Origin: Alphaproteobacteria bacterium
GTDB lineage: Bacteria > Pseudomonadota > Alphaproteobacteria > UBA6615
Reading direction: 5' to 3'
NCBI GenBank assembly: GCA_021774445.1
Contig: JAJFJA010000056.1
Location: forward strand, 18,347 to 82,346
Length of the DNA: 64,000 nucleotides
Under the pieces are notes generated by a model. It was not told the origin of the DNA. It ran no database searches and saw nothing but the letters and a program-made list of their open reading frames with translations. This document shows positions 1-64,000 of this stretch, piece after piece (positions within the stretch are counted from its first letter, which is position 1; every line of letters starts with the position of its first letter). The position numbers and the translations under genes were made by a program.

Positions 1-123
1 TGGCGGTGTGCCAGGCGGGCTGTGCGGACGCCATCGCGTGCGCCGGTGTGCTGCACTATGAAATGTCTTCGGTGCCCGAGTTGAAGCGCTGCGTCGGCGA
101 CGCCGGCTTTGAGGTGCGTCCAT
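1..123 (+). CDS. Partial (C-terminal) HisF-like imidazole glycerol phosphate synthase cyclase subunit paralog (WbuZ-type, glycan-associated)
   Basis: Frame ending in TGA at 121-123 translates ...ACAIACAGVLHYEMSSVPELKRCVGDAGFEVRP, which matches the HisF C-terminus. It lies directly upstream of the HisH-like and PseA-like genes. Confidence 0.5.
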
Positions 124-766
124 GATTGCCGTGGTCGACTATGATCGCGGCAACCTATTTAGCATCGCGCGGTCGCTCGCCCATGTCGGTGCGCCGTTCA
201 CGGTCACGCAGGATGGGGCGGAGATCCGTGCGGCGGATGGGATCATACTGCCCGGCGTCGGGGCGTTTGCCGACGCGATGGCGGCACTGAGGAGCCGCGA
301 CTTGGTTGAGACGTTGCGCGACGTTGCCGCGATCGGGACGCCGATGCTGGGCATCTGCCTCGGCATGCAGTTGCTGTTCAGTCGCAGCCAGGAATTCGGT
401 GAGACCAAAGGGCTCGATATTATTCGCGGCGAGGTGCGCAAGCTGCCGACGCAACGAGGCGGGATGCGCATTCCAAATGTGGGGTGGCGAAAATTGGATC
501 AGGCGCGGCCAGATCCGCTCTTGGAGACCGGTGAGCCGGCGCCGATGTTCTATTTCGTTCATTCGTTCGTGGCGTTCCCCGAGGATCGGGACAGAAGCGT
601 GGCGACCTTGCGGATCAATGGCTTGGATGCGGCGGTGATGGTCCGGCAAGGTGCCGTGGTTGGATGCCAATTTCACCCGGAGAAGAGCGGTCCGGCGGGG
701 CTCGCGTTGCTGCAGCGCTTTGCGGCGTTGCTCGGCGGGCAAAAGGGTGCCGTACGGGCGGCCTGA
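122..766 (+). CDS. hisH: HisH-like glutamine amidotransferase (imidazole glycerol phosphate synthase subunit H paralog, WbuY-type) partnered with a sugar amidotransferase
   Basis: 214 aa with class-I GATase motifs (GICLGMQLL catalytic Cys, HPE at the C-terminal end). ATGA overlap with the upstream hisF-like gene. Confidence 0.8.
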   Translation: MIAVVDYDRGNLFSIARSLAHVGAPFTVTQDGAEIRAADGIILPGVGAFADAMAALRSRDLVETLRDVAAIGTPMLGICLGMQLLFSRSQEFGETKGLDIIRGEVRKLPTQRGGMRIPNVGWRKLDQARPDPLLETGEPAPMFYFVHSFVAFPEDRDRSVATLRINGLDAAVMVRQGAVVGCQFHPEKSGPAGLALLQRFAALLGGQKGAVRAA

Positions 767-880
767 CCGTCTTAGTTCATCAAACATTAAGCATGATTCA
801 CCTAACTTGGGTGGCAAGTCCCACGGGTCACGGATAGCGCCCGCGGGGTTCGCCAGAAGCAACCGGTTGGGCCGCAATTC

Positions 881-2167
881 ATGTCGAACAAGATCGTTGA
901 AATCGATGGTAAGACTTTTGTCGAGGATCCGGACGATGGGCTCCTCGCGGTTGAGTACGGCCTGCCACCGAATGTCGAATTCTGTGAAAAATGCATTATC
1001 TCCAACCAGCGTGTCTCGCCTTCGGTGGTGACCAAGGACAAGCGGCATTCGAAGAAGGACACGATCCCGTTTCATGACGGCGTCTGCCAAGCCTGTCGGG
1101 TGGTGGCCAAGAAGGAGGAGATCGACTGGGAGGAGCGTGAACGCGGGCTAATCGCGCTGCTGGACCGTTTTCGGTCCCAAAACGGCTCGTATGATTGCCT
1201 GGTCCCGGGTTCCGGCGGGAAAGACTCGGTCTATCAATCTCATATTCTAAAAACCAAATACGGCATGAATCCGCTGACGGTGACGTGGGCGCCGCATATG
1301 TACACGGACGTCGGTTGGCGCAACTTCACCAATTGGATCCAGTTGGCCGGGCATGACAATTTCCTGTTTACGCCGGACGGCGTCGTCCATCGCAAGCTAG
1401 CTGAGCTGGCCTATCGGAACCTGTTGCATCCGTTCCAGCCCTTTGTCTACGGCCAGCGCCATTTCCCCATGCGGATGGCCAAGCGTATGGGGATTCCACT
1501 CATCTTCTACGGCGAGTGTCATGCGGAGTATGGCGCAACCGAGGGTGAGGACGAGGACTCATTGTTTCACCCGCGATATCTGACCGGCGACCCGGATGGA
1601 GATATTTTTATCAGCGGTCTGCCGATCGACGATCTTGCACAGCATGGGATCAATCGTGGGCAGTTGCAGGAATATATGCCGTTGGCTGCCGGTGAGGTCG
1701 AGGAAAGAGGGATTGAGGCCCACTTCCTGGGCTACTTCCTGAAATGGATTCCGCAGCAGAACTACTATTATGCCGTCGAGCACATGAATTTCGAACCGAA
1801 TACGCAGCGTACCGAGGGGTCGTACACGAAATACAACTCGCTTGATGACAAATTGGACGGCTTTCACTACTGGACCAGCCTGGTCAAGTTTGGGGTTGGG
1901 CGTTGCACGCATGAAGCGGGTCAAGAGCTGCGGCACGGCCATATCACGCGGGAAGAGGCGGTGGCGCTGGTGCATAAATACGACAGCGAATTCCCGCAGC
2001 GTTATTTCCAGGACGTGCTGGAATATTTGAGCATGGATAAGGACGAGTTCTTCGAAATAGCGGATAGCTTCCGTTCACCCCACCTGTGGCGAAAGACCGG
2101 CAATGGCTGGGTGCTGCGGCATGAGGTTCAGCAGCATCCCGACGTGCTCACCCGTGCCGTGGGGTGA
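881..2167 (+). CDS. pseA: N-acetyl sugar amidotransferase (PseA/WbuX family, PP-loop ATP pyrophosphatase); flagellin/LPS sugar acetamidino modification
   Basis: 428 aa with the PP-loop SGGKDS motif (LVPGSGGKDSVYQ). Length and context with the hisH/hisF-like pair are typical of acetamidino-sugar amidotransferases. Confidence 0.75.
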   Translation: MSNKIVEIDGKTFVEDPDDGLLAVEYGLPPNVEFCEKCIISNQRVSPSVVTKDKRHSKKDTIPFHDGVCQACRVVAKKEEIDWEERERGLIALLDRFRSQNGSYDCLVPGSGGKDSVYQSHILKTKYGMNPLTVTWAPHMYTDVGWRNFTNWIQLAGHDNFLFTPDGVVHRKLAELAYRNLLHPFQPFVYGQRHFPMRMAKRMGIPLIFYGECHAEYGATEGEDEDSLFHPRYLTGDPDGDIFISGLPIDDLAQHGINRGQLQEYMPLAAGEVEERGIEAHFLGYFLKWIPQQNYYYAVEHMNFEPNTQRTEGSYTKYNSLDDKLDGFHYWTSLVKFGVGRCTHEAGQELRHGHITREEAVALVHKYDSEFPQRYFQDVLEYLSMDKDEFFEIADSFRSPHLWRKTGNGWVLRHEVQQHPDVLTRAVG

Positions 2168-2930
2168 GCGTCAGGCCAGTGATTTTGGCAGCGTAATGTT
2201 GCGGTAGCCGCCGGCTGCCTTCTTTGCGCGCGACAGCGCGAAGTGTGTGCCAGTTTGCGTCGAGGAACTCAACAACGCGCGCCGGATCGCGGGCGCCGAG
2301 CGTGCGTAACCACCAGCCAATGGCCTTCTGGATAAACCATTCGGGGTCGTCGGCGTATTTCTCAGCCCAGCCCAACATACGTTCGGGATCTTTGCCCGGT
2401 GTCTTCGCCCAGGGCAGGGTGAAAATAAGAGCGGCGCGGCGAACCCAAAAATCTTTGTGGTTGGTCCATGGCTCGACGTCGTCCAACCGTTTCGGATCGT
2501 CGAGCAGGCATTTCCATGCCACGCGGGCGAGATTGTCTTCCAGGGCCCAGCCGTCGAGATCTTTCATCGAAGACAAGACCTGACGCCAAAGGCGCGGCGT
2601 CGGCGGGATGCGACGATGGGCCAGCAGGCGCGTTGCCGCGATCATGCAGTCCCAGACGCCGGAACGCCAGAGTTGCTCCGCAAGGCCGGAGATTTCCTGC
2701 TCCGAGAGCCGGCGGGCGAAAGACCTGACCACCTTGTCCACAAGCGGCGCCTTGACGCCCCAGTGGACGCGGCTTGATTTGTGATAGCGAACATCGAAGG
2801 CCGCGCGCTCCGCATCGGCGTGGGCCCTCATGGCAGTCTCGAATGCAACGACCTGGTCCATGACTACGGCCGTGCCCAGCTCGTCCACGAGTGGTGCCGA
2901 TCGTGGGCCTGGGGCGGGGGATTTAAGCAA
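2148..2930 (-). CDS. DNA alkylation repair (AlkD-like HEAT-repeat) family protein
   Basis: 260 aa containing FWVRRAALIF and WWLRTL motifs, which match the PF08713/AlkD-like repeat architecture. Confidence 0.55.
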   Translation of the reverse strand: MLKSPAPGPRSAPLVDELGTAVVMDQVVAFETAMRAHADAERAAFDVRYHKSSRVHWGVKAPLVDKVVRSFARRLSEQEISGLAEQLWRSGVWDCMIAATRLLAHRRIPPTPRLWRQVLSSMKDLDGWALEDNLARVAWKCLLDDPKRLDDVEPWTNHKDFWVRRAALIFTLPWAKTPGKDPERMLGWAEKYADDPEWFIQKAIGWWLRTLGARDPARVVEFLDANWHTLRAVARKEGSRRLPQHYAAKITGLTLTPRHG

Positions 2931-3092
2931 ATCTCAACCATGATTGGCGAATATCAGATCGACCGTCGTGGGCCGGGAAGTCGTCTTGGCGTGCGCGGGC
3001 GATATTGTACCGCCGCTAAGGGCGTCTGGCAGTCTGTTTTTGTGTTCGGGGGCGACGGGCCCGGTCGCCCTACACTGGAGCATGGTTCTTTG

Positions 3093-5135
3093 ATGATGGA
3101 TTCACCCCTAGACGCTCTGCCGTCGGTTGAGGTTCCAGCGGCTCCCGCCAGTATGTCAGCGCTGCCGGATAACCCGCAATTCGCGGCCAATATCGCTGCC
3201 TTCGAGACTCATGCACCCGATCTTCACGCGCAGCTTTCGCGCCTGACGGAACCCCTGTCCGAGCTGTTGATCTTGCCGAATGGCGGCGTCGACATGTCAC
3301 TACAGGGACAGCTTTTCTATGGTGCGGACGCCGTCGAATTTGCAGAGGCGCAGTTACAGGCATTCCTGAGTAATCCGCAGCGGTTGTTCTTTAATGAACC
3401 CGATCCGGCGAACATCGAGGGCGTCGCCGGCGACTATTGCCGGGCGCTTTGCGGGCGAATGGAAGCCGCCAGGATCGGGCTGAATCGAGAGTCTGTCGGC
3501 AAGAACTCGCACTTTACCATCGTCTTTGGGGCCGGATTGGGGCTTCATATCGAGCCGCTGATCCGGCACACGGAATGCAAGGTACTTCTCATCGTCGATC
3601 CGACGCTGGAGAATATCTTCCACTCTCTCTCGGTTGTCGACTGGGCGGGGATATTTTCTGAAGCGGACGCCAGTGGCCGGGAGATTATATTCATTGTCGA
3701 AGATTCCGTTGACGCGATCATCGCGACAGCGCGGACCGCCATTCGGGCCCGCAATCCGGCGCTCTTGGACGGTATTTATGTCTACGCCCACTATCACAAT
3801 TCACTCCTGAAGGGCGCCCGGGAGCGATTTCAACAAGAGTTGTTTCTGCATCTGTCGGGACTCGGGTTCTTCGAGGACGAGTTACGGATGATGGCCAACT
3901 CCTGCTCCAATCTTGGCCACGGACAGACGATGGCCATTAATCGGCAGATGCCGGTTCATGAAACGCCCTTGTTCATCGTCGGCTCCGGCCCGTCGATCGA
4001 CAAGGACCTCGATTTCATCAAGGAAAATCGCGACCGAGCGATACTTATGAGTATTGGTTCCGGATTGCGGGGCTTGCTGGCCCATGGTGTCAAGCCCGAC
4101 TACCATGTTGAGCTGGAGAACGAATTCACCACGGCCTACATCATCGGGGTCGTGGCCGAGGAATTCGACCTCGCGGGCATTACATTGATCGGCTCCTACA
4201 CAATTCAAAAAAGAGTTGCCGACCGTTTCGACGAGACGCTGTTCTATTTCCGCGAACGGACCAGCTCGAGCATGCTTTTTGGCGATGGGTTTCAGCAGGT
4301 TTCTCCAGCCGGACCGACGGTGGCAAACTCGGCGCTCTCGGTGGCAATCCGGTTCGGCTTCAAAGACGTCTATCTGTTCGGGATGGACATGGGGTCGAAG
4401 GATCAGAGCCTGTATCATTCCAGCGGGTCGGTTTATGGCGCCGGGGTGTTGAGTGAGCTTGACCGTCCCGATACGCCCATTCCAGGCAATTTCGGCGGGA
4501 CGGCGTTCGCAGAGAATGTCCTTATCTGGTGCCGGCATTCGTTCGAGAACATGCTGCGGGCGCATCGCTATATGCGCTGCACAAATTGCAGCGATGGGGC
4601 GAGGATCGCCAATGCGATTCCCCGACTTACCCGGACAATCGAGTTGACCAACGAGCCGGTGGACCGCGAGGCGTTCAAACGGCAGATCCGCGATGGCATC
4701 AGCGTGTTTTCGGAGGGTAGACGCCGGCAATCCTGGTATCTGCCGTTGCGCCGCTCCGAGGTGCAGGTGGTCGTTGACGCAGCGCTTGCGTGCTTGGACC
4801 GAGCCGCCGCGCAGGATGATCCGGATCTTGAGTGGATGCATGAGCTGGCCACGCTCGTGCGCTATGATCTGGGTGGCGAGCGCAGCACGGCACTCGCGTT
4901 TTTCTACGGCACCGTTCTGCTCATGTTGGGCTGTAGCTGGTGGTATGATCGGCGTCTTGCCGAGGCCGATCGGCGGACGGATTTTCGCAAGGCGGTCATC
5001 GCCGAGCTTCGGGCTTCGTTCGAGGGGATGGATCAACGGCTTAAGCAGCTGTATCAGGAAATCGAAGACTATTTCAACGGCGAGCGCGAGGTGATCGAAG
5101 CGCCGCACGAGACTGACCGGCCTGACCTACATTAG
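3093..5135 (+). CDS. maf: Motility accessory factor Maf (DUF115/MptE-like domain), putative flagellin nonulosonic-acid glycosyltransferase
   Basis: Central region carries the DUF115 hallmarks LFIVGSGPSIDKDLDFIK and VYLFGMDMGS. The track ORF begins at 2781 and overlaps the divergent gene, so I chose the ATG pair at 3093 (MMDSPL...). Confidence 0.7.
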   Translation: MMDSPLDALPSVEVPAAPASMSALPDNPQFAANIAAFETHAPDLHAQLSRLTEPLSELLILPNGGVDMSLQGQLFYGADAVEFAEAQLQAFLSNPQRLFFNEPDPANIEGVAGDYCRALCGRMEAARIGLNRESVGKNSHFTIVFGAGLGLHIEPLIRHTECKVLLIVDPTLENIFHSLSVVDWAGIFSEADASGREIIFIVEDSVDAIIATARTAIRARNPALLDGIYVYAHYHNSLLKGARERFQQELFLHLSGLGFFEDELRMMANSCSNLGHGQTMAINRQMPVHETPLFIVGSGPSIDKDLDFIKENRDRAILMSIGSGLRGLLAHGVKPDYHVELENEFTTAYIIGVVAEEFDLAGITLIGSYTIQKRVADRFDETLFYFRERTSSSMLFGDGFQQVSPAGPTVANSALSVAIRFGFKDVYLFGMDMGSKDQSLYHSSGSVYGAGVLSELDRPDTPIPGNFGGTAFAENVLIWCRHSFENMLRAHRYMRCTNCSDGARIANAIPRLTRTIELTNEPVDREAFKRQIRDGISVFSEGRRRQSWYLPLRRSEVQVVVDAALACLDRAAAQDDPDLEWMHELATLVRYDLGGERSTALAFFYGTVLLMLGCSWWYDRRLAEADRRTDFRKAVIAELRASFEGMDQRLKQLYQEIEDYFNGEREVIEAPHETDRPDLH

Positions 5136-5197
5136 GGCGCGGGACGTTATCCAAGATTTTTCGGTGAGGTCGTGGTTTAGCGGTTGCGCCGGCAGCC

Positions 5198-7177
5198 CTA
5201 TTGGACGTGTCGTTGGGTCCAGATCTGCTGAAAAGCGGATTCAAGGGATCTGGCGGTGGCACGGACATCGGCGAGCGGTGAGGCTGATACCCGACCCCTA
5301 AGGGTTTCTCGCGTGTCCGCAAGTGTGGACAGATCCAGCGCTATCAGACGACCGGTGTGCGCCAAATCGGCGGCATCCTGGCAGACCCATTCGCGGCACT
5401 CGGCGTCGATCAGGGTTGCGGCGGTTAGGCGACCGGCGAAGTTGTCGCGCGGTACGGTCAGGACGGGGACACCCATCCACAGAGCGCGACATGTCTCCGT
5501 GATGCACCCGCGATGGGCAACATCGAGGGCGATGTCTACGTGGTGATAGAACTCAAATTCATTGCTGAAGTTCTCGGCGGGATTGACGATGTCGATCCGA
5601 TCGCGCAGGCCGAGATGGGAGAAGGCTTCGTAGGTGCGAAGGACGCAGGTCTCGTCCAGTTCATGGCGGTTGTTGATGATGAGGCGCGCGTTGGGGATGG
5701 ATAGGAGCAACGGTCTCAGGGTGGCCGCAACATTGGTGTCGATTGCCGCAAGGTCGGCAACAATGCCGAAACTGACGTAGCCGAGGGCTGAGGCCGGCAG
5801 GGTATTGACCTCCGGCAGAATCGCCGGTGGGGCGTAACACGCCAAGGGGCCGCTGAGGTGGTGGACACGGCCGCCGCAAGTCGGCGGGACCTCCGGATCC
5901 GGCCAGGAGGCGGGCGTTGCGAGGAAATAGTCGTTGCCGACAGGGTGATCGTAGCCGAGCCAATTTGCGGTGGCCGGCACGGTGCTGCGGGCCAACGTCA
6001 ACAACCTGCAGCCGTCGCCATGGCCGGTAAGATCGACAGCGACGTCGATGGCGTCGCCGCGCAGGATCTCGGCGGCGGTTTCGTCGTCGACATCGACGAG
6101 ATCGGTCCAGCGGTCCGACAGGTGATTGATACGCTCGGATATCAAGTCGGATTGCTTGCCGTCGCTATAACAATAGATCTCGATCCGAGACCTATCATGG
6201 ACATCGAGGATCGGCGTCAGTAGGCGCGTGAGATCGTTGTCATGGAACTGGCCGCAGAAATATCCGACACGTAAGCGCCGATCTGTCTTGTCGGCGCTTG
6301 CCGACGGCGCCACCGGGCGGGCGAGGGAGGCCTTGCCGGTAAGGGGGGCGGCATGATCATGCCGCCATTCGGCATGGGCGCGCGCGACGTCCACACTGGA
6401 GGCGTTGGCGCTGCGGATCAGGTCTTGGAGGCGGCGGGAGCCAAGTTTGGCGTCCTGCGGTGCCATGGAGAGCACCGCGTTGTGGCAGGCCTGCGCTTCG
6501 TCGAAGCGCCCGGCGGTGGTCAGTGCGGCGGCGACCTCGGAGAGATCTTCGGGTGTCTGGTCGTGGCCATGCAGTAGGGCATGGCCGGCGGCGATAGCGC
6601 GTTCGACTTGGCCGGCGGCCCGAGATGCGCGGGCCAAAAGGCGCAGGGTGGCCGGATCGCCCGGGCTGATGTTCAGCTGCTTCTGGCAGGCCTCGATCGC
6701 GTCGTTCGGACGACGCTCGATGAGGAAGCGCTCGGCCCGATGGCGATAGAGATGGGGTTTCGATTCCTCGAGATTGGTTAGAAAATTGCGAAACTCGGCC
6801 GGCAGCAAGTCGGGGTATGTCGGGTGAGGCGGCTGAGTAGTCGCCAGTTTGGCATAGAAAAGACCTTCATTGACGTTGCCGACGCGGGCATAGGCCGCTG
6901 CCAGGGCCTGCGTGAAGTCACAGATATCCGGCTGTAGTTCGTGCGCTCGTTTGAGCAGAGGCAGGGCATGTGACGGCTCGTCCAGTTCAAAGCTGATAAG
7001 CCCGAGGACCAGAAATGCCTCGGCGCAGCCGGCTTCGGTCTTCAGCACGGTTTCGCAGGCAACGATGGCTTCTTCGACCCGCCCAGCCGCCAGGTGAGCC
7101 GTGGCTTGGTAGAGGGTCTCACGCAGAAATAAGGTCTTTCCGCCGGGGAGTGCCGCGTCGTCAATGTCGATGCTCAT
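5198..7177 (-). CDS. flmG: TPR-repeat protein with C-terminal GT41 (O-GlcNAc-transferase-like) glycosyltransferase domain; FlmG-like candidate flagellin glycosyltransferase
   Basis: 659 aa. The N-terminus has TPR repeats and the C-terminal roughly 350 aa resembles an OGT/SPINDLY-type GT-B domain (YFCGQFHDN, LWMGVPVLT). It sits between the Maf gene and the catabolic island. Confidence 0.65.
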   Translation of the reverse strand: MSIDIDDAALPGGKTLFLRETLYQATAHLAAGRVEEAIVACETVLKTEAGCAEAFLVLGLISFELDEPSHALPLLKRAHELQPDICDFTQALAAAYARVGNVNEGLFYAKLATTQPPHPTYPDLLPAEFRNFLTNLEESKPHLYRHRAERFLIERRPNDAIEACQKQLNISPGDPATLRLLARASRAAGQVERAIAAGHALLHGHDQTPEDLSEVAAALTTAGRFDEAQACHNAVLSMAPQDAKLGSRRLQDLIRSANASSVDVARAHAEWRHDHAAPLTGKASLARPVAPSASADKTDRRLRVGYFCGQFHDNDLTRLLTPILDVHDRSRIEIYCYSDGKQSDLISERINHLSDRWTDLVDVDDETAAEILRGDAIDVAVDLTGHGDGCRLLTLARSTVPATANWLGYDHPVGNDYFLATPASWPDPEVPPTCGGRVHHLSGPLACYAPPAILPEVNTLPASALGYVSFGIVADLAAIDTNVAATLRPLLLSIPNARLIINNRHELDETCVLRTYEAFSHLGLRDRIDIVNPAENFSNEFEFYHHVDIALDVAHRGCITETCRALWMGVPVLTVPRDNFAGRLTAATLIDAECREWVCQDAADLAHTGRLIALDLSTLADTRETLRGRVSASPLADVRATARSLESAFQQIWTQRHVQ

Positions 7178-7255
7178 GCCCCGACTTTAGGGCGTTATGC
7201 TTAACAGCGTATTACCGTCGTTATCGTACTAATTCAGTGCTTTAGCCCGGCTTTC

Positions 7256-8140
7256 TCAGTCCCCAAGGGGCTCGAACACGTCGCCCTCCAGAAGATTCAT
7301 TAGGTTATATTTCATGCGGCGCAGGTTCTGGAGAGCCGACTTGCCGAGGCAGTAGGCCAGACCGGTTGCGAGCAGATCGACCACAGCCATATAGGCGTAG
7401 CGTGACGCCGTCGGTGTCATGATGTCGGTCGTCTCAGGAATATGAATGGTAAGCGGGACGGTGCAGAGCTGGGAGAGGGCGGAGTCGGGCATGGTGATAC
7501 CAACGACCGGGACGCCGACCTGGGTGGCGATCTCGACACTTTGATTGACCTCCGCCGATCGTCCGGTAACGGATATGGCGATCACCGCGTCCTCCGGTCC
7601 CAAGGTGGAGGCGGCCATGCGCATGAGATAACCGTCGGAATATGCGGTGACGGCGAGACCCAGGCGGAAGAGCCGGTATTGGGCATCCTGGGCCACGGCG
7701 GTGGAGCCGCCACCGACACCGAAGATCATGATACGCTTGGCTTTCGCCAGGTAGGTGATCGCCCGTTCAACCTGCTCGGGATCGATCTGCCGTTCCACAC
7801 GATCGATGGCCTCGCGGGCTTTCTGCAGAATCGAGGCGCTGTAAGGCAGGGGAGAGCCTTCGCCGGTCGCGCCCGGCGGCTGTTGGAAATGACGGCTGTT
7901 GATGACGAGGCTTTGGGCTAGCTTGAACTTGAAATCCCGAACGCCCTCGCAGCCCAGGGTGCGGCAGAAGCGCGTCACCGTGGGTTCGCTGACCTCGGCG
8001 CGCTGAGCCAACTCGGAATTGCTGGCGTGAACGGCGAAGTCGACGTCGGCGAGAACGGCGTCAGCGACCCGTCGTTCGGCGGGGCGCAGGCTGCCCTTGG
8101 TCTCGCGCATATGGGAGATAATGTCTTGTACGGGATTCAT
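7256..8140 (-). CDS. RpiR/MurR-family transcriptional regulator (HTH_6 plus SIS domain)
   Basis: HTH (SNSELAQRAEVSEPTVTRFCRTLG) followed by a SIS domain (IMIFGVGGGSTAVAQDA). Start chosen at MNPVQDI (8138-8140) rather than the longer track ORF. Confidence 0.8.
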   Translation of the reverse strand: MNPVQDIISHMRETKGSLRPAERRVADAVLADVDFAVHASNSELAQRAEVSEPTVTRFCRTLGCEGVRDFKFKLAQSLVINSRHFQQPPGATGEGSPLPYSASILQKAREAIDRVERQIDPEQVERAITYLAKAKRIMIFGVGGGSTAVAQDAQYRLFRLGLAVTAYSDGYLMRMAASTLGPEDAVIAISVTGRSAEVNQSVEIATQVGVPVVGITMPDSALSQLCTVPLTIHIPETTDIMTPTASRYAYMAVVDLLATGLAYCLGKSALQNLRRMKYNLMNLLEGDVFEPLGD

Positions 8141-8379
8141 GGCTCGGTAATGTTGTCTCAAAGCATGGTGTGGTGTCGGTTGTGTCTTAGAGCAAAAATG
8201 TAGGAAAGTTACTAATAATCGCAAGAATTTTCCGTTGCATCAATGGAAGAGTCGACGGTAGTGGCCGACCTTTGGTTTGTGATGTAGGATATTTTCTTAA
8301 ATATGGGGAGCCGCAGCCGCTCGTGCGTGGCGCTGAGGACGGGTTGAATGTGTTATGTGCACGGGGTTCGTTTTCGGGG

Positions 8380-9213
8380 CTACTTGACGGCGCCCAGGGC
8401 GAGGCCGCGGACCAAGTAGCGTTGTAGCCAGCCGAAGATAATGGCGACGGGGACGGTTGCGAGTAGCGTCGCTCCCATGATGTGGTGCCACTCGACCGTG
8501 TAGCGGCCAGCGACCAGAGAGAAGATTTTGATGGGCAAGGTGTGGCTCTCCGCCGACCGTAGCATCGTCAAGGCGAGGACGAACTCGTTCCAGCTATTGA
8601 TGAAGGTGAAAATGGCGGTAACGACCATGGCCGGCACGGCGAGGGGCAGGAAGACGATGATAACCGTGCGGAAGCGACTGGCGCCCTCCAACCAAGCGGC
8701 TTCCTCAAGATCGCGGGGGATCGTGGCAAAGTAGCTCTGCAACATCCACACGGCGAAGGCGATGTTGAAAGCGGCGTAGATCATCACCAGGACATTCACC
8801 GAGTCCAGCAGGCCGACCGCGACGGAGAGGCGGAATAGGCCGAGGACAAGAACGATCGGGGACAGCATTTGGGTGATCAACAGGAATTGGCGGTAAGCGC
8901 CCTTGCCCTTGAATTCAAAACGCGACAGGGCATAGGCCGCCGGCACGGCGACGATCAGGGCGCCGAGCGTCGATGCGGTGCTGACATAAAGACTGTTGAG
9001 CAAAGCGCGGCCGAAGCCGGTCACCTGCCACATTTCAACGAAATTGGCCCAACGAATGGTACTTGGTAGCCACGCCGTGGGCGTCGCGAGGACCTCGTCG
9101 GCAGGTTTCACCGCCGTGAAGAACATGACCGCGAACGGGAACAGGATCACCACCATAAGCGGTGACAGCACGAGCCAACTGATAATACTTCGCCTAGCGC
9201 GTTTGCTCATCAC
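8380..9213 (-). CDS. Carbohydrate ABC transporter permease (MalG/UgpE-like, CUT1)
   Basis: 277 aa with six TM segments and an EAA motif ([16 protein letters not shown]). Confidence 0.85.
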
Positions 9214-10066
9214 GGATGACCATGCGGGTGTAGAGGAGAGTAATGGCGAGAAGAAGGGCGAACATGATGAGCGACACGACCGACGCCTCGCCCATCTTGC
9301 CGAAGCGGAAGGCCAGCTTATAGAGGTAGGTGACCAGGATGTCGGTCTGGTTGGCCGGGCCGCCTTGGGTCAGGACCCAGATGATGGGGAAGGAATTGAA
9401 GACGTAGATTACGTTCAAGACCAGCGCGATGTTGATGAAAGGGCGCATCAGGGGCAACGTCAGCGTGCGGAGCTGCTGCCAGGGACTGGCGCCGTCGACG
9501 CGCGCGGCCTCGTAGATATCGGCGGGTATCGACGACAGGCCGCCGAGGAATACCGTCACGGCGAACGGGATCGAAACCAAGATGCCGATAGCGATCTGCA
9601 TGGGAAATGCGGTGGCGCCGGAGGCGAGCCAGACAATGGGTTCGCCGATGATGCCAAGGTCCTGCAGGGTCTTGTTGAGGAGGCCGAACTGACCGTTCAG
9701 CGACCAGCGCCAAACAATGGCGGTCATGGTCAGAGAGACCGACCAGGGCAACATGATGATAACCCGCGCGAGGCCGCGCCCAGCAAAATCCTCGTTGAGG
9801 ATGAGGGCGATGGGGAATGAGAGCAAGATGGTGCCGCCGACGACACCAACGGTCCAAAGGACCGTGCGCCATAGAGACTGATAGAACAGGCTATCGTCGA
9901 GGACGGCGAGCAGATTTTCGAAACCGCTAAAGTAACGGATCTGGCCGAAGCGGTTGACGTTGTGGGTGGCGAGCTGGCTCAAGTCCCACAGTGGGAACAA
10001 GATAATAAACGCCGCGAGAAAGAAGCTGGGGAGGATCAGATAGGCCGGAGCCAGTCGCGATGACAT
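9194..10066 (-). CDS. Carbohydrate ABC transporter permease (MalF/UgpA-like, CUT1)
   Basis: 290-aa polytopic permease with an EAA-like loop ([21 protein letters not shown]). It overlaps the downstream permease by 20 nt. Confidence 0.85.
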
Positions 10067-10156
10067 GCGCTGCCAGTCTGTGGCGGTGGACCAATTTCAG
10101 CGTCGCTCGTGGGGGGCGTCTGCACGTCCCCCACGGCGATCATACAGGCTGTCGCG

Positions 10157-11401
10157 CTATTTCCCGAGAATTCGGTTGGCCTCGCTGGCGGCCGTGGCGA
10201 GAGCCTCGGCCGGCTCGGCTTCTCCGAGATAGATTCTCTGCAAGGCGCGCACGGTGGTATCGGCGACTTCTTCCCAACCGGCGATAACCGGTGCGAAGCG
10301 GGCATCCGGCAATACGGCAGAGAAGACCTTCAGATCCTCATCGTTTTGGAAATGATCTTCCTGAGACACAGCCACGTTGACCGGTAGGAAGCCTTCGGTG
10401 CGGGTGAATTTCGAGCGCCAGTCGTCCTGGAAAATGAAATCCAGGAAGGCCCAGGCATCATCCTTCACCTCGGAGTTATCGAACATGACGATGGAGTCGG
10501 TGACGCCATATGTCCCGTTGGCGCCGCCGGACGGAATGGCAGCCACGCCATAGTTAAGGTCCGGTGCTTCGGTCTTGATCTGGCTCGATAGGAAAGGTGC
10601 GGTGATCATCATCCCGACACGGCCTTCCTTGAACAGGTTCTGCACGTCCTCACGGGTGTTGGCCGTGACGCCGGGCTGGGTAGAGCCGTCGTCGATGAGC
10701 GATTTGTATAATGTCGCCGCCTTCAAAGCCGCGTCGCTGTCGACGCCGCTGGAGCCATCATCGTTGAGGATCGAGCCGCCGAACGCCCACATGGCATAGT
10801 AGAAATAGACGTCGGTCTCGATCTCATTGCCCTGGAGACCGTAACCAAAGGTGTTGTCACCGAGGGCGGAGATCGCCTTGGCCGTCGTTACAAGATCATC
10901 CCAGGTCGCGGGCGGGCCATCGACATTGGCCTGGGCCAATAGATCCTTGTTGTAGTACATGGCGCGCGCCGAAGCGGCGATCGGCAGTCCGTAGGTCTTG
11001 CCGCCCATCACCGACGGTGACAGGAAGGTGGCGATGAAGCGGTTGCGGAAGTCGTCGTCCATGAAGGAGTCGAGCTCGGACACAACGTCCTGTTCGACGA
11101 AATCCACGAGCCAACGGGTGCCGATGATGGCCAAGTCGGAGTTGGCATTGCCGGAGATGTCGGTGGTCAGTTTTTGCAACAAGACATCCCAGGGGACGAC
11201 TTCGATCTGAATGTCGGTGTCAGGATTCGCCGCCTCAAAGGCCGCCGCCGCCTCTTGGAAATACGGTCCGGTCGCCGAGCTGTATTCGGCAACCGTCACA
11301 CGCACTTCGGCTGCTTGTGCCGTGGCAATCCCGCCCAACAGCAGCGCTGCCGCCGACGCGGCAGTAATTTGGGCCGCGAGGCGCCCATTTAATGGCATCA
11401 T
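10157..11401 (-). CDS. ABC transporter extracellular solute-binding protein (family 1, sugar)
   Basis: 414 aa with an N-terminal signal peptide (AAALLLGGIATAQA). Size and composition are typical of a CUT1 substrate-binding protein, and it heads the minus-strand transporter operon. Confidence 0.8.
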   Translation of the reverse strand: MMPLNGRLAAQITAASAAALLLGGIATAQAAEVRVTVAEYSSATGPYFQEAAAAFEAANPDTDIQIEVVPWDVLLQKLTTDISGNANSDLAIIGTRWLVDFVEQDVVSELDSFMDDDFRNRFIATFLSPSVMGGKTYGLPIAASARAMYYNKDLLAQANVDGPPATWDDLVTTAKAISALGDNTFGYGLQGNEIETDVYFYYAMWAFGGSILNDDGSSGVDSDAALKAATLYKSLIDDGSTQPGVTANTREDVQNLFKEGRVGMMITAPFLSSQIKTEAPDLNYGVAAIPSGGANGTYGVTDSIVMFDNSEVKDDAWAFLDFIFQDDWRSKFTRTEGFLPVNVAVSQEDHFQNDEDLKVFSAVLPDARFAPVIAGWEEVADTTVRALQRIYLGEAEPAEALATAASEANRILGK

Positions 11402-11636
11402 TCGTTGTCCTCCCGGTATTCTATGACATCTAGATAGACGAATTGACTGTTATATCTATGAAAGTCTCTAACATTCTGAGCTGCTACGCAACCGTAAATG
11501 CGGCGCTTTTCTGCTCGCCAGCGGGCGCTGACATCGTGTGAAGGGCGCCCAGATAACGGAAAAACTGGCGGCGGGAGAACGTATCTAGCCGAAACACAGG
11601 TTTTGGGTTACTTTCCTACATACGAATGGAGGGCGA

Positions 11637-12815
11637 ATGTACCGAGCGCTTTACGCCTATGCTTGGGATCTCGCAGAAGGAACCGGCGATAGCGTCGCCG
11701 AGACCTTCTTGGGGTTGGGCGTCAATACGATCACCCTGGCTTGCGCCTACCATGCCGGAAAATTCATCCGGCCGCATGGCGCCGCCGGCAAAGTTTACTT
11801 TCCCGAAGATGGCACGGTCTATTTCAGGGCGCGACCGGAGCGGTACGGCAAAATCAAGCCGGTAATCAGTGCGTTAAGTCAGAATCGGGATGTGTTACAA
11901 GAACTGGTCGGGCGCGACGATATCCAGGCGAACGCGTGGGTCGTGCTGCTGCACAATACGCGACTGGGGTCGGCCTATCCCGATGCCGTGGTGCGCAATG
12001 CCTTTGGCGACGGCTACCGATACAGCCTGTGTGCGGCCAATCCCGATGTTCGAGCCTACGCCACCGCGCTTTGTGCCGATTTGAGCGATCGCTACGGAGT
12101 TTCCGGTCTTAGTCTGGAGACGCCGGGATTTCTGCCTTTTCGGCACGGGTTTCACCACGAATTTTCGCTGACGCCGATGAATGCGTGGCAGGAGACGTTG
12201 TTGGCGTTGTGCTTTTGCGATCATTGCAAGGCCGGTGCCGGTGGCGCCGGCATCGATGTGGGTGGCGTACAGTCACGGGTCGCCCAGGCGATCAGCGCCT
12301 ATCTCGAAAGCGACGTCGCGCCGGAGCCGGATATGGCGGCGGCCTGGCTGCTTGCCGATATCGTGGCGGACGGCGACCTGACGGCCTTTCTGCGATGGCG
12401 CTGCGATCAGGTCACCGCGTTAATTCGCGAGATTCGCGATGCCGTTCGCGATGATGCGACCATTGCGGTGATCCCGTCGGTGAATCGGCCAAGCAGCGCG
12501 GCCTGGCTCGAAGGCAGTGACCTGGAGGCGTTGGCGCAAACCGCCGATGTGCTTGAGGTGCCGCTTTACGAGCCGAGCCCGGAGCGGGTGCGAACCGATC
12601 TTTGGGACGTGCGGCGGCGGGTCGGTACCGCCGCGCGTCTGCGCGCGATATTGCGTCCCGGCCCACCCGACGCCAGCAGCGGGGCACAGGTCAAAGCGTG
12701 CGTCGACGCCGTGCGTGCGGCTGGGGTTTCCGACATAGCCTTCTACAACTACGGGCATTTGCGCGAGAGTTCGCTGCATTGGATGCGCGATGCGCTGGCA
12801 GGCGAGGGAAGCTAG
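11637..12815 (+). CDS. Hypothetical protein (unrecognised, possibly a TIM-barrel-like sugar-modifying enzyme)
   Basis: 392-aa ORF with coding-like composition and no motif I can assign. It is the first gene of the plus-strand operon divergent from the ABC transporter genes. Confidence 0.5.
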   Translation: MYRALYAYAWDLAEGTGDSVAETFLGLGVNTITLACAYHAGKFIRPHGAAGKVYFPEDGTVYFRARPERYGKIKPVISALSQNRDVLQELVGRDDIQANAWVVLLHNTRLGSAYPDAVVRNAFGDGYRYSLCAANPDVRAYATALCADLSDRYGVSGLSLETPGFLPFRHGFHHEFSLTPMNAWQETLLALCFCDHCKAGAGGAGIDVGGVQSRVAQAISAYLESDVAPEPDMAAAWLLADIVADGDLTAFLRWRCDQVTALIREIRDAVRDDATIAVIPSVNRPSSAAWLEGSDLEALAQTADVLEVPLYEPSPERVRTDLWDVRRRVGTAARLRAILRPGPPDASSGAQVKACVDAVRAAGVSDIAFYNYGHLRESSLHWMRDALAGEGS

Positions 12816-13594
12816 TGAAACGGTTTGACGACAAGGTGGTGGCGGTCACCGGTGGTGCGGGCGGGATCGGCCGGGCGCTCTGTGCGCGGTTCGCGGCGGA
12901 GGGTGCCCGGGTAGCGGTGGTCGACCGGGACGAAGCCGCCGCAAGGGAGGCAGCAGGCGAGATTGCGGGGGCGATGGCGGTTGCTCTCGACGTGGCGGAT
13001 GCGGACGGTGTCGCGGCAGGCTTTGGCGATGTGGATGCGACACTCGGGCCGGTCGATATCTTGGTGAATAATGCCGGGTTCGTACTCAAGCCAACTCTGG
13101 CAACCATGACGCCCGACGATTGGCAAGCGGAGGTTCAGGGTAATCTTGGCGGCGCCTATCATTGTGCGCGCGTGGTGATACCCGGCATGCAAACAAGGCG
13201 GTCGGGTTGCATCGTCAATATCAGTTCGGTCAACGGACTGCAGGTGTTGGGCCATCCAGCGTATAGCGCTGCCAAGGCCGGGCTGATCAACTTTACGAAG
13301 TCGTTGGCAGTAGAATATGGGCCGGATGGCATTCGGGCGAACGCGGTATGTCCGGGAACGGTGGCGACGCCGGTCTGGTCGGAGCGGGCAGCGCGGCGGC
13401 CGGAGGTTTTCGAGCGGTTGAAACAATGGTATCCGCTCGGCCGAATTGTCGAGCGCGAAGATGTGGCGAAGGCGGTTGCGTTTTTGGCCAGTGACGATGC
13501 GAGCGCGATCACCGGTGCGGTGCTGCCGGTCGATTGCGGGCTGAGCGCGGGCAACCGGGTGATGGCGTCGGAACTGACCTTGGAAGAGTATTAG
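12815..13594 (+). CDS. Short-chain dehydrogenase/reductase (SDR)
   Basis: GTG start overlapping the upstream stop (TAGTG). Rossmann motif VTGGAGGIGRA is present, along with a catalytic YSAAK (YxxxK) motif. Confidence 0.8.
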   Translation: MKRFDDKVVAVTGGAGGIGRALCARFAAEGARVAVVDRDEAAAREAAGEIAGAMAVALDVADADGVAAGFGDVDATLGPVDILVNNAGFVLKPTLATMTPDDWQAEVQGNLGGAYHCARVVIPGMQTRRSGCIVNISSVNGLQVLGHPAYSAAKAGLINFTKSLAVEYGPDGIRANAVCPGTVATPVWSERAARRPEVFERLKQWYPLGRIVEREDVAKAVAFLASDDASAITGAVLPVDCGLSAGNRVMASELTLEEY

Positions 13595-13610
13595 GGAGCG
13601 GAGGGCAGCC

Positions 13611-14678
13611 ATGGCGACCGTCAATCTGCGCGGTCTCGAGAAGAGCTACGGTGCGACCAAGGTGGTGCATGGCGTCGATCTGGAAATCGCCCATGGCGAA
13701 TTCGTCGTTCTGGTGGGGCCGTCCGGCTGCGGGAAATCGACCTTGCTGCGGATGATTGCCGGGTTGGAGGATATTACCGGCGGTGAGCTCTATATCGGCG
13801 GTGCGTTGGCGAACGCGCTGCCGCCGCAAAAACGCAATATCTCCATGGTGTTTCAGAGCTATGCGCTTTATCCGCATATGTCGACCTATAAGAACATCGC
13901 CTACGGACCGCGTATCCGTCATGAGCCGAGCGACGAGATCGACGGCAAGGTGAAGCAAGCGGCCGGTATCCTCAATCTTTTCGATTATCTCGACCGCCTG
14001 CCGAGACAATTGTCCGGCGGACAGCGACAGCGGGTGGCGATGGGACGGGCGATCGTGCGCGATCCCGCGGTGTTTCTGTTCGACGAACCGTTGTCCAACC
14101 TGGACGCAAAACTACGGGTGCAAATGCGCACCGAGATCAGGTCGTTGCATCAGCGTCTCGGCACAACCGTCGTATATGTGACACACGACCAGATCGAGGC
14201 AATGACGATGGCCGACCGTATCGTCGTGCTCGACCATGGCCGGGTGCAGCAGGCCGGACCGCCGCTGGAGCTCTACGACCATCCGGCCAATCTGTTCGTG
14301 GCCGGATTCCTGGGCTCGCCGGCGATGAATCTAATACCGGGGGTCGTCCGCCATGCCGACGGGGCGGTGCATGTCGAAATGAGCGATGGTGCGCGCATCG
14401 ACTTGGCGGGGCAGGATGCCGAAGAGGGCCGGTCGGTAATGCTTGGCGTGCGGCCGGAAGACTATCACTTGACCGGGACCGAGCAGGGGGCCGAGGCGGT
14501 GGTCAGTCTGGTGGAGCCGACCGGCGCCGATACCAATGTCTATGGTCAATTGGGCGGGGCCGAGTTCAGCGCGGTGTTTCACGAACGGCACCCGTTCAAG
14601 CCCGGCGACAAAATACGTCTGCGGCCGGACCCTGATCGGCTGCATCTTTTCGACGCAGATTTAGGACACCGGCTTTAA
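13611..14678 (+). CDS. Sugar ABC transporter ATP-binding protein (MalK/UgpC-like)
   Basis: Walker [10 protein letters not shown], signature LSGGQRQRV, Walker [11 protein letters not shown], plus a C-terminal MalK-type regulatory domain. Confidence 0.9.
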
Positions 14679-14703
14679 AGGCTGCGGGGCAAGCAAGAAT
14701 AGC

Positions 14704-16164
14704 ATGAGCATGATGGATGAGACGGCGGAGACATATGATGTGATATTCCGCGGCGCGCAAATCGTCGACGGAACGGGCGCGGCGCCGTTTGCCGGCGATC
14801 TGGCGATTCGTGGCGACCGGATCGCGGTCATCGCCGCCGCGGGTACGCTAAGCAGGGCCAAGCAAGATATCGACGCAAGCGGACAGGCGATTTCGCCCGG
14901 GTTTATCGACACGCACACCCATGACGACAACGCCGTCCTGATCGCGCCTGAGATGACGCCGAAGGTCAGCCAGGGCGTGACCACCGTGGTCGTGGGCAAT
15001 TGTGGCGTCAGCTTGGCGCCGACCGTGCTGCCGGGGGATCCACCGCCGCCGTTGAACCTACTGGGCAAGCGGGACGATTTTCGCTTCGAGGGTTTTGCCG
15101 ATTATGTGACAGCGGTCGAGCAGGCGCGGCCGGCGGTCAATGTGGTCGGCTTGGTCGGGCATAGCAGTCTGCGCGTCAGCGCCATGGAGCGGGTCGACCG
15201 GCGGGCCAGCACGGCCGAGATTGCGGTGATGCAGGAAGCGTTGGCCGAAGGGCTCGCGGCCGGTGCGGCGGGGTTCAGCACCGGTTTGTACTACAAACCA
15301 AACATGGCGGCCGACATGGACGAAGTCGTGGCCCTGGCGGCGCTGGTCGGCGCCGCCGGCGGCGTGTATGCGACGCATATGCGCGATGAGCATGTGCATG
15401 TCCTCGAGTCCCTCAATGAAACATTCGAGACGGCGCGGCGCGCCGGCACGACGGTGGTCATCTCGCACCATAAATGCTCGGGTCGGGAAAATTGGGGGCG
15501 CAGCCGCGAGACATTGCCGGTCATTGCCGCGGCCGGCGAGAGACAGCCGGTCGGTCTCGATGCCTATCCCTACGCCGCCGGCTCGACGGTGCTCGATGTC
15601 GATCACGTCGACGCGGAAATCCCCATCCTGATCACCTGGTCCGACGCGGTGCCGGAGGCGACCGGGCGCTATCTTGCCGACCTTGCGAAAGACTGGGGCT
15701 GCGATGTGTTCGAGGCGGCGCGCCGTCTGGATCCGGCCGGGGCGATTTATTTTCAGATGGCCGAGGAGGATGTGCGGCGCATCCTGGCGTTTCCCGGAAC
15801 GATGATCGGCTCAGACGGGCTGCCCCATGACAAGCATCCGCATCCACGGTTGTGGGGTACCTTCCCACGGGTAATCGGCCACTATGGCCGGGAGGTCGGG
15901 TTGTTTCCGCTGGAGGTGGCGGTCCATAAGATGACCGGCCTGGCGGCGGAACGGTTCGGTCTGAAGGATCGTGGCGTGCTGCGGGAGGGCGCGTATGCGG
16001 ATCTTGTGATGTTCGATCCGGTGGCGATTATCGACACCGCGACTTTCGAAGCGCCGGTGCAACCGGCACACGGCATATCTTTGGTGATGGTAAATGGTGT
16101 CGCCGCCTGGCGAGACGGCGCCGCCGGAGATCGAGCGGGCCGGTTTTTGCGCCGTGGGTCGTGA
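14704..16164 (+). CDS. N-acyl-D-amino-acid deacylase family amidohydrolase (D-aminoacylase-like)
   Basis: 486 aa with the metal-binding DTHTHDD motif near the N-terminus, an amidohydrolase fold and a C-terminal beta domain. Confidence 0.75.
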   Translation: MSMMDETAETYDVIFRGAQIVDGTGAAPFAGDLAIRGDRIAVIAAAGTLSRAKQDIDASGQAISPGFIDTHTHDDNAVLIAPEMTPKVSQGVTTVVVGNCGVSLAPTVLPGDPPPPLNLLGKRDDFRFEGFADYVTAVEQARPAVNVVGLVGHSSLRVSAMERVDRRASTAEIAVMQEALAEGLAAGAAGFSTGLYYKPNMAADMDEVVALAALVGAAGGVYATHMRDEHVHVLESLNETFETARRAGTTVVISHHKCSGRENWGRSRETLPVIAAAGERQPVGLDAYPYAAGSTVLDVDHVDAEIPILITWSDAVPEATGRYLADLAKDWGCDVFEAARRLDPAGAIYFQMAEEDVRRILAFPGTMIGSDGLPHDKHPHPRLWGTFPRVIGHYGREVGLFPLEVAVHKMTGLAAERFGLKDRGVLREGAYADLVMFDPVAIIDTATFEAPVQPAHGISLVMVNGVAAWRDGAAGDRAGRFLRRGS

Positions 16165-16206
16165 GCAGTCGGGGGTCGTGAGCCGCTGGGGATCGTGAGC
16201 AAACGA

Positions 16207-16240
16207 GGAGGGGGCAACCGCCCCCTCTCGGCGTTTGTTC
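16207..16240. terminator. Bidirectional intrinsic terminator between the aminoacylase gene (+) and flagellin 1 (-)
   Basis: GC-rich hairpin GAGGGGGC-AACC-GCCCCCTC followed by a T-rich tract (tcggcgtttgttc). Confidence 0.55.
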
Positions 16241-16249
16241 GGGCAGTGA

Positions 16250-17071
16250 TTAGCTGAAGAGCTGCAGGACGGACTGTTCGGACTGTCCGGCGAAAGCGAG
16301 GGCCTGGACACCCAACTGCTGCCGGGTCTGCAGGGCGACGAGATTGGCGCCTTCCTCGTTGATGTCGGCGAGGGTTAGCTTGCCGGCACCTTCTTCCAGC
16401 GTGTTCACGTAGGACTTGGTGAAGTCCAAGCGGGTCTGGAGCAGAGCGACACGAGAACCCAGGGACTGGGCATTGCCGCGCAGCGTGCTAACCGCGGTGG
16501 CGAGCTGGGTCAGAGCGGCATCGACAATACTGCCAGCGCTGAAGTTAGCGGCCGATGATATGCTCAAACCGGTTGAGGCGGTGCGCAGGTCAATCGAGTT
16601 GATGGTCAGAACGCTGGTCGAGGAGGTGCCGAATTCAACGGTCAATGTGGTGCCGGTGCCATTGACCAGGTTGTTGCCCTGATAGACCGCGTCTCCGGCC
16701 AGGTTGTCGATTTGCGTCTTCAACTCATTATACTGGGTGACGATCGCCGCCAATTCCGTGCCGGTCGCCGATTTGGCGCCGATGGCGATACCCTTCATCT
16801 GCTTGACGATGGAATCGATGGAATTGACGGTGTCGAGGGTTACCTTGACCGAGCTGATGGCCTGATCGATGCCGTCCTTCTTTTCGGCAATGTCGAAGGC
16901 GCGGTCGCTGAGGGCCTTGGCCTCGAAGAAGGCGCGACCGTCGTCGAGGGGACTGGCGACACGCAGGCCGGTCGAAAGACGGCCCTGGGTGCGCGAGATC
17001 AGATCCTGGGTTCCCTGCAGCGCGAGGAGATTGGTTCGGACTGCTGCTGTGAGTTGGATATCACCGGCCAT
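16250..17071 (-). CDS. fliC: Flagellin (paralog 1, about 273 aa short alphaproteobacterial type)
   Basis: N-terminal axial motif NRLSTGLRV-like (RLSTGLRVASPLDDGRAFFEAK) and C-terminal LVALQTRQQLGVQALAFAGQSEQSVLQLFS. Start set at MAGDIQ by alignment with the paralogs. Confidence 0.9.
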   Translation of the reverse strand: MAGDIQLTAAVRTNLLALQGTQDLISRTQGRLSTGLRVASPLDDGRAFFEAKALSDRAFDIAEKKDGIDQAISSVKVTLDTVNSIDSIVKQMKGIAIGAKSATGTELAAIVTQYNELKTQIDNLAGDAVYQGNNLVNGTGTTLTVEFGTSSTSVLTINSIDLRTASTGLSISSAANFSAGSIVDAALTQLATAVSTLRGNAQSLGSRVALLQTRLDFTKSYVNTLEEGAGKLTLADINEEGANLVALQTRQQLGVQALAFAGQSEQSVLQLFS

Positions 17072-17130
17072 TTTTGGCACCTTTCCATTCTGAACGTCGA
17101 GGCCGACCGAGCCGGCTCAAGGGTCATAGA

Positions 17131-17146
17131 GCAACAGGCGTGCCAA
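17131..17146 (-). promoter_or_regulatory. Sigma-54 (-24/-12) promoter for flagellin 1
   Basis: The minus strand reads TTGGCACGCCTGTTGCT, i.e. TGGCACG-N4-TTGCT, which matches the consensus exactly. It lies about 60 nt upstream of the start codon. Confidence 0.6.
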
Positions 17147-17254
17147 CTTGAAAATTCGGCTAAAAACCACGTTAAATCAGATACTTGCAGTCTTGTTGTT
17201 GGTTGTTTCTCGGGCCTTGGGTCCGATGCTGCCCGGCAAGAGAGACCCCAATTG

Positions 17255-17305
17255 CGGCAAACCTTGCCGGGAACGGGCAAGGGTTTGGCGGCAAAGGTTG
17301 CCGGG
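17255..17305. promoter_or_regulatory. Array of dyad sites CGGCAAA-NN-TTGCCGG (enhancer-like, FlbD/ftr-type) upstream of the flagellin 1 sigma-54 promoter
   Basis: CGGCAAACCTTGCCGGG (17255-17271), inverted degenerate copy GGGCAAGGGTTTGGC (17275-17289), CGGCAAAGGTTGCCGGG (17289-17305). A half-site CCCGGCAAG lies at 17232-17240. Confidence 0.5.
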
Positions 17306-17365
17306 ACACGGTTGATCGGTCCGGCGATGGGAACCACCGGGCGATCAGTTGGGCGTGGAGATGGC

Positions 17366-17403
17366 TTGGAAAGAAATGGGGGGGAGGGCGCGTGGCCCCC
17401 CCC
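17366..17403 (-). terminator. Intrinsic terminator downstream of flagellin 2
   Basis: G7/C8 hairpin (gggggggagggcgcgtggcccccccc) followed on the minus-strand RNA by AUUUCUUUCC. Confidence 0.55.
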
Positions 17404-17429
17404 AGGTAACTTCGTACGACTTCGGACGA

Positions 17430-18248
17430 CTACTGGAAGAGAGATAGAACCGATTGCTCGGACTGACCGGCAAAGGCGAGGGCGGAAATACCGAGTTGCT
17501 GTCTTGTCTGCAGCGATACCAGGTTGGCCCCTTCCTCATTGATGTTGGCCAGGGTGAGCTTGCCGGCGCCTTCCTCCAAGTCATTTACATAGGCACCCGT
17601 AAAGTCCAGGCGAACTTGCAGCAACGCGACGTTTGAGCCGAGCGAGGACGCATTGCCTCGCAGGGTGGTAATCGCCGTATTCAACTGCGTGATCGCCGCA
17701 TCAACAACACTGGTAGCACTGAAATTGGCCGCCGAAGTAATGGCGAGACCAGTACTGCCAGTTTGCAGGTTAACCGCGCTAATGGACAAGATACTGGTGC
17801 TGACCGTGCCGAACGAAACGTCCAGCGTGGTGGTCGTGTTGTTCACCAGGTTCAATCCCTGATAGCTGGCGTCGCCTGCGAGGTTGTTGATTTGTGTGCG
17901 AAGCGAGTTGTATTGGCTCACGATTGCGGTTAGTTCCGAGCCCGTGGCGGACTTGGCGCTGATCGCGAGCCCCTTTAACTGCCGCACCAGCGTGTCTACT
18001 GCCTCAACTGCTTCGAGGGCAGTTTTCACGGAGCTGATACCTTGGTCGATGCCGTCTTTCTTTTCAGCGAAATCGGAGGCGCGGTCGGCAAGCGACTTCG
18101 CCTCGAAGAACGCCTTCGAGTCGTCAATCGGGCTGGAAACCCGAAGACCAGTGGATAGACGATTTTGGGTCTTGTCGATCAAGGATTGAGTCTTGCCCAG
18201 TGTTAGCAGGTTGGCACGAACGGCGGCATTCAAGGTTATTTCAGCCAT
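17430..18248 (-). CDS. fliC: Flagellin (paralog 2)
   Basis: MAEITLNAAVRANLL N-terminus, NRLSTGLRVSSPIDDSKAFFEAK, C-terminal QTRQQLGISALAFAGQSEQSVLSLFQ. Confidence 0.9.
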   Translation of the reverse strand: MAEITLNAAVRANLLTLGKTQSLIDKTQNRLSTGLRVSSPIDDSKAFFEAKSLADRASDFAEKKDGIDQGISSVKTALEAVEAVDTLVRQLKGLAISAKSATGSELTAIVSQYNSLRTQINNLAGDASYQGLNLVNNTTTTLDVSFGTVSTSILSISAVNLQTGSTGLAITSAANFSATSVVDAAITQLNTAITTLRGNASSLGSNVALLQVRLDFTGAYVNDLEEGAGKLTLANINEEGANLVSLQTRQQLGISALAFAGQSEQSVLSLFQ

Positions 18249-18307
18249 GATTTCTGTCCTCATTCTGAAGTGGCTATTACAAGAGCTTCTGCTCCGACGA
18301 GGACTGC

Positions 18308-18322
18308 AGCAATTATCGGGCC
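18308..18322 (-). promoter_or_regulatory. Sigma-54-like promoter for flagellin 2
   Basis: The minus strand reads TGGCCCGATAATTGCTG, with GG-N10-GC spacing. Confidence 0.45.
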
Positions 18323-18410
18323 ATTATTTTATTGAGCTATTTCATATGGTTATGCTCTTTCTTGGCCCCTGGCGATGGAAAGAATGTGCTGGCTAGGAAA
18401 TATTTGCCGG

Positions 18411-18440
18411 ACAAAAAAAGGGGGGCCGAAGCCCCCCTTA
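18411..18440 (-). terminator. Intrinsic terminator downstream of flagellin 3
   Basis: Minus-strand RNA reads GGGGGGC-UUCG-GCCCCCC followed by U9. The plus strand reads acaaaaaaaggggggccgaagcccccc. Confidence 0.75.
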
Positions 18441-18466
18441 AGGATACGTTCAGATGGAATCCGGGT

Positions 18467-19288
18467 TTACCGGAAGAGTGACAACACCGACTGCTCGGAC
18501 TGGCCGGCGAAGGCGAGGGCGGAGATACCCAACTGCTGCCTTGTCTGCAGCGATACCAGGTTGGCACCTTCCTCGTTGATGTCGGCGAGGGTGAGCTTGC
18601 CGGCACCTTCTTCGAGGCCATTCACATAGGACTTGGTGAAGTCCAAACGAGCTTGAAGCAAAGCGACGTTGGAACCGAGCGAAGACGCGTTGCCTCGCAA
18701 GGTGGTGATCGCCGTGTCCAACTGAGTAATAGCCGCGTCGACAAGGCTGGTCGCGCTGAAGTTAGCGGCAGACGTAACAGAGAGGCCACCAACGGTGTTG
18801 GTCCGCAGATCAACGGCAGTGATGGACAGAGTACTCGTGGTCGCCGTGCCGAAGGAGACAGCCAGGGTCGACGTGGTGTTGTTGACCAGGTTGAGACCCT
18901 GATAACTGGCGTCACCGGCCAGGTTGTCGATCTGGGTCCGCAAGGAGTTGTACTGGCTGACGATGGACGTCAACTCAGTGCCGCTCGCGGATTTGGCGCT
19001 GATGGCCAGACCTTTGAGCTGGCGAACCAGCGTATCGACGGCCTCAACGGCCTCGAGGGCAGTTTTAACCGAGCTGATACCCTGATCGATACCGTCCTTT
19101 TTCTCGGAGAAATCCGAGGCGCGGTCGCTGAGCGACTTGGCCTCGAAAAACGCCTTCGAATCGTCAATCGGGCTGGAAACCCGAAGGCCGGTGGACAGAC
19201 GGTTCTGAGTTTTATCGATAAGGGATTGGGTGTTGCTGAGGGTCAACAGGTTCGACCGCACAGCGGCATTAAGGGTAATTTCAGCCAT
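18467..19288 (-). CDS. fliC: Flagellin (paralog 3)
   Basis: 273 aa. The N- and C-terminal domains are essentially identical to paralog 4 and the central domain diverges. Confidence 0.9.
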   Translation of the reverse strand: MAEITLNAAVRSNLLTLSNTQSLIDKTQNRLSTGLRVSSPIDDSKAFFEAKSLSDRASDFSEKKDGIDQGISSVKTALEAVEAVDTLVRQLKGLAISAKSASGTELTSIVSQYNSLRTQIDNLAGDASYQGLNLVNNTTSTLAVSFGTATTSTLSITAVDLRTNTVGGLSVTSAANFSATSLVDAAITQLDTAITTLRGNASSLGSNVALLQARLDFTKSYVNGLEEGAGKLTLADINEEGANLVSLQTRQQLGISALAFAGQSEQSVLSLFR

Positions 19289-19360
19289 TATTAGTGGTCC
19301 TCATTCTGAAGGTAAGTTATTGGAGCTTCTGCTCCAGACTAGTTCTGGAAATCCGGCGGT

Positions 19361-20206
19361 TTACCGGAAGAGCGACAACACCGACTGCTCGGACTGACCG
19401 GCGAAGGCGAGGGCGGAGATACCCAGCTGCTGCCTTGTCTGCAGCGACACCAGGTTGGCACCTTCCTCGTTGATGTCGGCGAGGGTGAGCTTGCCGGCAC
19501 CTTCTTCGAGGCCATTCACATAGGATTTGGTGAAGTCCAGGCGGGCCTGGAGCAGGGCGACGTTGGAACCGAGCGAAGACGCGTTGCCTCGCAAGGTGGT
19601 GATCGCCGTGTCCAATTCCGTAATCGCCGCGTCAGCGCCGCTTGCGGTGCTGAAATCGATCTCGCCCGTGGTCGTCGCAGAGGCGGCGGCCAGTGTAACA
19701 GCGAGCCCGGCACTACCCGCCTGTAGGTTCACCGCTGCAATGGACAGGGTACTGGTGGTCGCCGTCCCGAAGGAGACGGCCAGGGTCGACGTGGTGTTGT
19801 TGACCAGGTTGAGACCCTGATAGCTGGCGTCACCGGCCAGATTGTCAATCTGGGTGCGGAGAGAGTTGTACTGAGAGACAATGGAGGTCAACTCCGTACC
19901 AGTCGCGGATTTGGCGCTGATGGCCAGACCCTTGAGCTGGCGAACCAGCGTGTCGACGGCCTCGACGGCTTCAAGAGCCGTTTTGACCGAGCTGATGCCC
20001 TGATCGATACCGTCCTTTTTCTCGGAGAAATCCGATGCCCGGTCGCTCAGCGACTTGGCCTCGAAGAACGCCTTCGAATCGTCGATCGGGCTGGCAACTC
20101 GCAGACCGGTAGACAGACGGTTTTGGGTTTTGTCGATAAGGGATTGGGTGTTGCTGAGGGTCAATAGGTTCGACCGCACAGCCGCGTTGAGGGTAATTTC
20201 TGCCAT
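19361..20206 (-). CDS. fliC: Flagellin (paralog 4, with a central insertion)
   Basis: The track ORF starts at MRSQGM, and the alignment-based start is MAEITL. The central segment AAASATTTGEIDFSTASGADAAITELDTAITTLRG is inserted relative to paralog 3. Confidence 0.9.
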   Translation of the reverse strand: MAEITLNAAVRSNLLTLSNTQSLIDKTQNRLSTGLRVASPIDDSKAFFEAKSLSDRASDFSEKKDGIDQGISSVKTALEAVEAVDTLVRQLKGLAISAKSATGTELTSIVSQYNSLRTQIDNLAGDASYQGLNLVNNTTSTLAVSFGTATTSTLSIAAVNLQAGSAGLAVTLAAASATTTGEIDFSTASGADAAITELDTAITTLRGNASSLGSNVALLQARLDFTKSYVNGLEEGAGKLTLADINEEGANLVSLQTRQQLGISALAFAGQSEQSVLSLFR

Positions 20207-20266
20207 ACCTTGGCTCCTCATTCTGAAGGACTATGTGACGGAGCTTCTGCTCCGGCCCGACTTGCT

Positions 20267-20282
20267 GCAATCGAGAGGCCAA
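20267..20282 (-). promoter_or_regulatory. Sigma-54-like promoter for flagellin 4
   Basis: The minus strand reads TGGCCTCTCGATTGCAG, with GG-N10-GC spacing. Confidence 0.45.
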
Positions 20283-20334
20283 CTCTATTTTCGTTTATTT
20301 ACAACGTGTTATGGCGTTTAGTTTTGGGAAACCA

Positions 20335-20392
20335 TGCAATTTGTGCCGATTTTTCTAGGCAAATTTTGCCGCCGATAGGCAAGATTTGCCGG
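20335..20392. promoter_or_regulatory. Array of three GGCAA-N3-TTGCC dyad sites upstream of the flagellin 4 promoter
   Basis: TGCAATTTGTGCC (20335-20347, degenerate), GGCAAATTTTGCC (20358-20370), GGCAAGATTTGCC (20378-20390). Confidence 0.45.
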
Positions 20393-20474
20393 ATGCGGCC
20401 ATGGTGGTGGCCCCATGTGCGAAAACGCGCAGGCGATATCGGGTAGCGGTGTGGATCGATAAATACGATGACCG

Positions 20475-21314
20475 TCAGGCGAATAAGTTGAGAACCGAGC
20501 CTGGGTCTATTTCTTGTTTGAAAACCGTGTACTGAGAAATGTAGGCCGTTATCGACTGGGCGATTTCGAAGGAGAGCGAGAGAGCGGTCAAGATTCGCGC
20601 GAATTGCTCTTTCTTCTTTTCGATCTCGTCGATATTTTCGATCTGCGCGCCTAGTTGTATCGCTGAGATGTCCGATTCGAGGTCGGCAATCTTTTCACTG
20701 GTGTTCTGCGACAGGTTAAATCCAGCATCTTCATTGATGCGGGTTATTTCGAGGGTAACGCCGAAACTCGCGGAAAGGCCGTTGAGCGTGGCCTGAACGG
20801 CGGAAATATCGCCGCCGGTGGCGAAGTTATTGTGCACCAGCGCGTTGAGCTGTGCCACCGCGTCCGCCTTAAGCTTCCGCAAACCATCGGGGGCGCCAAA
20901 GCGCTCGAAAACCGGCGTATCCAGCTTTTCGATGTCGGCGATGGCCGAGGCCAGGCGGGAATCGAATTCGGCGACGGTCGATGGATCGGCCAGGGCAATC
21001 AGGTCGGTAAAAGCGGCGATCGTCGTTTCGGTGGTGACGCGATTGCTCTTGGTGCGCGCGGCATAGGCGTCGATGTCGGCAACGTCCCGCTTCAGGCGGG
21101 TGACGTTAATGTCTAGCAGCGCCGTAGCGCCGCTGGTGTTCTTTTCCTGCTGGAGATCCAGGATCTCCTTGTCCAGGCGCTTTAGGACAGTTTCCTGAGT
21201 GATACTGAACTGGAGCTCGAAGGCCGGGCCCGAGGCGAGCTGGGACAGTCTTACGAACTGTTCGGCCACGGAAATCGTGTCGAAACTGCTCTTTAAGCCT
21301 GGAATGGTCGCCAT
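20475..21314 (-). CDS. Hypothetical coiled-coil protein with a flagellar axial-protein-like C-terminus (orphan, between flgL and the flagellin array)
   Basis: 279 aa. The C-terminus ITAYISQYTVFKQEIDPGSVLNLFA parallels the flagellin (SVLSLFR) and FlgL (LSLLNFLN) termini, but the N-terminus is not a canonical flagellin D0 segment. Confidence 0.55.
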   Translation of the reverse strand: MATIPGLKSSFDTISVAEQFVRLSQLASGPAFELQFSITQETVLKRLDKEILDLQQEKNTSGATALLDINVTRLKRDVADIDAYAARTKSNRVTTETTIAAFTDLIALADPSTVAEFDSRLASAIADIEKLDTPVFERFGAPDGLRKLKADAVAQLNALVHNNFATGGDISAVQATLNGLSASFGVTLEITRINEDAGFNLSQNTSEKIADLESDISAIQLGAQIENIDEIEKKKEQFARILTALSLSFEIAQSITAYISQYTVFKQEIDPGSVLNLFA

Positions 21315-21396
21315 GATCGTGAGCTGTCCGAGTTTGCGAAACCGTACGAGCCTGACACCTCCAGAGTTAAGGCGGTGTTAAGCGCGGGCTAAGTCG

Positions 21397-22590
21397 CTAG
21401 TTGAGGAAATTGAGCAATGACAAGGATTGGATCCGCGAAATGGTTGAATACGAGGCTTGAAGCTGAACTTGATCAGACTGCAGGCGGGCGACGACTTCGG
21501 CGGTATTGATGTTCTGGATGTCGCCGATAATCTCCGCTGCATAGATGTTGTATTGCTCGTGTCGGCCCTGCACGTTCTTAAGGGTGATACGAGGGCCGTT
21601 GAGTTCGATCCGTAAATCAGTCAGACCGTCGATGCCGTTGGTCACATCGACGCCGAGGATGTTGTCGATGATATCCCGGGCCTTTTTGACAAGGACCTGG
21701 CCATCGGGCGTGGCAATCGACGCCTGAGGCAGGTTGGCGATGGCATCGACCGCGGTAATCAGTTGTTGGAAAGCGACCTCGTTGGCGGAGACGCCATATT
21801 TGATCTCAAAGCTTTCGTCGATTCTGGCAGCACTTTGGACGTTGTCGCCCTGGTAGTAATCGAGCTTCGGATTTGCCATCATTTGGCTCGAATTGAGACG
21901 GTCGACGTAATAGCTGAAGAGGTTCGGATCCTCGGCCTTGAACTCAGCCAGCGTCGGGTTGTTCAAATCGGCCGGGACCGGCACCGTAGGCAGGACACCG
22001 TTCTTTTCGAAGTAGATCTGTTGATAAAAACTGCCTTGCGCGTAGGGCAAAGTGTTGCCGAGCACGTTGGTGTAGTAGGACTGGTAGAAGGTCTCGTCGA
22101 CAGTGTTGGCGTCGCTCTCGATGAGCTTGACCGGCGTGTAGGTGCCGGCGGCGAAGGTCACGGGGGCGCGATCGACGCGGCCGCCGGCAAAGAGATAGCG
22201 GGTGCCGTCGCGGGCGTTCAAGGACTCGCCGACCAACGAAAGCGTGTTGGTGGCGAGGTCGACCATATCGGCGAGATGGGACTCGGGACCGTCGAGCGAG
22301 GCATTCAACAGTTTGCGCATCTCAGTGGCCAAGGTCTCAGTACTCTCCATGCTGATATCCATCAAGGAGAGGCGCTGTTCGACGGTGTTGATATTGTCGA
22401 TGAATTGATTGGTCCGGCCCACCGTCGCCTCGGTGGAAACCAGGCGGCTGGCGCTCTGATAGATGCCGGAATATTGCTGGGCGACAACACCGGTGCTGAG
22501 CTGAGTCTGCAGATCAAACATCTGCCGCTGCTGATTCAGGGTGTTGAACAGGATCATCTGTTGCTGGGCGTATGGCGCAACGCGAGTCAT
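21397..22590 (-). CDS. flgL: Flagellar hook-associated protein 3 FlgL
   Basis: 397 aa. N-terminus QQRQMFDLQTQLSTGVV, and flagellin-like C-terminal helix ARLQSDQVQLQASYSTISRIQSLSLLNFLN. Confidence 0.85.
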   Translation of the reverse strand: MTRVAPYAQQQMILFNTLNQQRQMFDLQTQLSTGVVAQQYSGIYQSASRLVSTEATVGRTNQFIDNINTVEQRLSLMDISMESTETLATEMRKLLNASLDGPESHLADMVDLATNTLSLVGESLNARDGTRYLFAGGRVDRAPVTFAAGTYTPVKLIESDANTVDETFYQSYYTNVLGNTLPYAQGSFYQQIYFEKNGVLPTVPVPADLNNPTLAEFKAEDPNLFSYYVDRLNSSQMMANPKLDYYQGDNVQSAARIDESFEIKYGVSANEVAFQQLITAVDAIANLPQASIATPDGQVLVKKARDIIDNILGVDVTNGIDGLTDLRIELNGPRITLKNVQGRHEQYNIYAAEIIGDIQNINTAEVVARLQSDQVQLQASYSTISRIQSLSLLNFLN

Positions 22591-22601
22591 CTCAGTGCCT
22601 C

Positions 22602-24659
22602 TTAACGGACGGCGTTCATGAGAATATCCATCATCTCAGTCACCGCGGTGGTGACACGGGCAGCCGCCTGATAAGCGTTCTGCAAGATGATAATGTTGGA
22701 CATCTCTTCATCGATGTTGACCTGGCTGATGCCGGCGGCCTGTGTGGTCAGCGCCTGGCTGTAGGCCTGGTTGATCTCCAGATCACGGGAAATGTTGGCC
22801 GCGGTGGTCGCATTGACCGACATGATGCTGGCGGCGTAGTCGGCCAAACGTGTGGTCGTTGCGGCGAGTCCGCCGGCTTTGGCCAGGGCGAGGTCGCCGG
22901 CGAAGACGCCGGCGATCGCCTGGGCGGCCTTGCCACTGCCGGCGGAGACGGCAACAGTGCCGACGGCGAGCGTCGCGGCGCCGCTAAGCTCACCGCCGGC
23001 GAATTGGTTGGGATCGTTGGCGATACCGGTGGTGACGGCGAGCCGATTGGCGATCCCCGGCGTGCCGGAGCGTACATTCAAGGTACTGGTCAGGGTCGAG
23101 GAGTCGGTGAAGAAGAAATTATTGCCGTCGGCGTCCGAGATGTTCAGGCGGAAGCCGCTAGCCTCCTGAATCACGGTGGCGGTGATGTTCTGGGCGGCCA
23201 TGGCCCCGGTGATTGCCGTGGCAACGGCGGTCAGGCTGTCGCCGACATTGTAAGCAACCGCCGTCGAGCCGCCGGGATAGGCGACGGTGAGGGTGCCGGC
23301 GAGGCCCAAAGCGGCCGTGGCACTGACTTGGCGGTCGGTCTGGTAGGTCGAATAACCGTTACCGGTCGAGAAGAAATCGTTGAGGCCGAGGAACTGCGCC
23401 ATGCCCATGGTCTGAGACCCGGTGGTGACGGCGCTGGTCATTTCGTTAACAGCGATCTTGTTGCCGCCGGTGGCCGTGAGCACGACTTTGCCCTGGGCGT
23501 TGATACTGGCGGTCGCGTTGGCCATGCCGTTGAGCGTGGTGACCAGCTGACCGATGGTGGAGGGCACCAGGGCGGCCAGATTGATGTCCAGGTTCTCGAC
23601 CACAAGGCCGTTGCCGTCGACCACCGTGGCGCGGAAGCTGCCGGTCATCGACGGGGCGTCCGTGGCGGCGACGGTCGTCGCGCCGGTCAGAGACGTGGGT
23701 GGCGGGAACGCAGTACCGTCATTGTGGGCGGCGTTGACGCTGCTGGCCATGACTTCGCCCAGACGGTCGAGCTCAGCCTGCAGATTGACGAGATCGGTGT
23801 CGCGCAGATCGGCTAGGGCACGAAGGCTGCCGTCGCGCAGTTCTGAGGTAATGTCGACACCGCTGGCGCCGATCGATATCGGGCCGATGCCGCTGGGATA
23901 GGTGATCTGGGCGGACATCTGCGAAACCGGGGTGTGCACCAGCTGGACCGTGGTGTTCTCGACCAGTTGCCGCCCGCTCTCGGTAAATACGATTACCCGG
24001 CCATCGTCCCGGGTGAAGTATTTGATGTCGACGTCCTTGGCGAGTTGATCCAGTGCCTTGTCGCGATTGTCGATGAGGTCCGCCGCGGGTTTGCCGAGGG
24101 CCTTCGAGACGGCGATCTGACCGTTGAGGTCGTTGATTAGGGTTAGCTGGTCGTTAATTCTGGAGACCGTCTCGCTGATCTGCTTGTCGGCTTCCTGGCG
24201 CATTTTCTGCACTTCGTCCGACATGAACTGAAGCTGGTTGGTCAATCGAATGGCTTGATTGACAACATCACTGCGCGCGGACTGGCTTTCCGGGGTCGTG
24301 GATAGGGACTCCAGGGCGGCACCAAGATCGGTGACGGCGTGGGACAAATCACCATTGTTTTCCAAGGTGCCGAACAGCTGCTGCATACGCGAGTAGTAGG
24401 TATCCTGGGCAGACAAGCCGGAAAGCTTGGACAATTGATCACGAACCTGCAGCAGCAGATTCTCATCAACCGAGCGCCGGATCTCAGTCAGACGGACGCC
24501 GCTGGATTCGCCGTTGACGATCTGGTTGGTCTGGCCAACCGTCTTGCGGGTATAGCCCTCGGTGTTGGCATTGGCGACGTTGTTCGACGTGACCTGGAAT
24601 GCGGCCTGTGTCGTTTGCAGGGCAGCCAGCGCCGAATAGAGGGAGACGGTCAAAGACAT
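22602..24659 (-). CDS. flgK: Flagellar hook-associated protein 1 FlgK
   Basis: 685 aa. N-terminus SLYSALAALQTTQAAFQVTSNNVANANTEGYTRK, and C-terminal NIIILQNAYQAAARVTTAVTEMMDILMN. Confidence 0.9.
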   Translation of the reverse strand: MSLTVSLYSALAALQTTQAAFQVTSNNVANANTEGYTRKTVGQTNQIVNGESSGVRLTEIRRSVDENLLLQVRDQLSKLSGLSAQDTYYSRMQQLFGTLENNGDLSHAVTDLGAALESLSTTPESQSARSDVVNQAIRLTNQLQFMSDEVQKMRQEADKQISETVSRINDQLTLINDLNGQIAVSKALGKPAADLIDNRDKALDQLAKDVDIKYFTRDDGRVIVFTESGRQLVENTTVQLVHTPVSQMSAQITYPSGIGPISIGASGVDITSELRDGSLRALADLRDTDLVNLQAELDRLGEVMASSVNAAHNDGTAFPPPTSLTGATTVAATDAPSMTGSFRATVVDGNGLVVENLDINLAALVPSTIGQLVTTLNGMANATASINAQGKVVLTATGGNKIAVNEMTSAVTTGSQTMGMAQFLGLNDFFSTGNGYSTYQTDRQVSATAALGLAGTLTVAYPGGSTAVAYNVGDSLTAVATAITGAMAAQNITATVIQEASGFRLNISDADGNNFFFTDSSTLTSTLNVRSGTPGIANRLAVTTGIANDPNQFAGGELSGAATLAVGTVAVSAGSGKAAQAIAGVFAGDLALAKAGGLAATTTRLADYAASIMSVNATTAANISRDLEINQAYSQALTTQAAGISQVNIDEEMSNIIILQNAYQAAARVTTAVTEMMDILMNAVR

Positions 24660-24685
24660 GATCTGGGTCCGAAGGGCCTTTGGCG

Positions 24686-25135
24686 TTACAGAGTCTGGTT
24701 TACCGACAAGGGCAGCGATGCGCCGGCCTTGCGAGTGTTGGTGAGGCGCCCATCGGGCCGGTAGGTGCCGGCGGCTCTGATTTGCTGCTCTTGCGCGGCT
24801 TCCGCGACGGCTTGTGCCAACCGCTGATTGGCCACCGTTGCGGCATGCAGGGCGAGAATATTTCGGGTCGCGGTCTGTTCGAGTCGCGTCGCGACGGCGC
24901 GTAACTCGGCGATGCGGCTATGGTCGAGCTTCTGCAGGGGATCGGGAAATTGCCGCAGGTCCGAGACGGCCTGCTCGTAAGCTGCCGCAACGGAGGCCTT
25001 CTTGACCTGGATGTCGCCAACTTCGCCGGTGCGCATTTCATCGAGCAAGCCGGACTCCTCATCGATGACGTCGGCAAGCTCAATGGTGGCGCGGATTAGG
25101 GATTCCGTTCGCCAGGTGGGGCTGACTTGGGTCAT
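24686..25135 (-). CDS. FlgN-like flagellar export chaperone candidate (hypothetical)
   Basis: 149-aa helical protein located between the flgJ-like gene and flgK, and translationally coupled to them by ATGA overlaps. The assignment rests on position and size only. Confidence 0.4.
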   Translation of the reverse strand: MTQVSPTWRTESLIRATIELADVIDEESGLLDEMRTGEVGDIQVKKASVAAAYEQAVSDLRQFPDPLQKLDHSRIAELRAVATRLEQTATRNILALHAATVANQRLAQAVAEAAQEQQIRAAGTYRPDGRLTNTRKAGASLPLSVNQTL

Positions 25136-25458
25136 GGCTGGGCCTGCTCTTGTAGCTGAAGGATTTCGCGGACAACGGAGTCGGCAATGCCGATCCCGCC
25201 GTTCTGGGCCAGGGCCTTGCCGTATTCCTGGCCCAGCATGGACCGGAACAGGGTCTCACCGGGGCCGCCGCCGAAAACGGGGTCGGTTTGCACATCGGCC
25301 ATCATGTAGTTGACCATCTGGGTCAGAAAAAACGCCTCAAAGTCTTGCGCGGTTTGTTGCGCATCGGCGGCGGCGGCCGGGTTGATGCGCGCCAAGGGGT
25401 TGACGCCTTGCTGCAACGTCGTGGTCACGCTCGAGAGGCTTGAATCGGGGGTCATCAC
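25132..25458 (-). CDS. flgJ: Flagellar rod-binding protein (FlgJ N-terminal-domain-like)
   Basis: 108 aa containing AQDFEAFFLTQMVNYMM...GGGPGETLFRSMLGQEYGKALAQNGGIGIADSV, which matches the rod-binding domain pattern. Confidence 0.8.
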   Translation of the reverse strand: MMTPDSSLSSVTTTLQQGVNPLARINPAAAADAQQTAQDFEAFFLTQMVNYMMADVQTDPVFGGGPGETLFRSMLGQEYGKALAQNGGIGIADSVVREILQLQEQAQP

Positions 25459-26600
25459 ATCACCTCGAGTTCGGCTTGCAGAGCGCCCGCGGCCTTGACC
25501 GTCTGCAGGATCGCGATCATGTCGCGCGGTCCGATGCCGAGCGCGTTCAAGCCGTCAACCAATTCCTGCAACGTTACGCCGGCAGGAACTATCGCAAGGC
25601 GTTCGCCGTCGTCCTCTTCCACCTCGATATCCGTGCGGGGTACGACTGTCGTCGTGCCGGCGTCGGAAAATGCATTCGGCTGACTCACTTGCGGGGTTTC
25701 GGTGATGCGGATTGTGAGGTTGCCTTGGGCCACCGCGACGGTGCTGAGGCGAACATTCTCACCCATCACGATGACGCCGGATTGCTCGTCGATCACGACT
25801 CTGGCGAGCTGGTCAGGCGTTACCCGCAGCTGCTCGATGTCGGTCATTAGTCCGACGACATTGCCGACCCGATTCGCCGGGACCGGGACCTCGACGGTGG
25901 CTGGGTTGACTGCGGCGGCACCGGAACCGCCGATGAGGGCGTTGATCGACTGGGCGATCCGCCGCGCGGTCGTGAAATCGGGATTGCGCAGATTGAGGCG
26001 GACGCGGGTTAGGGAATCCAAGTCGAAGCCGAGCTCGCGCTCGACGATGGCGCCGTTTGGCAGGCGGCCTGCCGTTGGTACGCCTTTGACGATGGTTTGA
26101 CCATCGCCGGAAGCGGTGAAGCCGTTGACCACGATCTGACCTTGGGAGACGGCGTAGACTTCGCCATCGGCGCCCAGCATCGGGGTCACCAACAAGGTGC
26201 CGCCGAGCAAGCTTTTGGCATCGCCGAGGGCGCTAACGGCCACGTCAATGCGTTTACCCTGGCCGGAGAATGGCGGCAGCGTGGCCGTGACCATAACGGC
26301 GGCGATGTTCTTGGTTTTGAGATTGGCGAGTTCGTCGCGGGTGTTCACGCCCAGGCGCTCGAGCATGCCGATTAGGCTCTGCTGGGTGAAAGGCGCGTTG
26401 TCGAGGGTGTCGCCGCTGCCGCTGAGGCCGACTACCAGGCCATAACCGACCAGCAGGTTGTCGCGGACACCCTCGAAATCGACGATGTCCTTGATCCGAG
26501 TCTGGGCGCTCGCGGCCGGTACGACAGCGCTGGATAGCGCGGCGACGGCCAGCCAAAGGGCCACTCTGCGGCAAACTTTCTGTATCTGGTGTCTGTTCAT
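25455..26600 (-). CDS. flgI: Flagellar P-ring protein FlgI
   Basis: Signal peptide, then IKDIVDFEGVRDNLLVGYGLVVGLSGSGD. Start chosen at MNRHQIQ (26598-26600). Confidence 0.9.
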   Translation of the reverse strand: MNRHQIQKVCRRVALWLAVAALSSAVVPAASAQTRIKDIVDFEGVRDNLLVGYGLVVGLSGSGDTLDNAPFTQQSLIGMLERLGVNTRDELANLKTKNIAAVMVTATLPPFSGQGKRIDVAVSALGDAKSLLGGTLLVTPMLGADGEVYAVSQGQIVVNGFTASGDGQTIVKGVPTAGRLPNGAIVERELGFDLDSLTRVRLNLRNPDFTTARRIAQSINALIGGSGAAAVNPATVEVPVPANRVGNVVGLMTDIEQLRVTPDQLARVVIDEQSGVIVMGENVRLSTVAVAQGNLTIRITETPQVSQPNAFSDAGTTTVVPRTDIEVEEDDGERLAIVPAGVTLQELVDGLNALGIGPRDMIAILQTVKAAGALQAELEVM

Positions 26601-26647
26601 TTGATCCGTGCTGTTCGCCAATGGGCTGCCTGCCCGGGGTTGGAGAA

Positions 26648-26663
26648 GCGAGAATCGTGCCAA
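26648..26663 (-). promoter_or_regulatory. Sigma-54-like promoter for the flgI operon
   Basis: The minus strand reads TGGCACGATTCTCGCT (TGGCACG matches exactly, and the -12 element is TCGC rather than TTGC). An ftr-like half-dyad CCCGGCAAGTCCTACCGGG lies at 26748-26766. Confidence 0.4.
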
Positions 26664-26933
26664 CAGACCGTGTCTTGTAAGTTGTTGTCCTGATTGTATT
26701 TTTTGGCTAGACCGCTGAGTGCCGACCAGAAATCCAGCGGCAGGGACTGCCGGTGACCCGGCAAGTCCTACCGGGTTCCCGCGGCATCGGCCTGGGCCGA
26801 CTTCGCGACGCCAAGTAAAAAATGGGCCGGTTCATGCCGGCCCGAGTTCAGGGAGGAGAAAAATGCAATAGAGCACCTTTAGACTACGAGTATAGAGTGA
26901 TTCGCCCCCATTTTGTAAATTAAATATCTGATA

Positions 26934-27215
26934 CTAGGTGTCTGTCCCCGAGCCGGGAAATGTGACGCGGCCGCTGTCGTCCACATGGAAGCCAAGCTGT
27001 TCAACCACGGTGCTACTGAATATGCGCTCGCGGCGCCCCGGAAACAGCTTGTCGAAATCGTAAGGCCATTCGACGGCGAAGAGGGCGGAGAGGTGCTGCA
27101 TATCGATCGGCGGGGCCTGGCGGCCGCGCATCTTCAGGATGCGGGTGATCACTTTGACGATCTCAGCGGATTCCCGTGGCCGCAGGAAGAAGTCCGATTT
27201 ATCGATCGTGGGCAC
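26934..27215 (-). CDS. Hypothetical small protein (93 aa)
   Basis: GC3 is about 77%, against about 60% for the overlapping plus-strand ORF, and the sequence is non-repetitive. No recognised motif. Confidence 0.3.
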   Translation of the reverse strand: MPTIDKSDFFLRPRESAEIVKVITRILKMRGRQAPPIDMQHLSALFAVEWPYDFDKLFPGRRERIFSSTVVEQLGFHVDDSGRVTFPGSGTDT

Positions 27216-27393
27216 GTTGCTCTCTAGATCGCCAGGGTGAAGGTTCGGTCGGGCTCTATCATGCCGCGAATAGGTCTCATGGCGCTAGAGTCTCCGTGCT
27301 TGTGCTGGTGTTGGGCTACTTGCAAATGGCGGCAGCCGCCGCGATGATCTAGACTCTGACCAGTTGGACAAGATTGTAAATGTTCACTGAACG

Positions 27394-28233
27394 TTGGGCG
27401 GCACCATGGTGGCCATGCAGGAGCAGTTAGAGGCTCGGACCGACGCGGGAAGCGGGCCTCTAGTGGTCGATGTGAGAGACCTCTCGCTCACATTCAAGAC
27501 GTCGGATGGGCCGGTATACGCGTTGTCGCATGTCGATCTGCAGATCGCGGAGGGCGATTTCGTTTCCTTTATCGGGCCGTCGGGCTGTGGCAAGACGACC
27601 ATGCTGCGGGTAATCGCCGACCTGGAGCGGCCCACGGACGGGCAGATCACGGTCAATGGCGTCTCGGCGGAAGAGGCCCGCCTAAACCGAAGCTATGGTT
27701 ATGTTTTTCAGGCAGCGGCGCTGTACCCGTGGCGCAATATTCTGCGCAACGTGACCTTGCCGCTGGAGATCATGGGCGTCCCGGCGGCGGAGCGGCGAGA
27801 TCGAGCGCGGCGTTATCTCGAACTCGTGAACCTCGCCGGATTCGAGAAAAAATTCCCGTGGCAGCTTTCCGGCGGCATGCAGCAACGGGCGTCGATCGCC
27901 CGAGCCTTATGCTTCGATCCCGCATTGCTGCTGATGGATGAGCCTTTTGGGGCGTTGGATGAGATCGTGCGCGACCATCTCAACGAGCAATTGCTGCAGT
28001 TGTGGGAGAAGACCGGCAAGACGGTTGTTTTCGTGACCCATTCGATCCCGGAGGCGGTCTTCCTGTCGTCCAAGATCGTCGTCATGTCGCCGCGGCCGGG
28101 GCGGGTAATCGACGTCATTCACAATGATCTGCCGCGGCAGCGTACCCTGGATATTCGGGAATCGCCGGCGTTCTTGTCGGTGGCGCATCGGGTGCGGCAG
28201 GGGCTGCGAGCCGGGCATAGCTATGACGACTGA
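27394..28233 (+). CDS. ABC transporter ATP-binding protein (NitT/TauT nitrate/sulfonate/taurine-type family)
   Basis: Walker A GPSGCGKTT, signature LSGGMQQRASIA, Walker B LLMDEPFGALD. 279 aa with no extra C-terminal domain. Confidence 0.85.
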   Translation: MGGTMVAMQEQLEARTDAGSGPLVVDVRDLSLTFKTSDGPVYALSHVDLQIAEGDFVSFIGPSGCGKTTMLRVIADLERPTDGQITVNGVSAEEARLNRSYGYVFQAAALYPWRNILRNVTLPLEIMGVPAAERRDRARRYLELVNLAGFEKKFPWQLSGGMQQRASIARALCFDPALLLMDEPFGALDEIVRDHLNEQLLQLWEKTGKTVVFVTHSIPEAVFLSSKIVVMSPRPGRVIDVIHNDLPRQRTLDIRESPAFLSVAHRVRQGLRAGHSYDD

Positions 28234-29155
28234 CGCTATCGGCGGGGACGAGCGGTTTGCGGCGGGCAGCGCCCGGGTCGGCAGGGTAATCGGCCAGCGT
28301 GCGGCGCCGATCGCGGTCGTCGTGCTGGTGGTTCTCGTGGCGTGGTATGTCGGCGCCGTGGCGATGAATGCCCGGCTTCAGATCGATGCCTTCGAACGCC
28401 AAGAGGTGGCTTGGGACCGCGGCGACTTGGTGCGCGCGACGTTGTCTCAGGAGCGGCCGCTGTTACCGGCGCCGCATCAAATCCTGGTGGAGATGAAGAA
28501 GACCATCATCGATCAGAAAATCACCTCCAAGCGAAGCTTGGTCTTTCATTCCTGGGTGACGTTGTCGTCAACCCTGCTGGGCTTCGCCATCGGCACGGCG
28601 CTTGGCGTGGTGCTGGCCATTGGCATCGTGCATGTGACGACCCTGGAAAAGAGCTTGATGCCCTGGGTAATCTCCTCGCAGACGATCCCGATCCTGGCGA
28701 TCGCCCCCATGGTGGTCGTGGTGTTGGGGGCCATCGGCCTGAAAGGGTTGCTGCCGAAGGCGATCATATCGACTTATCTGTGCTTCTTCCCGGTCACGAT
28801 CGGGATGGTGAAAGGGCTGCGGGCGGCGGATTCGCTGCAATTGGACCTGATGCAGACCTATAGCGCGAGCCGATGGCAGACGTTGTGGATGTTGCGCTGG
28901 CCGGCGGCGTTGCCGTTCCTGTTCACGAGCCTGAAGGTTGCCATCGCGATTGCCCTGGTCGGGGCGATTGTCGGCGAACTTCCGACCGGTGCCCAGGCCG
29001 GCCTGGGGGCACGGCTGCTCGCCGGTTCGTACTACGGTCAGACGATCCAGATCTGGTCCGCCTTGCTGACCGCGGCGGCCTTGGCTTCGCTGCTCGTCAC
29101 AGCGGTGGGAGTGATCGAGCGGTTGACCTTGTCGCGCATGGGAGGCCGGCCGTGA
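28223..29155 (+). CDS. ABC transporter permease (NitT/TauT family)
   Basis: Start chosen at MTTDAIGG, overlapping the upstream stop (ATGACGACTGA). Polytopic protein. Confidence 0.8.
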   Translation: MTTDAIGGDERFAAGSARVGRVIGQRAAPIAVVVLVVLVAWYVGAVAMNARLQIDAFERQEVAWDRGDLVRATLSQERPLLPAPHQILVEMKKTIIDQKITSKRSLVFHSWVTLSSTLLGFAIGTALGVVLAIGIVHVTTLEKSLMPWVISSQTIPILAIAPMVVVVLGAIGLKGLLPKAIISTYLCFFPVTIGMVKGLRAADSLQLDLMQTYSASRWQTLWMLRWPAALPFLFTSLKVAIAIALVGAIVGELPTGAQAGLGARLLAGSYYGQTIQIWSALLTAAALASLLVTAVGVIERLTLSRMGGRP

Positions 29156-30294
29156 GCGCGGACGCGCGCGGCGACCGATGGTGCCGGGTCGCGCTGCTGC
29201 TCATGGCGCCGGCGCTGGTGCTGCCGCTGGGTGGCGGTGAAGCGATCTCTCGGTGGTCCGATGCGGCCGGCGCGCTGCCCTTTTTGCTGCCGCTGGCGGG
29301 TGTTTGCGCCTGGTTTAGCTGGCGCGGGATGGCGATAGCACGCCAAGGGGCGGTGTTGGTGCTGGCGGTCGCTCTGGGCGCCTGGGGTGCGGTGGATTTG
29401 CTGCATGAACACGGCATTGCGGGTCGCGCGGCGAGCGGCTTCTGGCTTTATGTGCTGGCACTGTGGGTGGCGGCTTGGCGGGGGATCGATGGCTTGGCGC
29501 GGTTCCGCAGCCTTGATGGACGGGCGCAACGGGCGGTGAACCTGTTGGTGCCGGCGGCTTTCGGGCTGTGGTTGATCTTTCTGTGGGAGATGGTAACGGT
29601 TGGTTTCGGGGTGCCGCAGGTGTTGCTCCCGGCGCCCAGCATGGTGGCCGAACGGTTCGCCGGATCGCTAAACCTGCTGTGGGCCGATTTCCGCCAAACC
29701 TTCCTCAAGGCGGTGATCTCGGGTTATGTGCTCGGCTGTGGCAGCGGTTTCATCGTCGCGGTGCTGGTGGACCGGGTGCCGTTCCTGCAACGCGGCTTGC
29801 TGCCTTTGGGCAATCTGGTGAGTGCGCTGCCGATCGTCGGCGTGGCGCCGATCATGGTCATGTGGTTCGGTTTCGACTGGCAATCGAAGGCCGCCGTCGT
29901 GGTGATTATGACGTTTTTTCCGATGCTGGTGAACACGGTCACGGGACTGGCGGCCGCCGGTGCTTTGGAACGGGATCTGATGCGGTCCTATGGGGCGGGC
30001 TATTGGCCGACCCTGGCGAAGCTGCGGCTGCCCGCGGCGATGCCGTTCATCTTTAATGCGCTGAAGATCAATTCGACGCTGGCCCTGATCGGTGCCATCG
30101 TCGCCGAGTTCTTCGGCACGCCGATTGTGGGTATGGGCTTCCGCATTTCCACGGAGGTGGGCCGCATGAATGTCGATATGGTCTGGGCGGAAATCGCGCT
30201 GGCGGCGTTAGCCGGGTCGGCGTTTTACGGGCTCGTGGCTCTTAGCGAGCGCGCGACAACGTTCTGGCATCCTTCGTTTCGGGCAGAGCGCTAG
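29152..30294 (+). CDS. ABC transporter permease (NitT/TauT family, N-terminally extended)
   Basis: GTG start overlapping the upstream TGA. Core motif FNALKINSTLALIGAIVAEF is paralogous to the upstream permease, and there are extra N-terminal TM segments. Confidence 0.75.
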   Translation: MSADARGDRWCRVALLLMAPALVLPLGGGEAISRWSDAAGALPFLLPLAGVCAWFSWRGMAIARQGAVLVLAVALGAWGAVDLLHEHGIAGRAASGFWLYVLALWVAAWRGIDGLARFRSLDGRAQRAVNLLVPAAFGLWLIFLWEMVTVGFGVPQVLLPAPSMVAERFAGSLNLLWADFRQTFLKAVISGYVLGCGSGFIVAVLVDRVPFLQRGLLPLGNLVSALPIVGVAPIMVMWFGFDWQSKAAVVVIMTFFPMLVNTVTGLAAAGALERDLMRSYGAGYWPTLAKLRLPAAMPFIFNALKINSTLALIGAIVAEFFGTPIVGMGFRISTEVGRMNVDMVWAEIALAALAGSAFYGLVALSERATTFWHPSFRAER

Positions 30295-30336
30295 GTTCAA
30301 TTGAAAACAAACATTGCCATCAACAGGAGGAAAATC

Positions 30337-31329
30337 ATGCACAAACTGTCTTTATCACTGGCGGCCGCAGCCCTGGGCTTGTCCGCGGCCTCGGCCCAGG
30401 CGGCGGAGGAAGTTACGCTGCAGCTCAAATGGGTGACGCAAGCGCAGTTCGCCGGTTATTACGTCGCTAAGGACAAGGGCTTTTATGACGAGGTTGATCT
30501 TGACGTTACGATCAATCCGGGCGGGCCGGATATCGCCCCGCCACAGGTGATTGCCGGCGGCGGCGCTGATGTGATTATCGACTGGATGCCGGCGGCGTTG
30601 GCCTCGCGTGAGAAGGGCGTGGCCTTGGTAAATATTGCGCAGCCGTTCAAACGGTCCGGGATGATGCTGACCTGCCGGGCCGAGACGGGCATTACCGGTC
30701 CGGACAGCTTCCGCGGCAAAACCCTGGGCGTGTGGTTCTTCGGCAACGAGTATCCGTTCCTGAGCTGGATGTCGCAGCTGGGCATTCCAACCGCCGGCGA
30801 GGGCGATGGGGTAACCGTGCTGAAGCAGGGTTTCAACGTGGACCCGTTGCTGCAGAAACAAGCCGATTGCATCTCCACCATGACCTACAACGAATACTGG
30901 CAGGTCATCGATGCCGGGTTGGCAGCCGATGACCTGGTGGTCTTCAAATATGAAGACGAGGGCGTGGCGACACTCGAGGACGGCCTGTATGTGCTGGAAG
31001 ACCGGCTGTCGGATCCGGCCTTCGTCGAGCGCATGGCACGTTTCGTAAAAGCCAGCATGAAGGGCTGGGACTGGGCACGGGAAAACCCGCAGGAAGCCGC
31101 CGAGATCGTGTTGGAGAACGATACGACCGGCGCCCAGACCGAGAAGCATCAGGTTCGTATGATGGGCGAAATCAACAAACTGACCGAGGGCTCGGACGGG
31201 ACCCTGGATCCGGCCGATTACGACCGGACGGTGAACACGCTGCTCTCGGGCGGGTCGGATCCGGTCATCACGGCCGCGCCGGAAGGGGCTTGGACCCACG
31301 CCGTTGTGGAGAAGATGAAAGCGCTGTAG
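30337..31329 (+). CDS. ABC transporter substrate-binding protein (NMT1/THI5-like, NitT/TauT family)
   Basis: AGGAGG ribosome-binding site precedes the start codon (30337). Signal peptide MHKLSLSLAAAALGLSAASAQA. Confidence 0.75.
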   Translation: MHKLSLSLAAAALGLSAASAQAAEEVTLQLKWVTQAQFAGYYVAKDKGFYDEVDLDVTINPGGPDIAPPQVIAGGGADVIIDWMPAALASREKGVALVNIAQPFKRSGMMLTCRAETGITGPDSFRGKTLGVWFFGNEYPFLSWMSQLGIPTAGEGDGVTVLKQGFNVDPLLQKQADCISTMTYNEYWQVIDAGLAADDLVVFKYEDEGVATLEDGLYVLEDRLSDPAFVERMARFVKASMKGWDWARENPQEAAEIVLENDTTGAQTEKHQVRMMGEINKLTEGSDGTLDPADYDRTVNTLLSGGSDPVITAAPEGAWTHAVVEKMKAL

Positions 31330-31410
31330 CAAGAGTTGGCCTCACGCTCGGCGAGCGTGGGGCCCTTCTTTGGCCATAGAGATCGGCGTCAAATCGTTGT
31401 TGGGAGGTGA

Positions 31411-32856
<1,446 letters not shown>

Positions 32857-32918
32857 GCGCAGCGCCGGCCGTTGATCGAACTCGTTACCGGCGCTCGCTT
32901 ATTGTTTCGGATGACGGT

Positions 32919-33269
32919 CTAAAAATCGGCGGCCAATGCTTGTACGCAGGCGCTCGCCACGCCGCGGTCGGGATCGGCCGACCCGGGCATGGTGGCCCAG
33001 CCGGTCTTCATCAGCATGTCTCGGCGCTGGTAGCTGGCAGCGCCTTTCAGCTCGGCAAGTGTTGCAACCAATAGCGGATCTTGCTTTGACTGCTGGATGC
33101 AAACCGGCACCAAGGCCGCAACGACCTCAGCTTTGGCTTGGTCGGACGCCATTTTCTGGGCCGTTCCGCCGGTTACCCATCCCCCCCATGAGAAGCCGAG
33201 GATGGCAAGAGCTATAGCGCCGACACCCGCGCCGTAAAGACCGGGTTTTAGCCACTGGGGTATTTTCAT
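32919..33269 (-). CDS. Hypothetical small membrane protein
   Basis: 116 aa with an N-terminal TM segment (GAGVGAIALAILGFSWGGW). No recognised motif. Confidence 0.4.
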   Translation of the reverse strand: MKIPQWLKPGLYGAGVGAIALAILGFSWGGWVTGGTAQKMASDQAKAEVVAALVPVCIQQSKQDPLLVATLAELKGAASYQRRDMLMKTGWATMPGSADPDRGVASACVQALAADF

Positions 33270-33394
33270 AAGTATTTCCTTTGTCTAGGAAAAGATGATC
33301 CTTCTCCTGAGAAGATCTTTTTTCAGTATAGCGAATAATAGGCAAAATAATCGGATTTTCGATTCCCGAGCTATTATTTGCGATTTTTCTCTCG

Positions 33395-33410
33395 TTAACT
33401 TCATGATAAC
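33395..33410 (+). promoter_or_regulatory. CtrA-box-like element (TTAA-N7-aTAAC) in the AT-rich region upstream of the fliX-like gene
   Basis: gTTAACttcatgaTAACa, one mismatch from TTAA-N7-TTAAC. It sits in an AT-rich intergenic region (33290-33450). Confidence 0.3.
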
Positions 33411-33593
33411 AATGAATTATTTTCCCTGTGGGAACGATATTTTTACTGAGAGGCGGGGCATTCGTGGGTGTCGCCGCAGAGGCGGACTGAGATACGGCCG
33501 GTGGAAGCCTGCCAGCGGGCGGGATTGTTATCGTTGCGTTAACCCTGACCGGACTAGCTTTGGGGCCGTGAAAGCATTTATTCGGCGTAGCGC

Positions 33594-34016
33594 ATGAAAG
33601 TGGACGGTCCAGGTCGGCTTCGTTCCGGCCCGGCGCGGCGTTCTGGCAAAAGCCAGGGCGCTGCCGACGGTGGCTTTGCCAAGCATATTTCGGGGGGCTC
33701 GGATCCGTCGACAACGGCGGTGAGCGGCGCCGTTGGCTTGGGCTCGGTCGAGGCGTTGCTGTCGATTCAGGAAACGCCGGACCCGCAGCAGCGTACGAAA
33801 TCTTCGGGCTATCGCCGCGCCGAAGATCTGTTGGACCGGCTGGACGACATTCGGATCGGTCTGCTGCTCGGGCGGTTCTCGCGCGGCCGGCTCGAATCCC
33901 TCGTAACGAGGTTGGCCGAGCAGCGTGGCGGCAATCTCGATCCAACACTGGCCGGGCTCCTCGACGAGATCGAGCTGCGCGCCAAGGTCGAATTGGCCAA
34001 ACTCTCGGTAATTTGA
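33594..34016 (+). CDS. fliX: Class II flagellar assembly regulator FliX-like protein
   Basis: 140 aa. MKVDGPG... N-terminus, conserved central RRAEDLLDRLDDIRIGLLLGR and C-terminal LLDEIELRAKVELAKL, which resemble the alphaproteobacterial FliX family as I recall it. Confidence 0.55.
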   Translation: MKVDGPGRLRSGPARRSGKSQGAADGGFAKHISGGSDPSTTAVSGAVGLGSVEALLSIQETPDPQQRTKSSGYRRAEDLLDRLDDIRIGLLLGRFSRGRLESLVTRLAEQRGGNLDPTLAGLLDEIELRAKVELAKLSVI

Positions 34017-34276
34017 AGCTGCCGGCCCAGTCCTCCGGAGTAGCCCAAAGGCCGTGGTCGGGTGCGATGTAAGGCCCGGGCGATTTTGCTGTACTGCCGA
34101 AGATTATATATATTACAACAGATTATGGCTTGGTGCTGCGAAATTGAGTCGCTTTTTGGCGGTATTGCTTCAGGAATATCATTTGACGCGTAAAGCGACT
34201 TTGTGACGCGGTCGAAATTCCATATACTCCGCCCGCCGATAAGGCCCCTTGGTTGAACGAACGCTGAGGACAGGTA

Positions 34277-34696
34277 ATGTCGTCGACGTTGAAAACAGCG
34301 GACTATGAGCCCTCCGACAATGAGGGGTTCATGAATGAGAGGATGCGCACCTACTTCCGTCGCCGCTTGACGGAGTGGCGCGACGGATTGTTGCGGGAAT
34401 CCGACCAGACGCTGCAGAACCTGCAGCAGGAGAGCGTGCAGGAAGCGGATATTGCGGATCGGGCATCGCTGGAGGCCGATAGGGCTCTAGAGCTCCGGAC
34501 GCGGGATCGCGGCAGAAAGCTGATCTCCAAGATTGATGAGGCACTCAGCCGTCTTGATGACGGCAGTTACGGTTACTGCGTGGAGTCCGGAGAGCCGATT
34601 AGCCTGCGGCGCCTGATGGCTCGACCAATCGCGACCTTGAGTATCGAAGCTCAGGAGCGTCATGAGCGGCTCGAGAAAACCCATAAGGACGGCTAG
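34277..34696 (+). CDS. dksA: RNA polymerase-binding transcription factor DksA
   Basis: 139 aa with a coiled-coil tip containing acidic residues (QEADIADRASLEADRA) and a C-terminal zinc-finger-like region (GSYGYCVESGEPI). Confidence 0.85.
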   Translation: MSSTLKTADYEPSDNEGFMNERMRTYFRRRLTEWRDGLLRESDQTLQNLQQESVQEADIADRASLEADRALELRTRDRGRKLISKIDEALSRLDDGSYGYCVESGEPISLRRLMARPIATLSIEAQERHERLEKTHKDG

Positions 34697-34722
34697 CGTT
34701 CCGCAGGCGTGATCGACAATAA

Positions 34723-34752
34723 GAGGCCGGCTGCCTACATGGCAGCCGGCCT
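34723..34752. terminator. Bidirectional terminator between dksA (+) and flgH (-)
   Basis: Perfect 12-bp stem AGGCCGGCTGCC-tacat-GGCAGCCGGCCT followed by ctctcgtttgg. Confidence 0.7.
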
Positions 34753-34803
34753 CTCTCGTTTGGTCTACCTGACCGGTTCTACCTGAACTGAAACCTGCTT
34801 GGC

Positions 34804-35559
34804 CTAGAACGGGAAGATGATGTCGTAAACCTGTTGGCCGTAGCGGGGCTGCTGGACATCAGTGATCTGACCGCGACCACCGTAGGCAATGCGTGCTTCG
34901 GCGACTTTTTCGGAGAGTATGGTATTCGCCGAGCCGATATCCTGGGGGCGGATTACGCCGGTGATTTGCAGTTCGCGGACTTCGAAATTGACCCGGACCT
35001 CCTGGCGGCCGTGGATGACCATGTTGCCGTTCGGCAGGATCTGGGTGACGATGGCAGCCACCTTGATCTTGATAGCCTCGTCGCGTTCGATCTTGCCGAC
35101 ACCGGTGTGGCTGCCCTTGCTGTCGGCATCGACAAGGTTGGTCGGGTCGACGGCCTCGGGGAGAACGGCGTCCAAGGCGGCTTCAAAGCCCAGCAATTTT
35201 GCCAGGCTGGCGTCCTCGGCTGCGGTGCGGCTGCGGCTGGTGGTGTTGTTGATCTTGGCGCTATCCTGGAGATCAATGACGACCGTGAGAATGTCGCCGA
35301 CCCGACCGGCACGCTGATCTCTGAAGAAGCCTCGAGCACCGGTGCGCCATAGAGAGTTGGCGTTGCGCTCGACGGGAACAGCGGCGGGCAGGGGTAGGGA
35401 GACCGGCTGGTAACCGGCCTGGGTCGTCGGATTTTGTATGGCGGTCAGTGGCGGCTCCGAGCCGACCTCACTAAGTCGGGTCATGGCGCTACAGCCACTG
35501 AGGGCGACCACAACCCAGCAGAGGCCGACGAGGCGTGACCGGCTTGAGTGTTGGCTCAT
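34804..35559 (-). CDS. flgH: Flagellar L-ring lipoprotein FlgH
   Basis: 251 aa with a lipobox (LSGCS), GDILTVVI and a C-terminal ARIAYGGRGQ motif. Confidence 0.9.
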   Translation of the reverse strand: MSQHSSRSRLVGLCWVVVALSGCSAMTRLSEVGSEPPLTAIQNPTTQAGYQPVSLPLPAAVPVERNANSLWRTGARGFFRDQRAGRVGDILTVVIDLQDSAKINNTTSRSRTAAEDASLAKLLGFEAALDAVLPEAVDPTNLVDADSKGSHTGVGKIERDEAIKIKVAAIVTQILPNGNMVIHGRQEVRVNFEVRELQITGVIRPQDIGSANTILSEKVAEARIAYGGRGQITDVQQPRYGQQVYDIIFPF

Positions 35560-36539
35560 TGGGCGGCTCCTAGAATCTGGGCAAGTTGGCTGCTGGCACC
35601 GACGGCAACTTGATCGGAGCCGACCACGGTGGCGTCGATGGTCTTGAGGGTCTTGGTGTTTTGGACGCGTACCAGATCGCCGTCGCTGCCGTCATCGAGG
35701 GCTCGGCCGGTGGCGGTGAGGGTCATGTTGTTACTGTGGAACACCATGGTTACCGGACGGCCGCGTTGGACGAGCAAAGGTTGGCCGAGTTCGGTGGCGG
35801 TTATCGGCATGCCGGCGCTGAGCGGGCGGCGTGGTGCCAGGCCGACGAGAGCGGCGGCGTCGGTGGCGGTGTTGCTGCGAATTGTGGATTTCCGAACGCG
35901 CTTCAGGACGATGTCCGTATCGCCGATACGCTCGCCGCGCTGTAGAGTTCGCGCCGGCACCGGAATCTCGACGACCGCAAAGAACCGACCGGAGACATTG
36001 ATGCGGCGGGCGCTGGGGTCGTTGGCCGGAATGCGGAGCACCGCCGCGACACGCTCGCTTCTCTCTTGAATGGAAATGCTTTCGATGGCGATTGTCGCCA
36101 GCTGTTCGACGGGGACATAAACGTTCAACGCGGTGTTGTTGACCGCTAACTCATACTCGCTGCCATAGCCTCGTGCCGCCAGTTCTTCGCGCAGCGCGGC
36201 CTCGATTTCGGCATGGGCGACGATGTTGCTGGCGCGCTCGACGGTTACTCGGTCGAGCCGGCTTTGGGCGCGCCAGTCGAGGCCATGCTCGCGGGCGACA
36301 CGGCCGAGCCAATTGGCGTCGAAAACGGCGCGGCGGCCCGGTGGCGGGGAATAGGCGACGACGGTGTCAGCGGCGGTGGTGACGCCGTCGAACAGATCGC
36401 CAAGACGCACGACATCTCCTTCGATAACGATGTCCTTTCGCAGGACCGGTGCCAGCTCGGCCGATGCCTCAATGGCGAAGCCCCAAATCATGACAGCGGA
36501 CACAACGGCGAACGCAAGGTGACGGCTACGCGGTATCAT
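35556..36539 (-). CDS. flgA: Flagellar basal-body P-ring formation protein FlgA
   Basis: 327 aa with a signal peptide and a C-terminal SAF-like domain (IRSNTATDAAALVGLAPRRPLSAGMPITATEL). ATGA overlap with flgH. Confidence 0.8.
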   Translation of the reverse strand: MIPRSRHLAFAVVSAVMIWGFAIEASAELAPVLRKDIVIEGDVVRLGDLFDGVTTAADTVVAYSPPPGRRAVFDANWLGRVAREHGLDWRAQSRLDRVTVERASNIVAHAEIEAALREELAARGYGSEYELAVNNTALNVYVPVEQLATIAIESISIQERSERVAAVLRIPANDPSARRINVSGRFFAVVEIPVPARTLQRGERIGDTDIVLKRVRKSTIRSNTATDAAALVGLAPRRPLSAGMPITATELGQPLLVQRGRPVTMVFHSNNMTLTATGRALDDGSDGDLVRVQNTKTLKTIDATVVGSDQVAVGASSQLAQILGAAQ

Positions 36540-36548
36540 TGTTGGCTC

Positions 36549-37334
36549 CTAACGCAACCGGTTGACGGAGTTGAGCATTTCGTCGGAGGTCTGGATGACC
36601 TTCGAGTTCATTTCATAGGCCCGCTGGGCGGTGATCAGATTAGTGATCTCGGTGACCGTGTTGACATTGGAGGTTTCGAGGAAACCCTGCATCAGTTGGC
36701 CGAAGCCAGCGGTGCCCGGGTTGCCCTGGGTGGCGGTGCCGGAGGCTGCGGTCTCGAGAAACAGATTGTCGCCGGTGGCTTCCAGGCCGGCCGGGTTGGG
36801 GAAGGAGGCGAGCTGAATCCGCCCGACATTCGAGACATTGACCTGGCCGTCGATTTTTACCAGGACCTCGCCGCTGGCGTTGATGGTGATGTCAACGGCG
36901 TTGGCCGGGATGGTGATGCCGGGTTGAACGACATAACCGTCGGCGCTGACGATCTGTCCGGTGGGACTGAGTTGGAACGACCCGGCCCGGCTGTATGAGG
37001 TCTCGCCGGAAGGCAAGGTCACCTGGTAGAAACCCTGGCCGCTGATCGCGAGGTCGAGGGTATTGTCGGTGGAGGCAAGGTTGCCCTGCTCGGCGATCAT
37101 ATAGACGGCGGCCGTCTTGACGCCGAGGCCTATTTGAACGCCGGCGGGAACGACGGTGCCGGTATCCGACGAGGTGGAGCCGACGCGACGCTGGCTCTGA
37201 TACAACAGGTCCTGGAACTCGGCGCGCTGTCGCTTGTAGCCGGTCGTGTTCATGTTGGCGATGTTGTTCGAGATCACCTCGACATTGAGCTGTTGGGCCA
37301 GCATGCCGGTCGCGGCGATATTTAGGGACCTCAT
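36549..37334 (-). CDS. flgG: Flagellar basal-body rod protein FlgG
   Basis: 261 aa. MRSLNIAATGMLAQQLNVEVISNNIANMNTTGYKRQRAEFQDLLYQ, and C-terminal TVTEITNLITAQRAYEMNSKVIQTSDEML. Confidence 0.9.
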   Translation of the reverse strand: MRSLNIAATGMLAQQLNVEVISNNIANMNTTGYKRQRAEFQDLLYQSQRRVGSTSSDTGTVVPAGVQIGLGVKTAAVYMIAEQGNLASTDNTLDLAISGQGFYQVTLPSGETSYSRAGSFQLSPTGQIVSADGYVVQPGITIPANAVDITINASGEVLVKIDGQVNVSNVGRIQLASFPNPAGLEATGDNLFLETAASGTATQGNPGTAGFGQLMQGFLETSNVNTVTEITNLITAQRAYEMNSKVIQTSDEMLNSVNRLR

Positions 37335-37380
37335 CCCGTTGCTCCTTCAATCAAAACAGCACTCAAATCAGATCTCACGA

Positions 37381-38100
37381 TCAAACTGACTTGGTTAGAG
37401 TTTGGATGGCGCGTTTTTGGCGCTCATCCTCGGATTCGATAAGCTTGGCCGCGCCCTGATAGGACCGCATGACTTGAATCATGTTGGTCATCTCGACCAC
37501 GGCCTTGACGTTGGACCCTTCGAGCATGCCTTGGGCGAATTCGCTGTCGGGTGCCTCTAGGGGCTCTTGATCGGTCTCATAGAGAGAGGCGCCGGCCTTG
37601 GCCATGTCCTGCTCGTTGGCGAACGTCACCAGGCGGAGGCGGCCAATGGGCCCGTTCTCCGTCGATACGGTGCCGTCATTGCTGACCTGAATTTCGGATT
37701 CGCCCGGTGCGAAGACGATCGGCAGATCGCCCTCGGCGAGGACGGGGTCGCCGCTGACGGTCACAAGCTGGCCATCGGGGTCGATGCGGAAGGCACCGTT
37801 GCGGGTATAACGCGCCCCTTCTTTGGTTTCGACGACGAAATAGCCTTCGCCCTTTATGCCGATATCGAGCGGATTCTGGGTGGCGTTAAGGGGACCGCTC
37901 TCGACATTGCGCAAGACGCCGCGGTCTTGGACGAAGGCAATCTTGTCGCCGGTGGTGGCCTTGGCGAGAAACTCGGAGAACATCGACTCTTCGGCCTGGT
38001 AACCGGCCGTAGAGCTGTTGGCGATGTTGTTTGCAATGATGTCCAGCTGATTCTGCAGGGCCATCTGGTGCGACAACGCGATGAGAGAAGAGCTGCTCAT
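37381..38100 (-). CDS. flgF: Flagellar basal-body rod protein FlgF
   Basis: Start chosen at MSSSSLIALSHQMALQNQLDIIANNIANSSTAGYQ. C-terminal MTNMIQVMRSYQGAAKLIESEDE. Confidence 0.85.
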   Translation of the reverse strand: MSSSSLIALSHQMALQNQLDIIANNIANSSTAGYQAEESMFSEFLAKATTGDKIAFVQDRGVLRNVESGPLNATQNPLDIGIKGEGYFVVETKEGARYTRNGAFRIDPDGQLVTVSGDPVLAEGDLPIVFAPGESEIQVSNDGTVSTENGPIGRLRLVTFANEQDMAKAGASLYETDQEPLEAPDSEFAQGMLEGSNVKAVVEMTNMIQVMRSYQGAAKLIESEDERQKRAIQTLTKSV

Positions 38101-38142
38101 GATTCTCGTTCTGGTCCCATGGTTTGGGTAATTGCTCGTCAC

Positions 38143-38158
38143 TTGGGACCGTCACCTG
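38143..38158 (-). promoter_or_regulatory. Sigma-54-like promoter for flgF-flgG-flgA-flgH
   Basis: The minus strand reads TGGCACGCTACGTGCA, i.e. TGGCACG-N4-gTGCA with GG-N10-GC spacing. It lies about 40 nt upstream of the chosen flgF start. Confidence 0.4.
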
Positions 38159-38317
38159 CACGTAGCGTGCCAGGCGCGGAGTTGAGCGATGCCAAGGATT
38201 TAGAGCGTTTTGCTGCGGACTCATGGAAGCCGGATGGGGTCTTCTCGGCAGGCTTTGCCGGGTAAAGCCTGCCGAGAACCGAGACTACCGGGCCGGCCTG
38301 GTGCCGGTCCGGCCGCC

Positions 38318-38333
38318 GTAACCAAATCTTAAC
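38318..38333 (+). promoter_or_regulatory. CtrA-box-like element (gTAA-N7-TTAAC) upstream of fliL-fliM
   Basis: gTAAccaaatcTTAAC, about 80 nt upstream of the fliL ATG. Confidence 0.3.
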
Positions 38334-38411
38334 CAGGAAACTCGTACCTTCGGGCCTGGCAACCGGCGGGTTTTTAGCCTGCCGGCAGGGACTGGATGGT
38401 ACCGATAAAAT

Positions 38412-38972
38412 ATGGCCGAAAACGACGAAGCTGCCGAAGAGGCGGACAACGAAGAAGACGGCGAAGGCGAAGGCCTTGAAGGCGGTTCTCGCAAGAGCAA
38501 GAAACGCCTGCTGCTGCTTATTGTGGTGCCGGTGATATTGCTGCTCGGGGCTGTCGGCGCGGCGATCATGACCGGGCTTGCCGACCCATTGCTGGGTGGC
38601 GGGGACGCCGAAAATAGTGAATTGGCGGAAGAAGATCTCGCGGAGGAAGAAGAGGTCGCGCACGGCCCGCCGGTCTATTTCGACCTGCCGCAGATGCTGG
38701 TTAATCTCAATAGCACCGGGCGAAAATCCAACTTCTTGAAAATCGTCGTGTCCCTAGAGGTGCCCAGCGAGGAGGATATCTACACGCTGGAGCAAGTATT
38801 GCCGCGGATTATCGACAATTTTCAGGTCTATCTGCGGGAGCTGAGAGTCGAGGACCTGCGGGGATCCGCCGGCCTCTACCGCCTGCGTGAAGAACTTCTG
38901 CTACGCGTCAACAAAGCGGTCCAACCAGCGCACATCAATGACGTGCTGTTCAAAGAAATGCTCATTCAGTGA
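38412..38972 (+). CDS. fliL: Flagellar basal body-associated protein FliL
   Basis: 186 aa with an acidic N-terminus and a TM segment (LLLIVVPVILLLGAVGAAI). FDLPQMLVNLNSTGRKSNFLKIVVSLEV matches the FliL core. Confidence 0.85.
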   Translation: MAENDEAAEEADNEEDGEGEGLEGGSRKSKKRLLLLIVVPVILLLGAVGAAIMTGLADPLLGGGDAENSELAEEDLAEEEEVAHGPPVYFDLPQMLVNLNSTGRKSNFLKIVVSLEVPSEEDIYTLEQVLPRIIDNFQVYLRELRVEDLRGSAGLYRLREELLLRVNKAVQPAHINDVLFKEMLIQ

Positions 38973-40117
38973 CTGACACCACCGAGGAAACAGCGGAAGC
39001 GCCCGATGACGACGCGGTGGCTGCCGAGTGGGAAGCCATGGCCGGAGACGATGGCGACGGCGACGGCGGAGGTGACGGCGGAGGTGACGGCGACGATCTC
39101 GCTGCCGATTGGGACGCCATGGCGGATGGCGATGACGAGGAAGAAGGCAATACCGGCCGGGTCCTGGATCAGGACGAAATCGACAGTCTACTCGGCTTTG
39201 ATGGAGATGGTGATGCCGGGGAGACCCATGGCGTCGCCGCGATCATCAACAGCGCGCTCGTCAACTATGAGCGTCTGCCGATGCTGGAGGTCGTGTTCGA
39301 CCGGCTGGTTCGGATGATGACGACCTCGTTGCGTAATTTCACGTCCGACAATGTCGAGGTCAGTATCGACAGCGTGCAGTCGATCCGTTTCGGCGATTAC
39401 CTCAATTCGATCCCACTGCCGGCCATGTTGACTGTGTTCAATGCCGAGGAATGGGACAACTATGCCCTGCTCACGGTCGATAGCTCGCTGATCTACTCGA
39501 TCGTCGATGTGCTGCTGGGCGGTCGCCGCGGCACTGCCGCGATGCGCATCGAAGGCCGGCCGTATACGACTATTGAGCGTAATCTGGTTGAGCGGATGGT
39601 CAATGTGGTGCTGGCTGACCTGTCGGCGGCGTTCGATCCCCTCAGTCCGGTGAACTTCCGCTTCGAACGGCTGGAGACCAATCCGCGGTTCGCGACCATC
39701 GCCCGGCCGGCGAACGCCGGTATCGTCACGCGCATGCGGATCGATATGGAGGATCGTGGCGGGCGTCTCGAGTTAATGCTGCCTTATGCGACCCTCGAAC
39801 CGGTACGCGAGCTGTTGTTGCAGATGTTCATGGGTGAAAAGTTCGGACGGGACTCGATTTGGGAAACCCATCTGGCTAACGAGCTGTGGATGACGGATGT
39901 GAATATCCGGGCGGTGCTCGACGAGCAGACCATGATGCTCGCCGATGTGCTGGCGCTTACGGTCGGGTCACAGTTGTCGCTGAACAGCCAACCGAACACG
40001 GATGTGCAGCTGTATTGCGGCGATGTGCCGATGTTCTCCGGCAAGCTGGGCCGCAAGGGCGGCAACATAGCGGTGCGGCTGGACAATCGGTTGATTGGCG
40101 AACGAGGGACCGACTGA
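38969..40117 (+). CDS. fliM: Flagellar motor switch protein FliM (with an unusual acidic N-terminal extension)
   Basis: The CheY-P-binding-like LDQDEIDSLLGF segment sits at residue ~70 rather than at the extreme N-terminus. The FliM core is RLPMLEVVFDRLVRMMTTSLRNFTSDNVEVSIDSVQSIRFGDYL. ATGA overlap with fliL. Confidence 0.9.
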   Translation: MTDTTEETAEAPDDDAVAAEWEAMAGDDGDGDGGGDGGGDGDDLAADWDAMADGDDEEEGNTGRVLDQDEIDSLLGFDGDGDAGETHGVAAIINSALVNYERLPMLEVVFDRLVRMMTTSLRNFTSDNVEVSIDSVQSIRFGDYLNSIPLPAMLTVFNAEEWDNYALLTVDSSLIYSIVDVLLGGRRGTAAMRIEGRPYTTIERNLVERMVNVVLADLSAAFDPLSPVNFRFERLETNPRFATIARPANAGIVTRMRIDMEDRGGRLELMLPYATLEPVRELLLQMFMGEKFGRDSIWETHLANELWMTDVNIRAVLDEQTMMLADVLALTVGSQLSLNSQPNTDVQLYCGDVPMFSGKLGRKGGNIAVRLDNRLIGERGTD

Positions 40118-40590
40118 TGACAATGGGCTTGGGGCTCGATGTCCTGGTCTCCGTGCTGTTGGTCGTGATGATCGGTTTCTCGGCATTACTAAGTCGGCGA
40201 CTGAGTAATCTCCGCGATGGCCGCGGGGAGCTTGATGGCGCCATTGCCGCCTTTGCCGCGGCCAGCGAGTCGGCCGAGGCGAGCGTGCAAAAACTCAAAC
40301 GGCATGCGGAAAGCCGCAATAGCGATCTGCAGGAGAGCATCGATTCGGGGCGCGCATTGCGCGACGAGTTGGCCTTTCTGCTGGATCGAGCGGAAGACCA
40401 GTCGAAACGGCTGGATACTCTGATTCGATCAGGGCGGGACAAGGCGGGGTCGTCGTTGGCAGAGAGCGATGCCGGCGCGGCGATTGGAGCGGTCGTGGCG
40501 GCATCGGGCTCAGAACCGGCCGCCGAGCCGGTCGGTCAACGCTCGGAAGCGGAGACTGCGTTATTGAAAACGTTGGCGGGACTGCGCTGA
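40117..40590 (+). CDS. Hypothetical membrane-anchored coiled-coil protein (flagellar operon member)
   Basis: 157 aa. The start codon overlaps the fliM stop (TGATGACAATG). One N-terminal TM segment is followed by a coiled coil. Confidence 0.5.
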   Translation: MTMGLGLDVLVSVLLVVMIGFSALLSRRLSNLRDGRGELDGAIAAFAAASESAEASVQKLKRHAESRNSDLQESIDSGRALRDELAFLLDRAEDQSKRLDTLIRSGRDKAGSSLAESDAGAAIGAVVAASGSEPAAEPVGQRSEAETALLKTLAGLR

Positions 40591-40630
40591 GACGTCAGTG
40601 CCCTGACCGGCAATTGGGAGGTCCATATTA

Positions 40631-41254
40631 ATGTTATCCGTTCGTCTCTTGCATGTGACGATCGTCGCTGCCGCGCTGCTGTTGGTGGTGCGGCTGGGCG
40701 ATGTCTGGGTCGGTCTGCAGGTCAATGGTGTGGCGCTGGCAGCCCCGTCGGAGACCGACGCGGAGGCGGCGGAGGCCGATAACGAGGAGGCCGACGAGGA
40801 TATTGCGGCCGAAGATAGCGAGTCGATACCAGATGAGTTTACCTTCGAAGAGCTTCAGGTACTGCAGGACCTAGCGAACCGCCGCGAGGCCTTGGAGGAA
40901 CGCGAACGCGAGCTCAACCTGCGTGAGGGCCTGCTGAATGTGGCCGAGCAAAGGATCGAGACAAAGATCGCGAACATGGAAGATTTGCGGAGCGAGATCC
41001 AAGGGTTGCTGCGCGACTACGACGAACAGGAACAGGCGGAACTCAGGAGCGTGGTCAAAATCTATGAGACGATGAAGCCAAAGGATGCGGCTCGTATCTT
41101 GGAGGCGCTGGAAATCACCGTGCTGCTGCCGATTATGGAGCTGATGAAAGAACGATCCAGTGCTTCGGTTCTGGCTGCCATGGATGCCGTCACCGCGCGT
41201 ACAATCACCACCGAACTCGCGCGGCGGAAAGAGATCGATCCGCCGAACGGCTGA
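40631..41254 (+). CDS. MotE-like flagellar motility protein (MgtE_N-like C-terminal domain)
   Basis: 207 aa with an N-terminal TM/signal, an acidic linker, a coiled coil and a C-terminal VVKIYETMKPKDAARILEAL...MELMKERSSASVLAAMDAVTARTI motif, typical of the alphaproteobacterial MotE/FlbB family as I recall it. Confidence 0.5.
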   Translation: MLSVRLLHVTIVAAALLLVVRLGDVWVGLQVNGVALAAPSETDAEAAEADNEEADEDIAAEDSESIPDEFTFEELQVLQDLANRREALEERERELNLREGLLNVAEQRIETKIANMEDLRSEIQGLLRDYDEQEQAELRSVVKIYETMKPKDAARILEALEITVLLPIMELMKERSSASVLAAMDAVTARTITTELARRKEIDPPNG

Positions 41255-41426
41255 TGACTTCGATGCCGGCTCGGATCATGAATATTTGCCAAAATTCGGC
41301 CGATCCGAGCGGAAATCCAGATGTGAGAACCGGCAATTTACGCCGTATTAACTGGATTTATGTTCGATTGTAACGATGAAATCAACACTTGCTTCAGCGC
41401 CGGATTGCTGAGGGTGGAGTAGGAAA

Positions 41427-41813
41427 ATGGCCGTCGATCTCAACATGCCCGTTCTCATAGTCGATGACTATAAGACGATGCTAAGAATTATCCGCAACCT
41501 TCTCAAACAGCTCGGCTTCAACAATGTGGACGAAGCCATGGATGGTGGAGGTGCGCTGGCAAAGCTCCGGCAGAAGGAGTTTGGTCTGGTTATCTCCGAT
41601 TGGAACATGGTGCCGATGACAGGCATCCAGCTCCTCAAGGAGGTACGGGCCGACGAGAAGCTCAAGGCTATGCCCTTCATCATGGTAACGGCCGAGAGCA
41701 AGACCGAGAATGTGGTCGCCGCCAAGGAAGCCGGCGTGTCCAACTATATTGTCAAGCCGTTCAACGCAGCGACGCTGAAGACCAAACTGACCGCAGTAAT
41801 CGGCAACTTCTGA
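41427..41813 (+). CDS. cheY: Chemotaxis response regulator CheY
   Basis: 128-aa single receiver domain with DD (VLIVDDY), the phospho-acceptor D in VISDWNMVPMTG, and a conserved T and K (IMVTAES...KPF). Confidence 0.85.
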   Translation: MAVDLNMPVLIVDDYKTMLRIIRNLLKQLGFNNVDEAMDGGGALAKLRQKEFGLVISDWNMVPMTGIQLLKEVRADEKLKAMPFIMVTAESKTENVVAAKEAGVSNYIVKPFNAATLKTKLTAVIGNF

Positions 41814-41842
41814 GTCGATTGAGAAATAGATAGGGCTCAGAA

Positions 41843-42496
41843 ATGGCACAAGATGCAGGCTTAGGTAAGACCGCAGACGGTGGAGAGCTAGTTTTATCAG
41901 ATCATGACGGACTATCTGTTGAAGCAGTGACATCCATCGTGAAAGAGGCACTGGGTACGATGGAAGGCGATATCAACGGACCTGACCTCAGGGTCCTACA
42001 GGAAATTCAGTCGATCTCCGACTATATTGCGAAGTCGAAGCGTGAAGTCGCGGCGATACGGCCGGACAAGATCAGCTCCGAGCACATCCCGGCGGCGACG
42101 GACGAACTCGACGCTATCGTTTTGGCGACCGAGAATGCGACCAATAGCATTATGGAAGCGGCCGAAGTGATCGAGAGCGTGGCCGAGAAATCGGATGCCG
42201 AGACCTCACAGGTCCTAGTCGACGCGGTTACGGCGATCTATGAAGCCTGTGGCTTCCAAGACATCACAGGTCAGCGGATCGGAAAAATCGTCGGCGTCAT
42301 GCAGAATATCGAAACCAAGATCACAGGCCTGGTCGAGGCGTTTTCCGATGAAATCGAGAAACTCAAGGCAGAGATGCCAGACGAGGAAGAGACACCAGAG
42401 GTGTTAGACGATTCCGATTTGCTCAACGGGCCGCAGCTCGAGAATGATGCCCAGTCTCAGGATGAGATTGACCAGCTGCTCGCCAGTTTCGACTGA
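41843..42496 (+). CDS. cheZ: Chemotaxis phosphatase CheZ
   Basis: 217 aa with the catalytic motif ACGFQDITGQRIGK (FQDLTGQ-type with the active Gln) and a C-terminal acidic CheY-binding-like peptide QDEIDQLLASFD. Confidence 0.7.
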   Translation: MAQDAGLGKTADGGELVLSDHDGLSVEAVTSIVKEALGTMEGDINGPDLRVLQEIQSISDYIAKSKREVAAIRPDKISSEHIPAATDELDAIVLATENATNSIMEAAEVIESVAEKSDAETSQVLVDAVTAIYEACGFQDITGQRIGKIVGVMQNIETKITGLVEAFSDEIEKLKAEMPDEEETPEVLDDSDLLNGPQLENDAQSQDEIDQLLASFD

Positions 42497-42507
42497 GTCA
42501 ACTCACC

Positions 42508-43203
42508 GTGGTCGCCCGTCATTCCGATGGGTCTGGAGGGCAAGCATCCAGCCGCCCGATCGACAGACGGTCTGGCCTGGTGGCGGTATTGTCCTTGTTT
42601 CTACTGTTGCTGGCGTTCTTCGTGCTGCTCAGTACGCTGTCGCGCTTTGAAGCCACACGCACCAAAGCCGTTCTGGGTAGTCTCGACGCGACTTTCCGGG
42701 CACCGGATCAAGTCGGCTTTGAGCGACGGTTGGAATCCTTGGTCGGCGTGCTGGTCGGCGCGGAACGACTGGAGAATGTCGTCACGGATATCCTGCGCAC
42801 CGCCATCGCCCTCGACACCCACGAATTCCTGCGCGTCGGCGCCGAGTTGACCGCGACGCTGCGCGTATCGGATTTCTTTGAGGCGTCACGAGCGACGGCA
42901 CGCCCTGGCATTATGGAATTGGCAGAGTTGCTGGCGGATGCCGTTGCGGCGCCGCCTGCCGGTCTGCGTTATGAGGTTGACATCCTACTGCATCCGGTCG
43001 TCGACGAGGTCGACCTCGCGGTTCAACGGGCGGATATGTTGGCGAAAATCTTCTCCGATGGCGGCACGCCGGATGACGGCCTCGCGGTTGGGTTGACCAG
43101 CGGTGACACGCGAAACATTCGGTTGGTGTTTCGGGTCCTGCCCTCGGAGTTCGGTGACGGCGTCAGTTTCGGCGCCGATGGCCGCCGGCGAGTCATAAGA
43201 TGA
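42508..43203 (+). CDS. MotB-plug-like membrane protein, paralog A (degenerate)
   Basis: N-terminal TM plus plug segment LVAVLSLFLLLLAFFVLLSTLS, paralogous to the next gene. No clear OmpA domain. Confidence 0.45.
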   Translation: MVARHSDGSGGQASSRPIDRRSGLVAVLSLFLLLLAFFVLLSTLSRFEATRTKAVLGSLDATFRAPDQVGFERRLESLVGVLVGAERLENVVTDILRTAIALDTHEFLRVGAELTATLRVSDFFEASRATARPGIMELAELLADAVAAPPAGLRYEVDILLHPVVDEVDLAVQRADMLAKIFSDGGTPDDGLAVGLTSGDTRNIRLVFRVLPSEFGDGVSFGADGRRRVIR

Positions 43204-43889
43204 TCGGCGCGTCGGCCAGGCGGCCCGCATCCTCAGACCGGCGCTGGCTGATAACGTTCGCCGATTTGTCGGCGGTCATGCTGGCCTTCTTCGTGCTGAT
43301 GTTCTCGATGTCGGAGGTGGACACCGAAAAATGGGACGGTGCGGTCGACGCCATCAATAGAAGTTTCGATCCGATCAGCGACGAGGAACCGGCAATCCGG
43401 CCGCAAGCGGAACGCAATCTCGAAACGGTTCCGACGGTGCCGGCAACGAACTTGGCCTACTTGGCCGGGCTGCTCGAGAGGCAGACCCGCGATAGACCTG
43501 ACCTCGACCGTGTGCGGATATCGTTGCTGGCGGGGCAGCTCGTCGTCTCTTTCCCCAAAGGCGCCCTGGTGGACGATGCGGATCAACTAACCGCTCAAGG
43601 CAGGTCGGCGCTGTTCGTTCTGAGCGGCTTTCTTGCCGGGATCGATAACGAAATCAATGTGATCGGACACGCCCTGCGGCGACCGGTGCGTGAAATATCG
43701 CCATGGGGCCAGGCGCTTCGGCGTGCGGTGCTGGTAAGCGGCGCGCTGGAGCAAGCCGGGTATCGGCGGCCGATAGAGGCATTGGGCTATGCCTTGGAAC
43801 GCAGAGATCCGGTGTTGCCGGCCCGCAGCAGAGTGGATATCGACGGGCGGATCGATATCGTGGTCATCGAAGATAGGCCGGTCCTATGA
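43200..43889 (+). CDS. MotB-like protein, paralog B (MotB N-terminal signature plus degenerate OmpA-like C-terminal domain)
   Basis: WLITFADLSAVMLAFFVLMFSMS matches the MotB TM/plug signature. The C-terminus has OmpA-like remnants (INVIGHA..., ALRRAVLVSGAL). ATGA overlap with paralog A. Confidence 0.55.
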   Translation: MIGASARRPASSDRRWLITFADLSAVMLAFFVLMFSMSEVDTEKWDGAVDAINRSFDPISDEEPAIRPQAERNLETVPTVPATNLAYLAGLLERQTRDRPDLDRVRISLLAGQLVVSFPKGALVDDADQLTAQGRSALFVLSGFLAGIDNEINVIGHALRRPVREISPWGQALRRAVLVSGALEQAGYRRPIEALGYALERRDPVLPARSRVDIDGRIDIVVIEDRPVL

Positions 43890-46800
43890 GCAGAGCCCGT
43901 TCCGGTTTGACCGCCGGTTTGGCGGCGATTTTCGTCCTTGGGGCCGTTTTGCCGGCGTTTGCCGCGGAACGGATTGCGCTGCGCGCCTGGCCGCACCCCG
44001 ATTTCGCGCGTCTCGTCTTCGATTGGAAGTCGCCTGTTTCCTACGAGGTGGGGATCGACGGTCGCGTGCTGTCGGTCGTATTCGATCGTGATCTCGAGAC
44101 AAGTTTTGCCGAGGTTCAGACAAATCTGGGGGATCAGATCAGCGAGGCCAGACTTGGCGACGATGGTCGGACGGTACGCTTTACCCTAAAGGCGGATTAT
44201 GAGTTGCGGCATTTCGTGGCCGACGGGTCGGTCGTGTTGGATCTGCTGCAAAGCGGCCCCGAGGCCAAGGCGGATGGTCGTGCCAGCGTGCCGGTCAGAA
44301 CCGGGCAACATGACAAGTTCAGCCGGGTCGTGTTCGATTGGCCGAGTGTCGTCGACTATCAGGTGGCGGAAACAGATGGCGCGGTAACCCTGCGCTTTTC
44401 GCGCCCGGCGACCATCGACCTGTCGGCGGTTACCAGGGATCCGCCGCGCGAGATCGCCAGCGCCGAACAAAGTGACGATAGCGATGCCACCACGGTGGTC
44501 CTAGGGATTACCGCCGGTAGTCGTATCAGGCATTTTCGGGACGGTTTCAAAATTGTCGTTGACGTGCAACGGACGACTGAGCCGGAAATTGAGGATACCA
44601 GCGCGGCGCGGACCGCTGAGCCCGCCGAAGCGGATGAGCAGCCGGCACCGGTTGAGACAGCGCAGACGCCCCCAGAGCCGCCGGTGCAGATTACCGAGGC
44701 GTTGGCGCAACGGCCGGCCGCGGTTCAGGACCGAGAGGTTACGGCGACGAGTGCGACGGCGCCGCCCACACCGCAGGGTACGGAACTTCATGTGGCCTCG
44801 GAGGAGCAAGGTAAGGCGACTGCCGCGCCTACCGCCCTGGTCCCGACGGGCCACGCCGCGGAAGGCGGTTCCGCGCCGGACAGTGTCGATGCCGGACATG
44901 GTGAGGATGAGCCTACCGAGGCTGCCGAGGGCGACGACGACAATGCGGCGCCGGAAGAGTTTGAGGTTACATTTACCCGCTCGGCGGATGGCGGCGTGCT
45001 CTCGTTCCCGTTTCACCGGCGAACGGGGGCGGCGGCGTTTCGGCGCAGCGGGCGGCTTTGGCTCGTCTTCGATACGCCGGCCGCCGTCGATCCGCGGGCG
45101 ATCTTGGATATAGCGCAGGATGTCGTCCTGGGCGTCGAAAAGGTGGTCGTGGACGGTGCCCTGGTGTTGCGGCTGGATACAATACCTGGGTTCAACCCAA
45201 CCCTCGAGACCGATGGCAATGAGTGGCTGGTGACTATTCGGCCGCAGACCCTGGACCCAGCGACGCGGCTGGACGTGACGGTATCCAGTGATGTCGCCGG
45301 GGGCGGCACTGTCGTGGTGCCGGTGGGGGCGGTCAGCAAAAAGGTGACGTTGTCCGACCCGGAAGTCGGCGATCGGATTTCAGTTGTCACGCTCAAAGCG
45401 CCGGGCGTTGGCGTCAGCACGGAAAGATCATTTGTCGGCTTCGCTTTGCTCGAGTCGGCGCAAGGCGTCGCGGTGGTTCCGGCGCGTGATGACATCGAGG
45501 TGCAGGCGAACAGGAAAGGCGTGGTAATTGGCGCCGACGGCGGCCTGGCTATTACCACGGTGCGGGAGCGGTCGCAGATCAAACAGGCGGCCGGGGGTGC
45601 CAACGTGGTGCGGCGCTACTTCGACTTCGACGGCTGGCGCGGCGCCGATGGTCAGTATGAGGAGACCAAACAAGCGTTACAGTTGCACGTTGCCACCACG
45701 GGCGGCGACGACCGCGACGCGGCGCGGCTCGATCTTGCTCGGTTCTATTTCGCGCATGGTCAGTCGGAGCGTGTACTTGGCGTGTTGGCAGCCATAACGC
45801 GCGACGGTGGGACCGCCGGAAGGTCGCCGGAGTTCAAGGCGTTACGGGGTGCCGCCGCCTATTTGGCGAGGCGGTCCGACCTGGCGGCAACGGACCTGGC
45901 GGACCGGCGGCTCGACGATGAGCCGGAAATCGGCCTTTGGCGCGCCGCGTTGACGGCGGATCAAGGCGACTGGCCCGCCGCCGCGGCCGGGCTGCAAGAT
46001 AGCGAACTTTATGTGCAGCGTTATCCCGACGATTTGCGGGCGCAGTTCAGTTTGCTCGGCGCCGATGCGTCGTTGCGGGTTGACGATTCCATCGGGGCGA
46101 AGGCGTGGCTGGAGTCGCTGAGAGGCGTCTCGCTGAACGAGACCGATAACGGTCTTGCAAAGGTCTATCTGGGTATGGTGCTGGCCGACAATGGTCAATT
46201 CGAAGAGGCGATGGAGAAGTTCGATCAAGCCATCGCCGGTGACGACCGAAAAAGCCGCGCCTTGGCGATGTTCGAACGGGCTAATCTGCAGCTTGAGATC
46301 GGTGAGGCGGACGAACAAGAGGTGCTGGGCGACCTCGACCGGCTGCGTTACGCCTGGCGGGGCGACGATCTGGAATTCAGCGTCCTGCGCCGGCTGGGCC
46401 AACTACGGGTCGAGAGCGACGACTATCGCGACGGGCTCCAAATGATGAGACGGGCCGCGGCGAACTACCCGCAGCATCCGGAAGTCGAGGGGCTAACGGA
46501 GTTGATGCAAAAGACGTTCAGCGATCTGTATCTGCATGGTGGCGCCGACGTCATGCCGGCGGTGCGGGCGATCGCTATATTCAACGAGTTTCGCGAGTTG
46601 ACGCCGACCGGTAGCGAAGGCGATGAGATGATCCGGCGGTTGGCGGACCGATTGGTCTCAGTGGATTTGCTGGAGCAAGCGGCTGAGCTGCTAACTCATC
46701 AGATGGAGTTCCGCGTCGAAGGCGAGGAGAAGGCCGGTGTCGGTACCAGGCTCGCCATCTTGCACTTGATGGATCGGCGGCCGGAGGAGGCCTTGCAGGC

Positions 46801-47323
46801 GTTGCGGGACAGCGAAGTCCGCACGATGCCCGCCGCGTTGTTCGATGAGCGGGTGCTTTTGCAGGCGCGCAGCTACTCCGAAATGGGACAGATCGAGGAC
46901 GCCCTCAAGCGGATTGCGCAGGACGATCGTGTTGAAGCGGACCGCCTGCGGGCGGACATATTCATGCGCGTGCAAGACTATCCGCGGGCTGTGGAAGTAT
47001 TGACGCGGCTGGTGGGCGCGGCGCCGGCGGCAGGGCAAGTCCTGGCCGCGGAGCGCAGCGTGCGGGTGTTGAACCTGGCCGTGGCGCTCAATCTTGCCGG
47101 CGACCGCCGCGGCCTCGATACGTTGCGGGAGCGCTTCGGACCGGCGATGGAAACGACGGAATTCGCAAATGATTTTCGGGTGATCGCGTCGAAGGATACG
47201 AACTCTCGCGAGCTGCGAAACGCGTTGAGCCGGGTGGCGGCCGTGGACGACTTCAAAGCCTTCATCGAGGCTTATCGCGACCGGCTGGCACTTCCGGCCG
47301 ATGGTACGACGCTGGTAAATTAA
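43886..47323 (+). CDS. Large secreted protein with two N-terminal AMIN-like domains, a Pro/Ala/Glu-rich linker and a C-terminal TPR-rich region
   Basis: 1145 aa with a signal peptide (AAIFVLGAVLPAFAAE). Internal repeats RAWPHPDFARLVFDWKSPVSYEVGIDGRVLSVVFDRD and GQHDKFSRVVFDWPSVVDYQVAETDGAVTLRFSRP are AMIN-like. TPR-like helices are seen from about residue 640 onward. It overlaps paralog B by 4 nt. Confidence 0.6.
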   Translation: MSRARSGLTAGLAAIFVLGAVLPAFAAERIALRAWPHPDFARLVFDWKSPVSYEVGIDGRVLSVVFDRDLETSFAEVQTNLGDQISEARLGDDGRTVRFTLKADYELRHFVADGSVVLDLLQSGPEAKADGRASVPVRTGQHDKFSRVVFDWPSVVDYQVAETDGAVTLRFSRPATIDLSAVTRDPPREIASAEQSDDSDATTVVLGITAGSRIRHFRDGFKIVVDVQRTTEPEIEDTSAARTAEPAEADEQPAPVETAQTPPEPPVQITEALAQRPAAVQDREVTATSATAPPTPQGTELHVASEEQGKATAAPTALVPTGHAAEGGSAPDSVDAGHGEDEPTEAAEGDDDNAAPEEFEVTFTRSADGGVLSFPFHRRTGAAAFRRSGRLWLVFDTPAAVDPRAILDIAQDVVLGVEKVVVDGALVLRLDTIPGFNPTLETDGNEWLVTIRPQTLDPATRLDVTVSSDVAGGGTVVVPVGAVSKKVTLSDPEVGDRISVVTLKAPGVGVSTERSFVGFALLESAQGVAVVPARDDIEVQANRKGVVIGADGGLAITTVRERSQIKQAAGGANVVRRYFDFDGWRGADGQYEETKQALQLHVATTGGDDRDAARLDLARFYFAHGQSERVLGVLAAITRDGGTAGRSPEFKALRGAAAYLARRSDLAATDLADRRLDDEPEIGLWRAALTADQGDWPAAAAGLQDSELYVQRYPDDLRAQFSLLGADASLRVDDSIGAKAWLESLRGVSLNETDNGLAKVYLGMVLADNGQFEEAMEKFDQAIAGDDRKSRALAMFERANLQLEIGEADEQEVLGDLDRLRYAWRGDDLEFSVLRRLGQLRVESDDYRDGLQMMRRAAANYPQHPEVEGLTELMQKTFSDLYLHGGADVMPAVRAIAIFNEFRELTPTGSEGDEMIRRLADRLVSVDLLEQAAELLTHQMEFRVEGEEKAGVGTRLAILHLMDRRPEEALQALRDSEVRTMPAALFDERVLLQARSYSEMGQIEDALKRIAQDDRVEADRLRADIFMRVQDYPRAVEVLTRLVGAAPAAGQVLAAERSVRVLNLAVALNLAGDRRGLDTLRERFGPAMETTEFANDFRVIASKDTNSRELRNALSRVAAVDDFKAFIEAYRDRLALPADGTTLVN

Positions 47324-47330
47324 CGGCGGA

Positions 47331-48065
47331 TTACCCGAAGCTCTGAACCAGGCTGCCCGCTATCAGGAACCAGCCGTCAATCAGCACAAAAAAGATCAGC
47401 TTGAACGGCAGAGAGATCATGATGGGCGGCAGCATCATCATGCCCATGGACATGAGGATGGACGCGACCACCATGTCGATGACGACGAACGGGATGAACA
47501 ACAAAAAACCAATCTCGAAGGCGCGTCTCAGCTCGGAAATCATGAAGGCGGGGACCAGGGCGCGCAATGGCGTGTCTTCGGGCGCCGCGACTTCTTCGAA
47601 TTCAGCCAGGTCCATGAAAAGACGCAGATCTTGGTCGCGCACATGCAACACCATAAAGGCGTGCAGCGGGGCGAGAGCCCTGTCGATGGCCTCTTCTTCG
47701 GTGATCTCCGCCGCCATCAGAGGGACGATGCCGTCGTTATAGGAGGCCTCTAGCGTGGGCGCCATGATGAACGCGGTGAGGAACAGTGCCAAGCTCACCA
47801 AAACAGTGTTCGGCGGTGTCTGCTGAGTCCCCATCGCGCTGCGTAGAAAAGACAGCACGACGATCACACGGGTGAAGCTGGTGGCCATGACGATTATCGA
47901 TGGCGCCAAGCTCAAGACCGTGAACAGCACGAAGAGCTGGACCACACGACCGGTCGTGGTGCCGGCACCGAAGTCCAGGTTCAGGCTCTGGGCGGTCGCT
48001 GGCGCGGCGAGTACGACCGCGATGAGCAAGCCCAGTGCAGCTTGGCGAACAACGGCGCGCATCAT
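47331..48065 (-). CDS. fliP: Flagellar biosynthesis protein FliP (export apparatus)
   Basis: 244 aa with a signal peptide, then VQLFVLFTVLSLAPSIIVMATSFTRVIVVLSFLRSA...GFLLFIPFVVIDMVVASILMSMGMMML. Confidence 0.9.
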   Translation of the reverse strand: MMRAVVRQAALGLLIAVVLAAPATAQSLNLDFGAGTTTGRVVQLFVLFTVLSLAPSIIVMATSFTRVIVVLSFLRSAMGTQQTPPNTVLVSLALFLTAFIMAPTLEASYNDGIVPLMAAEITEEEAIDRALAPLHAFMVLHVRDQDLRLFMDLAEFEEVAAPEDTPLRALVPAFMISELRRAFEIGFLLFIPFVVIDMVVASILMSMGMMMLPPIMISLPFKLIFFVLIDGWFLIAGSLVQSFG

Positions 48066-48346
48066 TTGGAATTGTCGTCCTGGGGAGGCTGAATGCCGGT
48101 CTCGATCACGGTTTCGCGGGTGGGGCTCAAGAGGATGAGATGTTCGACGCCGTCACGACGGATCAGGGCGAGCCGGCGCTTGGGGTCGACGGGCGCGAAT
48201 TCGACGACGCCGATGCGGCCGCCACCGATGCCGGTCGCGGCCCGCATGCCCATGCCATAGCGGCGCAGGAGCCATGAAAGGCCGGCGATCAGCGCCAGGA
48301 CGAAGGCGAAGGCGCCGAGGAAACGGAAAATACCGATAATGTCCAT
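48062..48346 (-). CDS. fliO: Flagellar biosynthesis protein FliO
   Basis: 94 aa with one TM segment (FAFVLALIAGLSWLLRR) and the region VVEFAPVDPKRRLALIRRDGVEHLILLSP, typical of FliO. 4-nt overlap with fliP. Confidence 0.75.
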   Translation of the reverse strand: MDIIGIFRFLGAFAFVLALIAGLSWLLRRYGMGMRAATGIGGGRIGVVEFAPVDPKRRLALIRRDGVEHLILLSPTRETVIETGIQPPQDDNSK

Positions 48347-48362
48347 AAGTTCGGAGAGTTGG

Positions 48363-48647
48363 CTATTCGGCCGCTTCTTCCGGCACGATCGTGGCGTCTG
48401 CCGCCGCTTTGGTTTCTTCGAGGTCGTCCCTGGCCGCGTTCAGGCGGTCCAAGAGTGTGACGAGTTCGCGCTTGATTTCCTGAAGATCCGCTTCCGGCAG
48501 GGCTAATGCCGCCTTGCAGGCATGGTCGATGGTGCCGTTGAAATTTTGCAGATCCATCGGCTCGCCATTGGCGACCGAGGTATTGAATTCATCCACCAGG
48601 CGGTTGGCCTCGGCCAACATCCCTTTGGCCGTCTCAAGTGCGCTCAT
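48363..48647 (-). CDS. Hypothetical protein in the flhB-like/fliOP operon
   Basis: Start chosen at MSALETAKG (94 aa). A helical, acidic C-terminus. No recognised motif. Confidence 0.4.
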   Translation of the reverse strand: MSALETAKGMLAEANRLVDEFNTSVANGEPMDLQNFNGTIDHACKAALALPEADLQEIKRELVTLLDRLNAARDDLEETKAAADATIVPEEAAE

Positions 48648-48654
48648 TGGGCTC

Positions 48655-48993
48655 TCATTTTGTTTCCGTGTGGGCAGTCGTGTTGGGCGTCTGGTTCGCG
48701 GCATTGGCGCGGTAGATGTAGCTGAGTATTTCGGCCACGGTCGCCAAGGCCTCTAGAGGAACCTCGCTATCGATCTCGACAGCTTCGAGTATCTCGATCA
48801 GATCCGCGTCTTCGCGCACCTTGACGCCGGTCGCGAAGGCGAGCTGCAAGATCTGCTCCGCCACACCACCCTGGCCTTTGGCAACCAGGCGGGGCTGGCT
48901 GCTGCCGGTCGGGTCGTGTTTAACGGCCACCGCGGACGAACGGGGCTCGCGCCGCTTATGGCCGCCTTCGGCGGCAAGGGTCGATTCGGTCAA
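48655..48993 (-). CDS. Stand-alone FlhB C-terminal-domain-like protein (EscU/YscU/FlhB-type export switch paralog)
   Basis: VAKGQGGVAEQILQLAFATGVKVREDADLIEILEAVEIDSEVPLEALATVAEILSYIY matches the FlhB cytoplasmic C-domain pattern (KG.G..A..I...A...G.P..ED..LA..L......IP.EL...VAEIL). Confidence 0.6.
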   Translation of the reverse strand: MTESTLAAEGGHKRREPRSSAVAVKHDPTGSSQPRLVAKGQGGVAEQILQLAFATGVKVREDADLIEILEAVEIDSEVPLEALATVAEILSYIYRANAANQTPNTTAHTETK

Positions 48994-49331
48994 CTCGATT
49001 CCTCATCTTGCGGCCACGCGTGACCGGCAAGGCTTGAGGATCGGTAATCTTGGTTAATATCGGATGAAGAAAGCGAGCGGATCGCATCAATGGAACGACG
49101 AGCGGTCAGTAGGCGATGCGCTGATCGCAGAGGGATTGGTTAGGCTCCACGCCGTAGCACGCCGCAAGGCGGAGCGCCATGTGGGGTTTTGTTGGAGGCT
49201 CCACCTCACGCTGAGCCGTCACCCTTCGGAGTGGCCGCCTTTTTTATGCCCGAAAGTACCTTGGCGTATTTTCACCGCAGCATAGGTCCACATTCGACGC
49301 TCAAAAAAAGGCGCGATCGTCGACCCGTCGT

Positions 49332-49682
49332 TCAGCGTCCGGGCCCGCCCGATTCGAGCCCCGGATGTTCGTACGGTTCGCCGAAGTTCTCGTTGTTAGG
49401 GACATCGCGGTCGTCGCGGTTAGCAAAAGTAGCCTGGGTGTTGCCGCCGCTAGACAGTCCCGACGCACCTTCGCCAATGCCGAAACCGGCAGCAGCGCCG
49501 TCCGGCGGGTCGTTAGCCCACGGGCCGGGCGAAATCGACGGTATTACGCCGGGGCGGGTCTCGGCCTCGTTGGTTGTATTGCCCAGTACGTCTTGAATCA
49601 GATTAGCTGTATCGCTCTGTGCAAAGGCAGTCGCGGACGCGAACAACGCCGCTGCGGCGAACGCGAACATTAGTTTCCGCAT
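49332..49682 (-). CDS. Small secreted glycine/proline-rich protein (hypothetical)
   Basis: 116 aa with a signal peptide MRKLMFAFAAAALFASATAFAQ and Gly-rich low-complexity stretches. Confidence 0.45.
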   Translation of the reverse strand: MRKLMFAFAAAALFASATAFAQSDTANLIQDVLGNTTNEAETRPGVIPSISPGPWANDPPDGAAAGFGIGEGASGLSSGGNTQATFANRDDRDVPNNENFGEPYEHPGLESGGPGR

Positions 49683-50056
49683 GGCAAACCCCTCGCTTCA
49701 TTCTCATACCACTGATTTAGTTTTGCTAATCCCAGAATTGGTTAATATCTTCATCTCTCGCGCGTCTTTTCTGATTAGTCAAGCCTCTACCTCATCAATT
49801 TTCGCCGCGAGGTTATTTGCCTCCAAGGAAAAGGCCAACCTCACACCGGCGGCCAAGGCGTTTCAACTGCAGGCAAGTTCAACATTTTGCTCGCGCAGTT
49901 CGATGTCTACGCCAACCAGCCGTTCTGCAATAAAGACCGAACCGTGGCCTGAGCTGATACTGAGGTGGTCATCAAGGTCGAGGAATTGGCTGCGAAAGCG
50001 GTCGCGGAGCTGGAGCCAGCGAAACGGGCTGCAATCAATGGGGCGCCCGATATCGG

Positions 50057-51175
50057 CTATTTGCTGCGGACGAGGAATTTCTCGACGGTTTGCATGTTCG
50101 GCTCGAAACCGAGACCGGGCTCGTCGGGTACCGCCATGTAGCCGTCCTGCATCTTGAACGGGTTGCGCGCGAGGTTGCGGGAGATCTCCGACGGCTCGAC
50201 GCAATATTCCAGGACCAGCGCATTGGGGATGGCGGCCAGGAAGTGCAGGGAGGCGGCGGTATTGATGTCGGTGGTGAAATTGTGGTTGGCGACGAGAACA
50301 CCGCGGCTGTGGGCATAATCGGCGATGCGCATGGCCTGGGTCAGGCCGCAGCGGGTCAGGTCGATTTGGGCAAGCTGGATACCGCCTTCGTCGATCAGCC
50401 GGCTGAAGCCGCGCAGAGTGCATTCTTCCTCGCCGGCGGCGAGGCGCTGGGTGATGGCTGTGCTCACCCGGCCATAGCCGGCTAGATCGTCGGGATGCAA
50501 CGGCTCCTCGATCCAGAACAGGTCGAATGGTTCAAAATGGCGGGCGCGGTGAATGGTGGTGGTGGCATCCCAGATCAGGCCAACGTCAAGCATGAGATCG
50601 AAGTTGTCGCCGGCGGCCCGGCGCATGGCTTCGAGATAGGCACAGTCGGACTTTAGATCCTTACCGAACGGCTCCCAGCCGAATTTGGCGGCGGTGAAGC
50701 CGTTATCTTTGGCCTTGCGCACGCGATCGGCCGTTGCTTCCGGCGTAAATTGAAACATGTTGGAGGAATAGACCCGGAGCTTGTCGCGGAAGCGGCCGCC
50801 GAGCAGCTTCCAGACCGGTTGTTCAAGCGCCTTGCCCTTGATGTCCCAGAGAGCGAGGTCGATGCCGGCCATCGCCTGGATCACGGCACCCTCGCGGCCG
50901 TAGTAGAGCGTGGATTGGTACATCTTGTGCCAAAGACGGGTCGTGTCCAGGGGATCTTCGCCGATTAACAAGGTGCGCAACCCGGTCACCAGGGTATGGG
51001 ACATTGGCGCCTCGATGATCGCCTTGGCGACGGCGGGGCAACCATCGACCTCACCCCAACCGGTGACCCCGGCGTCGGTCTCGATGCGGATCAACAAGGC
51101 GTCCTGGGAGCTGTCGGTGCGCGCCTGGATCTCGGGCAATCTTAGGTAGAGCGCCTGGACATCGACGATTCGCAT
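50057..51175 (-). CDS. Enolase-superfamily (mandelate racemase/muconate lactonizing enzyme family) sugar-acid dehydratase
   Basis: Start chosen at MRIVDVQALYL, and the coordinate is approximate to within 1-2 nt. N-terminal capping domain (LIRIETDAGVTGWGE) and barrel motifs (LMLDVGLIWD, WIEEP). Confidence 0.75.
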   Translation of the reverse strand: MRIVDVQALYLRLPEIQARTDSSQDALLIRIETDAGVTGWGEVDGCPAVAKAIIEAPMSHTLVTGLRTLLIGEDPLDTTRLWHKMYQSTLYYGREGAVIQAMAGIDLALWDIKGKALEQPVWKLLGGRFRDKLRVYSSNMFQFTPEATADRVRKAKDNGFTAAKFGWEPFGKDLKSDCAYLEAMRRAAGDNFDLMLDVGLIWDATTTIHRARHFEPFDLFWIEEPLHPDDLAGYGRVSTAITQRLAAGEEECTLRGFSRLIDEGGIQLAQIDLTRCGLTQAMRIADYAHSRGVLVANHNFTTDINTAASLHFLAAIPNALVLEYCVEPSEISRNLARNPFKMQDGYMAVPDEPGLGFEPNMQTVEKFLVRSK

Positions 51176-51224
51176 TGCGTAGACCTTTATGCAGCCGTGG
51201 CGATACGACCCGGGGGCGCCGCGT

Positions 51225-52466
51225 TCAGCGGCCACCACAGAGTCGGTAGAGGGCATTTTGCAGCAGCGGAATGGACGCGCCTAGTATCTCGTCCGCCGGG
51301 CCCGGTCGGCCGACACGAATGTCGATGCTCGATGGCGCATGGGCGGGCATGTTGGCGCGAAACTCTTCGATGAACTGATGAAACAGCGTCTCGTTCTGGG
51401 CAAATGGCCCGGTCAGAACCAGCCGATGAGGAAACAAGGTCACGACCAGATTGCGGAGCGCCAGGGCCATTTCGCTGGTCGCTTGTGCCAAAGCGGGGAC
51501 GTTGGTGATATCGTGATCCCGCAAGAATGTTTCGAAACTCCATTCCTCCGCGGGCGCGTCGGGGAAGACCTCCCGTATCCGCGGGAGCAGCGCCCACAAG
51601 GCCGCCTTGGTCTCGAGACAACCCGCCTGGCCACACAGACATCGCGTGGTGGGTCCGGTCGCGACAGTCCAATGCCCGATCTCGCCAAAACTGCCGCTGC
51701 CGATGATCTGTCCATTTAGCGCAAATGCCGCACCGATCCCGTAGCCCCAGTGGACGACGAGCGTGCCGCCCTGTCGCTCATTGGCCCGCCGGGCCAGACG
51801 CGCCCGCAGTTCGCTATTCAATCCCTTGTTGATGGTCACCGGAATACCGAGGTCTCGCGCCAGGCCGGCGAGCTTCATGTTGGTCATTTTTGGCCAACGG
51901 GAGGTGGCGTGCACCCAGCGCTGTGTTTCGCTATCGACGATTCCGGGCAGGGAGAACGCGACCCCGACGATCTCCGTCGCGGCGGGCGCTTGCTGCTGCA
52001 GCGTTCGGATCAGCTCACTGAACAGGGTCAGAAGTCCAGTATTGTCGGCCTGCGTCGGCTCGACGACGATCCGGTGCTCGCACAAGGCGCGTCCCGCCAA
52101 ATCTACGAGTACCGCTCGTACTTCGCGCGAGATGACGTGCACCACGATGACGCCGATACGCTCGAAGACCGGCCGCAGCAAGATTTCCGGCCGGCCCTGC
52201 GTATAGGGTGGGCGGGGCCGCTCTTCGATGGTCAGGCCCAGATCAATCAGCTCCAGGACTAGGGCCGATACGGTGCCTGGACGGATGCCGTGCGACTCAA
52301 CGAGGCGCTTGCGGGTGACCGGCCCGCCACCGCTGATGTCAAGGAACAGCCGGCCCTTACGGCACGCCGGACTGGGCGCGCCGCCAGCATCGCTGAACAG
52401 ACCCGCATATTCCGCGCACATCAGCGCTGCCTGGTCATCCACCGGTGGGAGTTCACCTCGGATCAT
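51225..52466 (-). CDS. ROK-family transcriptional regulator (NagC/Mlc-like)
   Basis: N-terminal wHTH (TRKRLVESHGIRPGTVSALVLEL), a ROK sugar-kinase-like fold, and a zinc motif GHWTVATGPTTRCLCGQAGCLET. The true start may lie downstream of the track start. Confidence 0.75.
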   Translation of the reverse strand: MIRGELPPVDDQAALMCAEYAGLFSDAGGAPSPACRKGRLFLDISGGGPVTRKRLVESHGIRPGTVSALVLELIDLGLTIEERPRPPYTQGRPEILLRPVFERIGVIVVHVISREVRAVLVDLAGRALCEHRIVVEPTQADNTGLLTLFSELIRTLQQQAPAATEIVGVAFSLPGIVDSETQRWVHATSRWPKMTNMKLAGLARDLGIPVTINKGLNSELRARLARRANERQGGTLVVHWGYGIGAAFALNGQIIGSGSFGEIGHWTVATGPTTRCLCGQAGCLETKAALWALLPRIREVFPDAPAEEWSFETFLRDHDITNVPALAQATSEMALALRNLVVTLFPHRLVLTGPFAQNETLFHQFIEEFRANMPAHAPSSIDIRVGRPGPADEILGASIPLLQNALYRLCGGR

Positions 52467-52594
52467 AGCTACCTCAATGAGGGGGCAACTAAATTGTCGA
52501 AAGTCGCTTGCATCAGGTATATATTATGTTTCTCGACACATGGTGTCTTTAATGTTAACACAGGATATTAAATTGGTGGAGTGGTCCGCGGCCG

Positions 52595-53368
52595 ATGATC
52601 GTTGACGTCTCGCTAAGCTCACAAGATCTGGGTCAAAAGGCGGCTCGGATCGGCGCGATGCAAATCCGAGAAGCCATCGCGGCGCGGGGCGAGGCGCGTA
52701 TCATCCTCGCTACCGGGGCGAGCCAGTTTGAGACCATGGGCTTTCTGGTCGCAGAACCCGGGATCGCCTGGGCTAAAGTGACGGCCTTTCATTTGGATGA
52801 ATATCTCGACCTCCCCGAGACCCACGCGGCGAGTTTTCGGCGCTATCTGAAGTCGCGCTTTGTCGATCAGGTCGAGGATTTGGGCGATTTCGTCTTTATC
52901 GAAGGGGATGCGGCCGATACCGAGGCGGAAATCGCTAGGGTATCCGATCGTATCGCCGCGCATGATATCGACGTGGCGTTCGTCGGCATCGGGGAGAATG
53001 GCCATCTGGCTTTCAACGATCCACCGGCTGATTTCGACACGACCGACCCCTACATCGTGGTTGAGCTGGACGACCAATGCCGCCGGCAGCAATTAAACGA
53101 AGGATGGTTCTCGGATATTTCGGAAGTGCCCAAACGGGCGATTTCCATGAGTATCGGCCAGATCCTCAAGAGCAAAACGATCGTTTGTGCGGTTCCCGAC
53201 GCCCGCAAGGCGGATGCAGTCAAGGAAGCCGTGGAGGGCCCGGTCACCAACCGCTGCCCGGCTTCGATTTTGCAGACCCATGGCGGGACACATTTGCTGC
53301 TGGATCAGCAATCGGTAGCGACGCTCAATCCGGACCGGTTGGCTGAGCTCTTGGGAGCTGCCTCGTGA
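52595..53368 (+). CDS. nagB: Glucosamine-6-phosphate deaminase NagB
   Basis: 257 aa with [16 protein letters not shown] and [16 protein letters not shown], which are the signatures of the NagB/6-phosphogluconolactonase fold. Confidence 0.85.
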
Positions 53369-54570
53369 AAGCGCAGCGAAGAACCGATAGAGACGTCTTG
53401 GTATGTACCGGCGGCGCGAATGGCCGAGACGTAAGGTATGAGATTGGTGTGGACGGGCGTGTGACCCAGGCGACGCCGCTCGTCGGCGCGAAGAAAAGCG
53501 AAAATGGCGTGGTGACCCCCGGCCTGGTGGATATCCAAGTCAACGGGTTCGCGGGTGTCGACTTCAACGCGCCCGGCGTCACGGCCGAGCGGCTGGATGT
53601 CGCCTTGTCCGCAATGCTGTCCAGTGGGGTGACGCGTTGCCTGCCGACGCTCATCACCGCGAGCGAGGCGGAGCTGATCGGGCTGCTGCAGGCGCTCGAT
53701 GCCGCGGTATCGGCGAGTGTGCTGGGGGCGCTCATGGTGCCCGGCTACCACATCGAGGGGCCATTTCTATCACCGCAGGACGGCTATGCGGGCGCGCATC
53801 CGGCGGACCGGATGCGCAGTGCCTCGCGGGAGCTGGTGCAGCGGCTGGAGGCGGTTACGACGAGACCGTTATTGATGATGACGGTCGCGCCTGAAGTGCC
53901 CGGCGTGCTCGATCTCATTCCCTTTCTCATTGCTCGGGGCATCTCCTGTGCGATCGGCCATACGGCCGCTTCGCGCGACGCGATCGACCAGGCGATCGAG
54001 GCTGGTGCAAGTGTTTCCACGCATTTGGGGAACGGGCTGCCCCATATGCTTAACAAGAACGGGAATTCGTTCCTGTTTCAGCTGGGCCGCGACCAACTGA
54101 TGGCAAGTTTCATTGCCGATGGAGTTCACATCGCAAGTGACGTCCTGCAATCATGGCTGCGGGCGAAAACGATCGACCGGTCAATTTTGGTCACGGATGC
54201 GTCTGCGGCTGCCGGGGCGCCCGAAGACACCCGAGAGTTCACCTTGGGCGCCGGCGCGATCGAGCGTCACGCCGACGGATCGGTGCGGTTGCCCGGGTCG
54301 AATTATCTTGCCGGGTCGGCCGCGAGCATGGACAAAATGGTGCGCAACGTCATGCGTTGGTATGGTTTGACGATCGGTGAGGTACTGCAACTGGCGAGAG
54401 AAAACCCGGCACGGGCCGCGGGGCTGCCGGTCGCTGAAATTGGTGCGAACGATGCGGCGGATTTTGTCGAATGGGGCTCGCGTGACGGTGAATTGTACGT
54501 CCGCAGGACGCATATCGGCCCGTGGATCTTGCGATCAGAGGGCGAAAACGCCGCCATGAAGTCAGCCTGA
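53365..54570 (+). CDS. nagA: N-acetylglucosamine-6-phosphate deacetylase NagA
   Basis: GTG start overlapping the nagB stop. Contains [16 protein letters not shown] and the later His/Asp metal ligands ([16 protein letters not shown]). Confidence 0.85.
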
Positions 54571-54643
54571 CGACAAAACAGGAAAGCAGCGATAGAGTTC
54601 GGTTCTGGCTAACAAGAATGACAATCTTCACGGAGGAAGAAAG

Positions 54644-56587
54644 ATGAAGGCTAGTCTAAGATATCAATCCAATTGGGTCGGCGGTGTAGCCCTGGCCCTC
54701 GGATTAGCGATTGCCGCGCCGCACGCGGTGTTGGCGCAGCAGTATAGTGAGGCACCGACATTGGCCGCCTTGGTTTCGGCCGGCAGCTTGCCGCCGGTGG
54801 CGGAACGCCTGCCCGCCGAGCCGTTGGTACAGGATGTGACCGAGGCTATCGGCAGCTATGGCGGTGTCTTGCGCCGCGGCTTCTTGGGCCCGGGCGACCA
54901 CAACAACTACACCCGGGTTGCCTACGATGCGCTAGCAAGGCACGCACCGGATGGCAGTGAGGTCATTCCGCATGTGGCCAAGGGTTGGGAATCGAACGAT
55001 GATTTCACCCAGTGGACAGTCAATCTGCGCGCAGGAATGAAATGGTCCGATGGTGAGCCATTCACCGCCGACGATATCGTGTTCTGGTATGAGTCCATCC
55101 TGCAGAATGCGGAACTGATCCCGAATGTCCCGAGCTGGATGCAGAACGCCGATGGCTCAGTGGTAAAACTTGAGAAGCTTAGCGACACCTCCGTACGCTG
55201 GAGTTACCAGCAGCCGAATACAGCCTTTTTGCTGGATTTGGCGAATAAGGATGGTGCCGACAAGTCGATCAACAATCTGGCCTATGCCCCGGCCCACTAT
55301 CTAAAGCAGTTCCATCCTGATTTCGCGGACGCGGCGGCCTTGCAGGCCAAAGTGGATGCGTCCGGATTCGATACTTGGACACAGCTTTTTGGGGTCGAGG
55401 CCTTGCCTCATCTCAGCGGTAATCGCCCGAGCACGGCCGCGTGGGTCCCGAGGGGCAGCACCGTTGCTGACCAGACCTTTGTCATCGAGCGGAACCCGTA
55501 CTATTTCGCCGTCGACGCGGAGGGTAACCAACTGCCTTATCTCGACGAGGTTCGGTTCACATTCTTTGCCGACAAGGAGACATTGAATCTTGCCGCGGTT
55601 GGCGGCGAGATCGATATGCAGGGCCGTCACATCGCCATGAGCAATTTCCCGGTCCTGACGGAAAATGCCGAGAAGGGCGGTTATCGGGTGGTCACCTATC
55701 CGACGTTCGGTGGTTCCGACGCGGTCTTGATGTTCAATCAGACCTATGACGACGATCCGGCAATCGGCGAGGTCCTGCGGAACAAGGACGTCCGCATTGC
55801 GCTGTCGCACGCGATCGATCGCGAAGCCATCAAGGAATTGGCGTTCTTGGGTATTGGTGAGGCCCGTCAAGGCGTGCCCGCACCGTTCCATCCCTACTAT
55901 CCGGGCGATGAGTACGCGTTCAAATACACCCAGCTCGATACCGCGAAGGCCGACGAGCTTCTCGATGGTGCCGGCTTGTCCGCACGGGATGGCGACGGCT
56001 TCCGCTTAGGGCCGACCGGTGAACGGCTCGACTTGGAAGTTGGCGTGGTGCCGGCCTTCGCAAGCTGGGGCGACATCGGCCAGTTGATCGTTGAGGATTG
56101 GGCCGAGGTGGGCGTGCGTGCCCATGTCGAGATTCGCGAGCGGACGCCACATTTCGCGATGCGCGATACCAACGATCTACAGATCGAAATCTGGAACGAG
56201 GACACCACCGGATTTCCGTTCAGCGGTGAACCGAAGATGGATCCGCGCAGTACGGTTAGCCTGACGTTGGCACCCCTGGTGCGTGAGTGGGTTAACAGCA
56301 ATGGTGCCAGTGGTGTCGCGCCGACACCGGAGTTGCAACGGGTGATGGACATCATCGACGAAGCCAAGCTTTCCGGCCGCGAGCGTCAGATCGAATTGGC
56401 TCAAGAGCTGTTCCGGATCTGGGCCGACAATGTTTGGGAGGTCGGTACGGTTGGCCTGACACCGATGGTTCAGGGTGTCGTCGTGGTCAACGAGAACCTG
56501 AGGAACGTTGCAGAGGTGGCGGGCAACGATTGGCCGCTGCGGACACCGGGCAACACCCGGCCCGAGCAGTTCTTCTATGCTCAGTAG
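54644..56587 (+). CDS. ABC transporter substrate-binding protein, family 5 (Dpp/Opp-type; peptide or chito-oligosaccharide)
   Basis: 647 aa with a signal peptide (GGVALALGLAIAAPHAVLA). The size and composition are those of an SBP_bac_5 protein. Confidence 0.8.
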   Translation: MKASLRYQSNWVGGVALALGLAIAAPHAVLAQQYSEAPTLAALVSAGSLPPVAERLPAEPLVQDVTEAIGSYGGVLRRGFLGPGDHNNYTRVAYDALARHAPDGSEVIPHVAKGWESNDDFTQWTVNLRAGMKWSDGEPFTADDIVFWYESILQNAELIPNVPSWMQNADGSVVKLEKLSDTSVRWSYQQPNTAFLLDLANKDGADKSINNLAYAPAHYLKQFHPDFADAAALQAKVDASGFDTWTQLFGVEALPHLSGNRPSTAAWVPRGSTVADQTFVIERNPYYFAVDAEGNQLPYLDEVRFTFFADKETLNLAAVGGEIDMQGRHIAMSNFPVLTENAEKGGYRVVTYPTFGGSDAVLMFNQTYDDDPAIGEVLRNKDVRIALSHAIDREAIKELAFLGIGEARQGVPAPFHPYYPGDEYAFKYTQLDTAKADELLDGAGLSARDGDGFRLGPTGERLDLEVGVVPAFASWGDIGQLIVEDWAEVGVRAHVEIRERTPHFAMRDTNDLQIEIWNEDTTGFPFSGEPKMDPRSTVSLTLAPLVREWVNSNGASGVAPTPELQRVMDIIDEAKLSGRERQIELAQELFRIWADNVWEVGTVGLTPMVQGVVVVNENLRNVAEVAGNDWPLRTPGNTRPEQFFYAQ

Positions 56588-56676
56588 AGTCTGAGGTAGA
56601 GAGGTAGGTTATGTCGGTGCTGGCTCTTCGCGGGCGGGCGTAAAGCGCGCGCGAGCCGGCACCGAAGCAATCTCGA

Positions 56677-56716
56677 CACCCCCTTGTCCGGTCTTGCAAG
56701 ATCGGGCAGGGGGGTG
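56677..56716. repeat. Imperfect 40-bp palindrome between the SBP and first permease genes
   Basis: cacccccttgtccggtcttgc / gcaagatcgggcaggggggtg. It is a probable inter-cistronic stem-loop or attenuator. Confidence 0.5.
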
Positions 56717-56747
56717 ACATTGTCCGGTTGGCTGATCTGTCGGGGAG

Positions 56748-57740
56748 ATGATGCTCGTATATATCGTCAAGCGGTTGTTGCTTTTGCCCCTGCTTCTGCT
56801 GGTTTTTTCGGTTATTGCCTTCATTCTCATTCAGGCGCCGCCGGGCGACTTCGTGACCAGCTATGTGGCCGAACTCGCGGCTTCCGGCTCTTCAATGGAT
56901 CGGCTGCAGATTGACGCGCTGCGCGAGTTGTACGGCCTCGACCGCCCAGGTTATGTGCAATATTTCAAGTGGCTCACGCGGATGCTGCAAGGGGACCTGG
57001 GCGTTTCACTTGATTTTCAGAAGCCGATCTCCGAACTGATCGGGCAACGGTTACTGCTTACCGTCATTCTCGGTCTATCGACATTCCTGTTCACTTTTGC
57101 CGTGGCGATTCCCATCGGCACGATTTCGGCAACGCGGCAGTATTCGTTCTTCGATTATTTCTTCACGGTGTTCAACTATGTCGGCGTCGCGACACCGACT
57201 TTCATGACCGCCCTGATCTTGATGTGGCTGGCATTCTCGAAGCTCGGCATCACGATAACCGGTCTGTTCTCCCCAGAGTTTGCCGACGAGCCCTGGAGCT
57301 TCGCCAGGACAGTGGATCTGGGCAAGCATATTTGGCTGCCCATCGTCATCTTGGGCATGGATGGCACCGCCCGTCTGGCGCGCATACTCAGAGCGAACCT
57401 GCTGGACGAACTGAACAAGCCCTACATGGAAATGGCACGCGCCAAAGGCATGCCGGAGTGGCGGCTTATCATGAAATATCCGGTGCGGTTGGCGATCAAC
57501 CCGCTGGTCAGCAGCCTGGGCTGGTACCTGCCGCTGATTTTCTCAGGCAGCTTGATCGTGGCCACGGTTCTGAACCTGCCGACGATCGGACCACTGCTGC
57601 TGCGTTCGCTGATCGGTCAGGACATGTTTCTAGCGGGGGCTATTGTGCTCTCCTATTTCGGGCTGGCTGTTATCGGCACGCTGCTTTCCGACATCTTGCT
57701 TGCCTGGCTCGATCCTCGGATCCGCATGGAGGAGGCATAG
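56748..57740 (+). CDS. ABC transporter permease (DppB/OppB-like)
   Basis: 330 aa with an N-terminal TM segment, a large periplasmic loop and an EAA-like region (ELNKPYMEMARAKGMPEWRLIMKY). Confidence 0.85.
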   Translation: MMLVYIVKRLLLLPLLLLVFSVIAFILIQAPPGDFVTSYVAELAASGSSMDRLQIDALRELYGLDRPGYVQYFKWLTRMLQGDLGVSLDFQKPISELIGQRLLLTVILGLSTFLFTFAVAIPIGTISATRQYSFFDYFFTVFNYVGVATPTFMTALILMWLAFSKLGITITGLFSPEFADEPWSFARTVDLGKHIWLPIVILGMDGTARLARILRANLLDELNKPYMEMARAKGMPEWRLIMKYPVRLAINPLVSSLGWYLPLIFSGSLIVATVLNLPTIGPLLLRSLIGQDMFLAGAIVLSYFGLAVIGTLLSDILLAWLDPRIRMEEA

Positions 57741-57742
57741 TC

Positions 57743-58891
57743 ATGTCGGTGGAGCTGCAACCCGAGGCCGAAATCTCGGCAGTGGCAAAACCGGACTCGC
57801 TCGACAAGGCCGATGCGGTCTCGGTAGCGTCGAACTGGAAGCTGGTCTGGTGGCGATTCAGGAAACATCGTCTGGCCATGGTCAGCGGCGTGGTGCTGAT
57901 CCTCATCGCGACTATTGCAGCGTTCCCCGGCTTTTTCAGTACCCAGGCGCCGCATGAGAGCGATTCCAAGGGATCGTTCATGCCGCCACAGGGCATCCAT
58001 TTTTGGGATGATGGCCCGGCGTTCTTCGTCAATGCGACGAAAGGTGCGCGTAACCCGCGAACCCTGCGCATGGAATGGGTGCTCGACGAAGGTGAGACGA
58101 TACCGCTACGCCTTTTCGGCCGTGGTTATGAATGGAAGGCGCTGGGACTGTTTCCGACCCGGCTACATCTTGTGGCGGTGGCCAATCCAGATACCGACAA
58201 GCCGATCCATCTGCTGGGTACGGACAGGTTAGGGCGGGATCAATGGTCGCGGTTGGTGCATGGCACCCAGGTCTCGCTGTCCATCGGCCTGCTCGCGGTG
58301 TTTCTCAGCACCGTTATCGGCATCGCGCTCGGCGGCATCTCGGGCTATTTCGGCGGCCTTGCCGATATGGTCATTCAGCGGGTGGTGGAGTTGCTGCAGT
58401 CGATACCGCCGATCCCAATTTGGCTGGCGCTGTCGGCGGCGCTGCCGCGGTCATGGTCGGTAACCACGACGTATCTGGCGATTACCGGGATCCTGGCGTT
58501 GATCACCTGGACCTCGTTGGCGCGGGAGGTGCGGGGGCGGTTCCTGGCGTTACGAGAAGAGGACTTCGTGGTGGCGGCCAAGCTATCGGGATGCAGCCAA
58601 ATGCGCATCGTGTTTCGGCATATGGTGCCGACCATGAATAGTCACATTATCGCTGCCGTGACCTTGGCCATTCCGGTGATGATCATCAATGAGACATTCC
58701 TGAGCTTCCTGGGACTGGGGCTGCGGCCGCCGGCGATCAGTTGGGGCGTGCTGTTGCAGGAGGCGCAGAACCTACAATCGGTGGCGCTGGCGCCGTGGCT
58801 GTTGCTGCCGGGCCTGGCGGTGATCATCACCGTGTTGGCCCTGAACATCTTGGGTGATGGATTGCGGGACGCCGCAGATCCCTATCACTGA
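57743..58891 (+). CDS. ABC transporter permease (DppC/OppC-like, N-terminally extended)
   Basis: Start chosen at MSVELQ (57743), just after the upstream stop. Core includes REEDFVVAAKLSGCSQMRIVFRHMVP. Confidence 0.8.
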   Translation: MSVELQPEAEISAVAKPDSLDKADAVSVASNWKLVWWRFRKHRLAMVSGVVLILIATIAAFPGFFSTQAPHESDSKGSFMPPQGIHFWDDGPAFFVNATKGARNPRTLRMEWVLDEGETIPLRLFGRGYEWKALGLFPTRLHLVAVANPDTDKPIHLLGTDRLGRDQWSRLVHGTQVSLSIGLLAVFLSTVIGIALGGISGYFGGLADMVIQRVVELLQSIPPIPIWLALSAALPRSWSVTTTYLAITGILALITWTSLAREVRGRFLALREEDFVVAAKLSGCSQMRIVFRHMVPTMNSHIIAAVTLAIPVMIINETFLSFLGLGLRPPAISWGVLLQEAQNLQSVALAPWLLLPGLAVIITVLALNILGDGLRDAADPYH

Positions 58892-58901
58892 TTCTCAGAT
58901 C

Positions 58902-59930
58902 ATGAATCCGGATCACATTTTGTCGGTGCGCGACCTGAAAACGCGCTTTCTTATGGATGAGGGCACGGCGAAGGCGGTGGACGGCGTCAGTTTCGATGTG
59001 AGTCCGGGTCAGGTCGTGGGGATCGTCGGCGAAAGTGGCTGCGGCAAGAGCGTTACGATCAAGTCGATCCTCGGGATCGTGCAAAAACCCGGCGAGGTGG
59101 TCGGCGGGGAAATCTTATTTCGGCAGCGCGGCAATGGCGCGGCGGCAGCCGAGATGGTCGATTTGGCGAAGTTGGATGGTCGCGGCAAGGAGATGCGGGC
59201 CATTCGCGGAAGCGACATCGCCCTGATACCGCAGGAGCCGATGGCGGCGCTTAGTCCGGTCCATACGATTGGCAATCAGTTGGTCGAAGCCGTGCGATTG
59301 CATCAGGACGTCAGCAAGCGGCGGGCGGAGGAATTGGCCATCGAGCGAATGACCGAAGTCGGCGTCCCGAACCCCGCAGAGCGCATGAGCATGTACTCGT
59401 GGGAACTTAGCGGTGGGCTACGCCAACGCGTGATGATCGCCATGGCCTTGTCATGCAGCCCAAGGCTGCTGATCGCGGATGAACCGACGACGGCGATCGA
59501 TGTGACGACACAGGCGCAGGTCCTGAGACTGCTGCGCGGCCTGCAACAGAATCACGGCATGGCGATTATCTTCATCACCCATGATTTGGGGGTTATTGCC
59601 CAGGTCGCGGATTATGTGGTGGTGATGTATCTCGGCCGGGTCATGGAAACCGGTCCGGTGGACGATATCTTCCACAACCCGCAGCATCCCTATACCAGGG
59701 CGTTGCTTGAATCGATTCCGTCCGTTCATGCGCTGTCGCGAGAGCCGTTGCCGACGATCGAAGGGTCGATCCCACATCCCTTCAACCGCCCGGCAGGCTG
59801 TCCGTTCGCACCGCGGTGCGTTGCGGCGATGCCGGGCAAGTGCGACCGGCGTACGCCAAAACCGACCCAGTTGAACGGTGGGCAATCGGTGAGCTGTTTT
59901 CTCCACAACGATGCGGCGGAGGAGGATTGA
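58902..59930 (+). CDS. ABC transporter ATP-binding protein (DppD/OppD-like)
   Basis: Walker A GESGCGKS, signature LSGGLRQRV, Walker [13 protein letters not shown], and a C-terminal oligopeptide-ABC extension with Cys motifs. Confidence 0.9.
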
Positions 59931-61030
59931 TGCCGGTCGACGAGCCGCCGGAAACCAAGCAGACGCTGCTAGAGGTCAACGGGTTGTCGAAATACTTCCC
60001 GATCAAGAAGGGCGTGCTGCGTAAGATATTGGGACAGGTGCGCGCCGTCGATGACGTCAGCTTCGCGATCTACGAGGGCGAAACGCTTGGTCTTGTGGGC
60101 GAGAGCGGCTGCGGCAAGACGACGACGGCGCGCTGCATCATGCGCGCCATGGACCCTACCGCCGGCGAGATAATGTTCCGCAAAGCCTCCGGCGACATGG
60201 TCGATATCGCGGCGCTGCCGGAGAGAGAGATGCGGCCGCTACGCCGAGAGATCCAAATGATCTTTCAAGATCCCTACGGCTCGCTCAATCCGCGGATGAA
60301 CATTCTCGATATTCTGGGTGAGTCGCTGCTGGTCATCGGCGGCATGACCGATCGCGAGGAGCGCAGCGAACGGGTGGCGGAGCTGTTGCGGCTGGTCGGT
60401 CTGCGTCCGGAATATATGCAACGGTTTCCGCACGCGTTTAGCGGCGGCCAGCGGCAACGCATCGTGATCGCGCGGGCGCTGGCACTCAACCCGCGGCTGG
60501 TGGTGGCGGACGAGCCGGTTTCGGCGTTGGATGTGTCGGTGCAGGCTCAGGTGCTGAACCTGATGTTGAAGCTGCAACAGGAACTCAATCTAACCTATCT
60601 GTTCGTCGCGCATGATCTCAGCGTCGTGAAGCATATCTGCGATCGCGTCGTGGTCATGTATGTCGGCAAGATCGTCGAGGTGGCGCCGACGCAGGCATTG
60701 TATGAAAAGCCGAAGCACCCCTATACAGCGGCCCTGATGTCAGCGGTACCGGTGGCGGATCCGCGGCAGCGGGCGGCCATGACGCCGTTGGAGGGGGATG
60801 TGCCAAGCCCGGCCAATCCGCCGTCAGGGTGCTATTTTCATCCCCGTTGCCCTTACGCAGTGGATATATGCTCGCAACAACAGCCGGCCTTGGAAGAAGG
60901 GGCCCCGGGCCACTTCGTCCGTTGCCATCGAGCGGCGGAATTGTCCTTGTCGGGCATTGGAGATCTGGACCGGCCGCAAACCGTCGCCAGTGCCAGCAGC
61001 AGCGACGCGGGCGTCGGACCGATAGGCTAG
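59930..61030 (+). CDS. ABC transporter ATP-binding protein (DppF/OppF-like)
   Basis: Start codon overlaps the upstream stop (TGATG). Walker [10 protein letters not shown], signature FSGGQRQRI, Walker [13 protein letters not shown]. Confidence 0.9.
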
Positions 61031-62109
61031 CGCCTTATCGGTCGGCAGTACTGATCTGCTGCGGCGAGAGCCCCACAGACGGATTTGGCAGAGGCCTCGC
61101 TGTCCAAGGAGCCGGCAAGGACACGAAAGAAGTGCCCCTTTTCCGGGATATCAATTTCCTCAACGGCAAGGGATAGGGCACCGAGGGCGCTCGGGTGGCG
61201 CTTTTGCAGGCGCTGCCATTCGTCCTCGACCAAACTGCCATCGCGTATTGAGACGAGATGGAGGCTCCAGGGTCCGTTGGCGGATGCCGAGCCGGTGTTG
61301 ACGGCGGCTAGGGGCTGCGGCTTGGCCGCAACCTCAACCGTCCCATCGTCTCCGGTCGATGGGGCATCGCCGGCTGGCGACCTGGCGATCTGCTGCACGG
61401 GCGGTTGGGTCGGGGCTGATCGTGCCGCCGCGACCGGAGTGGGCGTTGTTGCAACGGGTGTGGCGCTGACGGCCGGTGTGGCGGCCGCCGTGGCGGTCTT
61501 CGGCTCCGTCGGTGCGACCGCCGGCGGGGTCTTATCGAGATCGACGAGCGCTGCCGTAGCGGCCGTCTCGGTTGCTGGAGGCGTCGCTTCCGCGGTTACC
61601 GGCTGAGCCGCTACCGTTTTGTCCTCTATCGGTTGATCTTGGGCGGCCGGTTTGACCGCCACCTCAACACTGTTTCTGCGGGCCTGCACCAGCTGGGTCG
61701 GCGTCATCAGTTTTTCGATGTAACTCAGGCTGTTCTTGGCGTCTTCGTTGCCCCGAGTCGCGGAGAAGGTGAATAGCCTATGAGCCTCGACATAATCTTG
61801 CAGCACGCCGGTGCCGTTGCCGTACATGACGCCAAGATTGTATTGCGCGATCGCGTCGCCTTGCTCCGCCGCCAGGCGATACCAGCGGACCGCCTTGGTG
61901 TAGTCCTGGGGAACACCCAGACCCTTCTCATGCATGAAGCCCAGGCCGACTTGCGCCTTGATATCTCCTTGATCGGCCAAGGTTCGCCATTCATCGACGG
62001 CGACTTGGTAATCGCCCCGACTATAGGCCGCAAAACCGGCGGCAAAATCTGCATCGGCCTGGGTCACCATCGCGATGAGCGCGGCTATGACGATTACTGT
62101 CCGTTTCAT
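61027..62109 (-). CDS. Sel1-repeat protein with a Pro/Ala/Thr-rich linker and a C-terminal SPOR (septal peptidoglycan-binding) domain
   Basis: Signal peptide [20 protein letters not shown]. Sel1 repeats include [47 protein letters not shown]-terminal SPOR-like [10 protein letters not shown]...[11 protein letters not shown]...CGAL. Confidence 0.7.
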
Positions 62110-62209
62110 GCAGAGGAACATGCCCTGCCGCTGGTCGATGATCAAGGATGCAAGCACACCCGCCGTTGCTTTTCCGCGCAAGTGTAGCCGGTCGACAACG
62201 ACAGTCGCT

Positions 62210-62728
62210 CTATTGGTCGGCGCTGTTAGAAACGATGCGCTCGACCTCGTTTCGCACGATGCGATCGACCAGGGTCGGCAGATGACGGTCGAACCAGTCC
62301 TTGAGCAACGGCCGTAACAGACCACGCAAGCGTTGTTCTACCAGGTCCGGTAGATTCTGGTCGAGCCAGTCCTTCAACATGCCGGACATCGACGCCGAGG
62401 ACATGAAGGTCTCCAGTGCCGGGTCGAATGCAGCCTTGATATCAGCTTCTGCGCGATGGTCAGACTTGGGATGCACAACACTCGCGCTTGCTGGGTCATC
62501 CGATGTGGCCAGGCCGGATTCAAGCTCCGGTGCCGCCGCTTCCGTCGTGTATTTCGCCATAGGGTTCAAATTGATGATCTCGTTCTTGTCGTTGACCATC
62601 ACCGCCTCCACCTTGGGTTTGCCGCCAGATGAGGCGGAAGTATCGGGATCGCTCGTAACCACACGGCGGATTGATGCAAAAATCTCCTCCATCGAGGGTT
62701 CGCTCTTGCGATCTTGAGTTTCGTTCAT
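62210..62728 (-). CDS. popZ: PopZ-like polar organizing protein (DUF2497)
   Basis: N-terminus MEEIFASIRRVVTSD, an acidic and Pro-rich linker, and C-terminal LRGLLRPLLKDWFDRHLPTLVDRIVRNEVERIVS. These match the Caulobacter PopZ N- and C-terminal conserved blocks (MEEILASIRRIISED; LLRPLLKEWLDQNLPRIVE). Confidence 0.7.
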   Translation of the reverse strand: MNETQDRKSEPSMEEIFASIRRVVTSDPDTSASSGGKPKVEAVMVNDKNEIINLNPMAKYTTEAAAPELESGLATSDDPASASVVHPKSDHRAEADIKAAFDPALETFMSSASMSGMLKDWLDQNLPDLVEQRLRGLLRPLLKDWFDRHLPTLVDRIVRNEVERIVSNSADQ

Positions 62729-62997
62729 GTTTCCTGCACCGGTGTGCCAGGTATCGAGCGTGTGATGATATCGTGCGTGCCGATGATTCTTCTTAGGCCC
62801 GGCAGTAGCAACATCGGTGGAGAGGTACTTCCGCCGTTGCGAGATTTAGCTGATCACAGGTGGCAATCGGACCTAGTTCCGTGCGTTCGTAAGTGGTGCG
62901 CTTGCTCAATCTTGCGGCACGTCCAGGCAGCCGCCGGATATTCCTCTGTCCGGGCGGTCAGCAAGCAAGTTGGGCTGTGAGTAGGCGGTGGCGGGTT

Positions 62998-63228
62998 TCA
63001 GCCTTGTTCGGCGACTCGTTTGGGGGCCGGGTCGTCGACCTCCTGGCCGCCCGACGCTTGCTCCTTTTCCGCTTGGATCCGGTTGTAGACCTCGCGCCGA
63101 TAGACGCTGACATCGGGCGGGAACGTCAGGCCGAGCTTGATCGATTTCCCGCGGACATCGACGACGGTCAGCTCAATGTCGTCGTTGATGACAATAGACT
63201 CACCGATTTTTCGGGTCAGATAGAGCAT
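62998..63228 (-). CDS. csrA: Carbon storage regulator CsrA
   Basis: 76 aa. MLYLTRKIGESIVINDDIELTVVDVRGKSIKLGLTFPPDVSVYRREVYNRIQAEK matches the CsrA family throughout. Confidence 0.85.
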   Translation of the reverse strand: MLYLTRKIGESIVINDDIELTVVDVRGKSIKLGLTFPPDVSVYRREVYNRIQAEKEQASGGQEVDDPAPKRVAEQG

Positions 63229-63355
63229 TGTACCGTCCGGTGATCCCCCTTGGACACGCTCGCATCAGTGTATATCGCTTTACGAATTGTTAACAGGGCG
63301 ACGTGATACTAGGCAAATAGGCTGGCTTGACCCGCGTCCTGGGACCATTGCGCAT

Positions 63356-63775
63356 ATGATTTTCAACGACTTACCTATGCTGACGATGATGACCAAGAAG
63401 CTTTCTTGGCTGTCTCAGCGGACCGAGATGCTGGCGCAAAATATCGCGAATGTGGACACACCGGGCTTCAAGGCCCGGGATATGAAGGATGTGAGTTTCC
63501 GCGAATTGGTGGCGAAACAGCAGGGTCAGGTGGCGTTGACCGGCGCGCCACGGCTGACCAATGCCTCGCATATGCGGGGAACGGTCGCGGTGCGGGTGTT
63601 CAAAGACGAAAGGATGCCCGACCGGAGTGAGGCGGCCTTGGACGGGAATACGGTATCGGCCGAGCAGCAGATGCTGAAACTCGGCGAAACACAGGCGGCT
63701 CATCAGATGACGCTCAATCTCTACCGCAAGCAACTGAATATGCTGCGTACGGCGATCGGGCGCGGATCGGCATAA
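63356..63775 (+). CDS. flgB: Flagellar basal-body rod protein FlgB
   Basis: 139 aa with the N-terminal rod motif LSQRTEMLAQNIANVDTPGFKARD. Confidence 0.8.
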   Translation: MIFNDLPMLTMMTKKLSWLSQRTEMLAQNIANVDTPGFKARDMKDVSFRELVAKQQGQVALTGAPRLTNASHMRGTVAVRVFKDERMPDRSEAALDGNTVSAEQQMLKLGETQAAHQMTLNLYRKQLNMLRTAIGRGSA

Positions 63776-63811
63776 CGCTGACGGTCAATAGGCCGAGTGC
63801 GAGGCAATTGA

Positions 63812-64000
63812 ATGGATTTTGATAAAACGCTCAGTATCGCTGCCGCCGGCATGATGTCGCAGGGCGTCCGAGTGCGCGTTATCTCGGAAAACATCGCCAA
63901 CTCGGGATCGCTTGCCGAGTCGCCGGATGGTCAGCCCTACCGGCGCAAATTCGTGACCTTCAAGAATGCGCTCGACAGGGAACTCGGCACGAACGTGATG
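63812..64000 (+). CDS. flgC: Flagellar basal-body rod protein FlgC (N-terminal part; runs off the window)
   Basis: MDFDKTLSIAAAGMMSQGVRVRVISENIANSGS...GQPYRRKFVTF matches the FlgC N-terminus. Confidence 0.8.
   Translation, partial: MDFDKTLSIAAAGMMSQGVRVRVISENIANSGSLAESPDGQPYRRKFVTFKNALDRELGTNVM

Follow-up and report, generated by a model that had tools for sequence, protein, structure and literature searches.

How cytoplasmic transferases choose flagellin, and which sugar, is an open question. To our knowledge, reconstitution has been achieved for only two classes of flagellin transferase, Maf and FlmG, and some Mafs depend on additional partners. The Maf of Magnetospirillum magneticum AMB-1 (PDB 5MU5) has an MptE-like GT-A core between a Maf_flag10_N domain and a C-terminal domain made of helices, and is encoded in a flagellar/nonulosonate (NulO) neighbourhood. 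The tripartite GlfM–Maf-2 system of Shewanella oneidensis is a precedent for a Maf that needs a cis-linked, separately encoded flagellin-binding partner; GlfM, a four-helix bundle of 89 residues, has its gene downstream of maf-2 (bioRxiv 10.1101/2023.12.03.569772). FlmG of Caulobacter crescentus and Brevundimonas subvibrioides is a cytoplasmic protein with an N-terminal TPR region, which binds flagellin, and a C-terminal GT-B domain, and it is encoded with flagellin and Pse/Leg genes (PMC7591256; bioRxiv 10.1101/2022.03.25.485807). FlmG has been reported as limited to Caulobacterales (bioRxiv 10.1101/2023.12.03.569772), and its organisms have no Maf (PMC7591256). GT41 enzymes (TtOGT 5DJS, XcOGT 2JLB, SPINDLY 7Y4I/8DTF) have a GT-B domain of two lobes behind a TPR superhelix, and OGT and SPINDLY use UDP-GlcNAc or GDP-fucose. 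GT41/COG3914 genes occur in the flagellin glycosylation islands of Enterobacteriaceae, where they are predicted to glycosylate flagellin (De Maayer & Cowan 2016, PMC4875605); by description, the modification is predicted to be of the GlcNAc type, and no Maf or NulO pathway is reported alongside these genes. The WbuX/WbuY/WbuZ (WbpG/HisH/HisF-type) system, found in an O-antigen cluster, consists of a PP-loop amidotransferase, a glutaminase and a HisF-like cyclase.

The window analysed here is a stretch of 64,000 nucleotides of alphaproteobacterial DNA. Region 1–7177 is best explained as the modification-and-transfer end of a flagellin NulO island within an alphaproteobacterial flagellar gene cluster. 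Profile searches and translations placed every gene named in the initial annotation at its coordinates, namely the 3' fragment of a HisF-like gene, a HisH-like gene, a WbuX-type gene, maf and a convergent TPR-GT41 gene. The features were as follows.

3..122, + strand: HisF/WbuZ-like cyclase subunit, 3' end (39 codons) in frame +3; the gene extends past the window start
122..766, + strand: HisH/WbuY-like glutamine amidotransferase subunit (PF00117 GATase, E 1e-18; TIGR01855, 194.3 bits, cut-off 105.4 bits)
881..2167, + strand: WbuX-type PP-loop N-acetyl-sugar amidotransferase with an SGGKDS motif (TIGR03573 WbuX, "N-acetyl sugar amidotransferase", 318.7 bits, cut-off 203.2 bits)
2148..2930, − strand: AlkD-like DNA alkylation repair gene (PF08713, E 7.5e-51); start probably near 2861
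3093..5135, + strand: Maf (motility-associated factor), 680 aa, candidate CMP-nonulosonate:flagellin O-glycosyltransferase (Maf_flag10_N, MptE-like/DUF115)
5198..7177, − strand: TPR + GT41-fold protein, 659 aa (TPR families and PF13844 Glyco_transf_41, E 2.5e-22)
14704..16164, + strand: candidate island amidohydrolase (NF006560, E 3.5e-49, under the cut-off)
16250-17080, − strand: flagellin 1 (Flagellin_N + Flagellin_C)
17430-18263, − strand: flagellin 2 (Flagellin_N + Flagellin_C)
18467-19288, − strand: flagellin 3 (Flagellin_N + Flagellin_C)
19361-20221, − strand: flagellin 4 (Flagellin_N + Flagellin_C)

The AlkD-like gene, absent from the initial annotation, lies antisense between wbuX and maf. 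A 76% identical counterpart occupies the same place in the related locus L001, and only a 47-aa remnant is present in L005. The gene is a passenger outside the glycosylation function. Orthologs of the amidohydrolase occupy the corresponding place in L005 (78% identical) and L015 (60% identical). In relatives the gene keeps the flagellin array on one side and the TPR-GT41 gene on the other, and it was tentatively regarded as an island member.

The frame +3 translation of the HisF-like fragment ends ...GADAIACAGVLHYEMSSVPELKRCVGDAGFEVRP, with GFEVRP as the final residues, and its stop overlaps the hisH start by ATGA. The fragment matches the C-terminal end of the HisF/WbuZ-like gene of L001 at 79% identity (tblastn), and this gene is full length in both L001 and L005. 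The L001 protein scored 290 bits with TIGR00735 and 276.1 bits with WbuZ TIGR03572 (cut-off 299.7), both slightly under the cut-offs. The HisH-like ortholog in L001 is 78% identical and in the same position, and the WbuX orthologs in L001 and L005 are 85–86% identical. The window holds the same three components as the WbuX/WbuY/WbuZ system, but in a flagellin NulO island instead of an O-antigen cluster, and with a HisF-like member that in the relative falls just below the HisF and WbuZ cut-offs. Judging from family membership, HisH would free ammonia from glutamine, and the HisF-like subunit and WbuX would use it to convert a sugar N-acetyl group into an acetamidino group.

No NulO synthase was found inside the window, and the type of sugar was read from relatives at 43–86% identity. 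NeuB TIGR03569 scored 444.7, 441.4, and 445.0 bits in three relatives, above the cut-off of 399.65, and the LegC-family aminotransferase scored 430.4 against a cut-off of 420. The relatives also hold a LegB-like dehydratase, a NeuC/LegG-type epimerase and a CBS-nucleotidyltransferase. With the PseI, PseC, and PseB profiles, the pathway genes of the relatives all scored well under the cut-offs. These genes indicate a nine-carbon sugar of the legionaminic/neuraminic type, and a Leg5Am7Ac-like donor appears most likely. Between the two acetamidino sugars considered in the initial annotation, Pse and Leg, the pathway genes of relatives favoured the Leg/Neu type over the Pse type. This differs from M. 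magneticum, where the synthase behaved as PseI; here the pathway looks Leg/Neu-type with acetamidino modification.

The open reading frame of Maf was listed from 2781, and the actual start is the ATG at 3093. The 680-aa product is identical to one already on record. Maf_flag10_N (PF20157, E 5.6e-45) and MptE-like/DUF115 (PF01973, E 3.3e-31) both matched above their gathering scores, and the IVGSGPSID and GMDMG motifs are present. Residues 30–665 aligned with residues 12–654 of M. magneticum Maf with an E of 6.6e-83. The protein is therefore orthologous, over its full length, to the Magnetospirillum Maf of known structure, with the same three-part domain organization and a similar flagellar/NulO neighbourhood. 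The four flagellins lie at 16250-20221, and NeuB and a CMP-transferase are adjacent in the orthologous loci L005, L015, and L009. By this orthology, Maf would act in the cytoplasm and move the CMP-activated sugar onto Ser/Thr residues in the four short flagellins. Unlike the M. magneticum gene, the window maf and those of six further loci are paired with a TPR-GT41-like gene. We know of no description of such a partner for the Maf class.

The four tandem flagellins, which are presumed to be the acceptors, have 70–72% identity to the first, a mean column identity of 86% and a Ser/Thr-rich middle. Their central parts barely differ, with one 9-aa insertion. The differing central domains reported initially were therefore not found, and the basis for paralog-specific glycosylation is lost with them. 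The array was also described as next to the glycosylation genes; it lies 9 kb away, with metabolic genes in between that include an RpiR regulator and a sugar ABC transporter.

The TPR-GT41 gene is convergent with maf across a 62-bp gap. About 20 clusters of its subfamily are known, and 10 loci were examined. All 10 proved to be flagellar or NulO loci, including those with identity as low as 40%. The relatives carry the labels Rhodospirillales, Kiloniellales, or plain Alphaproteobacteria MAGs. A flagellin gene is directly upstream of the subfamily gene in seven loci, and a Maf or MptE-like gene is inside the readable flank in seven. Maf is the convergent immediate neighbour in 6/10, and the gap between the two genes ranges from −13 to 92 bp. 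In three loci neuB follows the subfamily gene immediately and in the same direction, and in the readable flanks of these three no Maf was found. The gene order in L005 and L015 is flgI-flgK-flgL-(279 aa)-flagellins-amidohydrolase-TPR-GT41-Maf-wbuX-hisH-hisF-neuB-CMP-transferase. The window shows this gene set with 7.4 kb of metabolic genes inserted. The locus of P0043, a canonical GT41 relative, is not flagellar. The subfamily is thus always encoded in flagellin/NulO loci among those examined, and because this synteny is conserved in 10/10 loci, the TPR-GT41 protein can be tied to flagellin.

TPR families cover residues ~20–245 of the TPR-GT41 protein. The closest solved structures by sequence were TtOGT 5DJS (E 1.6e-45) and then SPINDLY (2e-35). 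An AF2 model had a pLDDT of 89.2, and its Foldseek search returned SPY with an E of 1.3e-31 and 5DJS with a target-normalised TM-score of 0.88 and an rmsd of 3.0. As in the solved GT41 enzymes, the two-lobed GT-B domain comes after a TPR superhelix, and the metazoan intervening domain is missing. The DUF115/MAF_flag10 and Glyco_transf_41 (PF13844) profiles, proposed in the initial annotation as a check on the two transferases, both matched, and its caveat that the TPR protein might have no glycosyltransferase fold is answered by PF13844, 5DJS, and Foldseek together.

The donor site is where the subfamily departs from GT41. In OGT and SPINDLY, a Lys, a His, and a Thr-Thr pair hold UDP or GDP. 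The position of TtOGT K341 (hOGT K842) carries Lys in 7/7 canonical relatives and in 0/17 subfamily members in the alignment; Ala478 of the TPR-GT41 protein aligns with residue 341 and pairs with M341 of 5DJS, which is a K341M mutant. The N-lobe His of "SPDFxxH" (hOGT H498) is likewise present in all seven canonical relatives and in none of the 17 members. The Thr-Thr phosphate motif "NGTTTTCE" (hOGT T921/T922), kept in 7/7 canonical relatives, is replaced by "xxxxxE(T/N)CR" in the subfamily. The human OGT residues concerned we take to be H498, K842, H901, T921, T922, and D925; the equivalence that was computed is that of K341. In place of the lost residues, the subfamily has D475 (17/17), E561 (16/17), and R564 (13/17), and four additional members showed the same pattern. 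The mean pairwise identity is ~50% in the GT lobes vs 47% in the TPR arm. The subfamily is therefore a GT41 offshoot without the Lys, His, and Thr-Thr and with its own Asp, Glu, and Arg fixed at the same sites. Since the GT lobes are conserved and charged residues hold the old donor site, it looks like a remodelled pocket and not decay. An enzyme that has lost its catalytic Lys and His could just as well be dead.

The reading we prefer, at about even odds, is an acetamidino-Leg-type flagellin NulO island with Maf and a second, donor-switched transferase working alongside it. The TPR arm would bind flagellin, and the GT-B domain would be the second transferase. Its donor would most plausibly be a nucleoside-monophosphate sugar (CMP-NulO), or its substrate a flagellin already bearing NulO, and it would act beside Maf on other sites or with other sugar variants. 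A wider proposal is more speculative and seems to us possible but somewhat doubtful: the clade lacking K341 may represent, after Maf and FlmG, a third class of flagellin NulO transferase that evolved independently. The OGT/SPINDLY scaffold would have been retooled from nucleoside-diphosphate to CMP-sugar donors, and would act in parallel to Maf in most hosts, giving two site/sugar specificities on the same flagellins.

The strongest competing explanation, still on the unlikely side, is by analogy with GlfM for Shewanella Maf-2 and the TPR fused to Maf-1. The TPR-GT41-like protein may be a non-catalytic pseudo-glycosyltransferase that serves the adjacent Maf as a factor for flagellin recognition or specificity. 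The loss of the GT41 catalytic Lys, the His and the Thr-Thr that binds phosphate and the convergent position next to Maf in six loci are consistent with this, as is the lack of a GlfM-like small ORF beside maf in the window. In both FlmG and Maf-1 the module that binds flagellin is a TPR domain, and for some Mafs flagellin binding requires a partner (bioRxiv 10.1101/2023.12.03.569772; PMC7591256). However, the GT lobes are conserved as much as the TPR arm or more, and the subfamily-invariant charged D475, E561, and R564 sit exactly at the former donor site. The three loci with neuB directly after the gene show no Maf in the readable flank, and a Maf of the M. magneticum type already comes with N- and C-terminal domains of its own. 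GlfM itself is a small helical bundle encoded downstream of its maf, whereas a 659-residue TPR-GT41-fold protein is encoded convergently here.

An ordinary OGT/SPINDLY-type enzyme, which would take GlcNAc, hexose or deoxyhexose from a UDP- or GDP-sugar, attach it to flagellin and build a two-sugar glycan, is improbable. The sequence and fold similarity of the TPR-GT41 protein to GT41 is strong, and GT41/COG3914 enzymes recur in the enterobacterial islands (PMC4875605). Against it stand the residues that bind diphosphate and nucleotide in canonical GT41 enzymes, with Lys and His missing in all 17 members, the Thr-Thr motif replaced, and all of them present in the seven canonical relatives, together with the donor supply: no second set of nucleotide-sugar biosynthesis genes recurs in the islands examined, where NulO genes alone recur, and a UDP-GlcNAc or GDP-fucose pathway is unlinked to the subfamily. 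It is very improbable that the gene is unconnected with flagellin and acts on another cytoplasmic protein. Such a coincidence of position would fit the 9 kb of metabolic genes before the flagellins in the window, but not the flagellin/NulO neighbourhood of all 10 loci.

The initial annotation called the TPR-GT41 protein FlmG-like. The Caulobacter FlmG ortholog (L011:1692-3488) was recovered via a published primer and compared with it. BLASTP showed no similarity (best E 1.7), the FlmG ortholog had no match to Pfam GT41 (PF13844), and it matched solved structures through its TPR region only. In hhalign, the TPRs alone aligned (probability 97%); the C-terminal domain of FlmG against the subfamily GT domain gave a probability of 0.09% (E 0.58), whereas the control, a canonical GT41 module, gave 100% (E 1.1e-65). 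The domain order is shared, and the catalytic domains show no detectable relationship. An FlmG-type protein would be expected as the sole flagellin transferase of a Maf-less Caulobacterales genome, whereas the TPR-GT41 protein usually adjoins Maf and its relatives are labelled Rhodospirillales or Kiloniellales. An FlmG-type NulO transferase, in an organism holding both known classes, is therefore hardly tenable: the same order of TPR and GT-B and the similar neighbourhood (PMC7591256) speak for it, and it is refuted at the homology level. Since there is no FlmG homology, the pairing of Maf with FlmG does not apply, although FlmG, likewise a cytoplasmic protein of two domains, is still the best functional analogy. 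The reading of the region as a glycosylation island stood in its acetamidino machinery, its genuine Maf and its second, non-homologous protein with TPR and a GT fold; the FlmG identity was given up.

The locus provides a small pair of proteins open to testing: a Maf of the Magnetospirillum type, and a TPR-GT41-fold protein whose donor pocket has been rebuilt and whose gene keeps its place beside flagellin and NulO genes. If the TPR-GT41 protein is active, the OGT scaffold can change donor class, and a new enzyme for sialylation-like glyco-engineering would be available. If it is inactive, it would be a novel kind of Maf specificity factor. Active or not, "FlmG-like" is a tempting but wrong annotation for TPR-GT41 genes in alphaproteobacterial flagellar loci.

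The genes in region 1–7177 of the window were called from the ORF listing and profile searches as follows.

3–122, frame +3: HisF-like gene, 3' end only (39 codons), ending in GFEVRP-stop, with an ATGA overlap with the next start
122–766, plus strand: HisH-like glutaminase (PF00117, E 1e-18; TIGR01855, 194.3 bits against a cut-off of 105.4)
881–2167, plus strand: PP-loop enzyme, WbuX N-acetyl sugar amidotransferase (SGGKDS; TIGR03573, 318.7 bits against a cut-off of 203.2)
2148–2930, minus strand (antisense): AlkD-like DNA_alkylation gene (PF08713, E 7.5e-51)
From ATG 3093 (ORF listed from 2781), plus strand: Maf, 680 aa (Maf_flag10_N, E 5.6e-45; MptE-like, E 3.3e-31)
5198–7177, minus strand, convergent with maf: TPR-GT41 protein, 659 aa (TPR repeats; PF13844 Glyco_transf_41, E 2.5e-22)

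The 680-aa Maf product was found verbatim in the protein collection when started at ATG 3093, and the 659-aa TPR-GT41 product was an exact match to the representative P0001. The gene content named in the initial annotation was thus confirmed, with the antisense AlkD-like gene having been overlooked there. The acetamidino set was also present as described, WbuX and HisH scoring above their cut-offs and the HisF-like gene being represented by its 3' end. The Maf assignment held as well: besides its Maf_flag10_N and MptE-like domains, the 680-aa protein showed full-length homology to the structurally solved Maf 5MU5 of Magnetospirillum magneticum (E 6.6e-83, residues 30–665), and every computationally testable feature of the Maf class was found in it. 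A promoter and terminator scan of window positions 1–8400 gave counts not above those of shuffles.

The AlkD-like gene lies between wbuX and maf, and its 3' end shares 20 nt with the wbuX stop. It showed 76% conservation in L001, a locus of an Alphaproteobacteria MAG, while another relative's locus, L005, retains only a 47-aa remnant. The gene resembles a passenger insertion in the course of gain or loss within the island.

The features on the far side of the TPR-GT41 gene were as follows.

7256–14678: RpiR/HexR regulator, sugar ABC transporter and other metabolic genes
14704–16164, plus strand: amidohydrolase
16250–20221: four tandem flagellin genes
Beyond the flagellin array: 279-aa gene, then flgL, flgK and flgI
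Window 20475–21314, minus strand: the same 279-aa gene, a spacer between flgL and flagellin (276–280 aa across loci; in relatives, L005:4189–5028, L015:5588–6430, L016:6948–7778 and L017:4143–4985)

The flagellins had been described as adjoining the region; instead they lie 9 kb off, behind the metabolic genes. Their "differing central domains" were overstated. The copies showed 70–72% identity to the first copy and a mean column identity of 86%, and the Ser/Thr-rich middle was common to all, the sole difference there being a 9-aa insertion in one copy. The remaining window contained flgH, flgA, flgG, flgF, fliM, a cheZ-like gene, motB and fliP, interspersed with metabolic cassettes; no pse or leg genes, including an NulO (nonulosonic acid) synthase, were found in the rest of the 64-kb window.

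Several other features of the cluster were recorded. The 7.4-kb block at 7256–14678 also carries a 392-aa ORF without assignment, a short-chain dehydrogenase and an ABC ATPase, and further metabolic cassettes break up the flagellar cluster at 27394–32856 and 50057–56587. The spacer protein has no significant Pfam domain, is invariably located between flgL and the first flagellin, and shows 37–65% identity across loci. A second large TPR protein of the flagellar cluster (1145 aa, scattered TPR matches; 43886–47323, plus strand) is encoded between the MotB-like gene and fliP. An Amidohydro_3-type amidohydrolase of 476–486 aa is kept between the flagellins and the TPR-GT41 gene in the window, in L005 (8430–9860; 78% identity to the window copy) and in L015 (7580–9025; 60%), the last with a polysaccharide deacetylase alongside. 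The conserved amidohydrolase may be an island member, acting as a deacylase of the sugar or of the flagellin glycan.

Exact-product look-ups with HisH, WbuX and the TPR-GT41 protein gave no record of the window's own upstream DNA, and a genome scan returned relatives only; the content upstream of the window start was therefore inferred from L001 and L005. In L001, whose WbuX was 85% identical to that of the window, the order was cysC, sat, a pyruvate-kinase-like gene, a CMP-transferase-like gene, hisF, hisH, wbuX, antisense AlkD-like gene, maf and convergent TPR-GT41. In L005, whose TPR-GT41 protein was 67% identical to that of the window, the order was flgI...flgK, flgL, 279-aa gene, three flagellins, amidohydrolase, TPR-GT41 and convergent maf, followed by wbuX, hisH, hisF, neuB, a CTP_transf_3 gene, DUF6898, a PK-like gene, sat and cysC. 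Both L005 and L015 have their glycosylation genes contiguous with the flagellin array. The gene order in L001 and L005 therefore places the window region at the distal end of an island ancestrally continuous with the flagellin array; the 7.4-kb metabolic block was inserted between the two.

The sugar type was examined in the relatives. NeuB (TIGR03569) exceeded its cut-off of 399.65 in three of their loci (444.7, 441.4 and 445.0), and PseI was under its cut-off in all three. Locus L009 further encoded a LegC-family aminotransferase (430.4 against a cut-off of 420), a LegB-like dehydratase, a NeuC/LegG-type hydrolysing epimerase and a CBS-domain nucleotidyltransferase. From these profile scores, the sugar pathway in the relatives is predicted to be of the legionaminic/neuraminic type. 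The proposal of either a pseudaminic or a legionaminic acetamidino sugar can thus be narrowed to the latter in the relatives. The relatives' pathway and the WbuX/HisH/HisF set indicate that the product would most likely be a Leg5Am7Ac-like donor. In the two closest relatives (L001:624–3711 and L005:19149–21959), APS kinase, ATP sulfurylase, the pyruvate-kinase-like gene and DUF6898 precede the NulO genes. This gene set suggests a supply of PAPS, in which case the glycan may be sulfated, and/or of local PEP for the NeuB condensation.

The TPR-GT41 protein has the GT41 fold. Its best solved relatives by sequence were the Thermobaculum OGT 5DJS (E 1.6e-45) and SPINDLY (2e-35), followed by human OGT. 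The AlphaFold model, built with 24 homologs, had a mean pLDDT of 89.2, and its closest Foldseek matches were SPINDLY (E 1.3e-31) and 5DJS (target-normalised TM-score 0.88, rmsd 3.0). The Glyco_transf_41 profile search proposed in the initial annotation was run, and the fold indicated by its PF13844 match was supported by Foldseek.

Close homologs (P0001–P0020) were 40–70% identical and about 650–680 aa long, and they were separate from the canonical GT41 matches (≤33% identity). The donor site was compared in a joint alignment of 17 subfamily members and 7 canonical GT41 proteins. All GT41 donor-site signatures were kept by the canonical matches and none by the subfamily. The His of "SPDFxxH" and the Lys of "FNNxxK" were each present in 7/7 canonical and 0/17 subfamily sequences, and the canonical "NGTTTTCE" was replaced by "xxxxxE(T/N)CR". 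Thus, the subfamily shares its fold with OGT and SPINDLY but lacks their donor-site Lys, His and NGTTTTCE. The Lys equivalence was taken from the alignment: 5DJS is a K341M mutant, and its M341 pairs with Ala478 of the window protein. In human OGT, we take the donor-site residues to be H498, K842, H901, T921/T922 and D925. The former donor sites carry fixed residues of the subfamily's own: D475 (17/17), E561 (16/17) and R564 (13/17). Mean pairwise identity was about 50% in the GT lobes versus 47% in the TPR arm. An "HP" motif in "GYPHP", considered as in GT-B sialyltransferases, was dropped because it was not conserved across the subfamily.

When the subfamily profile was run exhaustively with HMMER, 21,495 proteins were recovered at E <1e-30. 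The best 150 of these were mostly giant multi-module canonical GT41 proteins, with only six single-module subfamily-type clusters; four were new, and these four members showed the same donor-site pattern. So the subfamily is rare, as a rough estimate from the best 150 matches.

FlmG is described as having 596 residues, with an N-terminal TPR part (the first 313, flagellin-binding) and a C-terminal GT-B domain (PMC7591256; bioRxiv 10.1101/2023.12.03.569772). It comes from a Maf-less organism (PMC7591256) and is reported to be restricted to Caulobacterales (bioRxiv 10.1101/2023.12.03.569772). To obtain a comparator, the published FlmG_N primer (eLife) was used as a query against metagenome contigs. 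The contig L011 encoded a 598-aa protein at 1692–3488, starting with MSRKSAL and adjacent to a GNAT gene. Five primer-derived peptides, from FlmG_N and four more primers, were at the expected positions. The four had 1–2 substitutions each, including FQIPGVR to FHIPGTR at 301, SGQDLRG to SDQDLKG at 309 and AKEELGV to AKEALGV at 494. Judged by these matches, the L011 product is a FlmG ortholog. The contigs L013 and L014 gave chance or unusable matches and were rejected.

BLASTP of the window TPR-GT41 protein against the FlmG ortholog showed no similarity (best E 1.7). The profile–profile alignment with FlmG covered the TPRs only (28–178 versus 100–262). The subfamily GT-domain profile matched the FlmG C-terminal domain with a probability of 0.09% (E 0.58), versus 100% (E 1.1e-65) for the canonical GT41 module used as control. 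The FlmG ortholog had no PF13844 match, and its solved-structure matches ran through the TPRs only. The catalytic domains have no detectable homology by BLASTP or profile–profile comparison, and the TPR-GT41 protein was rejected as a FlmG. The "FlmG-like" label applies to architecture and not to family, as only the order of N-terminal TPR and C-terminal GT-B is shared.

Ten distinct loci of the subfamily were read (window, L001, L005/6, L015, L020, L017, L009/10, L007/8, L016 and L019), and all ten were flagellar or NulO loci. A flagellin gene was directly upstream of the TPR-GT41 gene in 7/10. A Maf or MptE-like gene was inside the readable flank in 7/10, and in six (window, L001, L005, L015, L020 and L017) it was the convergent immediate neighbour. 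Maf was not found within the readable flank of L007/8, L016 and L019. neuB was immediately downstream and co-directional in three loci (L007/8, L009/10 and L019). Assemblies in which neuB comes after the TPR-GT41 gene and Maf is out of reach are GCA_029976205.1, GCA_024449835.1 and GCA_947258885.1. The Paraburkholderia canonical GT41 relative P0043 was rejected as a FlmQ-like flagellar gene because its locus is not flagellar. Linkage to flagellin and NulO genes is therefore a trait of the remodelled subfamily.

Two loci varied in composition. The partner in L017 (12091–13290, minus strand) is a 399-aa MptE-like protein without Maf_flag10_N; therefore, the pairing extends to a truncated Maf form. 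The more distant L019 (5580–14019) combines TPR-GT41 with neuB, a GSCFA-family protein, hisH, hisF, a PglD-like acetyltransferase, an epimerase and a B12-binding radical SAM enzyme, and a 418-aa protein without Pfam match occupies the WbuX position upstream of hisH-hisF. Thus, acetamidino machinery recurs with the subfamily even without Maf in reach.

In the proposed mechanism, HisH, the HisF-like subunit and WbuX would make the acetamidino derivative of a Leg-type sugar, and Maf would move the CMP-sugar onto flagellin Ser/Thr. The TPR arm of the TPR-GT41 protein may bind flagellin, by analogy with the TPRs of FlmG and Maf-1 (PMC7591256; bioRxiv 10.1101/2023.12.03.569772). The GT-like domain would be an active enzyme with a switched donor. 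This reading is favoured because the pocket has been rebuilt and conserved, not decayed, and because neuB is coupled to the gene without a nearby Maf in three loci. It is also favoured because a lost residue grips the beta-phosphate, and CMP-sugars have no beta-phosphate. The chances of the overall account, an island with Maf and a donor-switched active TPR-GT41 transferase, are judged to be about even.

In the main rival, the TPR-GT41 protein would have no catalytic activity and would serve as a specificity factor for Maf, with GlfM (bioRxiv 10.1101/2023.12.03.569772) as its analog; with the pocket conserved and neuB coupled in loci without a nearby Maf, this is considered rather unlikely. 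A conventional UDP- or GDP-sugar transferase, an activity predicted for GT41 genes of enterobacterial flagellin islands (PMC4875605), is less likely, as the canonical donor-site residues are missing from the subfamily.

Flagellin NulO islands, Maf, acetamidino machinery and GT41 genes in flagellin islands were already known. Within reach of the literature search, two findings appear to be new: a separate and rare branch of GT41 whose donor site has been rebuilt, and its locked place beside flagellin/NulO genes, usually with a Magnetospirillum-type Maf. Under the donor-switched reading, we tentatively propose that this subfamily could have turned the OGT scaffold into a third flagellin NulO transferase class.

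Follow-up and report, generated by a model that had tools for sequence, protein, structure and literature searches.

Late flagellar transcription in Caulobacter crescentus follows a well-described design, in which the class III/IV promoters of flbG, flaN/flgK, flgI, flgF, fljK and fljL bring together sigma-54, FlbD at its ftr elements, IHF and FliX. Class III/IV promoters require sigma-54, IHF and FlbD (PMC3096577, PMC3930126), and FlbD activity is under the control of a trans-acting partner, FliX (PMC3096577). Homologues of FlbD and FliX have been reported in dozens of polarly flagellated alphaproteobacteria (PMC3096577, PMC3930126). The polar flagellum of Rhodospirillum centenum is lost on mutation of flbD (PMC2890560), and in both Azospirillum and R. 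centenum the gene sits within a fliFHN-motA-flbD-flhAF-fleN cluster (PMC3169532).

Here we analysed a 64-kb stretch of DNA from an uncultured alphaproteobacterium (the window), which has 60% G+C and includes a large cluster of polar-flagellum genes. Four flagellin genes lie on the minus strand; going upstream beyond flagellin 4, the same strand carries a conserved unknown ORF (20475-21314), flgL, flgK, an unknown ORF, a flgJ-like gene and flgI. Elsewhere are found fliX alongside dksA, the minus-strand genes flgH-flgA-flgG-flgF divergent from fliL-fliM, cheY, cheZ, motB-like genes, fliP, fliO, csrA, a gene for a Maf-type flagellin glycosyltransferase and, at the right edge, flgB. A minus-strand ORF called at 38139-38663 was rejected in favour of fliL, which lies there on the plus strand, as judged by FliL in syntenic loci. 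The late flagellar promoters of this locus are very probably enhancer-dependent sigma-54 promoters built on the Caulobacter FlbD/FliX plan.

Late flagellar promoters and their upstream sites

Flagellins 1, 2 and 4 and the flgI and flgF operons are each preceded by a -24/-12 element located 45-75 nt 5' of the start codon (Table 1). One to three dyads accompany each of these five promoters, plus half-sites at flagellin 1, with centres between -85 and -176. The spacer between dyads and promoter is rich in A+T and, across these and related promoters, frequently includes an IHF-like site.

Table 1. Coordinates of promoters, dyads, genes and terminators in the window (site centres are relative to the predicted transcription start)
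Feature	Sequence	Position	Strand	Remarks
Flagellin 1 gene (fla1)		16250-17071	minus	diverges most among the paralogues (68-73% identity to the others)
Flagellin 1 sigma-54 promoter	TGGCACGCCTGTTGC	17145 to 17131	minus	exact -24/-12 match; orthologues in L001, L002
Flagellin 1 IHF-like site	AATCAGATACTTG	17175-17187	plus	exact match to WATCARNNNNTTR; centre ~-61, between dyads and promoter
Flagellin 1 half-site	CCCGGCAAG	17232-17240		degenerate
Flagellin 1 dyad (proposed site)	CGGCAAACCTTGCCGGG	17255-17271	plus-strand reading	centre ~-142; matrix score 19.3
Flagellin 1 degenerate dyad copy	GGGCAAGGGTTTGGC	17275-17289
Flagellin 1 dyad	CGGCAAAGGTTGCCGGG	17289-17305	plus-strand reading	centre ~-176; matrix score 19.0
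Terminator-like hairpin, 3' of flagellin 2		17381-17403	minus	isolates flagellin 1 unit
Flagellin 2 gene (fla2)		17430-18263	minus
Flagellin 2 sigma-54 promoter	TGGCCCGATAATTGC	18323-18309	minus	orthologue TGGCCCGGTAATTGC in L001
Flagellin 2 single dyad	TAGGAAATATTTGCCGG	18394-18410		centre ~-104; matrix score 19.2; L001 orthologue at -106
Intrinsic terminator, 3' of flagellin 3		18418-18439	minus	isolates flagellin 2 unit
Flagellin 3 gene (fla3)		18467-19288	minus
Flagellin 4 gene (fla4)		19361-20221	minus
Flagellin 4 sigma-54 promoter	TGGCCTCTCGATTGC(A)	20281-20267	minus
Flagellin 4 array, three sites		20333-20392		centres ~-128, -108, -85; 20-23 bp apart
flgI operon sigma-54-type promoter	TGGCACGATTCTCGC	26662-26648	minus	orthologues TGGCACGCTTCTCGC in L007, TGGCACGGTTCTCGC in L010
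flgI dyads, weaker	CCGGCAGTCCCTGCCGC and CCGGTAGGACTTGCCGG	26737-26774	minus	centres ~-108, -129
fliX		33594-34016	plus	Pfam FliX, E = 3e-35
flgF-flgG-flgA-flgH operon sigma-54-type promoter	TGGCACGCTACGTGC	38172-38158	minus	orthologue TGGCACGCGGCGTGC in L008
flgF overlapping dyads	palindrome CTCGGCAGGCTTTACCCGGCAAAGCCTGCCGAG	38245-38275		centres ~-106, -120; matrix score 16.7

The flagellin 1 promoter is the single exact copy of TGGCAC-N5-TTGC in the window; at least one such copy arose in 14 of 100 shuffles, so that the match is weak taken alone. Its -12 GC lies 58 nt 5' of the ATG at 17071, the true start as judged by alignment with the paralogues, and the predicted transcription start near 17120 gives a leader of ~49 nt. 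Orthologous promoters occur in two related loci, as TGGCACGCCGGTTGC in L001 and TGGCACATCGGTTGC in L002. The two flagellin 1 dyads lie 110-160 bp 5' of the promoter and are unusually spaced, with 34 bp between -176 and -142. The site at -142, where we propose that an FlbD-type activator binds, has orthologous counterparts in L001 (-141) and L002 (-139). The site at -176 was probably gained recently, since alignment of orthologous upstream regions revealed no counterpart in L001, and the -106 position, a good site in L001, is decayed in the window. The IHF-like site of flagellin 1 is among just four exact matches to WATCARNNNNTTR in 64 kb, and the L001 orthologue of flagellin 1 (L001_flaC) also has an exact match, at -60. 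Elsewhere in the window, the A+T-rich spacers of flagellins 2 and 4, flgI and flgF contain no IHF match within one mismatch.

At flagellins 2 and 4, the -24/-12 element reads TGGCC(C/T)-N5-TTGC, and transcription is predicted to start near 18298 and 20256, respectively. In the flagellin 4 array, two dyads are exact (cores at 20358-20370 and at 20378-20390). The third member, GGCACAAATTGCA, falls within 20333-20349, reads on the minus strand and carries two mismatches; the three sites score 19.7, 20.7 and 10.6 with the matrix described below. This layout is repeated in L001, with sites at -128 and -108 and a third site conserved in alignment, and the equivalent array in L007 has four sites. Flagellin 3 follows flagellin 4 after 72 bp and has no promoter of its own; because neither a terminator nor a sigma-54 motif lies between the two genes, flagellin 3 is probably co-transcribed from the flagellin 4 promoter. 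The flagellin 1 and 2 units are isolated, as terminator hairpins follow flagellins 2 and 3.

A first-pass annotation of this DNA had reported an exact sigma-54 element at flagellin 1 together with two 17-bp dyads, a degenerate inverted copy and a half-site, all of which we located; the interval that it gave for the element, 17131-17146, holds the right site with one extra upstream T, a one-base slip in coordinates. It had also described three GGCAA-N3-TTGCC sites upstream of a sigma-54-like promoter at flagellin 4, and here the array and the promoter stand, with the third site corrected to a two-mismatch copy. The flagellin 2 promoter and its dyad, and the flgI and flgF promoters with theirs, were absent from that annotation.

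The flgI and flgF promoters have one mismatch each, their -12 elements, TCGC and GTGC respectively, departing from TTGC. The flgF promoter sits in the region divergent from fliL-fliM, and its dyads overlap within a palindrome of 33 bp.

A scan for sigma-70-like promoters found none anywhere in 16000-21500, and the flagellin units all have sigma-54-type promoters, none sigma-70-like. CtrA-box promoters were considered for the flagellins and rejected, as the window scan found none at any flagellin promoter. The one exact TTAA-N7-TTAA box in the window, at 21367-21381, is 5' of the unknown ORF at 20475-21314.

Frequency, position and conservation of the dyads

Exact GGCAA-N3-TTGCC occurs four times in 64 kb against 0.10 ± 0.30 expected, a count reached in 0 of 100 shuffles, and all four copies are confined to two flagellin intergenic regions. 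With one mismatch allowed, the window holds 11 sites, compared with 2.9 expected. We also built a position matrix from the sites of relatives alone, leaving out both the window and Caulobacter. Its top five hits in the window are the five good flagellin sites, with the flgF site in 7th place and those of flgI in 11th and 16th. A further high-scoring hit falls inside the Maf gene, at 3427-3443.

By scanning species-representative genomes with a flagellin alignment, we obtained five useful loci, all metagenome-assembled and labelled Alphaproteobacteria, with one, the nearest named relative among the genomes scanned, labelled Rhodospirillaceae. The flagellins of the relatives, which include L001, L002, L003 and L005, are from 87% to 53% identical to those of the window. 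From 191 FliX homologues, we reached three syntenic loci (L007, L008 and L010) through homologues of 48-59% identity; in L007 and L010, flgI and fliX are directly divergent. The flagellin, flgI or flgF genes of all these loci have a sigma-54 element with GGCAA-N3-TTGCC-like sites upstream, the exception being one L004 flagellin, 90 bp after flgL, which has no such promoter. In three-way alignments of orthologous upstream regions, conserved blocks coincide with the dyads, the IHF-like site, the -24/-12 element and the leader, and the sequence between the blocks has diverged. The closest relative, L001 (87% flagellin identity), shares the three promoter types in identical order and lacks fla3 and the -176 site.

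Pooling the window with six related uncultured alphaproteobacterial loci gave a set of 20 promoters, in which we counted dyads over 200 bp upstream and compared the counts with 500 shuffles. Sites with at most two mismatches number 42 against 3.5 ± 1.8 (shuffle maximum 9), and those with at most one mismatch number 26 against 0.4, comparisons whose significance is overstated because orthologous promoters are not independent. Dyad centres cluster near -128, -107, -85 and -67, with a period of ~21 bp, and 13 of the 20 promoters have a dyad centred at -110 to -104. IHF-like sites, scored as matches to the WATCARNNNNTTR consensus with at most one mismatch within 80 bp upstream, are present at 12 of the 20 promoters; 2.06 were expected and 0 of 1000 shuffles reached 12, a significance again overstated by the non-independence of the promoters. 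Despite that non-independence, the positional conservation of the dyads is clear.

These data bear on two readings in which the dyads would not be enhancers. In the first, they would have no regulatory function, being palindromes that arose by chance, repeats dispersed among intergenic regions or the hairpins of terminators. This would fit the abundance of CGGC/GCCG-rich words at 60% G+C, the high scores that simulations sometimes reach (a maximum of 20.3 in 50) and the hit in the Maf gene. However, the exact copies far exceed the number expected and all adjoin flagellin promoters, their positions are conserved across genomes while the flanks diverge, and no T-run follows the dyads, the real terminators being separate hairpins; we consider this explanation extremely improbable. 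In particular, we rejected the terminator or repeat reading, since the dyads are not among the terminators and the exact copies are all near flagellin promoters. The second reading, that the dyads are operators of a non-enhancer regulator such as a repressor, acting independently of the sigma-54 promoters, draws on the many dimeric regulators that typically recognise short perfect palindromes, on a dyad within a flagellin leader of L005 (413-425, ~+29) and on repression by FlbD itself at some Caulobacter sites (PMC3930126). Against it, the sites lie mostly between -85 and -176, too distant for steric repression, their distance to the -24 element is tightly kept, and they are accompanied by IHF-like sites, which is the geometry of enhancers, so this reading too appears improbable. 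The enhancer-dependent geometry of late flagellar promoters, as proposed in the first-pass annotation, is borne out by -24/-12 elements and dyads that are kept in both sequence and position in the relatives.

Relation to FlbD and the ftr elements

To link the dyads with Caulobacter, we used a Caulobacter FlbD query sequence, which matched a real protein at 94% identity and led to a 21.4-kb hook-gene cluster of Caulobacter segnis. In this locus, flgK is divergent from flbG-flgD-flgE, followed by fliF-fliG-flbE-fliN-flbD-flhA. When the relatives-only matrix was run over the 21.4 kb, three of its five best hits (1, 3 and 4) fell between flaN and flbG, an intergenic stretch of 386 bp, and hit 5 coincided with the promoter of fliF; the two regions, which thus hold four of the top five hits, account for 2.6% of the locus. 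In a second Caulobacter locus, which lacks class III promoters and served as a control, no matrix hit exceeded 8.8. TGGCCCGGCCTTTGC, the site that precedes the flbG promoter in C. segnis, has its centre at -108, the commonest position in the window's group.

The title of Mullin and Newton 1993 (cited in PMC3096577), along with PMC3930126, assigns C. crescentus ftr1-3 to flaN-flbG and ftr4 to fliF. Since the matrix picks the ftr regions in C. segnis, the window dyads appear to be the same kind of element as ftr, a correspondence that runs through orthologous C. segnis DNA, paper titles and a review. A resemblance of the dyad to FlbD-bound ftr elements had been noted from the window sequence, and the selection of flaN-flbG and fliF by the matrix upholds it.

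The identity of the activator calls for a third alternative to be weighed, in which the sigma-54 promoters are real and another enhancer-binding protein occupies the dyads. It could be a master regulator of the FleQ/FlrA type, a response regulator of the FleR/FlrC/FlgR type under kinase control, or a pair like FleQ/FleT of Rhodobacter sphaeroides. Such proteins commonly serve sigma-54 flagellar genes in polar flagellates (PMC7064773, PMC3930126), and the window itself has no flbD. By gene content and tblastn with FlbD, we found no flbD, rpoN or any sigma-54 activator gene within the 64 kb, nor is the fliFHN-motA-flbD-flhAF-fleN cluster present there. Across the window and L001-L013, tblastn matches to flbD were confined to the Caulobacter loci, and flbD was not found beside fliX (L007-L011) or beside flgB (L014, L015). 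Related Rhodospirillales, however, keep flbD in a separate cluster (PMC3169532), which would explain why it is missing from the window. The window does contain fliX, whose only known role is the control of FlbD (PMC3096577), and the site matrix picks the FlbD target regions of Caulobacter. On balance, we regard a different enhancer-binding protein as unlikely, and an FlbD orthologue as the preferred activator.

Proposed mechanism and comparison with known systems

On the FlbD/FliX plan, the steps at these promoters would follow the established Caulobacter model (PMC3096577, PMC3930126). Dimers of the FlbD orthologue, which we infer to be the activator, would bind the dyads, whose ~21 bp spacing, equal to two helical turns, would bring the dimers to the same side of the DNA helix and aid assembly of the active ATPase oligomer. 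Bending of the spacer DNA by IHF would allow the oligomer to touch the closed complex of the sigma-54 holoenzyme, and ATP hydrolysis by the oligomer would remodel this complex such that the promoter opens. FliX would keep FlbD from acting before the early basal structure has been completed. Through this check, the rod, ring, hook-associated and flagellin genes would be expressed late.

The flagellin paralogues differ in their promoter layouts. Flagellin 1 has TGGCAC, sites at -176 and -142, an exact IHF site and its own leader type; flagellin 2 has TGGCCC and one site at -104, and flagellin 4, which is joined by flagellin 3, has TGGCCT and three sites, these last two layouts sharing a leader type. 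The differences between paralogues are maintained between species, as L001 has the three types. We speculate that they may set the strength or timing of each paralogue. A tentative and rather doubtful extension is that the layouts form a cis-encoded programme, which would determine the order or ratio at which the flagellin paralogues are switched on by one activator. The two conserved leader types, together with csrA of the gene cluster, may add a second layer of control. An Rfam search returned no families in the window.

What is new here is an instance of a well-described design in an uncultured lineage; how such promoters work is understood no differently as a result. The analysis extends the Caulobacter late-gene model, with sigma-54, an FlbD-type enhancer, IHF and FliX, to uncultured Rhodospirillales-like alphaproteobacteria. 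It also provides a candidate motif, CGGCAA-N3-TTGCCG, with preferred positions, which could be used to annotate FlbD regulons in metagenome-assembled genomes.

Tandem dyads also occur at the enteric glnAp2 promoter, where NtrC, a dimeric AAA+ activator, binds ~100-140 bp upstream and the paired sites aid oligomer assembly. The window shares with this system tandem dyads placed ~100 bp or more 5' of a sigma-54 promoter. NtrC differs in its recognition sequence, in the use of a phosphorylation switch instead of a FliX-type partner, and in its nitrogen-assimilation regulon. FlrA/FlrC of Vibrio, FleQ/FleR of Pseudomonas and FlgR of Campylobacter and Helicobacter resemble the window system in coupling sigma-54-dependent middle flagellar genes to assembly of the early basal structure (PMC7064773, PMC3930126). 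They rely on a sensor kinase, have no FliX and transcribe their flagellins mostly with sigma-28 (FliA), unlike the window, where the flagellin promoters are all of the sigma-54 type.

The likeness to Caulobacter extends to several levels. GG-N10-GC promoters precede rod, ring, hook-associated and flagellin genes in both, and the dyads share the form CGGC-R-R-N3-Y-Y-GCCG, the orthologous C. segnis sites being ACGGCGAAATCTGCCGG, CCGGCAAAAAACGCCGC and TGGGCAGGGTTCGCCGG. Sites centred at ~-108, the presence of fliX and, at some of the promoters, IHF-like sites in the spacer are likewise common to the two, as is the arrangement of divergent genes, in which the flgF operon faces fliLM and, in the relatives, flgI faces fliX. 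The window sites differ from those of Caulobacter (GGC-R-R-N3-Y-Y-GCC) in being more A+T-rich and nearer to the perfect palindrome GGCAA-N3-TTGCC. At ~21 bp spacing they also form arrays, the largest of which has three sites in the window and four in L007, and the host is an uncultured alphaproteobacterium, here with no FlbD in the window.

Lastly, the Rhodospirillales R. centenum and Azospirillum have similar flagellar clusters with dksA, cheZ, motB-like and TPR genes (PMC3169532), and in R. centenum flbD is needed for the polar flagellum (PMC2890560). Neither FlbD binding sites nor promoter architecture are defined for these organisms in the two reports (PMC3169532, PMC2890560), and the present analysis offers a candidate FlbD motif for a group related to the Rhodospirillales.

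Flagellin leaders and the fla3 gene

The leaders of the four flagellin paralogues are conserved. A GGAGC-AGAA-GCUCC hairpin is common to those of fla2, fla3 and fla4; after it comes CUUCAGAAUGAGGA, overlapping the ribosome-binding site. The fla1 leader carries the variant UUCAGAAUGGAAAGGUGCCAAAAAUG. Both leader types are kept in relatives; at L007, a locus from one of these genomes, the hairpin loop has a 2-nt insertion and the stem is intact. The element had no match in Rfam. A CsrA- or FlbT/FlaF-like factor may act on it to control translation; neither flaF nor flbT was found in the window.

The fla3 region retains the conserved leader and is devoid of a promoter, dyads and an upstream terminator. 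The gene shares 89% identity with fla4; in L001, the closest relative, there are just three flagellins. It looks like fla3 is a recent tandem duplicate, with transcription coming from the fla4 promoter.

Coordinates of features in the window and in loci from related genomes
Feature	Sequence	Position	Strand	Remark
Conserved flagellin leaders	window	20207-20255, 19289-19345, 18264-18297, 17072-17120	-	
fla3 region	window	18467-19360		
ORF between flgL and flagellins	window	20475-21314		279 aa, conserved
CtrA-type box	window	21367-21381		exact TTAA-N7-TTAA
ABC-transporter and dihydropyrimidinase genes	window	27394-32856		
Rejected ORF	window	38139-38663		opposite to fliL
fliL	window	38411-38972	+	
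csrA	window	62998-63228	-	76 aa, begins MLYLTRKIGESIVINDD
csrA	L014	7999-8379		opposite strand, upstream of flgB
csrA	L015	9641-9871		opposite strand, upstream of flgB
PAS-PAS-HisKA-HATPase kinase	L014	13394-15742		after flhB, before recA and alaS
PAS-PAS-HisKA-HATPase kinase	L015	13432-15987		after flhB, before recA and alaS
Dyad in Maf gene	window	3427-3443		CCGGCGACTATTGCCGG
Downstream dyad	L005	413-425		GGCAAGTATTGCC
Flagellin directly after flgL	L004	5895-6015		90-bp spacer

Gene order around csrA, fliX and fliL

The csrA gene of the window diverges from flgB-flgC-fliE-fliQ-fliR-flhB. Two related loci also place csrA upstream of flgB, with a transposase between the two genes in L014. Pfam gave no FliW for those window ORFs that were scanned.

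Elsewhere in the flagellar cluster, flgI is parted from fliX by a block of ABC-transporter and dihydropyrimidinase genes that appears to have been inserted there; flgI and fliX are directly divergent in two related loci, L007 and L010. Between flgF and fliL lies a 268-bp divergent region, where the sigma-54 promoter of flgF is located together with a palindrome of 33 bp. An ORF opposite fliL was a wrong call of the longest-ORF heuristic; the actual gene there is fliL.

A CtrA-type box and a kinase beside flhB

The exact CtrA-type box occurs once in the 64 kb, with 0.07 copies expected. It lies ~50 bp upstream of the conserved ORF between flgL and the flagellins, for which no family could be assigned, the only match being a sub-threshold one to imelysin. 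In L014 and L015, a multidomain kinase follows flhB, that of L015 having an additional receiver domain. In Caulobacter, cckA likewise adjoins flhB; if this parallel holds, the arrangement would fit a tier of CckA-CtrA control placed over that of FlbD.

Dyads in unusual places

At L004, from a relative with 65% flagellin identity, one flagellin directly follows flgL; both the sigma-54 motif and the dyads are absent from the spacer, and the sigma-54/dyad architecture is thus not universal. Within the Maf flagellin-glycosyltransferase gene of the window, a dyad has a high score of 17.5 with the position matrix trained only on relatives' sites; no sigma-54 motif lies near it, and it may be a chance match or an internal site. 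In the Rhodospirillaceae-labelled locus L005, a flagellin promoter has two upstream dyads and, ~29 nt downstream of its predicted start, a further, perfect dyad, which resembles the downstream ftr elements of Caulobacter.

Follow-up and report, generated by a model that had tools for sequence, protein, structure and literature searches.

The product of the gene that lies between flgL and the flagellin array of the 64-kb window (the whole stretch of 64,000 nucleotides that was analysed), here called X, is best read as a member of the flagellin/hook-associated-protein superfamily with a helical D0-D1-like core and no outer domains. X belongs to a conserved, unnamed, single-copy family, is placed by its upstream sequence in a different promoter class from the flagellins and probably has an early part in the construction or control of the flagellar filament. 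The balance is about even for the fuller proposal that X is a highly diverged, exported protein of the flagellin superfamily, produced ahead of the bulk flagellins and serving as a minor component of the filament or of a checkpoint. Its most likely specific role, advanced only tentatively, is that of a functional counterpart of Caulobacter FljJ.

In the ORF listing the gene starts with ATG and its product ends in ...SITAYISQYTVFKQEIDPGSVLNLFA; its GC3 of 0.72 is in line with that of its neighbours. X stands between flgL and the flagellin array, all on the minus strand, and the genes and coding motifs referred to below are as follows.

20475..21314, minus strand: coding sequence of X, the 279-aa flagellin-like protein, stop codon included (ORF listing)
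20481..20504, minus strand: codons for the octapeptide PGSVLNLF (residues 271-278) of X, which resembles the flagellin terminus QSVLSLFR
20565..20579, minus strand: codons for SLSFE (residues 246-250) of X, near-invariant, where the long C-terminal helix ends
21207..21230, minus strand: codons for GPAFELQF (residues 29-36) of X, a conserved N-terminal helix motif
21397..22590, minus strand: flgL (HAP3, hook-filament junction protein), directly upstream of X
22602..24659, minus strand: flgK (HAP1), whose homologues have FlgK Pfam domains
16250..20221, minus strand: four tandem flagellin genes downstream of X (ORF listing and Pfam/NCBIfam scans)
19361-20221, minus strand: flagellin 1
18467-19288, minus strand: flagellin 2
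17430-18263, minus strand: flagellin 3
16250-17080, minus strand: flagellin 4
5198..7177, minus strand: FlmG-like flagellin glycosyltransferase (TPR + GT41)

Family conservation and flagellar linkage

The sequence-only reading took X for an orphan, a description that does not hold: a first search returned 102 homologues, to which a profile-based word search added almost nothing, and the family amounts to ~200 clusters at 50% identity, nearly all of them 270-290 aa in length. No homologue was found by tblastn on 72,556 plasmids. Scans of X and of its distant and long-form members against Pfam and NCBIfam gave no family, only scattered coiled-coil noise. Every copy examined lies in a late-flagellar or flagellin-glycosylation locus of a Rhodospirillales/Kiloniellales-type alphaproteobacterium, and this flagellar context is strict across lineages that share ~20-25% identity. 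Two layouts were seen. In the first, flgK-flgL-[flagellin]-X-flagellin(s)-FlmG-like, the position between flgL and the flagellins recurs in related alphaproteobacterial loci, which is where the sequence-only reading had proposed that homologues be sought; in the second, X adjoins Maf, TPR-GT41, NeuB, FlaF and FlbT. FlmG-like homologues adjoin X in distant lineages as well. In the window itself, a sugar-transport island of ~9 kb lies between the flagellin array and the glycosylation genes. Between genomes the identity of X is ~42-45%, against 46-50% for FlgL and ~65% for flagellin.

The termini are the most conserved parts of X. The most conserved 8-residue window of the family is PGSVLNLF, at 3.38 bits per column where the mean is 1.70, and conservation extends beyond this tag to cover both terminal helices. 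The parallel that had been drawn between the C-terminus of X and those of the axial proteins is borne out by the ORF listing, in which the four flagellins of the window end in SVLSLFR, SVLSLFR, SVLSLFQ and SVLQLFS and FlgL ends in LSLLNFLN. This likeness goes beyond chance: the C-terminal pattern S[VI]L.[LI][FLI], with 0-2 further residues after it, was matched 32 times among 331 ORFs from 20 related loci, by X homologues and flagellins only. At the other end of the protein the family consensus is RPxFELQFxxxQN, unlike the flagellin NRLSTGLR. In rare long-form members tandem beta repeats form an insert of 95-370 aa at the tip of the helical rod, after the second helix; conserved ends with a variable tip are a style of variation known from axial proteins.

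The composition of the family is that of exported axial proteins. Cysteine is absent from 105 of 105 members, tryptophan makes up 0.04% and histidine 0.5% of residues, and N, Q, S and T are enriched; no Sec signal was found in X. FlgK, FlgL and most flagellins likewise contain neither Cys nor Trp; this does not hold for FlaF, FlbT and the FlmG-like proteins of the same loci. From the lack of a Sec signal and of Cys, and the near lack of Trp, we infer that X may be exported by the flagellar type III apparatus, as axial proteins are.

Predicted fold and similarity to flagellin

The AlphaFold model of X (pLDDT 80) has helices at residues 16-57, 61-107, 111-129, 145-157 and 167-264, and a model of a family member that is 24% identical to X reached a pLDDT of 94 and a pTM of 0.73. 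Both of these independent models are all-helical rods, the second with a few isolated beta-bridge residues. For both, the top Foldseek matches in the PDB were Caulobacter FljK/L/M/N, other flagellins without outer domains, and the FlgL proteins of Salmonella and Vibrio. The best scores were a probability of 1.0 and TM-scores of 0.51-0.55 over ~270 columns, with an E-value of only ~2e-3; most TM-scores were 0.3-0.4, and generic coiled coils appeared in the same lists. The structural comparison that had been proposed for X thus ranks flagellins and FlgL first for two models, but with weak scores. In both models the terminal tag is set off from the long helix by Pro-Gly and a linker of ~9 residues. 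Such a tethered tag differs from the continuous CD0 helix of flagellin and would also fit a pure peptide mimic.

At the level of sequence, the similarity between X and flagellin is co-linear and above reversed and shuffled controls, and it is below formal significance. Flagellins were the best non-family matches of the X HMM among the 331 locus ORFs, with residues 67-256 of X aligned to 51-264 of flagellin. Mean scores were 5.3 bits for real flagellins, 0.9 for reversed and -4.3 for shuffled sequences, and none of 720 shuffles reached the real maximum, a test that overstates independence since the flagellins in it are related to each other. Two hhalign runs aligned helix 3 of X, with identical residue numbers, to the ND1b helix of flagellin, and in sub-threshold HMM alignments SLSFE of X was aligned with ISSLSFAG of flagellin; within the C-terminal region only the last 6 residues and the ISLSF motif are flagellin-like. 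The formal tests gave less. In hhalign the X family reached a probability of 3.8% with alphaproteobacterial flagellins and of 0.4% with E. coli FliC, where a positive control of alphaproteobacterial flagellins against FliC gave 91%; a first control, flagellin against FlgL, also failed, which indicates low power. No match to Flagellin_N (PF00669) or Flagellin_C (PF00700) was found in X, while the neighbouring flagellin scores 7e-16, and a Pfam scan of 105 aligned family members gave none even at E<=1. Among PDB sequences the family profile found no flagellin, and X together with the profile gave only spurious haemagglutinin or coiled-coil matches. The suggestion that X is an axial-type protein stands on its structural matches, exported-type composition and flagellar gene linkage, and not on sequence-level membership of the flagellin or FlgL families; homology of X to flagellin is itself a proposal.

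Assignment of X to other known families was also considered. As FlgL it fails, with no match to TIGR02550 or any other NCBIfam model and 0.4% in hhalign against the local FlgL, which is 396 aa long and does match TIGR02550 and PRK08913 in the NCBIfam scan. That X is neither FlaF, FlbT, FliD nor FlaG, as had been claimed, is upheld because no Pfam or NCBIfam model matches it. FliD_N and FliD_C (PF02465, PF07195) were found neither in X nor in the long forms nor in the 105 members, and hhalign against E. coli FliD gave 0.05%. For FlaF, FlbT, FlaG, FliS and FlgN there was no match to PF07309, PF07378, PF03646, PF02561 or PF05130; X has 279 aa against their 110-170 aa, and its composition differs. 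The Rhodobacterales protein CP1 (DUF1217), from the fliC-flaF-flbT cluster of C. sphaeroides, gave 0.1% in hhalign, with no DUF1217 match in any member of the X family.

Promoter class and proposed role

The promoter-type elements of the window that bear on X and the flagellins are as follows.

21366..21381, minus strand: perfect CtrA-type box TTAACACCGCCTTAAC (TTAA-N7-TTAAC), 52 nt upstream of the X ATG, in the spacer of 82 bp between flgL and X
21377-21392: second CtrA-type box, one mismatch, overlapping the first
7201-7216: CtrA-type box of the FlmG-like gene, one mismatch
20240..20253, minus strand: 5'-UTR palindrome GGAGCAGAAGCTCC of flagellin 1, present also at 19322-19335 and 18282-18295
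17131..17145, minus strand: canonical sigma-54 promoter TGGCACGCCTGTTGC of flagellin 4
18309-18323, minus strand: weaker sigma-54 promoter version, flagellin 3
20267-20281, minus strand: weaker sigma-54 promoter version, flagellin 1

The box upstream of X is the sole full TTAA-N7-TTAA site in the 64-kb window, and in 12 of 22 loci a CtrA-type box occurs in the 150 bp that precede X, the background frequency being 0.035 boxes per 150 bp. Of 19 flagellin genes, 11 have a sigma-54-type promoter and one a CtrA box; weak sigma-54-like sites precede X in 2 of 21 cases, and in the window no sigma-54 promoter was found upstream of X. The 5'-UTR palindrome of the flagellins, a candidate FlbT-type translational control site, is likewise absent upstream of X. 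Both roles offered by the sequence-only reading, a minor filament or junction component and a chaperone-mimic, are compatible with the computed evidence. The conserved, putative CtrA-type promoter of X, set against the sigma-54-type promoters of the flagellins, would point to an early, specialised FljJ-like role and not to an ordinary filament subunit.

It is suggested that X is transcribed from its own CtrA-type promoter and would, as a result, be made ahead of the bulk flagellins, which depend on sigma-54. The tethered PGSVLNLF tag, in copying the flagellin terminus, would probably allow X to share the partners of flagellin, namely the secretion chaperone FlaF and possibly FlbT or the TPR domain of FlmG. 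As the first late substrate, X may remain for a time in a cytoplasmic pool that helps to restrain flagellin translation until the hook-junction is complete; after export a small number of copies would be built into one end of the filament, where X may form a specialised segment that primes filament growth.

The main rival to the FljJ-like reading, which we consider unlikely, gives X the function of HAP2: it would cap the filament, or act as its assembly factor, in flagella without FliD. Export of X would immediately precede that of flagellin, and X would then form an oligomer on the junction, insert legs that resemble flagellin at the filament tip and help incoming flagellins to fold. Such a cap would have evolved from a flagellin-type subunit and not from FliD, the long forms with beta repeats being 'headed' versions where most species are 'headless', and production under CtrA would put X in place before the sigma-54-driven flagellins. 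Production before the flagellins, as suggested by the promoter classes, and an exported-type composition are both consistent with this. In FliD the head domains come after the second helix, and the insert of the long forms has the same position. No FliD or FliS domain was found in the Pfam-scanned ORFs of the window or in four related loci with Pfam labels, and by analogy with related systems the flagella of X carriers probably lack a FliD cap protein. X holds the slot after flgK-flgL that is taken by fliD in an Azospirillum cluster (PMC12826043), the FlaF/FlbT-using flagella of Rhizobiaceae (PMC6913195) and Phaeobacter (PMC11974857) are without FliD, and the Caulobacter model leaves a place for an 'unknown assembly factor (X)' (PMC7591256). 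Nevertheless, a cap role is disfavoured for several reasons: X resembles FliD neither in hhalign nor in Pfam, zero FliD chains are among the top 50 structural matches of the X models, and most members have no head domain that could form a lid. Finally, the family is confined to some Rhodospirillales/Kiloniellales lineages and so cannot explain the other FliD-less alphaproteobacteria.

Less probable again is that X is a cytoplasmic decoy or regulator which is never secreted and which, through its C-terminal peptide, occupies the flagellin site of FlaF, FlbT or the export gate and thereby times flagellin translation or export. The shared motif is indeed a short peptide tethered behind Pro-Gly, the CtrA-type promoter groups X with early and regulatory genes, and flaF and flbT lie near X in several loci, flaF directly upstream of one long form. 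However, the Cys-free, near Trp-free composition of the 105 members fits exported axial proteins and not the cytoplasmic FlaF, FlbT and FlmG, a cytoplasmic decoy offers no easy explanation for the large beta-repeat inserts at the tip of the rod, and conservation spans both terminal helices and thus more than the tag. There is still less reason to favour an accessory part for X in flagellin glycosylation, as an adaptor or as a substrate mimic for the FlmG-like TPR domain or for Maf, which we hold to be quite improbable. X directly adjoins TPR-GT41, Maf or nonulosonic-acid genes in distant lineages, the FlmG-like gene of the window also has a CtrA-type box, and the TPR domain of Caulobacter FlmG binds flagellins (PMC7591256). 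Glycosylation islands adjoin flagellins in any case, which makes this adjacency of X unspecific; X stands between flgL and the flagellins both in the window and in its closer relatives, in the window the ~9 kb island parts the flagellin array from the glycosylation genes, and a flagellin-like fold and composition would be left unexplained. The least likely alternative, that X is an unrelated helical protein travelling with flagellar genes and like flagellin by convergence or chance, draws on the failure of every formal homology test and on Foldseek matches of long helical proteins that are similar in strength to those of many coiled coils, but it sits poorly with flagellins and FlgL coming first for two independent models, with co-linear similarity above the controls, with a C-terminal pattern exclusive to X and flagellins, with an axial-type composition and with a strict flagellar context at such low identity between lineages.

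Being flagellin-shaped, probably exported, single-copy, linked to flagellar genes and in a different promoter class, the family of X offers a concrete candidate for a component with a specialised early task in the filament or at a checkpoint. What it bears on is how the filament starts and grows in flagella of the FlaF/FlbT type, and how the synthesis of flagellin is coupled to completion of the hook outside Caulobacter. The flagella of Caulobacter itself lack FliD, to our knowledge, and Faulds-Pain et al. reportedly discussed FliD in Caulobacter in 2011. If the proposed reading is true, flagellin-type subunits can diverge past sequence recognition into new roles, and flagellar annotation would gain a family that no Pfam or NCBIfam model covers.

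Comparison with known systems

Compared with flagellins that lack outer domains, such as Caulobacter FljK/L/M/N and Bacillus Hag, X has a similar length (~275 aa) and predicted helices of the same order and length: N-terminal, long, short return, an irregular hairpin region and a very long C-terminal helix. It shares with them the terminal SVLxLF and the ISLSF motif in the same order, the (near) absence of Cys and Trp, and a gene that adjoins flagellin genes. Unlike flagellins, X has no Pfam match or significant profile similarity, carries RPxFELQF in place of NRLSTGLR, has ~17 extra residues and Pro-Gly before its terminal motif, is single-copy, and is preceded by a CtrA-type and not a sigma-54-type promoter, with no 5'-UTR hairpin. 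It also stays at ~275 aa in loci where the flagellins reach 360-503 aa. FlgL of Salmonella and Vibrio is among the best structural matches to X, and FlgL and X have diverged to a similar degree from genome to genome; the local FlgL is the longer protein, and X has no TIGR02550 or Flagellin_N/C signal.

With FliD, X has in common its position after flgK-flgL and, in the long forms, helical termini around a variable central insert, and it differs in the lack of sequence or profile similarity, of head domains in most members and of an evident oligomeric lid. CP1 (DUF1217), of the fla1 flagella of Rhodobacterales, is an uncharacterised protein of 262 aa encoded with fliC-flaF-flbT in a FliD-less system, whose mutant secretes flagellin and forms no filament and which was not found in the exoproteome (PMC11974857). 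X resembles it in being an uncharacterised protein of similar size beside flagellin genes; unlike X, CP1 contains Trp, and the two are unrelated in sequence. No CP1-like sequence was found in the window or in related loci.

The closest functional comparison is with FljJ. In Caulobacter, CtrA drives the regulatory flagellin gene fljJ, flmG and basal-body genes; the FljJ protein precedes the other flagellins in synthesis and export, binds FlbT, forms no filament alone and works with FlbT and FlaF (PMC7591256). With 49% identity to its paralogues, FljJ is plainly a flagellin (PMC7591256), whereas sequence comparison does not detect X as one, and some X loci have a canonical flagellin next after flgL which is itself a candidate for the FljJ equivalent. 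Loci of X homologues do contain genes for FlbT and FlaF. Like FljJ, X is flagellin-type and is encoded among flagellin genes, and its conserved upstream motif suggests that it would also be transcribed under CtrA, unlike the structural flagellins.

The gene, its operon and its relatives

The open reading frame proposed by the sequence-only reading is real: it occupies 20475..21314 of the minus strand, encodes 279 aa, ends in ...KQEIDPGSVLNLFA and has a GC3 of 0.72, as in neighbouring genes. X, the name used here for both the protein and its family, is the sixth of ten genes in a co-directional minus-strand run and is separated from flgL by 82 bp and from the first flagellin gene by 253 bp.

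The ten-gene run in the window
25455-26663, minus, flgI
25132-25458, minus, rod-binding-domain gene (108 aa)
24686-25135, minus, FlgN-like gene
22602-24659, minus, flgK
21397-22590, minus, flgL
20475-21314, minus, X
19361-20221, minus, flagellin 1
18467-19288, minus, flagellin 2
17430-18263, minus, flagellin 3
16250-17080, minus, flagellin 4

The FlgJ-like product of the second gene is a rod-binding domain only, without the muramidase domain, as is likewise reported for Rhizobiaceae. Flagellin 4 is the divergent copy: it shares 72% identity with the reference copy, where the other two share 89-94%.

The description of X as an orphan fails, given that a first search returned 102 homologues (264-303 aa except for one 184-aa fragment, none with a Pfam domain) and an exhaustive profile search about 200 representatives clustered at 50% identity, including 142 at E<=1e-10. 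X itself has no match in Pfam or NCBIfam and no relative was found among PDB sequences; the family is unnamed and uncharacterised. Its genome matches all lie in metagenome-assembled genomes labelled Rhodospirillales, Kiloniellales/Kiloniellaceae, Magnetovibrio, Rhodospirillaceae or Alphaproteobacteria, and no homologue was found among 72,556 plasmids. Conservation falls in the blocks RPxFELQFxxxQN (residues 29-41), TALL, LADPxTVAEFD, GAPDGLRxxK, HNNFAT, ISLSFE (245-250) and PGSVLNLF (271-278), the last being the most conserved eight-residue window of the family. The flagellin-like C-terminus noted earlier stands: of 331 ORFs from 20 related loci, only X homologues and flagellins carry S[VI]L.[LI][FLI] as a terminal pattern, and the resemblance, as read from these sequences, is not chance.

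Closer relatives keep X between flgL and the flagellin gene or genes, in the order flgI, rod-binding gene, FlgN-like gene, flgK, flgL, X, flagellin(s) and an FlmG-like glycosyltransferase gene (TPR + GT41); in two lineages a flagellin gene lies between flgL and X. In distant relatives (~20-30% identity) X adjoins the FlmG-like gene, Maf, NeuB, FlaF, FlbT and flagellin. Between genomes, identity is ~42-45% for X, 46-50% for FlgL and ~65% for flagellin, so that X diverges at about the rate of FlgL. X remains ~272-286 aa long in loci whose flagellins reach 360-503 aa and thus does not simply track flagellin.

The glycosylation genes of the window are Maf (2781-5135) and the FlmG-like TPR-GT41 gene (5198-7177); the glycosylation island also contains a 428-aa ORF (881-2167, plus) without a Pfam match. 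The FlmG-like gene lies directly 3' of the flagellins in related loci, unlike in the window, where a ~9-kb island (7256-16164) intervenes; its first gene (7256-8224) is an RpiR/SIS-type regulator by Pfam scan, and the remainder, judged from ORF translations alone, resembles sugar-ABC-transporter components and a possible amidohydrolase. In the cheY-cheZ-mot cluster, two MotB-plug-like genes are followed by the gene of a 1145-aa TPR / AMIN-like protein (43886-47323, plus), a possible accessory protein of the flagellum or stator.

Predicted shape, probable remote kinship and export-type composition

The AlphaFold2 model of X (50-sequence alignment, pLDDT 80.3) has helices at 16-57, 61-107, 111-129, 145-157 and 167-264, with low confidence at both termini, and the same helix plan is found in an independent model of P0254, a 24%-identical member (106-sequence alignment, pLDDT 94.2, pTM 0.73). 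The helices of FliC structures run ND0, ND1a, ND1b, a hairpin region and CD1+CD0, and their order and lengths agree with those of the X models. In Foldseek searches of the PDB, both models had the same top-ranking proteins: the Caulobacter flagellins FljK, FljL, FljM and FljN, further flagellins that lack outer domains (from Roseburia, Bacillus, Shewanella and Kurthia), the D0-D1 filament cores of flagellin from E. coli and P. aeruginosa, Leptospira, and Salmonella and Vibrio FlgL. The ranking favours a structural likeness to flagellin and FlgL, with weak scores: alignments span ~270 columns with TM-scores up to 0.51-0.55 but mostly 0.3-0.4, E-values are only ~2e-3 and generic coiled coils follow closely behind. 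For these reasons the fold result is consistent, and replicated, but not decisive.

Conserved termini and a variable, insert-tolerant middle are a hallmark of axial flagellar proteins. In a few X members helices 2 and 3 are separated by large inserts at the predicted rod tip: four tandem beta-type repeats of ~70 aa each in P0217 and in P0211, a single one in P0236 (long-form loci L024:2912-4900 and L025:289-2250). Shorter inserts occur in other members, in the 130-166 loop region. The long-form genes adjoin flaF or nonulosonic-acid genes. The repeat consensus, ...DDxIxAAPGxFxxxxxGDxIxL...GxFxVTxVSxDGSxIxV...DGxDAGF..., describes a small beta-type module.

Membership of the flagellin family proper is rejected: Flagellin_N and Flagellin_C match none of 105 members, the family profile recovered no flagellin from PDB sequences, and hhalign gave 3.8% with local flagellins, 0.4% with FlgL, 0.4% with E. 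coli FliC and 0.05% with E. coli FliD (positive control, alphaproteobacterial flagellins against FliC, 91%). A weak sequence signal persists. In two independent comparisons the top hhalign segment aligns X helix 3 with flagellin ND1b, and the residue numbers coincide. Among the 331 ORFs the best non-family matches to the X HMM are flagellins, in co-linear alignments of up to ~190 positions that pair ISLSFE with ISSLSFAG; real flagellins score a mean of 5.3 bits, against 0.9 when reversed and -4.3 when shuffled, and the real maximum stood above every one of 720 shuffles. Given the co-linearity, the excess over controls and the ND1b placement, very remote homology between X and flagellin is somewhat probable.

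Read directly from the sequence, X has no Sec-type hydrophobic N-terminus. Cys is absent from all 105 aligned members, Trp (0.04%) and His (0.5%) are rare and N, Q, S and T are enriched, a bias shared with flagellins and FlgL and unlike 23 background window proteins. In the same loci FlgK lacks Cys and Trp, whereas one or both residues occur in the cytoplasmic proteins FlbT, FlaF and FlmG-like.

Promoters and leaders of X and the flagellins

Regulation is the most informative new result. The elements of the window are as follows.

Regulatory elements
20240-20253, 19322-19335, 18282-18295, minus, palindrome GGAGCAGAAGCTCC in the 5' leaders of three flagellin genes
20358-20370, 20378-20390, 17256-17268, 17290-17302, GGCAA-N3-TTGCC palindromes
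17131-17145, canonical sigma-54 promoter of flagellin 4
775-790, 7201-7216, 33394-33543, 38318-38333, 41337-41352, 49053-49068, 63279-63294, one-mismatch CtrA-type boxes

The 5'-UTR palindrome is shared by flagellins 1 to 3 and has no further copy in the window (3 against 0.57 expected); it is likely an FlbT-type translational control element. Related hairpins (CCGGAGCAGAACGGCTCCG) lie 5' of flagellins in loci L001 and L005. Flagellins 1 and 3 have weaker sigma-54 promoters, and flagellin 4, with the only canonical one and no leader palindrome, may be separately regulated. The GGCAA-N3-TTGCC palindromes (six matches in the window, 0.39 expected) are paired upstream of flagellins 1 and 4 beside the sigma-54-type promoters and are candidate binding sites for an FlbD-like enhancer protein.

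Upstream of X in the window there is no flagellin palindrome, sigma-54 promoter or GGCAA-N3-TTGCC pair. The flgL-X spacer instead holds the sole perfect TTAA-N7-TTAA (CtrA-type) box in 64 kb, TTAACACCGCCTTAAC on the gene strand, 52 nt ahead of the ATG. The window has eight times as many one-mismatch boxes as expected (17 against 2.1). Among the genes that they precede are the FlmG-like gene, fliL-fliM, a cheY-like gene and the gene for an FlhB-C-terminal-like protein, and they are also found within gene-poor DNA at 32857-34276, ahead of dksA. Across loci, a box with at most one mismatch lies 60-124 nt upstream of X in 12 of 22 (background 0.035 per 150 bp), and weak sigma-54-like sites precede 2 of 21 X genes; of 19 flagellin genes, 11 are preceded by a sigma-54-type promoter (-61 to -89) and only one by a CtrA-type box. 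The predicted split, CtrA-type for X and sigma-54-type for flagellin, holds across lineages.

Possible roles of X

The best account of X is a highly diverged member of the flagellin superfamily, whose function we infer. It would be made early, with CtrA driving its promoter, and then exported; its C-terminus would be a tethered copy of the flagellin tag. This tag follows a Pro-Gly and a ~9-residue linker, and in this respect resembles a partner-binding peptide.

The main rival, that X is a cap or assembly factor of a FliD-less flagellum, is rather unlikely, although X fills the slot after flgK-flgL, FliD and FliS were not found among the Pfam-scanned window ORFs or in four Pfam-labelled loci, Rhizobiaceae and Phaeobacter are known to lack FliD (PMC6913195, PMC11974857), and the Caulobacter model leaves an open 'assembly factor (X)' slot (PMC7591256). 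Composition, inserts and the strict flagellar context all oppose three further readings: a purely cytoplasmic decoy is improbable, a glycosylation adaptor still more so, and an unrelated hitch-hiker is scarcely credible.

Identity of X with Rhodobacterales CP1 is rejected, CP1 being an unrelated DUF1217 protein. CP1 mutants secrete flagellin and form no filament, a cap-like phenotype (PMC11974857). The CP1 gene is L023:6396-7184, annotated DUF1217, in the fliC-flaF-flbT cluster of C. sphaeroides 2.4.1 plasmid pA.

For X as an early, exported flagellin-superfamily protein, the likeliest specific role, offered tentatively by analogy, is that of a first late substrate which, like FljJ, would act in priming or as a checkpoint. 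In Caulobacter, CtrA drives basal-body genes, flmG and the regulatory flagellin gene fljJ; FljJ is the sole FlbT-binding flagellin, is the first made and exported and forms no filament by itself, and its FlaF-aided secretion lifts translational repression of the other flagellins (PMC7591256). The CtrA-type box of X, set against the sigma-54-type promoters of the flagellins, parallels the CtrA control of fljJ. In summary, the family resembles flagellin/HAP proteins in shape, composition and location; it falls outside their sequence definitions and differs from them in regulatory class.
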